A stretch of 32,000 nucleotides of DNA, taken from assembly GCF_001481685.1 (NCBI RefSeq), contig NZ_CP006867.1:900001-932000 (forward strand), read 5' to 3'. The DNA comes from Ignicoccus islandicus DSM 13165 (GTDB lineage: Archaea > Thermoproteota > Thermoprotei_A > Sulfolobales > Ignicoccaceae). Positions 1 to 32,000 of this stretch are shown piece after piece; the stretch's first letter is position 1, and the number at the start of each line of letters is the position of its first letter. Below the pieces are notes generated by a model. That model had not been told where the DNA came from, made no database searches, and saw nothing but the letters and a program-made list of their open reading frames with translations. The position numbers and the translations under genes were made by a program.

Positions 1-325
1 AAGCTGGAGTAGAAATCCCCATAATCATCGAAGTTCCCATGATCGCTTATTAACCCCTCTAAGCTCCTTCTCATTGTAAAGATCGATCTTGAAAGGACCT
101 TGTACTGATGGTCTGAGCTCAAGAGTGGTAAATTGCCTTTGTTTTTGCAAATACGATGTTGAATGATTGGGTTTAAATTGAATTGAGCATTAGGAAGTCT
201 GGTAGAAACTGAAGGTGCTTAAAGAGACCATTAATTCTTTTCGTAAATGATTAAGGTTGAAGGAATGAGGGAATTAATTGTAAGTAAATGGAAAAACGAA
301 TTTGGACAGGAGGCGGAGATGAAGA

Positions 326-370
326 TTCACCATGGGATGGTGAATAGAGTTTTCACCATCCAATGGTGAA
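326..370. promoter_or_regulatory. Tandem pair of 19-bp perfect palindromes, TTCACCAT-N3-ATGGTGAA (326-344 and 352-370); candidate dimeric transcription-factor operators or tandem RNA hairpins
   Basis: Read directly: ttcaccatGGGatggtgaa, then 7 nt, then ttcaccatCCAatggtgaa. Arms are identical 8-mers and only the 3-nt spacers differ. Centre-to-centre distance is 26 bp. The pair lies in the long AT-rich non-coding region upstream of the cas operon. Confidence 0.5.
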
Positions 371-554
371 ATCGTTTGTTCAATCATTTGCATCATTTAG
401 TGTATCGATTTTCCAATTCAGATTAATTAGAATAATCATTTACTAAAACTTGATAATTAAGTATATATCTTAAAGATCCTTATTGAACCTATTCTATTCT
501 CATCTCTATTAATTAGTACGATCTAGAGTAATACCCTATGGTGATGCTTCTCTC

Positions 555-1268
555 GTGCTTCCGCGCTCCGTGTGGGACGAGTTACGGGCCTCCGCCGGAG
601 AGGCGATGGTGACTGTTAGAGGCTGGGATTGGTCGCTCTTGCAAAATAGGGCGCCCGTTAAACCTACAGTTAGCGAAGTTACTTCGCCGTGTCCAACTAA
701 GAGAGATAGTTACCTTAGGAGAGTATTGGGAGCGAGGCCATCGTCACCCTTACTGGAGAAAGGAAAGATGGTTCACGAGGCATTTATGTCTCCATTTAGA
801 GGCGAGGAAAGGGAGTTCAAGGAGGAACTCCTCAAGAAGGTTCACGAAGAAGCGAAGCTCAGGAAGGCCATAGCGGACGAAGAGGGAATACCTTACAAGG
901 TCGAATCGAAATTACCAGGATCCGTAATAGGACTCTCAACTATAGTTAAACCTGACTTCCTAGTAGGCTTCATGCCGGTCGAACTAGTGTACGGATGGAA
1001 TGGTAACGTAGAGAGGAAGAAGTTGGCTTTGGCAGCTTATGCATTAGTGATAGAGGCTTGGACTGGACTCCCAATCGATGCTGGCGTTGTAATCAACGTT
1101 AACGATCAAGGGATCAAGTACGTACTCGTTAGGATAGGTGACTACTACAGAAGGAAGTTCTTAGAAGAGAGGGACTACTTAGCATCGATACTTTCAAGGA
1201 AAGAAGATCCCGGAAGGGCCGAGAGCTGTCCCAATTACTGCCCCTTTGCAGAGGTGTGTAAGCAATGA
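555..1268 (+). CDS. csa1: Cas4-family RecB-like protein, Csa1-like (first gene of the adaptation operon)
   Basis: 237-aa ORF. It has one N-terminal Cys (SPCPTKRDSYL) plus a C-terminal CPNYCPFAEVC cluster, which is the 4-Cys Cas4/Csa1 layout. An RGWDW segment sits near the N-terminus. The ORF overlaps the cas1 start by ATGA (1265-1268). The order csa1-cas1-cas2-cas4 is the type I-A-style adaptation cassette. A GGTGAT Shine-Dalgarno-like motif at 540-545 lies 9 nt upstream of GTG 555. Confidence 0.7.
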   Translation: MLPRSVWDELRASAGEAMVTVRGWDWSLLQNRAPVKPTVSEVTSPCPTKRDSYLRRVLGARPSSPLLEKGKMVHEAFMSPFRGEEREFKEELLKKVHEEAKLRKAIADEEGIPYKVESKLPGSVIGLSTIVKPDFLVGFMPVELVYGWNGNVERKKLALAAYALVIEAWTGLPIDAGVVINVNDQGIKYVLVRIGDYYRRKFLEERDYLASILSRKEDPGRAESCPNYCPFAEVCKQ

Positions 1269-2173
1269 ACTTGTTGGTGTTATCCGAACCTGGGAAAGTT
1301 GTAAGGAAGGACGGAGGCATAGCCTTCGTAGGATTGGACGGGAAAGTAGAATACCTTGGAAACAACTACGACGTTATAGTGATCGCGAGCTCTAAGATAT
1401 CCGTTACCTCGGCCGCCATGCGAATTATAGGCAAATGGAACGTAGACTTAATGGTTTTAGATTGGAACGGCGAACCAGTGCTTAGGTCTTCGTCTCCCAT
1501 ACCCAATAAGAGCGCTATGACGAGGCTCAAGCAATACGAAGTTATATTAAAAGGGAACGGCTTGAAATACGCTAAACCGATAATAAAGAGGAAGATAGTT
1601 GAACAAGGCAGGACCCTCAGATACGTAGCTAAGAGTAAGAGGTCCAAGTGGTTGATCGATGAGAGTTACATCCTAGAGAAGTACGTTACTGACGTGGATA
1701 AGGCTAGGGATGCTGAAGAGCTAAGGTCCCTTGAAGCTCTAGCTGCGAGGCTCTATTGGAGCCTGTTGGCTCAAGTAATAGAAGGATTCGAGGGGAGGGA
1801 TCACGAAGGTAGGGATGCAATTAACGCGTCCCTGAACTACCTCTACGGGATTCTATATTCGAAGTGCTTCAAAGCCTTAACTATAACCGGTCTAGATCCA
1901 TACGCCGGCTTATTTCACGCAATAAAGAGCGGTAACAAGTCTTTGGTATACGACTTCAGCGAACAGTTCAAACCAGTCTATGATAAGAGGCTGTTCGGTA
2001 AGCTGCGGGAACTCAAACCGAAGTTCGAGGGAGGCACGCTAGCGTATGAGACTAGGAAGAAGATAGGCGAGATCGTCAATGAGTACATGGACAACGAGAT
2101 ACTCACGGAGGCGTGGAACTTGGTAACCTCCATCAGGAACGCCCAACCCTACGTACCGGGGTGGAGAGCTTGA
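1265..2173 (+). CDS. cas1: CRISPR-associated endonuclease/integrase Cas1
   Basis: 302 aa. Segments EALAARLYW, NASLNYLYGILYS and GLDPYAGLFHA...SLVYDFSEQFKP match the conserved Cas1 Glu / His / Asp-Glu catalytic region. It is sandwiched between Cas4-family genes and cas2. Confidence 0.92.
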   Translation: MNLLVLSEPGKVVRKDGGIAFVGLDGKVEYLGNNYDVIVIASSKISVTSAAMRIIGKWNVDLMVLDWNGEPVLRSSSPIPNKSAMTRLKQYEVILKGNGLKYAKPIIKRKIVEQGRTLRYVAKSKRSKWLIDESYILEKYVTDVDKARDAEELRSLEALAARLYWSLLAQVIEGFEGRDHEGRDAINASLNYLYGILYSKCFKALTITGLDPYAGLFHAIKSGNKSLVYDFSEQFKPVYDKRLFGKLRELKPKFEGGTLAYETRKKIGEIVNEYMDNEILTEAWNLVTSIRNAQPYVPGWRA

Positions 2174-2421
2174 TGGTTCTAGTGGCGTACGATATAAGGA
2201 ACGATTCCTTTAGAACTAAGGCCATGAAGAGGTTACTGGCCATGGGCTTTCAAAGGCTTCAGAAGAGCGTCTACTTCAAGAAGGGAGGAAGAGGCGATGC
2301 TCTAGACGCGTTTAGAGCGATAAAGAAATACGTAAAGGATGAAACCGACAAGATCTTCGTAGTAACGTTATCTGATAAGGAATTTAGGGAGGCGCTCGTG
2401 CTTGAAGGCGTGGTTGGTTAA
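2173..2421 (+). CDS. cas2: CRISPR-associated protein Cas2
   Basis: 82 aa from ATG 2173, which overlaps the cas1 stop (TGATG). The N-terminus MVLVAYDIRND... is the typical Cas2 ferredoxin-like beta1 strand with the catalytic Asp. The ORF-track extension 2113-2172 lies inside cas1 and is discounted. Confidence 0.9.
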   Translation: MVLVAYDIRNDSFRTKAMKRLLAMGFQRLQKSVYFKKGGRGDALDAFRAIKKYVKDETDKIFVVTLSDKEFREALVLEGVVG

Positions 2422-2923
2422 GGCTTACCTATTGTGTCCAGCCTTCGCTTACTTCAAGTTCCACTACCCCGAAGCGCCAACCCCTTCTATGGAGGAGGGA
2501 TCCGAGATAGATCTAGCAGAGATAGTGGAGAGGAACCTGAGAACCGAGTGCCCCGTAAAGTACGAAGTTCCTCTAAATGCGAACGGTCGAAAGGGTATAG
2601 TTGATGCTCTCATAGAATGTAGCGATTCCATTGAGGTAGTTGAAGTGAAGCTTAAGCAACAACCGGGCAACTCCCACTTCGCCCAAGCGCTTTTCTATTG
2701 CATATTAGCTGAGGAAACGTTAGGAAAGAAATGCGAGAAGGTCTTTCTATGTTATCCGGAGAAGTGTTACGAAAGGAAGGTTACCGAAGCCTCGAAGGAG
2801 TACTTAATGCAAATTATCAGTACAATGGAAAAGGACTTGGAAACGCTGCCTAGAGTTAAGAGCAAGGCTTACTGTAAGTATTGCAAGTACTCTAGGTTAT
2901 GTCCTTGGTCTCCAAGGAACTGA
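2402..2923 (+). CDS. cas4: CRISPR-associated exonuclease Cas4 (canonical RecB-like, 4-Cys)
   Basis: 173 aa. It has an N-terminal Cys (AYLLCPAFAY), RecB motifs D...E-x-K (GIVDALIE...VEVVEVKLK), QxxxY (AQALFYC) and a C-terminal CKYCKYSRLC. TTG start at 2402 (alternative TTG at 2414) overlaps the cas2 end. Confidence 0.88.
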   Translation: MKAWLVKAYLLCPAFAYFKFHYPEAPTPSMEEGSEIDLAEIVERNLRTECPVKYEVPLNANGRKGIVDALIECSDSIEVVEVKLKQQPGNSHFAQALFYCILAEETLGKKCEKVFLCYPEKCYERKVTEASKEYLMQIISTMEKDLETLPRVKSKAYCKYCKYSRLCPWSPRN

Positions 2924-3487
2924 TGAGGCTTTATATTGTCCTTTCTTCACCTTGATAAGTAGACCTTGGTCTACGAGCTTATTTAGAACCTTCCACGAAG
3001 TTTTCCTACCTAGCCCGTATTCCTCTAAATCTTGAGGACTCACGGAACCCTTAGTTAAAGCCAAGGCTAGCGCTATTGCCTCCTCCCTCTTCAATGGTTG
3101 AATGGGAAACTTTATATCCATGCACTTACCCAAGGCCTCGTTAAGCACCTTCACGTAGCATGGTATTGACGAAACAAAGCACGCAAGTATTAACATTAAG
3201 CTCAAGCTCCTCATACCGGAACCGAAACATATCACGTCGTTTTCAGACAATTTCAATATTACCTCAAATATTCCATTGTAATCGCAAGGGTTTAACCTTA
3301 CGATTTCGAACGAAATGTTCTTCTCCTTGAGGTACTCTTCGAAGCTCTTGAGAGCCTCTTCTGACCTAGGGTTAGGCGTATCGGGAACGTAAATTACTAC
3401 CTCTCCAACGTTATCGAGCTGCGAAACGCAAGAGACCGGGAAAGTTATATCGAAGCCGAGAACGACGTGAACCCTCAATAAGGGCAC
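2897..3487 (-). CDS. csa3: Csa3-type CRISPR-locus transcriptional regulator (CARF domain + winged HTH)
   Basis: 196 aa. The N-terminal half is Rossmann/CARF-like (RVHVVLGFDITFP, VVIYVPD, ICFGSGMRSLSL). The C-terminal wHTH is SPQDLEEYGLGRKTSWKVLNKLVDQGLLIKVKKGQY. It is convergent with cas4 and overlaps it by 27 nt. GTG start at 3487, with TTG 9 nt downstream also possible. A TATA-like tctatattt lies just upstream on the minus strand. Confidence 0.8.
   Translation of the reverse strand: MPLLRVHVVLGFDITFPVSCVSQLDNVGEVVIYVPDTPNPRSEEALKSFEEYLKEKNISFEIVRLNPCDYNGIFEVILKLSENDVICFGSGMRSLSLMLILACFVSSIPCYVKVLNEALGKCMDIKFPIQPLKREEAIALALALTKGSVSPQDLEEYGLGRKTSWKVLNKLVDQGLLIKVKKGQYKASSVPWRPRT
2902..2918. 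repeat. Perfect inverted repeat TCCTTGG-tct-CCAAGGA inside the overlapping 3' ends of cas4 and csa3
   Basis: Read directly: 7-bp arms at 2902-2908 and 2912-2918 with a 3-nt loop. It encodes PW(S/R)PR at the C-termini of both convergent proteins. Confidence 0.7.
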
Positions 3488-3605
3488 CTTTCAAATATAG
3501 AGCGGGTAGCGATCGTCCATAAGCTCTTCGCGCCCCTATTCGGCTGCAATTAAAGCGAAGCGTAGATTTAAACTTCCCCAATAAATCGCCTTGGGGTGAG
3601 TTGAA

Positions 3606-3923
3606 GTGGTAAAGGCCCCAAGGGGTTGGAGGCATAGGACTCGACACGTATTTAAGAAGAGGATAAGGGAGAAAGGCGGCGTACCTCCCCTCAGCTTACT
3701 AATGATTGAGTACAAGGAGGGCGATAAAGTAGTAATAAAGGCGAATCCAGCGATATGGGCCGGTATGCCTCATAGGAGGTTCCACGGAAAAGTTGGAGAG
3801 GTCGTAGGAAAGAGGGGCAGGTCCTACATCGTAAAGGTAAGGGATGGAAACGTATACAAGACCTTGATCGTGAGGCCCGAACACCTAAGGCCCTTTAAAC
3901 AGGGACAGGAGGCTTCATCTTAG
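3606..3923 (+). CDS. rpl21e: 50S ribosomal protein L21e
   Basis: 105 aa: MVKAPRGWRHRTRHVFKK...GDKVVIKANPAI..GMPHRRFHGKVGEVVG...YIVKV. This is the characteristic L21e N-terminus and SH3-like core. GTG start is preceded by GGGGTGAG (SD-like) and a TATA-like gatttaaac around 3566-3574. Confidence 0.9.
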   Translation: MVKAPRGWRHRTRHVFKKRIREKGGVPPLSLLMIEYKEGDKVVIKANPAIWAGMPHRRFHGKVGEVVGKRGRSYIVKVRDGNVYKTLIVRPEHLRPFKQGQEASS

Positions 3924-4968
3924 CTGCTTTAGCCATTCGCAGCATCCATTTCTCTAATATTTCCTTCGCTATCGGGGCCAGCCTGCCCGGTATAACTACC
4001 TTGTTGAGAACGCTTATCCCATCGGTCGGACCGAGAGTAATGAAGCAGAACGGCCTTTCGGAAGTTAGGAAGGGTACGTAAGGATCCCTCTTCTTACCAA
4101 TGGCGTGAAGCACTGCATACCAACCTTGCCTCATGGCTTCCTCCGCCATCTTGAGAGCCTTGGAATTAGCTGCATCGCCGGCAACGTAGGTCCTCTTGCA
4201 ACCCTTGGCGCGTTGGAACTCATCTACGACGAAGAAGTCCCTCTTCGCCCTTTCGGCGCAGTTTACCTTTACTTTCGGTCCCTTCACTCCGGCAGCCCAG
4301 ATAACCAAGTCAGCTTCTATTTCGTTCCCGGAAGATGTAATTACCTTTCCGTTCTTAACCTCCGACACCAACGAGTTCAAGTGAACCTCTATTCCATATT
4401 TCCGAAGTTTATTCATTATTACCGGTTTTATTTTCTCACAAGGTAGAGTTGGGGAAATCACGGGCGCTGCTTCAATGGCCTTCAACCGATAGGAGGCCTT
4501 ACCGCTCGCGTTCATCCAACGGAGTTCCCCTAGCGTCTCCAAGCCAACTAGGCCCGTCCCGACTACGGCAATGGTAGCGTCGTTCCCCAACTCGTCTAAC
4601 TTCCTCTTAACTTCAACTGCGTGATTAATTCTATATAAAGGATATACGCCCTCCACTGGAACCCAAGGTTCGGAACCTGGAGCAAGCACTGCGAAATCCC
4701 CCTCGTACTCCCTTCCATTCTCTGTGACAACTTTCACTCCGTTCTCGGTTTCCTCGACCTCTGTTACCAAGTCCTCTACGAACTCCCACCTGAAGTTGGG
4801 CTCAACCGTTAGATCCTCCGCTCTCTTTCTACCGCTGAGTATCTTTGTTAATGAGGGTAGGTACTCGAACTTCCTTGGACCTATTTGGATTACTTCCAAA
4901 CCGTTGACTTCGGCTGCCCTAGAAGCAGAAAGCGCTCCGAAACCGTTGCCTACAACTATAACCCTCAA
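3895..4968 (-). CDS. FAD-dependent pyridine nucleotide-disulfide oxidoreductase (NDH-2 / sulfide:quinone reductase-like)
   Basis: 357 aa. N-terminal dinucleotide fold VIVVGNGFGALSA, second Rossmann IAVVGTGLVGLETLGEL, and a C-terminal YVAGDAAN motif. Its 3' end overlaps the rpl21e 3' end by 29 nt. Confidence 0.75.
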   Translation of the reverse strand: MRVIVVGNGFGALSASRAAEVNGLEVIQIGPRKFEYLPSLTKILSGRKRAEDLTVEPNFRWEFVEDLVTEVEETENGVKVVTENGREYEGDFAVLAPGSEPWVPVEGVYPLYRINHAVEVKRKLDELGNDATIAVVGTGLVGLETLGELRWMNASGKASYRLKAIEAAPVISPTLPCEKIKPVIMNKLRKYGIEVHLNSLVSEVKNGKVITSSGNEIEADLVIWAAGVKGPKVKVNCAERAKRDFFVVDEFQRAKGCKRTYVAGDAANSKALKMAEEAMRQGWYAVLHAIGKKRDPYVPFLTSERPFCFITLGPTDGISVLNKVVIPGRLAPIAKEILEKWMLRMAKAAKMKPPVPV

Positions 4969-5000
4969 TTCAAATTACCAGTCACGGCTCAGTTCGAAGG

Positions 5001-5432
5001 TTATTTCCATTTAACGCTTACTAGGATTCCCCTCTTAGCCTTCAGTCGAGCGCCTATCCTCACTACAGCCTTCCCTACGCAGAAGGCATCGTCTCCTTCA
5101 GGCACCTCAATTAAGCAACCTTTCTTGAGGGCCGGGCAATAACACAACTCGTTCCCAATTAGGACCTGATTAACGTACGCGAACACTCTGCCTTTAAGTA
5201 CCTCTTCAGCTTCCCTTGGGGTCAGGTTAGTGGTACATATAGACAGTCCCTTAAGCAACTTAACGCACCATACCGTTTGATCGAAGTACATTAGAACGTC
5301 CATGACCTCCTCGCTGGCCCGGAACTCCTTTCCGGGTTTCGAAGTAACTATTGCAATAGATCTCGGCAACCTCCCCTTAAGCAAATTACCACCGCCTCTT
5401 CTATTGCTCGAGTTGGATCTATTTGTAGCCAC
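5001..5432 (-). CDS. Small conserved-looking protein, possibly THUMP/ferredoxin-like RNA-binding; co-operonic with the RNA ligase
   Basis: 143-aa ORF immediately downstream of the ligase. It overlaps the ligase by 85 nt at ATG 5432; in-frame TTG at 5384 or 5369 would reduce the overlap to 37 or 22 nt. Segments IAIVTSKPGKEFRASEEVMDVL and AYVNQVLIGNE resemble the N-terminal ferredoxin-like module of small THUMP-type proteins. This is a by-eye assignment only, so the function is tentative. Confidence 0.45.
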   Translation of the reverse strand: MATNRSNSSNRRGGGNLLKGRLPRSIAIVTSKPGKEFRASEEVMDVLMYFDQTVWCVKLLKGLSICTTNLTPREAEEVLKGRVFAYVNQVLIGNELCYCPALKKGCLIEVPEGDDAFCVGKAVVRIGARLKAKRGILVSVKWK

Positions 5433-6370
5433 TCCTTAACGACCTCGTCTTCGAACGCCCCTCTTAGAACTGCTTTCGTTAGCTCGTCTAGTTTTCGCTG
5501 AACCATTAGAGCCCTCTCCCTTACTTCATCGCTTAGATAGGGCAATACATCGTCCAACTTGTTCATTAAAATTATTCTCGCTAATCCCTCGTACCCCAAG
5601 TTTATCAACTTCATTAGCTTGACGTAGTTAGTTGACTTAATCTTGAACATTTTCGGCTTCACTTTACCTATTTCGTACCAAAGGACGGCTCCCTCGACAT
5701 TAATTCTCTCTATAGTATCTTTCAGTTCGTCTAGATCGGATACGCGGAACTCCCTAGGTCCCTCGAGGGGATAGAGCGCTAAGGTCTTCATATCCCTCCT
5801 GGCTAAAGGGACCAATTTCCATTCCATATCCCTTCGCAGATGTTCCTCTTCCCCCATCCAAGCGCTCCCAGAACCGGGGCCTATAAGTTCGTATACATAC
5901 GTATACCCCTTTAGGTCCGTTTCAGATAGCATCTCCTTAGCAACCCTAGCGAAAGGCGAATCGATCCAAAGCCTCTTCCTAGTTGCCGCGAAAACCTCGC
6001 CTTCGTATTCGAAGGCCGATATCATCGTTCCGTCCAGCTTCTCGAAGACTTTGAGGGGCTTTCCGGAAGGCCTCTCGTACTCACCTACGTTGTAGAATTT
6101 GTGGAACGGATAGGCAATCAGTCTCGGGCCTTCCTTGCTCCACTCTATAACTGTTCCCCGAGCGTCAACTAGTAAGGGTATGGGTGGGGGAGGTCTTCTA
6201 TATGAATATACGCAGAGCCTCTTTCCGTTTACTTCGTAGCACCTTACGCTCAGGGAGGATATGAGTTTCCTTACTTGCAGTTCGTCCCCTTGAGCGCCTA
6301 GAACTTCCTCGTAGTTCGGTTCCTCACCAAGCCATAGGGCTAATAGAGCCTCGTAAAGCGCGTTGCTCAT
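5348..6370 (-). CDS. ATP-dependent RNA ligase, archaeal Rnl3 (Pab1020/MthRnl-like) family
   Basis: 340 aa. Nucleotidyltransferase motif I KxDG (VFEKLDGTMI), motif IV-like VEGAVLWY and motif V-like KMFKIKSTNY. It has its own TATA-like ctatatctttta (minus strand, about 6402-6413) roughly 35 bp upstream of ATG 6370. Confidence 0.7.
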   Translation of the reverse strand: MSNALYEALLALWLGEEPNYEEVLGAQGDELQVRKLISSLSVRCYEVNGKRLCVYSYRRPPPPIPLLVDARGTVIEWSKEGPRLIAYPFHKFYNVGEYERPSGKPLKVFEKLDGTMISAFEYEGEVFAATRKRLWIDSPFARVAKEMLSETDLKGYTYVYELIGPGSGSAWMGEEEHLRRDMEWKLVPLARRDMKTLALYPLEGPREFRVSDLDELKDTIERINVEGAVLWYEIGKVKPKMFKIKSTNYVKLMKLINLGYEGLARIILMNKLDDVLPYLSDEVRERALMVQRKLDELTKAVLRGAFEDEVVKEWLQIDPTRAIEEAVVICLRGGCRDLLQ

Positions 6371-6424
6371 TGTCCTTTTGCCTAATCTTTCGGCGGAGTT
6401 AAAAGATATAGCAGAACGAAACGC

Positions 6425-6429
6425 AAAAA
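6425..6429 (-). terminator. T5 tract (minus strand) 17 nt downstream of the pilin-like operon stop
   Basis: Plus-strand caaaaac gives gTTTTTg on the coding strand. Oligo-T tracts are the usual archaeal termination signal. Confidence 0.4.
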
Positions 6430-6445
6430 CTCGTAGTAACGCGAT

Positions 6446-6916
6446 CTAAGTGCTGCAATCGAGGCAAATATTCGTTACTCCAACGAACCTTACTTCTAGG
6501 TCTCTGAGAGGTTTGCTTGTAAAGATACAAACCAGTGATCTGCCTTGTGGAAGGAGCTTTCTCTCTTGGTATAACCTCACCAAGCTCCCATCCAGCTTGG
6601 AGTTAAGCCTCACGCCTTCCACGTTACCGGCAGAGCTACTGTATACTATTGTTACTATTACGTACTTGTCGTTTGAATTGCCGAAAGTTATCAGCTCATT
6701 ATTATCGACGACCTTCGTTGATCGTAGAGACTCCAGTATTTCGTTGCAAGTAGCTATAGGGTCATTAGAATACATCAAGTTCGTAGATAGTTCGGCTACT
6801 ACTGAGGGCGCGGAGGCCTTCACTTCCGGCCTCAACGACGCAGCCAGTATTGCGATTGCAATCGAAACTATGCCCATTAACACGAGAGTTTCCAAAGTTC
6901 CTAAGCCCCTACGCAT
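6446..6916 (-). CDS. Type IV pilin-like protein (class III signal peptide), small
   Basis: 156 aa from ATG 6916, preceded by GGTGAG 5 nt upstream. The N-terminus MRRG/LGTLETLVLMGIVSIAIAILAASL has a basic n-region, a Gly at the putative cleavage site, Glu at +5 and a ~20-aa hydrophobic helix. It overlaps the upstream pilin-like gene by 16 nt. Confidence 0.7.
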   Translation of the reverse strand: MRRGLGTLETLVLMGIVSIAIAILAASLRPEVKASAPSVVAELSTNLMYSNDPIATCNEILESLRSTKVVDNNELITFGNSNDKYVIVTIVYSSSAGNVEGVRLNSKLDGSLVRLYQERKLLPQGRSLVCIFTSKPLRDLEVRFVGVTNICLDCST

Positions 6917-7497
6917 GATCTCACCGCCCACGCGGAAACTTCGCTTCCCGATGAGTCCTCGAATTGAACGTTATCCACGTAACACAAGGCTATCTTCTCC
7001 AAACCCGTGGGAAGCTTCACGTGAAAGTACGCGAAACCCGTGAAGGTGGGATTGGAGCAACTCGCCTTAGGTATTAAGGTCGAAACTGATGGGATGAATA
7101 CGAACACTTTGGCGTCGTTTATAATGGTTGGTTTAAAGGTTCCGGGAACTACGTAGAACAGCGGTTTCCCGTTACATTCGAGCTCTATAGTAGCGTACCC
7201 AGTGAACTCTATTCTAGGTAAGTTAGAGTAACAATAGGTTGCGTAAGATAGCGAAGTGCCGTTATTTAGGTCGTATACCTTTAAGTTGTTTGGATCGAAA
7301 GCGAAGAGATAGTTCCCTAGGCAATCGAGCGTGTACGAGCTCGCTTTTCTAACCATTTCAGCTACGTCCAATTGAGACCTAGATGAAGCCGTTTGCTTGT
7401 TCCAAGTAACTATTATCCCGGTCGCTAGACCAATTACTACCGCTGCCAGTAACGCTACGGCCAAGAGTTCCGAGGAACCTTTTTTCACTCTCACCAT
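6901..7497 (-). CDS. Type IV pilin-like protein (class III signal peptide), Cys-rich
   Basis: 198 aa. N-terminus MVRVKKG/SSELLAVALLAAVVIGLATGIIV. The rest is beta-rich and contains several Cys. It is the first gene of a two-gene minus-strand operon. Confidence 0.7.
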   Translation of the reverse strand: MVRVKKGSSELLAVALLAAVVIGLATGIIVTWNKQTASSRSQLDVAEMVRKASSYTLDCLGNYLFAFDPNNLKVYDLNNGTSLSYATYCYSNLPRIEFTGYATIELECNGKPLFYVVPGTFKPTIINDAKVFVFIPSVSTLIPKASCSNPTFTGFAYFHVKLPTGLEKIALCYVDNVQFEDSSGSEVSAWAVRSCVGA

Positions 7498-7544
7498 CCA
7501 TCAAAGCATTGCGTTACAAACGGTTTATTGATGTCGTTCGCGTT

Positions 7545-7568
7545 CTGAAACGCGAACGTCCGGCCTCA
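7545..7568. promoter_or_regulatory. Perfect 10-bp inverted repeat CGTTCGCGTT-ctga-AACGCGAACG in the divergent pilin-gene promoter region
   Basis: Read directly. It sits between a TATA-like element for the minus-strand operon (about 7527-7537) and TTATATTT (7571-7578) for the plus-strand giant gene. Confidence 0.55.
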
Positions 7569-7570
7569 CC

Positions 7571-7578
7571 TTATATTT
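7571..7578 (+). promoter_or_regulatory. TATA-box-like element TTATATTT for the giant pilin-like gene
   Basis: Located 33-40 bp upstream of ATG 7611 with no SD motif in between. This is consistent with a leaderless or near-leaderless archaeal transcript. Confidence 0.45.
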
Positions 7579-7610
7579 CATTTCTTCGTTCACATCGATG
7601 GCGTTTAATA

Positions 7611-10600
7611 ATGAAGCTAATGAAGGGTGGAATAGAGAACGTAATAACGTTAACGATACTCGTGATATTGTTAGTCTCAGCTATAATGATATTAGTTAGC
7701 GCCCTAGCTAGGCAAACGTCGCTACTTCAGACTCAAATAGAGAAAGCGTCCGAAGAGAAATTGAGCATTGCGTTGGCAACGAAAATAGGAGGTTGTGCGA
7801 GCAAGGTCTTCGACGTGGAAAATGGGGAGTGGGCCGTTATAATAAAGACGAACTCAACCGTGCCTTTCTGTAATTACGTAAGAGCCGTTCAAATAATAGG
7901 TACCCTGAACGGCGTTAAGAAGAGCTATCTAATAACGCTGAACCAAACAACCAAGGCGTGGGAGAGCCCTCAAACTTTAGCTACCTATCCCTCTTCTTGT
8001 GGAACGCCCATCAGCGTTCCTTATAGTCTCGATGGGTCCACTACCCCTCAAGGAACCTTCAGCAACGTAGTCCTCGAAGTCATAGGAATACCGAAGGAAT
8101 TCAAGCTTCAGTCCGTTCAGATACTAATAAGCGACGTTGGTTGGAGGGAGCTCCAGAGCTGTATAGTCGGTATCGGTGGTGGAGTAACGTATCAAGTGAC
8201 TCAAACCACCACAATATACAGCGTAGGTCCAGTTACTATAGTTGCGAGCGCGAACTTCAATCCCATGAAGTACCTATGTCCGCCGCCGAAGACCGTAGTT
8301 GGGGACGACAACGCTTACGAAATAGCTGTTATCTTGAATCCGCAAATGAACGGTACTAGGAACGACGTCCCGACTAGTTACTTAGTAGACCTCAAGAGCT
8401 TAATTGAAAGGGCGGCCCCGCCTAGTTCGCCCTTGAAGGTAAACGAAGACTACGTTTACATAAGGAACGTGACCGTCCTCGGCTTAAGGTCCACTCCAGG
8501 TTTAGGTCCCTATAGCTTAACAACGACTGGACCTCTACCTTGGAGCTTTACTGCATTGAACTATACCTCCGACGTTCCGCTGTATAAGAGCTCTGGGGTT
8601 CTAACCATAGGCTTTAACGCAACGACCCCAATGACCCCAACTAGCTTAACTCAATACAGCGCAGTCGTTTGCTTGTACCTAGGAATAAAGGGGCAAGTTC
8701 CAGCAGAAGCGACGGGAGTACTGGGCGACGTTAATAACGACGGTTACACCGATTGGAAAGAGATCAAAATACCTGGAGTTAGCAACGACCAATACAAGTG
8801 CTTCACCGGGACGGACTTCCACTACTGTTACATACCATCTATCTATGGTTACTATAATAGAACTCTAACCGATAAGTACGGGATTACGCTATCGGGACTT
8901 CAAGAGCCAGTAGATTCAACTCTCAGAGTTCCGAAAGTGATAATAAAGAATCCGAACGCCAAATCGCTCTTCGACTACGTAGTTAGAATAAAGCTCCCAA
9001 CGGAACTAGTCGGGAAGAACCTAACAGTACTCGATATGAATGGAGGGAAGCTCAGTTTCTGTTACGAAACTTCATTGGGCGACTGTTCGACCAATGCTGC
9101 TGAAGGAGATGGTTATATATGGGTAAGAGTTCCCTACATACCGGCTGGAGATAAGGCAGTCCTTCAGTTAGTTGAAGGCAAGAACGGAGCTAGGAATCCG
9201 CTAGAGGTATTCCCAGTATACGTAAGTTTCAGGAACGCTACCATGGACATAGACGAGTACAAGTACATCTGGTACTTCCCGGGCAACGCGTGGACCTTCG
9301 TAGCGGCAGTTTTCGATGATGCGAATGGATATACGAACTTCGTCAATAGCGATTCTGACTTCACTATAGTAGCGGACGTGCGTTGGGATGCAGCGCCTAA
9401 CCCAGACGTAGACGATAGGGTCGTCTACGGAACAGATGAATACTCTTCTAGGTTCATATACAACGTCTATCCAATTGCTTACAGCTACGACCCCAACACT
9501 GGAAACGGATGGGTCTTGGCCCTCTACAAGGGCCTGCCATTCATAAACGTTTATCGTAACGGAAACGCCGACATCATTGAGACCGCTCCGGAAGCGCTCA
9601 TACCGGGAATAAAGTATAGAATAGTTGCTGGCGTTGATTTAACTAACGGAAAGGCTTACGTTAGCGTGTTCCCGCTAGAGGAGGAGAGGGGCGAGAGACC
9701 ACAAATAACTTCCTTGACCAATGAACCTAAGAGGTTCGAAATACCCAACCAAGTTGGCCACAACGTTATAGTAATATCCGATGCGGACTATGCTACTCGG
9801 TCTTCCTTCTGGTCAACTAGCAACTACGCGTACAGCTTCTCGGGAATGATATATAACGTAACCTTGTTCGATGACTACCTAGATTCCAACGTGGCCGTTA
9901 GCTGCTACTTGGACTACAACGAAACGCTATGTCCTAAGATGGTATTTTACCTAAATGGATCAGATAGCGATGGACTTTATGCCAACCTCAATGGCATCAA
10001 TCTCAAGGCAAGGATATTTACGTTAAACGCTGACAATAGAAGGTTTAGCGTGAACGAGGTTACTGCTACTCCGTATCCCTTGGGCGGTGAGATCGATATG
10101 ACCGTCTACATAGGAGGCGACAAAACGCATCCAGTGAAAGTAGTAATGTATGGAACGCCAATGAATAACTTCTACGACCCTAACGCTGTAATAGACTTAG
10201 AGAACGTCGTCAAGAACTTACCTTCCATGTTCACAGGGGAATCATTTGTGATGAACACTACTGCCTTAGGTCTAGATACTGCATGGAACGTTATGCTCAA
10301 CATGCCAGCTCCCGAATCGACGAAGTACGAGGTCGTTGTTGGAGTTAACGGTGGAAGCTACTCAGACTATAATTCTCTATATGGCTGGAACATAATTTAC
10401 CCGCTAATCCCAGCCGTTGTTGCAGACGATACGGCTTGGTTGAAGTGGATGTTCTACGAAGACCCAGTAGATGGATATAGAATATCGTTCGTGAGGAACT
10501 CACCGAACTACGACGCATGGAGGATATACTTCCACTCGTTCGGAACTACTGTGGCAACCAAGCTTAGCGATCCCAACAAGCTATACTATACCGTTCTGAA

Positions 10601-11438
10601 ATACGACATGAGTCGTCCGAGCGTCACTATAAAGATGTACGAGGGGGGACCTCTGGGCACGATATTCTACTATTCTCTCAGTGATTTAAGTCAAACCAAC
10701 CTTGCAATATACTACGAGCAATTGAGACCGAAGTACATCAAGTACATAGGCATGGGTTACATTTACAGCAACGACGCCTTAGTTAGTGAAGACGAGAGGA
10801 TTTACTACTACATGTTCATGAGACCCTTAGCTGAACTAGAGCCCAGCGTTGAAGTTGAAATGCCGGACTTGAGCTCCCCTTACGTGGACTTGCCTATAGT
10901 CTACTATAGAGATGAAAGCTTCAACGTGAACGGAAACAATACGGAAGCCACAATAACGTACGACTTGCTGGGTAACGAGACGGACCTAAGTCCATATGGC
11001 TACGTCTACCTATCAAACGCCAATCTGGGACCTTTCACTGAACTTAACGACTTCACGTCTAATGCCGTTGTAGCGCCATTGTGGAGCGATAGGTCGTACG
11101 ACTTCAATGTTACGTACGTGAAGCTAGGCTTAAGTACTCCAGAGAACTGGACCGCGGTAGTTTGGTACTTAGGCTTAGGCAACGTCTCTGTAGCGATTAA
11201 CGATTACGGCGACTTCGCGTTCGATTACCACGGCGAAATAGCTCTACCGAACGCTTACGCAATAGGTCTGAACAACCCAGCTACTGAGGAGACCTTGCTA
11301 ATTATAGCAAAGGACGGAAACGGGGAATATAACGGATTACTGGGAAGCTTAACCGAACTAAGCAACGTATCGATAGTCGGAATTAATAAGAGGAACTGGT
11401 ACGTGCTAATAAGCGGGCCTTACTGCATCAAGTGTTAA
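7611..11438 (+). CDS. Giant (~1275 aa) surface protein with pilin-type class III signal peptide, DUF2341-like domain and probable lectin-like (LamG/concanavalin-type) region
   Basis: ATG 7611 gives MKLMKGG/IENVITLTILVILLVSAIMILVSAL. Nucleotides 8923-9195 encode VIIKNPNAKSLFDYVVRIKLP...LTVLDMNGGKLSFCYE...GYIWVRVPYIPAGDKAVLQLVEGKNG, the DUF2341 pattern. GDVNNDGYTDW (8722-8757) is a DxNxDGxxD calcium-loop-like motif. I counted about 19 N-x-S/T sequons by eye. The TTG-7509 extension in the ORF track is basic, non-hydrophobic and spans the promoter, so it is discounted. Confidence 0.8.
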   Translation: MKLMKGGIENVITLTILVILLVSAIMILVSALARQTSLLQTQIEKASEEKLSIALATKIGGCASKVFDVENGEWAVIIKTNSTVPFCNYVRAVQIIGTLNGVKKSYLITLNQTTKAWESPQTLATYPSSCGTPISVPYSLDGSTTPQGTFSNVVLEVIGIPKEFKLQSVQILISDVGWRELQSCIVGIGGGVTYQVTQTTTIYSVGPVTIVASANFNPMKYLCPPPKTVVGDDNAYEIAVILNPQMNGTRNDVPTSYLVDLKSLIERAAPPSSPLKVNEDYVYIRNVTVLGLRSTPGLGPYSLTTTGPLPWSFTALNYTSDVPLYKSSGVLTIGFNATTPMTPTSLTQYSAVVCLYLGIKGQVPAEATGVLGDVNNDGYTDWKEIKIPGVSNDQYKCFTGTDFHYCYIPSIYGYYNRTLTDKYGITLSGLQEPVDSTLRVPKVIIKNPNAKSLFDYVVRIKLPTELVGKNLTVLDMNGGKLSFCYETSLGDCSTNAAEGDGYIWVRVPYIPAGDKAVLQLVEGKNGARNPLEVFPVYVSFRNATMDIDEYKYIWYFPGNAWTFVAAVFDDANGYTNFVNSDSDFTIVADVRWDAAPNPDVDDRVVYGTDEYSSRFIYNVYPIAYSYDPNTGNGWVLALYKGLPFINVYRNGNADIIETAPEALIPGIKYRIVAGVDLTNGKAYVSVFPLEEERGERPQITSLTNEPKRFEIPNQVGHNVIVISDADYATRSSFWSTSNYAYSFSGMIYNVTLFDDYLDSNVAVSCYLDYNETLCPKMVFYLNGSDSDGLYANLNGINLKARIFTLNADNRRFSVNEVTATPYPLGGEIDMTVYIGGDKTHPVKVVMYGTPMNNFYDPNAVIDLENVVKNLPSMFTGESFVMNTTALGLDTAWNVMLNMPAPESTKYEVVVGVNGGSYSDYNSLYGWNIIYPLIPAVVADDTAWLKWMFYEDPVDGYRISFVRNSPNYDAWRIYFHSFGTTVATKLSDPNKLYYTVLKYDMSRPSVTIKMYEGGPLGTIFYYSLSDLSQTNLAIYYEQLRPKYIKYIGMGYIYSNDALVSEDERIYYYMFMRPLAELEPSVEVEMPDLSSPYVDLPIVYYRDESFNVNGNNTEATITYDLLGNETDLSPYGYVYLSNANLGPFTELNDFTSNAVVAPLWSDRSYDFNVTYVKLGLSTPENWTAVVWYLGLGNVSVAINDYGDFAFDYHGEIALPNAYAIGLNNPATEETLLIIAKDGNGEYNGLLGSLTELSNVSIVGINKRNWYVLISGPYCIKC

Positions 11439-11444
11439 ATTGAT

Positions 11445-12299
11445 TCATTTTTCCAGAAGTAACGCTATACTTAACCTCGGGAACTCGTCTAGGGGTTTGC
11501 CCATAATTCTCCCGAGCTCTTCAGCCCTGTCTACGAACTCCCATATCTTCTTCCTTACGCCCTCTAGACCGAATTTCTTGACTATTTCCTTAAAGACTGT
11601 CCCCGAAAAACCTACGTCCTTGTCCATGTCTCCGAGATCGTCAGCCATTTGATACGCTATTCCCAAATACATACCGTAGTTCCAAGAGACGTCAATTAGG
11701 TCTTCCCTACCGGCCGCTAAGGCGCCTAAGTACGTAGACAACGCGAAGAGGGAGGCGGTTTTAGCTTCAACTACCTTCAAGTAATCGCTCCAAACGTCGG
11801 ATCTGGAAGGAGGTCCGTAAACGTCCCATATTTCGCCTTTCGAGATAAGCTTCCATACCTCAACGACCTTGGTTATTGCCTTAATGCCATACGTTTTTAT
11901 TAACAGAATTGCGTGTGGTATTAGTAAATTGCTAACCATTACCGTGTTCCTCACCCCGTAAGCGATCCATGCGCTTGGCTTACCTCTCCTAACTTCGTCT
12001 TCATCTATTATGTCGTCTATTGACAAGGAGGCCGCGTGGACCATCTCCAAAGCCAGAGCTGCCGGAAGGGCGTCTCTAACGGTACCACCGAGAGCGGTTG
12101 CAACCATTATAGCTAAGGACCCCCTTAGCCTCTTTCCATCCATTAGAATGTACTTCCCTACTTCTATAGCCTTTCCCTCGTAGTCACTTTCGATCAACTC
12201 CTCTAGCTTCTTGTCTATTAATTCTCTCCATTGTATTAGCAGCTGTTTCACGTCGCTCACAGAATTATACCCACTGCCATTCTGCGAAAGGGTTATCAA
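11445..12299 (-). CDS. Geranylgeranyl diphosphate (polyprenyl) synthase
   Basis: 284 aa. First Asp-rich motif SIDDIIDEDEVRRGKPS and second Asp-rich motif YQMADDLGD. The TTG start at 12299 is uncertain; in-frame GTG candidates lie at 12260 and 12251. Confidence 0.85.
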   Translation of the reverse strand: MITLSQNGSGYNSVSDVKQLLIQWRELIDKKLEELIESDYEGKAIEVGKYILMDGKRLRGSLAIMVATALGGTVRDALPAALALEMVHAASLSIDDIIDEDEVRRGKPSAWIAYGVRNTVMVSNLLIPHAILLIKTYGIKAITKVVEVWKLISKGEIWDVYGPPSRSDVWSDYLKVVEAKTASLFALSTYLGALAAGREDLIDVSWNYGMYLGIAYQMADDLGDMDKDVGFSGTVFKEIVKKFGLEGVRKKIWEFVDRAEELGRIMGKPLDEFPRLSIALLLEK

Positions 12300-12371
12300 A
12301 AGTTATCCGTTATCGAATGGACAACGTACTTGAACTTCCTTCACCGCAATAACTAAACGGTATCTGGAGTA

Positions 12372-13496
12372 ATGTTGGAAGTAAGCGTTAGCTCCGCCGA
12401 GGCAATAAGTGGGATCCCCAAGTTTACGTCGGAGTCCAAGTTATGCGACGAAGTGATGATAGCTTACGTAGTTACTGGGGGAACCGAACGCTACCTGTTA
12501 GAGCTTTACGAAGCCTGTAAACCCAAGTTCCTTTTATTGGGAGCCTTTCCTAAAAGGAACTCCTTAGCAGCTGCGCTGGAAGCCTTGGAGGGTCTACCAA
12601 AGGGCGGACTTTACGTAATTAGAGACGAACGAGACTTCCTCAAGCTAAGAGCTATTGCCAACAGGGCCTCTAAACTGGCGAATTCCAAGGCTTTGTTAAT
12701 AGGCGGCGTGGCGCCTTGGTTGGTGGAAGTTCCGCAAAGGGAGACGCTCCGAGGAGTCCTCGGCCTCGAGGTAATTGACGTTGGGTGGGAAGAAGTGGAA
12801 ACAGCGTACGAGAGTTCGAGCGTTAACGAAGAGGAAGTCAAGTCACTCGTTTCCGGTGCATCCAAAGTTGAAGTGAACATTGAAGCTCTCGAGAGGGCAC
12901 TGAGGCTTAAGGAGGCATTGAGGAAGCTATTGGAAACCTACGGAGCCAGATCGTTAGCAATCAATTGCTTTGAATTAATAAAGAGAATGAATGTGACGCC
13001 TTGTTTGGCCTTATCGCTCCTCGCATCTGCTGGCACCCCCTCAGCGTGCGAAGGGGACTTGCTATCGTTAACTTCTCAGTGGATGAGTTACGTCGCCTAC
13101 GGCGTTGTAGGAGGCGTGTTTAACGTAGTGGAAATATTGGATCGGAAGGTTGCGTTAGCTCACTGCACTGCACCTATAACGATGTTGGATGAGTACGATT
13201 TAGTAACGCACTACGAGACCTCCGTTCCAGTAGCTATAAGGGGCAGGATCTCACCGGGTAGGGACTTGATAGCGCTTAGAGTAAATAGAGAGTTGAAAGA
13301 TCCTATAATATGGAAGGGAAAGAGCGTTGAAGGTCCTGAATTGAACGCATGTAGGACTCAAGTATGGATGGAGGTCGAAAACCTCTATGGTCTAAAGGGC
13401 AACCATCGAGTAGCGTTCCCCGCTTCCAGTTTAGCTGAGCTCTATTCCACGCTATGGGCGTTCGGAATAAGAACGAGGGAACCTCTTCCAACTTAA
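12372..13496 (+). CDS. L-fucose/L-arabinose isomerase-like sugar isomerase family protein
   Basis: 374 aa. The segment SLAINCFELIKRMNVTPCLALSLLASAGTPSACEGDLLSL...ALAHCTAP resembles the conserved core of COG2407-type isomerase-like proteins. This is a by-eye assignment only. Confidence 0.5.
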   Translation: MLEVSVSSAEAISGIPKFTSESKLCDEVMIAYVVTGGTERYLLELYEACKPKFLLLGAFPKRNSLAAALEALEGLPKGGLYVIRDERDFLKLRAIANRASKLANSKALLIGGVAPWLVEVPQRETLRGVLGLEVIDVGWEEVETAYESSSVNEEEVKSLVSGASKVEVNIEALERALRLKEALRKLLETYGARSLAINCFELIKRMNVTPCLALSLLASAGTPSACEGDLLSLTSQWMSYVAYGVVGGVFNVVEILDRKVALAHCTAPITMLDEYDLVTHYETSVPVAIRGRISPGRDLIALRVNRELKDPIIWKGKSVEGPELNACRTQVWMEVENLYGLKGNHRVAFPASSLAELYSTLWAFGIRTREPLPT

Positions 13497-13530
13497 AAGG
13501 AGTTCTTCGGCGTTGGGACTATGAAGCAAA

Positions 13531-13986
13531 ATGAGCCCAAAGGAACTAGACGAGCTAGATTACAAGATCCTCTCGGAACTCATGAAGGACGCTAGGAAGA
13601 GCGTTAGGGAAATAGCCAAGGCCGTTAATTCCTCTCCAGCCACCGTCCATTCCAGGCTACAGAAGCTCATAAAAAAAGGCGTTATAAGAGGCTTCATACC
13701 GCTGGTGGATAGCTCGAAGGTAGGGTATCCGGTAACGGCAATAATAATGGTTAGCGCCAAGGGCGAGATGTTAAGGAAGTTGGAAGAGGAACTCAGGAGC
13801 ATTAAGAACGTTATTGCAATATATGACATTACCGGAGATTACGACCTAATGATAATAGCTAAGTTCAGGGACATGGAAGGCTTGGACGTTTTCGTTAAAG
13901 ACCTCCTCGCTCGGGAGGAAGTAGTCAAGACATTAACCCACATTGCTTTCAACGTAGTGAAGGAGGACTTGCGATTACCATTATAG
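13531..13986 (+). CDS. Lrp/AsnC family transcriptional regulator
   Basis: 151 aa. N-terminal HTH LDELDYKILSELMKDARKSVREIAKAVNSSPATVHSRLQKLIKKGVIRGF, followed by an AsnC-type ligand-binding domain (AIIMVSAK...YDITGDYDLMIIAKFRD). Confidence 0.9.
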   Translation: MSPKELDELDYKILSELMKDARKSVREIAKAVNSSPATVHSRLQKLIKKGVIRGFIPLVDSSKVGYPVTAIIMVSAKGEMLRKLEEELRSIKNVIAIYDITGDYDLMIIAKFRDMEGLDVFVKDLLAREEVVKTLTHIAFNVVKEDLRLPL

Positions 13987-14010
13987 AAAAGTTGAAAAAC
14001 GTCTTCTAAT

Positions 14011-15102
14011 ATGAGATCAGTAGCCATGAAAAGAACATCGATCTTGATTACCCTGAGCTTAGTTCTATTAAATGCAATTGAATTAAAAGTGCTCTGGGAG
14101 TTCCATGGAATTAATGGGACTATTGAAGACTTAAAGTTCTCGACCAATGGTGTATTAGGAGTAGCGTCGTGGGACGGATGCGCCTATTTGATTAGTAGGG
14201 AAGGTATTTTATTGAACAAAACATGCGGATCTAGAGAAGTTTTAGGTGTAGATTACTTAAGTGGAATTTTCGGTTTCGTTAATCGTAGTGGCGAAGTTTA
14301 CTTAATTTACGAAAACGGGACCCTATTGAAGTCCTTCGAATCTGACTTCGACCGCGGTCAAGACATAGGACTAATCTCCAATGGGTTCCTGATTTGTCGA
14401 GGCTACTGTACGCTTTACGATTTAAATGGTAGGAAGAAGTGGGATACGTTCGTTGGAAGGCAGATCGTTCTAAGAGGTCGCTTGGTAATAGGCGGGCGAT
14501 GCGTTTTAAGAGGTGGTGTGGAAGACTTAGTAATTGGTAAAGGCTACGCATTCGCGGCCAACACTTACTCGGGAAGACTTCAGATAATTAGAATGGAAGA
14601 TGGGGAAATAGTTAATACACTCTACTTCCCTTCTTGGGTGCAAGGAGTTGGAATTTGTGGCAGTTACTTAGCAGTTATCGTGAACACTAAACTATACCTT
14701 TACGATGTGAGCGATCCGTCGAATCCTAAGATGGTGTGGAACGTTACTGGGGTTAACGTGTCTTGCAACGAGCACTCTCCGGAATTCTCAATGAACTGTA
14801 AGTATATAGCTATACCTGATGAAGGAAACGGTCAATTGAAAATATATGAAGTGGAGACGGGGCGACTGGTTTACTTCAAAAACGTACCTGGAATATGGTC
14901 TGTAGCTTGGTGGAGGGATAGAATAGCCGTTGGGTTGTATAACGGGACCTTAATAATGTATAGAGTTACTGATGAGCTCTTGGATAGCCCAGAAGCTGAA
15001 GTGGAACCGATACTTTTGAAATTGAACGAACCAATAATCTCCTTGCTAGGAACGCTCTCGCTTAACTTCTTCAAGAGGGTAACTTCGAGAAGGCCTCGGT
15101 AG
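14011..15102 (+). CDS. Secreted beta-propeller repeat protein (LVIVD/PQQ-like repeats)
   Basis: 363 aa. Signal-peptide-like N-terminus MKRTSILITLSLVLLNA (ATG 14026 is an alternative start). It has repeated short beta-strand/Gly units. LYLYDVSDPSNPKMVW matches the LVIVD repeat signature. GC is visibly lower than the flanks (about 35-45% in lines I counted). Confidence 0.6.
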   Translation: MRSVAMKRTSILITLSLVLLNAIELKVLWEFHGINGTIEDLKFSTNGVLGVASWDGCAYLISREGILLNKTCGSREVLGVDYLSGIFGFVNRSGEVYLIYENGTLLKSFESDFDRGQDIGLISNGFLICRGYCTLYDLNGRKKWDTFVGRQIVLRGRLVIGGRCVLRGGVEDLVIGKGYAFAANTYSGRLQIIRMEDGEIVNTLYFPSWVQGVGICGSYLAVIVNTKLYLYDVSDPSNPKMVWNVTGVNVSCNEHSPEFSMNCKYIAIPDEGNGQLKIYEVETGRLVYFKNVPGIWSVAWWRDRIAVGLYNGTLIMYRVTDELLDSPEAEVEPILLKLNEPIISLLGTLSLNFFKRVTSRRPR

Positions 15103-15109
15103 GGTAACC

Positions 15110-15131
15110 GCGAGGTCATCGGAGACCTCGC
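15110..15131. terminator. 8-bp stem hairpin GCGAGGTC-atcgga-GACCTCGC between convergent genes
   Basis: Read directly. It lies in the 70-bp gap between the 3' ends of the propeller gene and pyrE. Its role as a terminator or RNA-stability element is inferred. Confidence 0.35.
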
Positions 15132-15172
15132 ACACCCCGAAAATTCCTCATCGCTCAGCTACCCCGGAGCGT

Positions 15173-15745
15173 TCACCTCACGCCTCGGCGAGCATGACTC
15201 TCTTCATTGCTTCCTAATACGTCGCTGAGCCTCAACACGCTAATGAATTCGATCCCCCGGGAAGTTATTTCCTTCTCCGCGCCCTCTTCCCGATCTAGTA
15301 AGGTCGCAGCTAGGATCGGCTTTGCACCTATTTCCTCCAACGCTTCAATCGACTTCAATATGCTTGAGCCGGTGGTGGAGACGTCGTCAATTACTACGAT
15401 CTTCGCGCCTTCATCGATGCCCTCGACGAGCCTCTTTTGGCCGTACTCCTTCCTCTTAGGCCTCACGTATCCCATGGGCCAACCCAAGGTGAAGGACAAG
15501 TGCGCGGCCAGAGGTATTCCTCCCGTAGCTATTCCGGCTAAAGTAGCGTACTTAACCTTGCTCTTTATCTCTGCTGCCATTAATAATGCGGCTATTCTGG
15601 CCAGCTTGGGAAAGCTCCAAAGCCTCCTCATATCAACGTATATGTTACTCCTCTTTTTAGAGGATAGAATGAAGTTCCCTTTCTTGACCAGTCCGTATTC
15701 CCTTATTTTCCTAGCCAAGTACTTCTTGAAGAAGCAACAACCCAT
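15173..15745 (-). CDS. pyrE: Orotate phosphoribosyltransferase
   Basis: PRPP-binding motif KIVVIDDVSTTGSS, together with GNFILSSKKRSNIYVDMR and IATGGIPLA. The ORF is open to 15871, but PyrE homologs start about 10 aa before the G-x-F-x-L-S segment. ATG 15745 (or 15760) is therefore preferred; the start remains uncertain. Confidence 0.85.
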   Translation of the reverse strand: MGCCFFKKYLARKIREYGLVKKGNFILSSKKRSNIYVDMRRLWSFPKLARIAALLMAAEIKSKVKYATLAGIATGGIPLAAHLSFTLGWPMGYVRPKRKEYGQKRLVEGIDEGAKIVVIDDVSTTGSSILKSIEALEEIGAKPILAATLLDREEGAEKEITSRGIEFISVLRLSDVLGSNEESHARRGVR

Positions 15746-15896
15746 ATTTAATACGATCATCGGCTCGTTTATCGCTTCGACCATTGCCTCTGCGTCTATT
15801 GTAGCACCAGTCCAAGGGATACCACTTAGGGTAGCTATCCCGTAAGCCTCCATGTACTTCTCCAGACGCAAAGCTCTAAGACCGGATGAAGGTTCA

Positions 15897-17903
15897 ATGA
15901 AATACTTAAAACCTTATGTTGCGAATGTCCCAACGAAATTGAACGCTTGCGAAGGGTTGAAGGTATTGGATTGTCCGGTTATGGGTATAGATTTGGAACC
16001 GGGCTCGCCGCCCGGGCTCAACGGCTCGTTCGCGGTAACGTTGGTAGATTGCAACGGCGAGGTAGTGCTCTCGAAGAGGTCCGTACCCCTCAGGAAACTG
16101 CTGAGGTACGCGTGGGAGTACAAACCTAAGGTCCTAGCATTGGATAACGTAATGGAATTAGGTTCAAATAAGTCCGAGCTCTATAAGGTACTTAATTTGC
16201 TCCCAGTAGAGACGGAGGTAGTTCAGGTAACGAAGACGCAAGACGGAGGTTTCATCGATCTAAAGAAGCTCGCGGAAGCCATGAACTTCAACGTACCGCA
16301 GAGGAAGCTCGACCCTTCAGAGACGTCTTACCTCCTCGCCCTCTTAGCCATGAAGGGGCTTGGAGCGAAAGTTAGGTCCTTCGAGAACAAGACTAAGGTA
16401 ATTGTTACAAAGAAGAGAACTCCGAGGGCCGGAGGAAGCAGTATGAACAGGTTCCTAAGAGCGGTTAGAAATGCCGTTGAGGAGACCATAAGGGAAATAA
16501 GGGCGTCCTTAGAGGAAGCCGGTCTCGATTACGATTTGTTCGTAGACAAGAGCGATGGGGCCATAAAGAGAGCGGTTTTCACCGTTTACGCACCTAGGGA
16601 GAGAATTAGGGGAGTAGTGAAGCCCTTCGAAACGGACGCAGTAAGGGTTTCAGTTAAGCCCGTTTTATCGAGAGAGATAAACTTCGCCTTTTCCGAAGAG
16701 AAGTACTTGATCGTAGGTTACGATCCGGGTATAAAGAGCGGATTGGCTGTCTTGGACTTGAACGGCGAGCCGATACTAATCACTTCATCAAGCGAACTCG
16801 ATAGGGAGTACGTGATTTCGATACTTATGAGTTTGGGAACGCCAATTATGGTTGCTTCAGATACGAACCCCCCTCCCCATAGCGTAAAGAAGCTCGCCTC
16901 CAAGCTCAACGCAGTCTTGTTCGTACCTAGAACGAGCATGAGCGTGTCGGAGAAAGAGCAATTAGCTAAGGAGATCGAGAGGAAGTACGCCGTAAAGGTA
17001 GAGGACTCGCATCAGCGCGACGCCTTGGCCTCTGCATACAAGGCGTACCTATCCATAAAGGACAAACTTAATGAATTGGATTCATACTTAGACAAAATAG
17101 AACTAGAGGTGAACAAGGAGAAGGTTAAAGCACTAGTTGTAAAGGGAAGATCGTTGGCTGAAGTGCTCGAGGAAGAACTCCAAAAGCTCTTGGACGAAGG
17201 TAATCAATTGATCCAGGAGGTTCAAGAAAGGAAACAAACGCCCACCGAGGCTAAAGACGATTTGAAGACCAAGTTCTTGGAGGCCGAAGTAAGCTATTTG
17301 AGAAGTAAGTTAACCGAGCTCGACGAAGAGTTAAAGAGAAAGGAACTAGAATTGGACTTACTCAAGAAGAGCTCGAGCGACTACTACGAACTCCAACTTC
17401 GATCGCTTAAGGAGACTTTGAGTTCATTGAATAAGAGACTAGAAGAGTATAAATTGAGAACGAGCGAGCTCGAGGCGAAAATGGAAGCGGTTGAAAGAAG
17501 CTTAAAGAACTTGGAAGACGGCTTATTAACTGTAGGACTGAAGATAGGTAAGCTTAAGTTCAATACAGAACTTAAGGACTTAATGGAGATGGGAGTGGAA
17601 GATTATAAAGTATTGGAGGCAGACGAAATTGAGGACGTAAACGATGAGGTAATAGAATACATATTGAGTTCGGGAAAGATCTTAGTAGCTAGGAGCGTTA
17701 GTGAGAAAACGGAAATGGAATTGAGGAAGAGGGGGCTGCCAGTTCTCAAGGAGGAACCCGTTCTGAGCTTGAAGAAGGTCTCGCTCTACCCAAGCGACCT
17801 AACCGAGAAGTGGAGAGAAAAGATGGAGGAGTTATCGGAAGAAATGGACGAAGAGGACTTGGAGGAACTGATAATGAGTTATCGGAGCGCTAGGTGGTCC
17901 TAG
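15897..17903 (+). CDS. DUF460 / COG2433-family protein: RuvC/RNase H-fold putative nuclease with long coiled coil
   Basis: The ORF is open from 15852; ATG 15897 or ATG 15981 (MGIDLEPGSPPG) are likelier starts. LIVGYDPGIKSGLAVLDLNGEPI...VASDTNPPPHSVKKLA...HQRDALASAYKAY is the DUF460 core. About 160 aa of heptad-rich K/E/L sequence follows (approximately nt 17090-17560). Confidence 0.75.
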   Translation: MKYLKPYVANVPTKLNACEGLKVLDCPVMGIDLEPGSPPGLNGSFAVTLVDCNGEVVLSKRSVPLRKLLRYAWEYKPKVLALDNVMELGSNKSELYKVLNLLPVETEVVQVTKTQDGGFIDLKKLAEAMNFNVPQRKLDPSETSYLLALLAMKGLGAKVRSFENKTKVIVTKKRTPRAGGSSMNRFLRAVRNAVEETIREIRASLEEAGLDYDLFVDKSDGAIKRAVFTVYAPRERIRGVVKPFETDAVRVSVKPVLSREINFAFSEEKYLIVGYDPGIKSGLAVLDLNGEPILITSSSELDREYVISILMSLGTPIMVASDTNPPPHSVKKLASKLNAVLFVPRTSMSVSEKEQLAKEIERKYAVKVEDSHQRDALASAYKAYLSIKDKLNELDSYLDKIELEVNKEKVKALVVKGRSLAEVLEEELQKLLDEGNQLIQEVQERKQTPTEAKDDLKTKFLEAEVSYLRSKLTELDEELKRKELELDLLKKSSSDYYELQLRSLKETLSSLNKRLEEYKLRTSELEAKMEAVERSLKNLEDGLLTVGLKIGKLKFNTELKDLMEMGVEDYKVLEADEIEDVNDEVIEYILSSGKILVARSVSEKTEMELRKRGLPVLKEEPVLSLKKVSLYPSDLTEKWREKMEELSEEMDEEDLEELIMSYRSARWS

Positions 17904-17951
17904 GTATAAATTTCATATATTGTCTATACATTTCGACTTCCGGCGACGTTC

Positions 17952-18785
17952 ATGCTTCCAGATCTCGACGTTCGTCAAGCAGAAGTTAGGATAACTTCAT
18001 TTATTAGAGATCAGTTCGCGAAGGCTAACAAGGAAACGGCCGTCGTTGGAGTGAGCGGAGGAGTTGACTCAGCTACAGTCCTTGCCCTCACAGTTAAGGC
18101 CCTCGGTCCCGAGAGGGTTCACGCAATGATATTGCCTTCTTCAGCGACTCCCCCTAAGGACGTAGAAGACGCTAAGGAATTGGTTGCGAGCTTCGGGGTC
18201 AAGTCTTGGGAATTAATTGTAATAGACCCAATACTCGATTCTTTTGAGAGAACCTTAGGGAGAATGAGCAAGGTCGCGAAAGGTAACACAATGGCCAGAA
18301 TAAGGATGGCTTCGCTATATGTGCGAGCCTACGAGCTTAAGGGACTAGTGGTTGGAACGGGCGATAAGAGCGAGTTGTTGCTAGGCTACTTCACCAAGTA
18401 CGGAGACGGAGGCGTAGACCTCCTTCCAATAGGGGACCTATACAAGACTTGGGTTAGGCAATTGGCCCTCCACTTAGGCGTACCTGAGGAAATAGCTATG
18501 AAACCCTCCTCGCCTAGGTTGTGGCCAGGCCACTTAGCCGAGGAGGAAATAGGATTAAGCTACAGGAAGGTTGATGAAATACTTTACTCCCTCGTAGACC
18601 TTGGAATGACGCCAGATGAAATACTAGAGAAGAAGGTAGCCAGCCTAGAAGAACTAGAGAAAGTTATCGGTATGATGAAGACCAATATGCACAAGCTGTT
18701 ACCTCCTCCTATACCGAAGGTGAGCAAGGTAACCGTCTACGAAGCGCTGGAAAGGTTGAGTAAGGTAGTTAACAATTTCCCTTAA
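17952..18785 (+). CDS. nadE: NH3-dependent NAD+ synthetase
   Basis: 277 aa. PP-loop VVGVSGGVDSATV, plus GTGDKSELLLGYFTKYGDGG. A TATA-like gtataaattt lies about 40 bp upstream. Confidence 0.9.
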   Translation: MLPDLDVRQAEVRITSFIRDQFAKANKETAVVGVSGGVDSATVLALTVKALGPERVHAMILPSSATPPKDVEDAKELVASFGVKSWELIVIDPILDSFERTLGRMSKVAKGNTMARIRMASLYVRAYELKGLVVGTGDKSELLLGYFTKYGDGGVDLLPIGDLYKTWVRQLALHLGVPEEIAMKPSSPRLWPGHLAEEEIGLSYRKVDEILYSLVDLGMTPDEILEKKVASLEELEKVIGMMKTNMHKLLPPPIPKVSKVTVYEALERLSKVVNNFP

Positions 18786-18790
18786 ACGAG

Positions 18791-18878
18791 TGGCGCCGGG
18801 GGCGGGATTCGAACCCGCGCGGGGAGAACCCCCAGTGGGTCTCAAGCCCACCCCCTTAGGCCGCTCGGGCACCCCGGC
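18791..18878 (-). tRNA. tRNA-Ser (anticodon UGA), class II with long variable arm, CCA encoded
   Basis: Reverse complement: GCCGGGG-TG-CCCGAGCGGCCTAAGGGG-G-GTGGG-CTTGAGA-CCCAC-TGGGGGTTCTCCCCGC-GCGGG-TTCGAAT-CCCGC-CCCCGGC-G-CCA. It has a 7-bp acceptor stem, a 5-bp anticodon stem with loop CT-TGA-GA, a GC-rich variable stem-loop, and a T-arm with TTCGAAT. A TATA-like cttttta lies about 26-34 bp upstream. Confidence 0.93.
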
Positions 18879-18916
18879 ACCAATGAGAGCCCATTTGAAT
18901 CTCTAAAAAGTTTACC

Positions 18917-20311
18917 TCAAGCGTTCCTAAGCCCGTATACCTCTCTCATGAGCTGCGCTACTTCAGTTCTCTTCTTCAAATACCATTCGTTGCCTATATC
19001 GGGTCTCCAGACGCTCTTCCAATTAAGGAACTTAACTCCGGCCGCGCACTGATTAGCTATTTCGGCCGCCTTCGTAATTTCCTCTGCTTCGGCGTATACT
19101 TCGACTGCCCTAGAACCAGTGGTAATCAACTTACCGTCCTTCACGTCCACTGCTCCATAATATATCTTGGAGCCTTTACATTCGCCAACTATAACTTCCT
19201 TATCTTTGGCCAAGTCCCTTCTCTCGGGGTAACCCATGGGAGCTACGCACTTCACTACGCTAGCGACCTCCCTAGCGCTTAAATTGGCCTTCAAGTTACC
19301 TTGAGCTGCCGAGAACATGGCCTCCAAGACGTTTCCATCGGTAACGTTCATAACGTTGACAGCTTCTGGGTCACCTAACCTTGAGTAGAACTCTATTACC
19401 ACAGGGCCCTTAGACGTTAACATCATTTGCGCCGAAATCGCGCCTACGTACTTCTCTCCAGTTTCCTTGGCTATTGCCGAAACCACTTGTTCCAATACCT
19501 CTACAGCGAAGTTATACTCCTCTTCGGTTATGAAAGGTAAGAGCTTGCCTGGTCCTTGAACCGTTCCCATACCTCCCGTCTCGGGCCCTATATCGAATTC
19601 GAATAAGTGAGGGTTATCTTGAACAGCGGGTAACGGAACTACCTTCTCACCATCAGTAAAGGCTTGAACGGTGTACTCAACCCCATCGACCCTTTCTTCG
19701 ATTAGCAACTTCTCTTGTATGTCGGTATACTTCGCCATGACTTCTTCAAGTATCCTCTTAGCGTGTATTTCCTTCACTCTCTTTTTCTCTTCCGAGAGGT
19801 AAGCTTGCATGTCGGAAATTACCTTAACTCCCTTACCCCCGGCCTGTCTCGCTGGTTTTATTGCAACGTTACCGGCCCTCTCCAAGAACTCGAGCGCCTC
19901 GCTCCAGCTCTCGAAATACCAGAACTCCAAGTTGCCCTTTATTCCGTATTTCTTCATTAAGCTCCTAGCAAATACCTTACTCTTCTCTATCTCCGCGGCC
20001 TTCGAGGTCGCTCCGAAGACCGTGAACCCGTTCCCTTTCAGCTTATCTACGACGCCTCTGAATTGGGGTTCCTCAGGTCCTATTACTATTAAATCGGGTT
20101 TCAGTTTCCTCGCGGCCTCTAGTACTTGCTCGGGATCGGTAGGGGAGCCTTTGAAGTACTCTCCACCGCTATCCTTAGTAAGCGCTAGCAAGCCCGGGTT
20201 CAAATTGCTAGAAATAAAGGAAAGGGACGCGCCTTCTCTAACGAGCCTTTCCCCTATAGCGTGTTCCCTCGAACCTCCTCCTACGAGTAGGACCTTCTCT
20301 CCGCCACTCAC
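18917..20311 (-). CDS. purD: Phosphoribosylamine-glycine ligase (GAR synthetase)
   Basis: 464 aa. The N-terminus KVLLVGGGSREHAIG is the PurD hallmark. An ATP-grasp central region (VAIKPARQAGGKGV, LLIEERVDGVEYTVQAF) follows. GTG start. Confidence 0.9.
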   Translation of the reverse strand: MSGGEKVLLVGGGSREHAIGERLVREGASLSFISSNLNPGLLALTKDSGGEYFKGSPTDPEQVLEAARKLKPDLIVIGPEEPQFRGVVDKLKGNGFTVFGATSKAAEIEKSKVFARSLMKKYGIKGNLEFWYFESWSEALEFLERAGNVAIKPARQAGGKGVKVISDMQAYLSEEKKRVKEIHAKRILEEVMAKYTDIQEKLLIEERVDGVEYTVQAFTDGEKVVPLPAVQDNPHLFEFDIGPETGGMGTVQGPGKLLPFITEEEYNFAVEVLEQVVSAIAKETGEKYVGAISAQMMLTSKGPVVIEFYSRLGDPEAVNVMNVTDGNVLEAMFSAAQGNLKANLSAREVASVVKCVAPMGYPERRDLAKDKEVIVGECKGSKIYYGAVDVKDGKLITTGSRAVEVYAEAEEITKAAEIANQCAAGVKFLNWKSVWRPDIGNEWYLKKRTEVAQLMREVYGLRNA

Positions 20312-20335
20312 GCTTATATCTCCCGACCCATACTA

Positions 20336-20914
20336 ATGAGCGGACCTAAAGTAATCTTCCCGGGTGATAATGTCGTGCTTCTTCCCACTAGTATGAGGGA
20401 GAAATACCGAATAAAGTTCGAGAACAACACGTGTGAGGTCGATGGTAGGACCTTCAGTAGCGAGCACGTGGTATTGAGCTCACCCTTTAAGGTTAAAATA
20501 TCTATGAATGAAGAAACAGTTAAGATGGAAGCCGAGTACTCGAAGATGCCTAGAATAAGTAACTACGGAAACTACTTGTACATCTCTACGTCTCCCGATA
20601 GCAACGTGCCGACTTACGAGAGCTTCGAGGGAGTAGTTCAAGAGAGCGGCAAGGACCTACTCAAGGGCGAAGGCGAGCTCGGAATTAGGGCCTCCTGGAA
20701 CAAACACTACGTTCGATTGGAGATATTCGATAGAAACGAGGGATCCATGGTTAGGGTGTTCGGTAGCGAACTAGAGCTAGAAGGCAACGCTATAGACTTA
20801 GTCAACTTGTTGGGAGGCAGGTTCCAGTCGTTCTTCGTCAAGACCTCTCCCAACAGCGTTACTGAAGTCAAAAAGGAAGGAGAGAAAGTAGTAGTAAAGG
20901 TTTCTAAGAAGTAA
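20336..20914 (+). CDS. Hypothetical protein (soluble, beta-rich, no recognisable motif)
   Basis: 192-aa ORF with hyperthermophile-like K/E/V composition. ATG lies 24 bp from the divergent purD start, and gcttatatc (TATA-like) is 13-22 bp upstream. Its 3' end overlaps the convergent ABC ATPase by 11 nt. Confidence 0.6.
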   Translation: MSGPKVIFPGDNVVLLPTSMREKYRIKFENNTCEVDGRTFSSEHVVLSSPFKVKISMNEETVKMEAEYSKMPRISNYGNYLYISTSPDSNVPTYESFEGVVQESGKDLLKGEGELGIRASWNKHYVRLEIFDRNEGSMVRVFGSELELEGNAIDLVNLLGGRFQSFFVKTSPNSVTEVKKEGEKVVVKVSKK

Positions 20915-21638
20915 GTTCTTCAATATTGAAGAACGGCTTTCGACCTCCTTCTTCCACGCTCTCTATCTTCCCATCCCTTACCCTAACTACCGCGTGTGCA
21001 TACAAGGTCTGCTCAGGATTATGGGTTACTATAACTACGGTCTTGTCCATTTCCACGTTCAAACTCAAGAGCATTTCCATTACTCCCTTGGCGGTCTTCG
21101 TATCTAAGTTACCGGTAGGTTCGTCAGCCAGTATGATCTCGGGATCGTTAGCGAGGGCCCTAGCTATTGCTACCCTCTGCTGCTCTCCTCCGCTCAGCTC
21201 CCTAGGCCTCTTATTGGCCTTCTCCCTCAATCCTACGAGCGTGAGCAGTCTCAATGCCCTCCTCTTCCTCACGCTCGATGGCACCCCCTTAGCTATCATT
21301 GGAAGCTCCACGTTCTCCAAAGCGCTTAACCTAGGTATCAGGAAGAAGTGTTGGAACACGAACCCTATTAGATCCCTTCTGAGCCGCGCCCTTTCCCTTT
21401 CCGAGAGTTGCGAAACGTCGCGACCAGCGATGAATACCTTGCCCTTCGTAGGGGTATCCAATGCCCCCATTAGGTGTAGTAACGTGCTCTTACCGGAACC
21501 GGAGGGGCCTAGTATAGTTAGGAAGCTCCCCTTGGGCACTTTCAGCGTAACGCCTCTCAGAGCAGGGTATTCAACCTTTCCAATGACGTAAACCTTCCAT
21601 ACGTTGTCCAAAGTTATTATTGGTTCGAAGTCACCCAA
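20904..21638 (-). CDS. ABC transporter ATP-binding protein, MacB/LolD/FtsE class (COG1136-like)
   Basis: 244 aa. Walker A GPSGSGKST, signature LSGGEQQRVAIARAL, Walker B IILADEPTGNLD and H-loop VTHN. The SERERARLRRDLIGFVFQ segment is typical of the MacB class. The start overlaps the moeA-like stop by 8 nt. Confidence 0.9.
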   Translation of the reverse strand: MGDFEPIITLDNVWKVYVIGKVEYPALRGVTLKVPKGSFLTILGPSGSGKSTLLHLMGALDTPTKGKVFIAGRDVSQLSERERARLRRDLIGFVFQHFFLIPRLSALENVELPMIAKGVPSSVRKRRALRLLTLVGLREKANKRPRELSGGEQQRVAIARALANDPEIILADEPTGNLDTKTAKGVMEMLLSLNVEMDKTVVIVTHNPEQTLYAHAVVRVRDGKIESVEEGGRKPFFNIEELTS

Positions 21639-23415
21639 AAGGTTCTACCTCGTAACCGGCCTCTTCAGCGCTCCTCAGTATCGCTTCCGCTAACTTGTCT
21701 TGACCCTCCTTCCAGCCTAGCTTAAGCTCCGCAACGCCAATTCTCTTGTAAGGTAACCCGTAAGCTTCGGCAGAAGCTCGGGTTGTGAAACCAAATTCTG
21801 CCATTCCCTCCTTTATTGCATAGCATATCGCTTGCGGGGTAGGGTAGCTTCCTACGTGAAGTAACTCCTTCCTAGCCCTTGCCGGCGTTAAGCCCTTGGA
21901 CTTCAAATACTCCAAATAGAATTGATAAAGGAAGGAATTCGAGTGGGGTACTGCTATTCTCTTTCCCTCGTTTCCAACCGTAACCACTTCGATCCTTATG
22001 GTCGCCTTACCGGAGGCCTTAGGCGAAAGCCACACTGCCTTCAATTCGGTCTTTGAGGCCAACTCTCCACCGAACGAACCTATCGGGAGGAACTTAACTG
22101 GCTCCTTAAAGCTCCTCAATGCCTCGTCTACGAAGACATCGACATCCCCTATGAAGGCATACGAATAGGAAGGATCTCCAAACAAGTAGACCTCTACTTC
22201 CTCTCCTACTTCAACCGGAGCTCTCCTAGTCTCTGGAATGACTATGTAACCATCGGACTTGGAGTAGCTTACCATAGCGTGATCGCTAATTGAAGACGGA
22301 AACGCCCAATATCCATTACCTTCGAGAAGCGTTACTGGTACGTGAGTCCTCCTACCTCTCGCGGGGGTGAAGGTCGAACCGCTAGTCGCTTTCACTTTCC
22401 TGGGCGAGGTACTCTTGGCCCTAACCATGAGCTTCAAGTAGGGTAACACTATCTTTTCTAAGTTGAAGTAAGCCGAGTCCGGATGACCCGCTAGGCCGAA
22501 GACGGGCTTTCCTTTCACAGCGCCGAGCATCACGGGTTTTCCGGGTTTGAAGGCTAAACCGTGAACTATCACTTCACCTAGCTCCCCTACGATCCTGTAC
22601 ACTAAGTCTTCCGGCCCAGCCGATGTGGAACCGCTGGTAACCACCACGTCTGCTATCTCGACTGCCTTTTCCAAAGCCCTCTTCATCTTTTCGTAGTCGT
22701 CCGGTATAACGCCTAGGGGGATGGGTTCGAACCCTTCCTCTTTGAGCCTAGTAGTTAGCGAATAGGTGTTCACGTCGTAAACTTTGCCGGGAGGTAACTC
22801 CTTACCCGGTTCCACGAGCTCGTTTCCCGTTGAAATGACCGCAACTTTTACTGTTCTGACCTTTACCTTTCCCCGACCGATCGATGCGAGTCCGGCGATT
22901 ACTCTCGAAGTAATCCTTTCGCCTTCAGTAAAGACGAGTTCGTTCGGGTACACGTCCGTTCCTGGCCATAGTACGTTCTCTCCCGGCACTACTGACCTGA
23001 AGACGAGTATCTCGTTTCCCTCTTCTTTCACGTATTCGATCGGAACTACTGCATCCGCTCCCGGTGGGAGCATGGAACCGGTATCTACTTCAACTGCCTC
23101 GCCTGGCGCTATTTCTATTCTGGCTTCCTCACCTACCTTAACCCTTCCCTTGACCTTTAGCCTAACTGGGTTGTCTTCGCTCGCCCCCCAAGTGCTAACG
23201 GAGTTTACTGCGTACCCGTCAACGCTCGTTCTAGGAAATGGGGGTATACTTAAGTTAGAAACAACGTCTTCCGCTAAGTACAGCCCCAACGAATCTAATA
23301 GGTCTACTTCGAACGGCTCCGGTGATTTCGGTGGGACCTTTTCTAGCAATTTGTTGAAGGCAACGTCTACGTTCTCTAACTTCTTAAAAACCTTCCTCTT
23401 CCTCTCAGTAGGCAT
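21631..23415 (-). CDS. moeA: Molybdopterin molybdenumtransferase MoeA fused to a C-terminal periplasmic-binding-protein-like (molybdate/tungstate-binding type) domain
   Basis: MoeA motifs RTSVDGYAV, VISTGNELV and TSGSTSAGPEDLV, then about 180 extra C-terminal residues with a PBP-like alternating pattern. ATG 23415 is preferred over the ORF-track start 23508 because tttaaaaata (minus strand, about 23447-23457) is a TATA-like box 30-40 bp upstream of it. Confidence 0.8.
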   Translation of the reverse strand: MPTERKRKVFKKLENVDVAFNKLLEKVPPKSPEPFEVDLLDSLGLYLAEDVVSNLSIPPFPRTSVDGYAVNSVSTWGASEDNPVRLKVKGRVKVGEEARIEIAPGEAVEVDTGSMLPPGADAVVPIEYVKEEGNEILVFRSVVPGENVLWPGTDVYPNELVFTEGERITSRVIAGLASIGRGKVKVRTVKVAVISTGNELVEPGKELPPGKVYDVNTYSLTTRLKEEGFEPIPLGVIPDDYEKMKRALEKAVEIADVVVTSGSTSAGPEDLVYRIVGELGEVIVHGLAFKPGKPVMLGAVKGKPVFGLAGHPDSAYFNLEKIVLPYLKLMVRAKSTSPRKVKATSGSTFTPARGRRTHVPVTLLEGNGYWAFPSSISDHAMVSYSKSDGYIVIPETRRAPVEVGEEVEVYLFGDPSYSYAFIGDVDVFVDEALRSFKEPVKFLPIGSFGGELASKTELKAVWLSPKASGKATIRIEVVTVGNEGKRIAVPHSNSFLYQFYLEYLKSKGLTPARARKELLHVGSYPTPQAICYAIKEGMAEFGFTTRASAEAYGLPYKRIGVAELKLGWKEGQDKLAEAILRSAEEAGYEVEPFG

Positions 23416-23498
23416 GCGCGAAGCGCCGAACTTTGGGAGCGCATAGCTATTTTTAAATCCGACAAGGGGTTTACTCTTTGTAGCGGGGTCGAGGAACC

Positions 23499-23774
23499 TT
23501 GAGTACACTTACCTTTTGTCCCAGATGCAAGAGCCTGATGATAGTTACTAAGAAGGACGGAAAGACTATACTTAAGTGTCCCAAGTGCGGATACGAAATA
23601 GAGCCTAAGAGCAAGGGCAGGATAGTAATGAACGTAGAAAAGGACAAGCACGTTCAAACCACTTCCAAAGTGGTCGAAGTAAAGGAGAGAGGCAAGGCAT
23701 TGACTGAAGAGGAAAAGGAGATGTTACAAGATTACTATAGAGACATCTTCTTAGAGAATTTCTCGGGAGAGTAA
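23499..23774 (+). CDS. TFS/RpoM (Rpb9/TFIIS-type) N-terminal zinc-ribbon protein lacking the C-terminal catalytic ribbon
   Basis: 91 aa. FCPRCKSLMIVTKKDGKTILKCPKCGYE closely matches the N-terminal Zn ribbon of archaeal TFS. There is no second CxxC...CxxC ribbon; the tail is acidic and helical (ALTEEEKEMLQDYYRDIFLENFSGE). TTG 23499 is the only start codon between the upstream in-frame stop (23481-23483) and the first Cys. Confidence 0.6.
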   Translation: MSTLTFCPRCKSLMIVTKKDGKTILKCPKCGYEIEPKSKGRIVMNVEKDKHVQTTSKVVEVKERGKALTEEEKEMLQDYYRDIFLENFSGE

Positions 23775-23821
23775 ACCTTATTTTAGCCCTGTTTCGATTC
23801 TCCCCATGAAGGTGGATTGTT

Positions 23822-24931
23822 TTGAAGAAAACTCTCGCCCTAGGTCTGCTTTTAGTAGCTCTTTCCTTCGCTGCTCGACCAGCGTCTCCCGTCCTCCTCG
23901 CTGACTTGTCTCACGGCGAAAACGCTCACGGTCTATGCGCTTTCATGAAGACTATGCCCGAAACCCACTGGATAGTGCTAGTACCGCAAGAGGACTACCA
24001 ATTGCCGCCTTGTAGCATCGTTCCCGAGGTAATAGTAGGCAACTTCGCTTCTAAGGAAGTAGTAGAGGCCTTAAAGAAGGTAGACGGCGTAATAATAGGC
24101 CAACCAACCAAGACCTTCTCTGAGGATGAACTTAAGGCAATAGCAGATTGGTTCAAAGGTGGTCAGAAGCTCCTATGGTGTGCTGGCGATAGCGATTACC
24201 CAGCCCAAGGCGGCGTAATGGAAATAGCCCAACACGCTTGCAACGACGTCTTTGAGGCAATAGGCTCGAAGTTGAGGTTGGACTACGTAAGCGTTGAGGA
24301 CACAGTCAGCAACGCCGGAAGGCCGTACAGGGTAATAGGAATAGTTAACCCATCCGGTGCTTACGATTCCTACTTAGTAGGTTTAGGAGCTCACAAGGTC
24401 CTCTTCCACGGTCCCGGCGCTGTCGCTTGGGTCGATGAGAACGAAACTTGGCACAAGCTAACCGATGAGTTACCTAACGACGTTGTCGTACTAGTAACTA
24501 CTACTGAGAACGGCAGAATCGTTGAGCATCAACCTACCAAGCCCGGCGCTCCAGGCGACTTCGGTCAAGCTCACACTGTAGGCGAAACTGGTAAGTTCGT
24601 CTTAATGGCCGCTCAAGTGATGGGCGACAAGGCTCCGTACAGCGTGGTAATAGCTAGCGGTGAAAGCCCCTACGGAGGATACCAGCCAATGGTAAGCTTC
24701 CGCTATCACGGACTAGCATTAGACGGTCCAAGGTTCGTAAGGAACGTATTCCTATGGGGCTTAGACTACAAGGCCGAGCTAGGAAGCATGCTAGACCTCT
24801 CTAACTTAACGGTAAACAACGTAGCCTCTAAGGTAAACCAGCAGTTAAGCGCTTACAACACCATGATTCAAGCATCGATAGCCTTAGCCGTACTAGCTAT
24901 AGCCTTAGCAGTAATTCTACACTTCATATAA
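23822..24931 (+). CDS. Exported protein with C-terminal membrane anchor (possibly DUF4350 / ABC_transp_aux-like fold)
   Basis: 369 aa. Signal peptide MKKTLALGLLLVALSFA, C-terminal TM IQASIALAVLAIALAVILHFI. LLADLSHGEN...VIIGQPTKTFSEDELKAIADWFKGGQKLLW resembles DUF4350-type domains (weak, by eye). TTG start is the only option after the in-frame stop at 23807-23809, with GAAGGTGGA upstream. Confidence 0.6.
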   Translation: MKKTLALGLLLVALSFAARPASPVLLADLSHGENAHGLCAFMKTMPETHWIVLVPQEDYQLPPCSIVPEVIVGNFASKEVVEALKKVDGVIIGQPTKTFSEDELKAIADWFKGGQKLLWCAGDSDYPAQGGVMEIAQHACNDVFEAIGSKLRLDYVSVEDTVSNAGRPYRVIGIVNPSGAYDSYLVGLGAHKVLFHGPGAVAWVDENETWHKLTDELPNDVVVLVTTTENGRIVEHQPTKPGAPGDFGQAHTVGETGKFVLMAAQVMGDKAPYSVVIASGESPYGGYQPMVSFRYHGLALDGPRFVRNVFLWGLDYKAELGSMLDLSNLTVNNVASKVNQQLSAYNTMIQASIALAVLAIALAVILHFI

Positions 24932-24965
24932 ACCCCCATTTTTCTACTTTCACGGTAAAGGCGGA

Positions 24966-26774
24966 TTGAAGAGAAGCATCCTAGTCGTTTCCCTTCTCGC
25001 GTACTTCCTCCTCGCTTCTTGTAAGATAAGCGACCCAACGTGGGCCGTTCCAGCAATAACCGATCCGAACGGTCACTTCACGGCGTCGATCACTGGGAAG
25101 GTACTTTCCGCATACCTAGTAAATAGCGATGGCAACTACGTGTTAACCGTTTCCAGCCAAAGCCAAGGAAGCGTCGAATTCGGGCTAACTAACGTTCCCG
25201 AAGGCCTGTACGACTTAGTGGTTGAAACCGAAGAGGGAACTTGTTACCAGCCCAATGCAGTATGGGTAACGAAGGAGTTGAAGGAAGTCACCTTGATGCA
25301 CGTGACTGACACCCACATAGGCGTGTTTACCGATAGACCGGCGAGGGAATACCTAATGGCTTCAGTAATAATAGCGAACAGCGATCCTAACGTCAATTTA
25401 GTAGTTAACACTGGTGACATAGCGGATACATCGATGCCATACCAATACCAAATAAACAAGGAAGTGTTCTCGTTACTAACTAAGCCTCTCCTAGTAGTTC
25501 CCGGAAACCACGACGCACTCGGAATGAGGGACTTCTACTCGGAAATAGTTGGGCCTAGGAAGTGGTATAGGGAATTCGATGAGTTCTTGTTCCTCGCAGT
25601 AGACTCTGGAGCAGATGGTTACATCTCCCTAGATCAAGCGAAGTGGGCTTACTCGATCCTAACGACCAGTAAGGCCAAGAACAAAGTAGTGATGTTCCAT
25701 CACCCACTGTTCGCTTACGTATACGATCCGAAACCTCACTCCTTCACGGCAAACAGTTGGGAAGAGCTCTACGATTTGCTCTTGTCGAAGCCCCCTAACT
25801 CGCGGTTCCCTTACATCTATACTAGCTGGCTTCAAAATGAAGACGCCCTAAAGACCTTTATAAAAGGAATATACGAAGGCGAAACTACATTAACTTTGAG
25901 TGGCCACATACACGTGGATAGCTACGCGGAGGTCAAAACTACTTACGGCAAAGCTTACTTCATAACCACTACTACTCAAGGCGGTCCAGTTAGGGAAGGC
26001 GACTATCACGGCTTCAGAATAATTCGCGTAAAGGATCGTCACGTAGAGGCGTACGGTTTCGGTAAGCCATGGGAAAGGAACGCCAGCTACAGCCTAGAAG
26101 GAGTGTACTCCCACTACAAGTTCTCTGATGACGTCTCCGCAGTTACCTTCAAGCTGGTTGACCCTAGGCTAGAGAAATTATTACCTCAGTTAATCCTCGC
26201 CGTTCCGAGCAAGGGAGAAGGCTACGGTATCTACGCTCCCGGCGCGATAGCCACTTGGAAGGAATGCACGCCCGGCGGATGTACGTACTACGCTAAGTTC
26301 CCTGCACCGAAGCTAAACCAAGTCTACGTAATGGCCGTTTACAAGGAGGACGACGCTGAAGCACCGGTAATTAAAGTAAAGACTCCTACCTCGATTTCCC
26401 CTTACAAGCCGTTCCAGTTACGTTTCGAAGTAACTGATAGTGGATGGGGTGTTGCGGAGGTTAAGGTCAAGCTTAGCGGCGTAGCCCAAGGCGAGTACGT
26501 TCTCTACAGCCAGACTAAGAAGTACAAACTGAATTTAATGCCGATACGCAAGAACGGCATCCTAAACGTAACCATAAGTGCTATGGACTTCAAGGGACAC
26601 TTGACTCAAAAGAGCTTCCAAGTAAAAGTAGGCGAAGTAACCCAAGTGGCGACAACAACTACCACGACGTCAACTATAACTAAAGAAGTACCTTCCGCAC
26701 AAACTCAAGTTCCCGTACCTCTAGTAGCGGCAGCAATACTCCTAGTAATCATTGCAGCCTTTCTACTTATATAG
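24966..26774 (+). CDS. Extracellular calcineurin-like metallophosphoesterase with Thr-rich linker and C-terminal membrane anchor
   Basis: 602 aa. Signal/lipobox-like MKRSILVVSLLAYFLLASC. Phosphoesterase motifs HVTDTHIG, NTGDIAD, VVPGNHD, MFHHPLF and SGHIHVD. Then TTTTTTSTITKE followed by the TM VPLVAAAILLVIIAAFLLI. TTG start. Confidence 0.85.
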   Translation: MKRSILVVSLLAYFLLASCKISDPTWAVPAITDPNGHFTASITGKVLSAYLVNSDGNYVLTVSSQSQGSVEFGLTNVPEGLYDLVVETEEGTCYQPNAVWVTKELKEVTLMHVTDTHIGVFTDRPAREYLMASVIIANSDPNVNLVVNTGDIADTSMPYQYQINKEVFSLLTKPLLVVPGNHDALGMRDFYSEIVGPRKWYREFDEFLFLAVDSGADGYISLDQAKWAYSILTTSKAKNKVVMFHHPLFAYVYDPKPHSFTANSWEELYDLLLSKPPNSRFPYIYTSWLQNEDALKTFIKGIYEGETTLTLSGHIHVDSYAEVKTTYGKAYFITTTTQGGPVREGDYHGFRIIRVKDRHVEAYGFGKPWERNASYSLEGVYSHYKFSDDVSAVTFKLVDPRLEKLLPQLILAVPSKGEGYGIYAPGAIATWKECTPGGCTYYAKFPAPKLNQVYVMAVYKEDDAEAPVIKVKTPTSISPYKPFQLRFEVTDSGWGVAEVKVKLSGVAQGEYVLYSQTKKYKLNLMPIRKNGILNVTISAMDFKGHLTQKSFQVKVGEVTQVATTTTTTSTITKEVPSAQTQVPVPLVAAAILLVIIAAFLLI

Positions 26775-26780
26775 ATCAAC

Positions 26781-26786
26781 TTTTTT
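26781..26786 (+). terminator. T6 tract 7 nt after the metallophosphoesterase stop
   Basis: The sequence tag-atcaac-TTTTTT is read directly. This is an archaeal oligo-T termination signal. Confidence 0.5.
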
Positions 26787-27024
26787 AACGTTTAGTTTCT
26801 CCTTGTAGATCATCTCCCCATAAAAATTGTAAACTGCTCGACCGCTTACATATTCTACGTAAGGATACGTAGTTCTACACTAAATTATCATTCTAGGTGT
26901 TACCGCTTTAACTACTACTCGAGCTACGAAACCCCTTTACGAACGGTAAAGTCGCGTGAATAAGGAAAACGAAAACAATTCTAAGTGATTCAATTGACCG
27001 ATATTAAAAATTTATTTAAAATGC

Positions 27025-28764
27025 TCAATTTACCGAACTCTTACCCTTCCTCAATCTCCTCACTACTTTAACGAACAATGGTGAACCTAGCCATATGGCC
27101 GGTATTTCCATGTCAGAGGCATCTGGCGTGAGCGTGACAGTTACTGTTTCAGTCGTGATTGCAGCGTCTTGAGCTTCATTAGCTGCTCCGATGTAGTCAC
27201 CGAGGGCAGGGTAACCGTAACCCGAGTACTTATCGAAGCCTCTCAAACCAACGTCTCTAGCGTGCTTCTTGATGTCGTCTAGAGTGAAGTTCAGCGCGTA
27301 TAAGTATGCAATAGCGCCCGCAACTTCCGGGGCAGCGTAGCTGGTTCCACTGCTAAACGCTAGTACGAACTTTTCCGAGTTCTCAGACTCAACGTAACCG
27401 TAAACCGGTTCTCCGCTAATTGAGCCTCCTAGGTAAGACGAAGCCGTGTATATGCCGAGTACCAAGCCCCCGGGAGCGGCGAACGTTGCAGGATCGTAAT
27501 TCGAGAAAGATGCTAGACCATTGGTTACTTCAAACGCGCTGACCGGAATTACGCCTTCGCATTGAGCTGGCCATTCGTACTCATCGTGTACCCCGTTGTA
27601 CGCCTTAATGTCGCGTCCTTCGTTTCCCGCAGCTACAACGACCGTTAAACCGTTCCTCACCATGGGATCAATAATGCTTCTACAAGAGTTTTCCAAATCG
27701 TCTCTGCTATTGCGCCATCGGCCTAAACTCATGTTGACTACCTTAGCCTTTCCTTCCCTTGCCAATTGTACCGCAACTCTAGAAGCCTCTTCCAACGTAT
27801 AGTCATCGAAGGCGCCTCCATGGAGGAATGAATTATCTAGGTAAACTTTACCACCTTCCGTTCGGCTTGCGTTATTTAGATACTCGTCTAGCGTTGAATA
27901 TACCCCATCTATCCATATTTCGAGAAAATCTGCCTTTATTGGGATGATTCGTACCTTGACGCCTATGGACGGGGGCGCGATCCCCGTAAATACTTTAGAT
28001 ACTAACTCCGTACCGCTTATTTGACCTATATAGGGAGCTCCCTCGAAGAGGTATTTGTAAACTCCTTCGAACTCCCCTACTATTTGGGAAGCAACGAAGG
28101 TCCCGTGACCTACTTGATCGCTTACGTTCATTGCTTGTAGGTATATAGCGGTAACGTTGGAGGACTGGAATTTCTTGAGGCAATATTTAAAGGTCACGGT
28201 AGTGGGTAACTGGTAATACGTACCTAGGTCCGTCTGGATATAGGTTTCGTTACTAAACCTAACTTGGCCGCTATCGTCGCATACACCATTTGAGATTAGG
28301 TGGTCAATGAAGGTAGTTAACGCTACCCCGTTCTCGTAATCTATAGCGCTCCTAATCGGTTCCGGTAGGTTCCTCGCGATTCCGGTATCTATTACAATAA
28401 CGCCGATTTCCCTACTGCTTTCCGGTCCTGCTTCCAATAAGCTAGTTACGTTCATGTGGTCCTCATCTAGTTGCCACGGCGTTTCGCTATCGCTTATCGG
28501 ACCTTCGCTAACGTAAGGCAACGCTTCTTTAATATCGTTCTCTTCTGGCAGTACTATAGAGAGGCTGTAAACGCGTATAACCTCTGGAACGCAGTTGCTT
28601 TCGCTAGCCTTGGCTATTACGTCTAACTGAGCTTCGGGAACGACTCTCATTTCTTTATTGCATATAACTATTGCCTTGTTCGCTAAGTCGCCTCCGGTAT
28701 ATACGATCTTATATGAATTAACCACGCTTAGTAAAGCTATTAGAACTAACCGAGAGTATCGCAA
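27025..28764 (-). CDS. Subtilisin-like serine protease (S8 family), exported, C-terminal membrane anchor
   Basis: 579 aa. Catalytic Asp VIVIDTGIA, His GHGTFVASQI, oxyanion Asn VVAAGNEG and Ser SGTSYAAPEVAG. Signal peptide MRYSRLVLIALLSVVNS, C-terminal hydrophobic segment plus a basic tail (RRLRKGK). TTG start. Confidence 0.88.
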   Translation of the reverse strand: MRYSRLVLIALLSVVNSYKIVYTGGDLANKAIVICNKEMRVVPEAQLDVIAKASESNCVPEVIRVYSLSIVLPEENDIKEALPYVSEGPISDSETPWQLDEDHMNVTSLLEAGPESSREIGVIVIDTGIARNLPEPIRSAIDYENGVALTTFIDHLISNGVCDDSGQVRFSNETYIQTDLGTYYQLPTTVTFKYCLKKFQSSNVTAIYLQAMNVSDQVGHGTFVASQIVGEFEGVYKYLFEGAPYIGQISGTELVSKVFTGIAPPSIGVKVRIIPIKADFLEIWIDGVYSTLDEYLNNASRTEGGKVYLDNSFLHGGAFDDYTLEEASRVAVQLAREGKAKVVNMSLGRWRNSRDDLENSCRSIIDPMVRNGLTVVVAAGNEGRDIKAYNGVHDEYEWPAQCEGVIPVSAFEVTNGLASFSNYDPATFAAPGGLVLGIYTASSYLGGSISGEPVYGYVESENSEKFVLAFSSGTSYAAPEVAGAIAYLYALNFTLDDIKKHARDVGLRGFDKYSGYGYPALGDYIGAANEAQDAAITTETVTVTLTPDASDMEIPAIWLGSPLFVKVVRRLRKGKSSVN

Positions 28765-28902
28765 CTCTCTTCAATGACACTCACTTCTTTCGTTCATTAT
28801 TGACGCTCTCAGTCTCTATTAAGCATTATTGCTCTATTATCTGAACGTCCGAACGAATTTCTCAAATCAACTTGCGTATTAAGCGTAGTTTATTACCACT
28901 GT

Positions 28903-28919
28903 GTGAATTCGTAATTCAC
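28903..28919. promoter_or_regulatory. Palindrome GTGAATT-cgt-AATTCAC between the TATA-like box and the start of the ABC binding-protein gene
   Basis: Read directly. The TATA-like gtttattacc is at 28888-28897 and the TTG start at 28931, so the palindrome covers the expected transcription start region. Confidence 0.45.
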
Positions 28920-28930
28920 GGGCAAGACCC

Positions 28931-30307
28931 TTGTTAAAGAAATCCTTGTCGTTAGTTCTCTTAATTATGGTCTCGGCTTCCGTTTTCGCTCAATGTTCTA
29001 AAAGCGTTACGTTAGTAGTTCTCTCGAGGCATCCAACGGAGATACTAGAAGCGGCTAGGGACGCGTTCCTTAACTCGAAGTACGCTAAGGAATTCTGTAT
29101 ATCCAACATAAAGTTCGTGCAATTACCGCCTGGATGGTGGCCTTACTACATCAAGTCCCATCCGGTTGACGTGGCTTGGGGAGGAGGTCCAACGCAATTC
29201 GACACTCTCTTCAAGGCCAACTTGCTCAAACCAATCGAGACTGCCCTAGCGCTCCAAGCCGCTTCGCAAGTTCCGGACACCCTAGCCGGTGTTCCATTAA
29301 AAAGAATTAAGGATGGGAAGATCTATTGGGTAGCTGCAGCTATCTCTAGCTTCGGCTTTACTATAAACACCGAGGTTGCCGAACAACTCGGCTACGATTG
29401 GACCAAGCTCAAATCTTGGAGGGACCTAGGCTCAGACGAACTCGGTCTCCTAATGCTCCAAGTAGGAGTTCCCGTTTCGGGTATAGCGGACCCAACAATG
29501 AGCACTAGCAACACTAGAATGTACGAAATAATTCTGCAAGCTTACGGATGGGACGAAGGTTGGAAACTACTCACGCTAATGGCAGCTAACTCGAAGGTTT
29601 ACTCCGGCAGCAGTGCTGTTAGGGACGCAGTTATGAACGGGGAGATAATGGTTGGTATAACCATAGACTTCTACGGCTACACTGCCCACAAGCAGAACCC
29701 GGCTTGCGTTTACGTCGCCCCACCGGGCGAGACCATTGTGAACGGTGACCCAATAGCAATCACCGTATCCACGAAGAACCCCAAGGCGGCCGAGGCCTTC
29801 TTAGCGTGGGTGCTTACGGACGGTCAAGCAATATGGCTCTCGCCGGACATAAACAGGTTGCCAGCTAACCCCAACGTGTTCAATACTCCGCTAGGAAAGA
29901 GCAGGCAAGACCTTTACCAAGCCTATCAAATGATAACTAAATCTAAGTCAATGAACTTCAACGATACTCTAGCTCTCCAGTACGAAGACGCAATGAGGAT
30001 GTACTTCAAGGCCACGTTAGTAGACTTACACGACCTCTTACAGAGGGCTTGGACTGAATTATTGAACGCGTACTACGTCGAGCACAGAATATCTCAAGCG
30101 GAATTCCAGAGGCTAAAGGACGAGCTAACCTCCTTCCCAACCTTCAAGGACCCATTAACTGGCAAGACTGAGACCTTCACAATTGATTACGCTATTAAAG
30201 TTAACAGCTACCTAATGAACCATCCCGAAGACATGGATAAGTTCATGAACGCTTGGAGGGAGGGAGCAAGGGTAAAATACTTAGGCGTGATTTCCTCCAT
30301 CGGTTAA
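28931..30307 (+). CDS. ABC transporter substrate-binding protein (family 1; iron(III)/thiamine/polyamine-type)
   Basis: 458 aa. Signal peptide MLKKSLSLVLLIMVSASVFAQC. It has general SBP family-1 features (VAWGGGP, GFTINT, GDPIAI) and is followed directly by a two-module permease of the FbpB/ThiP type. Confidence 0.75.
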   Translation: MLKKSLSLVLLIMVSASVFAQCSKSVTLVVLSRHPTEILEAARDAFLNSKYAKEFCISNIKFVQLPPGWWPYYIKSHPVDVAWGGGPTQFDTLFKANLLKPIETALALQAASQVPDTLAGVPLKRIKDGKIYWVAAAISSFGFTINTEVAEQLGYDWTKLKSWRDLGSDELGLLMLQVGVPVSGIADPTMSTSNTRMYEIILQAYGWDEGWKLLTLMAANSKVYSGSSAVRDAVMNGEIMVGITIDFYGYTAHKQNPACVYVAPPGETIVNGDPIAITVSTKNPKAAEAFLAWVLTDGQAIWLSPDINRLPANPNVFNTPLGKSRQDLYQAYQMITKSKSMNFNDTLALQYEDAMRMYFKATLVDLHDLLQRAWTELLNAYYVEHRISQAEFQRLKDELTSFPTFKDPLTGKTETFTIDYAIKVNSYLMNHPEDMDKFMNAWREGARVKYLGVISSIG

Positions 30308-30313
30308 TGCTAA

Positions 30314-32000
30314 TTGAAGGGAAGTAGGCTACTAACGGCCCTCCTTTTAGTTACGCTCGCTTATTTGACCTTTTCGTTCTTAGCGCCTCTGCTGTCAGTT
30401 CTTTCGTCAGCATTTAGTTTCGATTGGAGCATTTTGAGCAATCGCTTCTACGTAAACCTAAACCCTATAGGCAATCCCATCGACGTTAGGACGTTTGGGA
30501 AGAGGACTTTCATTGTAATAAAGGGCGTGGACATGGGAATAATACTTAACAGCTTGATCAACGCTGCGATTGTAACTTTCTTCGCCACCTTAATAGGAAC
30601 CTCCCTCGCGCTACTGATTGGTCTCTACAATTTTAGAGGCAAGAGGTTGTTCTCAACGCTAGTCTGGATACCGCTCTTAGTAGCTCCCTTCGTTAACGCT
30701 TACGTGACTAAGCTCCTCTACGGATTCAATATTCAAGGCAACACCTTAAGCTACTTGTTGAAGACCCTCGGGTTCAACGTGACGATAGGCTTCACTGGCC
30801 TAGGGGGGATAGCCCTAGCGCAGACCCTGGCGTTCTTCCCAATAGTGTACGTTAACGTTCTAGCGGTGATAAACAGCATAGACGGTAGCCTAATAGAACA
30901 AGGTTTCAGCTTAGGAGCTAAGGGCTTTACCTTAATTAGGAAAGTGATACTGCCTTTGGCCACCCCCGGTATACTAGCGGGAGCAGTGCTCGTATACATA
31001 TTAAGCCTAGAGGACGTTGGAGCCCCAATAGTCTTCAACTTCAAAAACGTGATGTCTTACCAAGTGTACGAGTTCTTCCAAGAGTACGCAGCGATAGGTG
31101 GAACTTCCGCCTCGGCCTTGGCGTTTTTAATGCTAGTGTTTGCGATAACTCCCGTACTCTTAATTAGAAGGTACTTGAGCTTGAGATACTACGCCAAGAT
31201 CTCCAAGGGCGCTTCGAGACCGTTTAAAAAGATGGAACTAGGTTTAAAGGGATACGTTGCCGCCTACCTCTTAATATTACCCATACTGATAGCCGCCGTA
31301 GCGCCCCAAATAGGAATATTCGTGCTCGCGTTCTCTGAGAAGTGGGTAGGTGCCCTCCCTAAGGGCTTCACCTTACACAACTTCGAGTTATTGTTCTCGA
31401 AGGAAGGCGTCTTCAGAGGTATAGTGAACAGCGTCACCTACTTGGCGTTCTCTCTACCCATACTAGCGTTCTTTGGGTTCGCTTCAGCTTACTTGACTGC
31501 TAGGGTTAAAGGCATGGAATTACTCGATCTGCTGGCTACAGCTCCCTTGGCCGTTCCGGGCTTGGTAATGGCCTTCGGATACTTCACGTTCCTTCACTCG
31601 GTAGCTCCGGGAACAGTGCTCGATCCAATAACCTTCCCAGCGTTAACGCTAGTAATAGCGTACGCGACTAGGAAGATGCCGTTTACAGTTAGATCCGTAT
31701 TTACCGCGCTCTTGCAAACGCCCAAGCAATTAGAGGAAGTGGCCGAGTCATTGGGGGCCAGTAAAACAATAGTTTTGAGGGAAGTAGTGTTGCCCCTAGT
31801 AAAGAGAGGCTTGATATCTGGGTTAATGCTCTCATCAATCTATATATTGAGTGAAGTCAGCGTTAGCGTTACCATTGGAGCGCTGGGTGGAGACATAGTG
31901 GATCCGAATCACGCTGGACCCATAACCTTCGTGATAATGAGACTAATTCAATCACCTAGCTTCGTTGGAGCGCAACCTCAAGCGGTAGCGGCTAGCATGG
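30314..32000 (+). CDS. ABC transporter permease, fused double-module (FbpB/ThiP-like), 3'-truncated by the window edge
   Basis: Not in the ORF track because it has no stop codon. My manual translation from TTG 30314 is open to nt 32000: MKGSRLLTALLLVTLAYLTFSF... There are two EAA-type loops: IEQGFSLGAKGFTLIRKVILPLATPG (around 30895-30970) and EEVAESLGASKTIVLREVVLPLVKRG (around 31735-31810). Multiple hydrophobic helices are present. Confidence 0.85.
   Translation, partial: MKGSRLLTALLLVTLAYLTFSFLAPLLSVLSSAFSFDWSILSNRFYVNLNPIGNPIDVRTFGKRTFIVIKGVDMGIILNSLINAAIVTFFATLIGTSLALLIGLYNFRGKRLFSTLVWIPLLVAPFVNAYVTKLLYGFNIQGNTLSYLLKTLGFNVTIGFTGLGGIALAQTLAFFPIVYVNVLAVINSIDGSLIEQGFSLGAKGFTLIRKVILPLATPGILAGAVLVYILSLEDVGAPIVFNFKNVMSYQVYEFFQEYAAIGGTSASALAFLMLVFAITPVLLIRRYLSLRYYAKISKGASRPFKKMELGLKGYVAAYLLILPILIAAVAPQIGIFVLAFSEKWVGALPKGFTLHNFELLFSKEGVFRGIVNSVTYLAFSLPILAFFGFASAYLTARVKGMELLDLLATAPLAVPGLVMAFGYFTFLHSVAPGTVLDPITFPALTLVIAYATRKMPFTVRSVFTALLQTPKQLEEVAESLGASKTIVLREVVLPLVKRGLISGLMLSSIYILSEVSVSVTIGALGGDIVDPNHAGPITFVIMRLIQSPSFVGAQPQAVAASM

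Follow-up and report, generated by a model that had tools for sequence, protein, structure and literature searches.

A conserved, divergently arranged set of pilin-like genes in Ignicoccus islandicus as a candidate archaeal type IV filament tip complex

How archaeal type IV filaments start their assembly and how they stick to their targets is essentially unknown, and tip complexes have been structurally defined in bacteria only. In Ignicoccus islandicus DSM 13165, three adjacent genes (hereafter the triad) encode two small proteins, A and B, and one giant protein, C, all with N-termini resembling those of type IV prepilins, which raises the question of whether such a gene set could supply the tip of an archaeal filament. 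Here we describe the triad within the window, the whole 32,000-nt stretch of DNA that was analysed, and among its relatives, and weigh this role against the alternatives.

Gene arrangement and the divergent control region

The coordinates of A, B and C (Table 1) matched independent gene calls on identical public contigs, and the encoded proteins start with MRRGLGTLE... (A), MVRVKKGSSELL... (B) and MKLMKGGIENV... (C). An alternative upstream GTG start for gene A is present at position 6931 and would give MGGEIMRRG.... The 3′ end of B and the start of A share 16 nt, which is consistent with translational coupling, and this start-stop overlap is kept in most of the loci with a triad (in L014, a 6-nt gap takes its place), in line with coupled expression. 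A Kyte-Doolittle scan detected one hydrophobic segment per protein in A, B and C, always N-terminal, and C contains 19 N-x-S/T sequons, mildly in excess of the 12.7 that its composition predicts. The gene adjacency, the overlap, the N-termini and the number of sequons are all as reported in a preliminary description of this DNA, which had also recognised the spacer between B and C as a control region of 113 bp.

Within this spacer, two TATA-like boxes were read from the sequence, one probably serving B and A and the other probably serving C, with a perfect inverted repeat centred between them. The inverted repeat occurs once in the window, with 0 occurrences expected by chance; the close relative (L008) keeps it, with arms of 11 nt, and distant triads lack it. 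As a candidate operator, it could allow a single regulator to control both transcription units.

Table 1. Positions in the window of the triad genes, their control elements and the parts of protein C
Feature	Position	Strand	Basis
Gene A, small pilin-like protein, 156 aa	6446-6916	-	ORF and gene call
Gene B, small pilin-like protein, 198 aa	6901-7497	-	ORF and gene call
Divergent control region B/C, 113 bp	7498-7610		Sequence and spacer alignment
TATA-like box, putatively serving B/A	7524-7529		Sequence reading
Perfect inverted repeat CGTTCGCGTT-N4-AACGCGAACG	7535-7558		Unique in window
TATA-like box, putatively serving C	7571-7578		Sequence reading
Gene C (EYM_05220), giant modular pilin-like protein, 1275 aa	7611-11438	+	ORF, gene call, alignments
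C aa 1-58, leader and long N-terminal helix	7611-7784	+	Alignments; AF2 helix 9-58
C aa 61-183, predicted beta-sandwich directly after helix	7791-8159	+	AF2, 12 sequences, pLDDT 70-84
C aa 190-430, family-specific core (..YLCPPPKxVVGDDNAYVIA..NGTRNNVPTS..)	8178-8900	+	Alignments
C aa 372-382, DxNxDGxxD-like loop GDVNNDGYTDW	8724-8756	+	Single copy, some homologues
C aa 442-550, DUF2341 module (PF10102)	8934-9260	+	Pfam, phmmer, alignment
C aa ~575-760, probable LamG/ConA-like jelly roll (..NFTIVADVRWD....FSGMIYNVTLF..)	9333-9890	+	Foldseek
C aa ~880-1275, C-terminal beta-rich region	10248-11438	+	Alignments

The window contains no type IV pilus ATPase, platform protein or prepilin peptidase, in agreement with the preliminary description, whose view of the flanking genes as housekeeping does not fully hold, as a CRISPR adaptation module (csa1-cas1-cas2-cas4, with csa3) at positions 555-3487 flanks the triad. 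Besides the window, triads were found in relatives at L008/L009, L004/L012, L005/L006, L010, L007/L013 (I. pacificus), L014 and L017, and the divergent order, with B then A opposite the giant, was present in 8/9 informative loci, representing five neighbourhoods. The three genes are thus strongly co-conserved in relatives, while the genes flanking them differ from locus to locus, with CRISPR or defence genes near the triad in three loci. No assembly ATPase, platform protein or prepilin peptidase was found within 6-10 kb of the copies with enough contig, and the earlier label of an orphan gene set is therefore apt. In I. pacificus there is also one paralogue of the giant without A or B beside it, and for I. 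hospitalis the matches, some of which had their names checked, included no full-length homologue of the giant. About a dozen distinct giants were present among the ~15 billion proteins searched, and the giant clustered with no characterised S-layer or glycosidase family. Of the outcomes that the preliminary description had named as refuting its view, none was encountered.

Leader motifs and the search for pilin homology

All three proteins display a class III signal layout, in which a short basic leader ending in Gly or Ala is directly followed by a hydrophobic helix of 20-25 residues, and the Gly or Ala at position -1 is kept in 8 members of the A family, 9 of the B family and 13 of the C family. 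In the family alignment, the A leader is M-R-(R)-G and the next residues are L-[GT]-T-[LI]-E; a Glu therefore occupies +5, the position it also has in bacterial pilins and in substrates of EppA (PMC4187195). The B leader ends in [KR]-[GA] and is followed by x-[SAV]-E-[LIV]-[LF], with the Glu at +3. The C leader follows the pattern [KR]-G-G-[IL]-x-[NST]-[VI], in which an acidic residue is not conserved; its GG pair is invariant in the six closest homologues, and in the wider family the first G is changed to A in one member and the second G to N in one fragment. With K-G-G-I, the C leader presumably departs from the classic FlaFind +1 set. The orthologues are only 25-40% identical, yet the leader motifs are kept, and a simple class-III-like filter run on 290 ORFs of at least 100 aa from the window and six loci was passed by 15 ORFs, every one of them a triad member. 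Because the leaders are conserved at such identity levels and the filter picks out the triad alone, the class III layout is conserved, specific to the three families and a pattern beyond chance, which bears out its recognition in the preliminary description. The other secreted proteins of the window carry short signal peptides of the ordinary Sec type.

None of the curated pilin and archaellin N-terminal models tried (TIGR02537, the Pfam archaeal pilin/archaellin N-terminal families and N_methyl) matched A, B or C at threshold, with single B-family homologues giving sub-threshold matches to UpsA (E 0.021) and TIGR02537 (E 0.072). The best PDB match of the A-family profile was Thermus PilA (6xxd, E 0.016), over the N-terminal 60 aa. 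The profiles of B and of the N-domain of C gave no pilin when compared with PDB sequences, and Foldseek with the moderately confident N-terminal model of C returned no pilins, only generic beta-sandwich matches with E > 0.009 throughout. Homology between A, B and C was undetectable beyond the N-terminal helix. The B family has six invariant Cys residues, and some orthologues of A carry a CxxC motif at the end of the protein.

Modular architecture of the giant protein

The AF2 model of protein C covers residues 1-440. Its N-terminal helix, with pLDDT < 50 over residues 35-52, runs directly into the predicted beta-sandwich, which lacked a significant PDB fold match; the modelled succession of helix and beta-sandwich would match the layout and topology of archaeal pilins and archaellins. 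The family-specific core is better conserved than any other part of the protein and had no known fold or family match, and Foldseek matched the second domain of C weakly to viral jelly rolls. The calcium-loop-like GDVNNDGYTDW motif of the preliminary description is present, but as a single copy, and it is replaced in several homologues (..PFDG.. in P0002, P0006 and P0013). For the same reasons we rejected a Ca-binding repeat domain of the FG-GAP, dockerin or thrombospondin type 3 kind for C; FG-GAP was matched in one family member only, with E 0.14.

Against the Pfam model of DUF2341, C scored 19.1 bits, below the gathering threshold of 23.4, while five of the six C homologues matched the family (best E 8.9e-5). 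A phmmer search tied this stretch of C to ~35 proteins, and the three whose names were looked up were all annotated as DUF2341; C matched WP_012122952 of I. hospitalis, annotated as DUF2341 domain-containing, with E 1e-41, the two modules being 42% identical over C residues 442-550. Despite the sub-threshold score, the sequence homology of C to DUF2341 can be regarded as solid, and the DUF2341-like module previously placed at nt 8923-9195 is retained, with the limits given in Table 1. The term "lectin-like" of the preliminary description has tentative support from Foldseek, in which laminin LG domain pairs were the top matches (E 5e-5) of a full-length model of low confidence (mean pLDDT 39.9), and not from Pfam, in which C itself had no match to Laminin_G_3 or concanavalin A-like lectins; the relative P0014 did give a weak Laminin_G_3 match.

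The ends of C are conserved and its middle modules vary between relatives. In P0014 several DUF2341 modules (three recognisable in sequence) accompany the weak LamG match, and the middle of P0053 carries different repeats. The extreme C-terminus (residues 1255-1275) is marked by the strongly conserved motif I-V-G-I-N-K-x-N-W-Y-V-x-I-S-G-P-x-C-x-K-C, with a mean conservation of 0.61 over the last 20 residues compared with 0.34-0.49 in neighbouring segments. The C-terminal beta-propeller of PilC/PilY1 (IPR008707) was absent from C in both Pfam and PDB matches, and as C also has its own pilin-like N-terminus, we rejected its assignment to the PilC/PilY1 adhesin family. The likeness of C to PilY1 would be a functional analogy only, that of a large tip adhesin with a conserved C-terminal strand.

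A proposed tip or initiation complex and its alternatives

The explanation that we favour, with a probability of about 0.55, is that A, B and C are type IV pilin-like proteins which act together as a tip or initiation complex in a type IV filament. With the same confidence, the triad would be an archaeal counterpart of the PilI-PilJ-PilK(+PilY1), GspIJK or TadEFG complexes, with a giant modular pilin-adhesin and its machinery encoded elsewhere. The preliminary description had read the genes either as minor pilins plus a tip adhesin or as the structural genes of a surface fibre or adhesion apparatus, and this view is partly supported: the leader layout and the co-conservation of the genes speak for it, the sub-threshold pilin models and the absence of pilins from the fold search against it. 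Further points against a tip complex are the unlinked machinery, the lack of homology among the three proteins beyond the N-terminal helix, the lone I. pacificus paralogue of the giant, the K-G-G-I leader of C and the I. hospitalis matches without a full-length giant. In the mechanism that we infer, the N-terminal helix would insert each of the three proteins into the cytoplasmic membrane, and the PibD/FlaK-type prepilin peptidase of the cell would remove the basic leader after the conserved Gly or Ala. The three N-terminal helices would then join as a staggered heterotrimer, which would cap the fibre and prime polymerisation, with the major subunit, ATPase and platform protein of the filament served being encoded elsewhere in the genome. 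On steric grounds, the 140-kDa C could be placed only at the distal end, where its family-specific N-terminal domains and extreme C-terminus may dock on A and B, and the DUF2341 and LamG-like middle modules may project outward as a ligand-binding adhesin.

In bacteria, the trimeric PilIJK, GspIJK and Tad tip complexes include one enlarged subunit and rely on a C-terminal beta-strand; they cap the fibre and license its assembly (PMC13533445; bioRxiv 2026.09.18.752573). The triad is like PilI-PilJ-PilK(+PilC/PilY1), GspI-GspJ-GspK and TadE-TadF-TadG/CpaL in combining two small pilin-like subunits with an enlarged one, in the absence from the enlarged subunit of the conserved Glu that the others carry, and in the short conserved C-terminal strand on the enlarged subunit or adhesin. 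It differs from them in having an archaeal host and no detectable sequence or fold homology, in that C unites a K-like pilin and a 140-kDa multi-domain adhesin in one polypeptide, and in that its genes are unlinked to machinery; for the triad, moreover, we infer both the complex and its tip location. The grafting of modules on pilins is known from Streptococcus sanguinis, in which PilB (vWA) and PilC (ConA-like lectin) act with PilA (PMC8179133; PMC9934059), a three-pilin tip complex that includes one grafted module of the lectin/ConA superfamily, as the triad may do. The genes of those pilins lie within the pil locus, and the proteins have the IPR012902 N-methylation motif, for which A, B and C gave no match, and are far smaller, the largest modular pilin cited having 860 aa (PMC8179133).

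Large DUF2341/arCOG03508 surface proteins encoded beside pilins in archaeal type IV pilus loci have been proposed to be PilY1-like tip adhesins (PMC4858521), and that computational prediction predates the present triad. In the Methanococcus maripaludis epd locus, transposon insertions in the DUF2341 gene abolish transformation (PMC10133366). These proteins, of the epd locus and of the Desulfurococcus subclade 4A locus, share with C the DUF2341 module and pilin-like neighbours, but they are encoded in operons with FlaI and TadC, whereas the triad is free-standing. Their homology to C is confined to the ~110-aa DUF2341 module, the N-domain, core and C-terminus of C being family-specific. The only characterised Ignicoccus appendage is the Iho670 fibre of I. 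hospitalis, whose class-III/archaellin-like building block is processed by a single prepilin peptidase (PMC4187195); among filaments that the triad might serve, such a fibre is the obvious candidate. Iho670 itself is a 33-kDa major subunit and not a tip protein, and it comes from the species for which the giant's full-length homologue was not found among the matches, with some source names checked.

The Ignicoccus outer membrane could stand in the way of a 140-kDa fibre tip. The same class III features are also compatible with an assembly resembling a bindosome or pseudopilus, in which the processed substrates form a short membrane-proximal stub or array, keeping the giant on the cell surface or within the intermembrane compartment of Ignicoccus. 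Such a stub would spare the giant the passage through the outer membrane, and in the loci examined the triad was never linked to a major pilin or assembly machinery. An arrangement of this kind has been proposed for the Sulfolobus bindosome, a precedent with large non-pilin functional proteins carrying class III signals and three small pilin-like partners, BasABC (PMC4187195; PMC4858521; bioRxiv 2026.04.22.720090). The Bas genes are, however, linked to BasE and BasF, and the bindosome cargo consists of solute-binding (sugar-binding) proteins, whereas the giant lacks such a fold and the solute-binding protein of the window has a Sec-type signal. Ignicoccus is a chemolithoautotroph without an obvious need for a sugar-binding array, and a three-member set with one enlarged subunit is closer to the tip complexes than to arrays, which makes a stub or array of this kind unlikely in our view.

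The weak results with pilin models and folds, together with the lack of linked machinery, would also suit plain N-terminal signal-anchor (type II) proteins with uncleaved leaders, forming a membrane-tethered glycoprotein complex unrelated to type IV filaments, and a single long N-terminal hydrophobic segment does look like a signal anchor. A plain anchor has no need of the conserved [KR]-[GA] boundary or of a Glu 3 or 5 residues into the helix, which are hallmarks of prepilins; the motif was absent from all other ORFs scanned, and the top-ranked weak matches were pilins, so we regard uncleaved anchors as rather improbable. We give very little credence to an envelope or S-layer-like coat component, or to mobile or viral cargo such as a receptor-binding protein lodged in variable, defence-rich regions. 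The annotation of some arCOG03508 proteins as "predicted S-layer protein", the lineage-specific neighbourhoods, with CRISPR/defence genes in three loci, and the weak viral jelly-roll matches of the second domain of C point in that direction. To our knowledge, Ignicoccus has no S-layer. There were no PHROG or PADLOC matches, no relatives were found in viral contigs, the GC content of the triad is that of its flanks and the window has no integrase or mobility gene near it, while A, B and C of I. islandicus are 57-76% identical to those of its close relative, which falls within the range of the neighbouring genes (55-93%).

Returning to the tip complex, a more far-reaching version is possible and put forward only tentatively: the triad may be the first recognisable archaeal equivalent of the PilI-PilJ-PilK(+PilY1) "licensing" complex in a fused and portable form. 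One 140-kDa polypeptide would then combine a K-type pilin, an adhesin and a C-terminal "plug" strand, its cargo modules would be interchangeable, set between N- and C-terminal docking parts that stay fixed, and the gene set would move about the genome independently of the machinery. If so, the presence of an outer membrane with no known secretin would call for a novel conduit, or for a tether in the intermembrane compartment.

The triad offers a compact, conserved three-gene candidate set for an archaeal tip complex, and its relatives form a natural variant series in which the adhesive middle of the giant is swapped. For Ignicoccus, it sharpens the question of whether the unusual outer membrane lets a bulky fibre tip pass, and by what route. 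Should the three proteins form a plain membrane complex, they would still constitute an uncharacterised, lineage-restricted giant surface glycoprotein system; most likely, they provide an adhesive cap from which a pilus-like fibre is started, and no such part has ever been characterised in archaea.

Prepilin-like leaders of the three genes

The triad comprises two small pilin-like genes, A and B, and the gene for a giant protein, C, which matches EYM_05220 of Ignicoccus islandicus DSM 13165 at 100% identity. An ORF listing agreed on all three genes with gene calls made independently on public contigs of identical sequence. As the preliminary description had it, the overlap of A with B is 16 nt, 113 bp separate the divergent genes B and C, and the N-termini of the three proteins read exactly as it gave them. 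Each protein has one hydrophobic segment, always N-terminal. The described count of about 19 sequons in C was likewise reproduced (19, against 12.7 expected from the composition of C), and the window encodes neither a T4P ATPase nor a platform protein or prepilin peptidase.

Positions of the triad and of other features discussed, in window coordinates
Feature	Position	Strand	Remark
CRISPR adaptation module	555-3487		csa1, cas1, cas2, cas4; csa3 divergent
A	6446-6916	-	156 aa
C-terminus of A	6446-6470		..NICLDCST
B	6901-7497	-	198 aa
In-frame extension upstream of A	6917-6931		GTG start, MGGEIMRRG
Control region	7498-7610		113-bp spacer
Inverted repeat	7535-7558		10-nt arms
C	7611-11438	+	1275 aa
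C-terminus of C (aa 1255-1275)	11373-11435		..GPYCIKC
Conserved ORF	12372-13496		374 aa
Conserved ORF	14011-15102		363 aa
ABC auxiliary protein	23822-24931		short Sec or lipobox-like signal
S8 subtilase	27025-28764	-	short Sec or lipobox-like signal
Solute-binding protein	28931-30307		short Sec or lipobox-like signal

The leaders were retained although the proteins are only 25-40% identical, with the patterns M-R-(R)-[GA]/L-[GT]-[TV]-[LI]-E in A, [KR]-[GA]/x-[SAV]-E-[LIV]-[LF] in B and [KR]-[GA]-G-[IL]-x-[NSTA]-[VI] in C. A simple filter for class III (prepilin) signal peptides required [KR][GA] among the first 14 residues and, after it, a strongly hydropathic segment of 20 residues whose core is uncharged. 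Of the 290 ORFs with 100 aa or more in the window and in six further loci, 15 passed, and all 15 were triad members. The signals of the ABC auxiliary protein, subtilase and solute-binding protein contrast with the triad leaders. The upstream extension of A has counterparts in three other loci (MGGxxMRG and MDGGIMRRG; L005, L010 and L007), and may represent a longer true leader or just mean that the 3′ end of B, which overlaps it, is conserved; in the NCBI annotation A starts at a different position again (149 aa).

The other genes of the window encode the CRISPR adaptation module, L21e, an oxidoreductase, an RNA-ligase-like protein and a polyprenyl synthase, followed further on by NAD synthase, tRNA-Ser, GAR synthetase, MoeA, an ABC ATPase, the subtilase and the solute-binding protein. 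Neither tandem repeats nor a CRISPR array were found anywhere in the window. The two conserved ORFs lie downstream of the polyprenyl synthase gene and lack a Pfam match, the second being called as only 235 aa on the Logan contig L002, which is elsewhere near-identical.

Recurrence of the locus and its control region

The same layout, a giant gene facing away from two small genes that share one direction and in most loci overlap, is found again in a close relative (L008/L009), where the giant gene is truncated by the contig edge and its product is 76% identical over 675 aa, in a Thermoproteota MAG (L004, the same as L012), in two related MAGs (L005/L006 and L010), in I. pacificus (L007, the same as L013), in a MAG with a giant of 2088 aa (L014), and on a short Logan contig (L017). 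The expected co-conservation of A, B and C in relatives is thus upheld, and the genes flanking the triad differ from lineage to lineage. The triad pattern exceeds chance, as judged from this synteny, the conserved leader motifs and the specificity of the filter. A scan of genome contigs for further loci returned only I. pacificus, with two copies, and one Thermoproteota MAG, and two metagenome contig scans and one viral contig scan returned none. Assembly genes were linked to no copy of the triad.

A and B are missing beside the giant gene at one informative locus only, L011 (9869-14023; CP006868, ~372 kb), which carries a second I. pacificus paralogue of the giant and has an MFS-like membrane protein gene upstream instead. 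In its best segment this paralogue is 51% identical to C, as compared to 33% for the triad-linked copy of the same organism. It could be an alternative tip protein sharing the lone A/B pair.

In the window the CRISPR adaptation module is 3 kb away from the triad, the I. pacificus triad has RAMP genes 2.6 kb downstream (L007, 15169-18996), and HEPN/MNT and AAA_15/21 genes are near the L004 triad; based on these three neighbourhoods, the siting of the triad may be biased towards variable, defence-rich regions. The idea that the triad evolves faster than its flanks was also considered and is unsupported.

Within the spacer between B and C, TATA-like boxes are located ~30 nt upstream of both start codons, with a perfect 10-nt inverted repeat, CGTTCGCGTT-N4-AACGCGAACG, between them. 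The repeat occurs once in the window and is kept with 11-nt arms in the close relative (L008), and is not present in the distant triads. It is a candidate operator, and one regulator might plausibly act through it on both promoters. A scan for sigma-70 promoters and terminators was uninformative, as the host is an archaeon.

Architecture of the triad proteins

An exhaustive phmmer search with aa 1-1200 of C against 1.84 billion representative proteins gave 49 matches, which fall into two groups. The first is a small family (P0003, P0006, P0014, P0018, P0024, P0053 and fragments) having in common with C the leader, the N-domain, the core at aa 190-430 and the C-terminal end, with middle modules that vary: P0014 carries multiple DUF2341 modules, three of which can be recognised in its sequence, along with a weak Laminin_G_3 match, and P0053 carries a repeat region of another type. 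The second consists of ~35 other proteins matching only aa 442-550 of C, including I. hospitalis WP_012122952 and I. islandicus EYM_02635, and those examined have a Sec-type signal start and a DUF2341 annotation. The conservation profile of 11 full-length members peaks at the leader and helix, the core (0.60-0.69), the DUF2341 module and the last 20 residues (0.61, versus 0.34-0.49 in adjoining segments). The calcium-loop-like motif GDVNNDGYTDW, pointed out in the preliminary description, is present in a single copy and replaced by other sequence in several homologues.

When A, B, C and every family member were scanned against Pfam and NCBIfam, nothing reached threshold, and DUF2341 appeared below it. 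An AF2 model of aa 1-1200 (6 sequences) was poor, with a pLDDT of 39.9, and its best Foldseek matches were pairs of laminin LG domains (E 5e-5), which is only a hint of possible LamG-like jelly rolls in C. For aa 1-440, modelling with 12 sequences gave a result of moderate quality (pLDDT 66.8). In this model residues 9-58 form a helix, residues 61-183 a beta-sandwich (pLDDT 70-84) and residues 220-370 another beta domain, and Foldseek found nothing significant for it, including no pilins.

A and B matched no Pfam or NCBIfam family at threshold, and their top-ranked weak matches are pilins. The A-family profile matched Thermus thermophilus PilA (6xxd) over its N-terminal 60 residues (E 0.016), the sole and weak match when the profiles of the C, B, A and C N-domain families were searched against PDB sequences. 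Single B homologues gave sub-threshold matches to the UpsA pilin (E 0.021) and to TIGR02537, the archaellin/type IV pilin N-terminal domain (E 0.072). Comparison of the A, B and C N-domain profiles by hhalign revealed no common globular domain and no homology detectable past the helix, the match of B with C (E 3.7e-4) covering the helix only. B has six invariant cysteines and ends in ..SCVGA, and both C and A have a CxxC at the extreme C-terminus, which in the L005/L010 lineage is lost from A and kept in C.

A putative tip or initiation complex

In the best-supported interpretation, A, B and C are cut by a prepilin peptidase and act as tip or initiation complex for a type IV filament, and the major subunit and assembly machinery of that filament would be encoded elsewhere. 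We infer cleavage, complex formation, tip location and ligand from the results for the triad together with established knowledge of peptidases, bacterial tip trimers and modular pilins. PibD-type archaeal prepilin peptidases accept very short leaders and require G or A at -1, and an acidic residue is found at +5 in EppA substrates and bacterial pilins (PMC4187195). In bacteria, assembly is licensed by a trimer of two small minor pilins and an enlarged K-type pilin, and either the large adhesin PilC/PilY1 or the K-type pilin itself supplies an essential conserved C-terminal beta-strand (PMC13533445; bioRxiv 2026.09.18.752573). The triad resembles such trimers in combining two small proteins with one giant, and in having a conserved Glu in A and B and none in C, while the conserved extreme C-terminus of C recalls K-type pilins and PilY1. 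Modular pilins bear adhesive modules including lectin domains, with tip siting expected on steric grounds (PMC8179133), and C is like them in its exchangeable middle modules. Curated pilin sequence models matched none of A, B and C at threshold.

In archaeal T4P loci, large DUF2341/arCOG03508 proteins next to pilins were already proposed as PilY1-like adhesins, as in the FlaI-TadC-pilin-pilin-arCOG03508 locus of Desulfurococcus kamchatkensis (PMC4858521), and according to a 2026 survey many archaeal T4F subsystems include large adhesin-like proteins (bioRxiv 2026.04.22.720090). In M. maripaludis, transformation was abolished when transposons were inserted into the DUF2341 gene of the epd locus (PMC10133366). 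The only characterised Ignicoccus fibre is Iho670 of I. hospitalis, processed by a single peptidase (PMC4187195); no full-length homologue of the giant was seen in this species among those matches for which source names were checked.

Alternatively, the triad might be a bindosome-like or pseudopilus stub, possibly within the intermembrane compartment, which we consider unlikely, or its products might be signal-anchor membrane proteins that stay uncleaved, which appears less probable again. That it is an envelope component or mobile-element cargo is very improbable, since its composition (GC content) is like that of the flanks, mobility genes are absent, and its divergence is in line with that of neighbouring genes. 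A viral or defence origin was rejected for lack of any PHROGs and PADLOC matches, and no relatives of the triad were found in viral contigs.

Minor pilins together with a large DUF2341 adhesin serving a type IV filament are a known combination in bacteria and a computationally predicted one in archaea, and the three protein families themselves are undescribed and rare. Distinctive here are the fusion of putative adhesin and pilin-like N-terminus in one 140-kDa chain, a free-standing three-gene module that changes place between genomes, a giant with fixed ends and a variable middle, and a host with two membranes.
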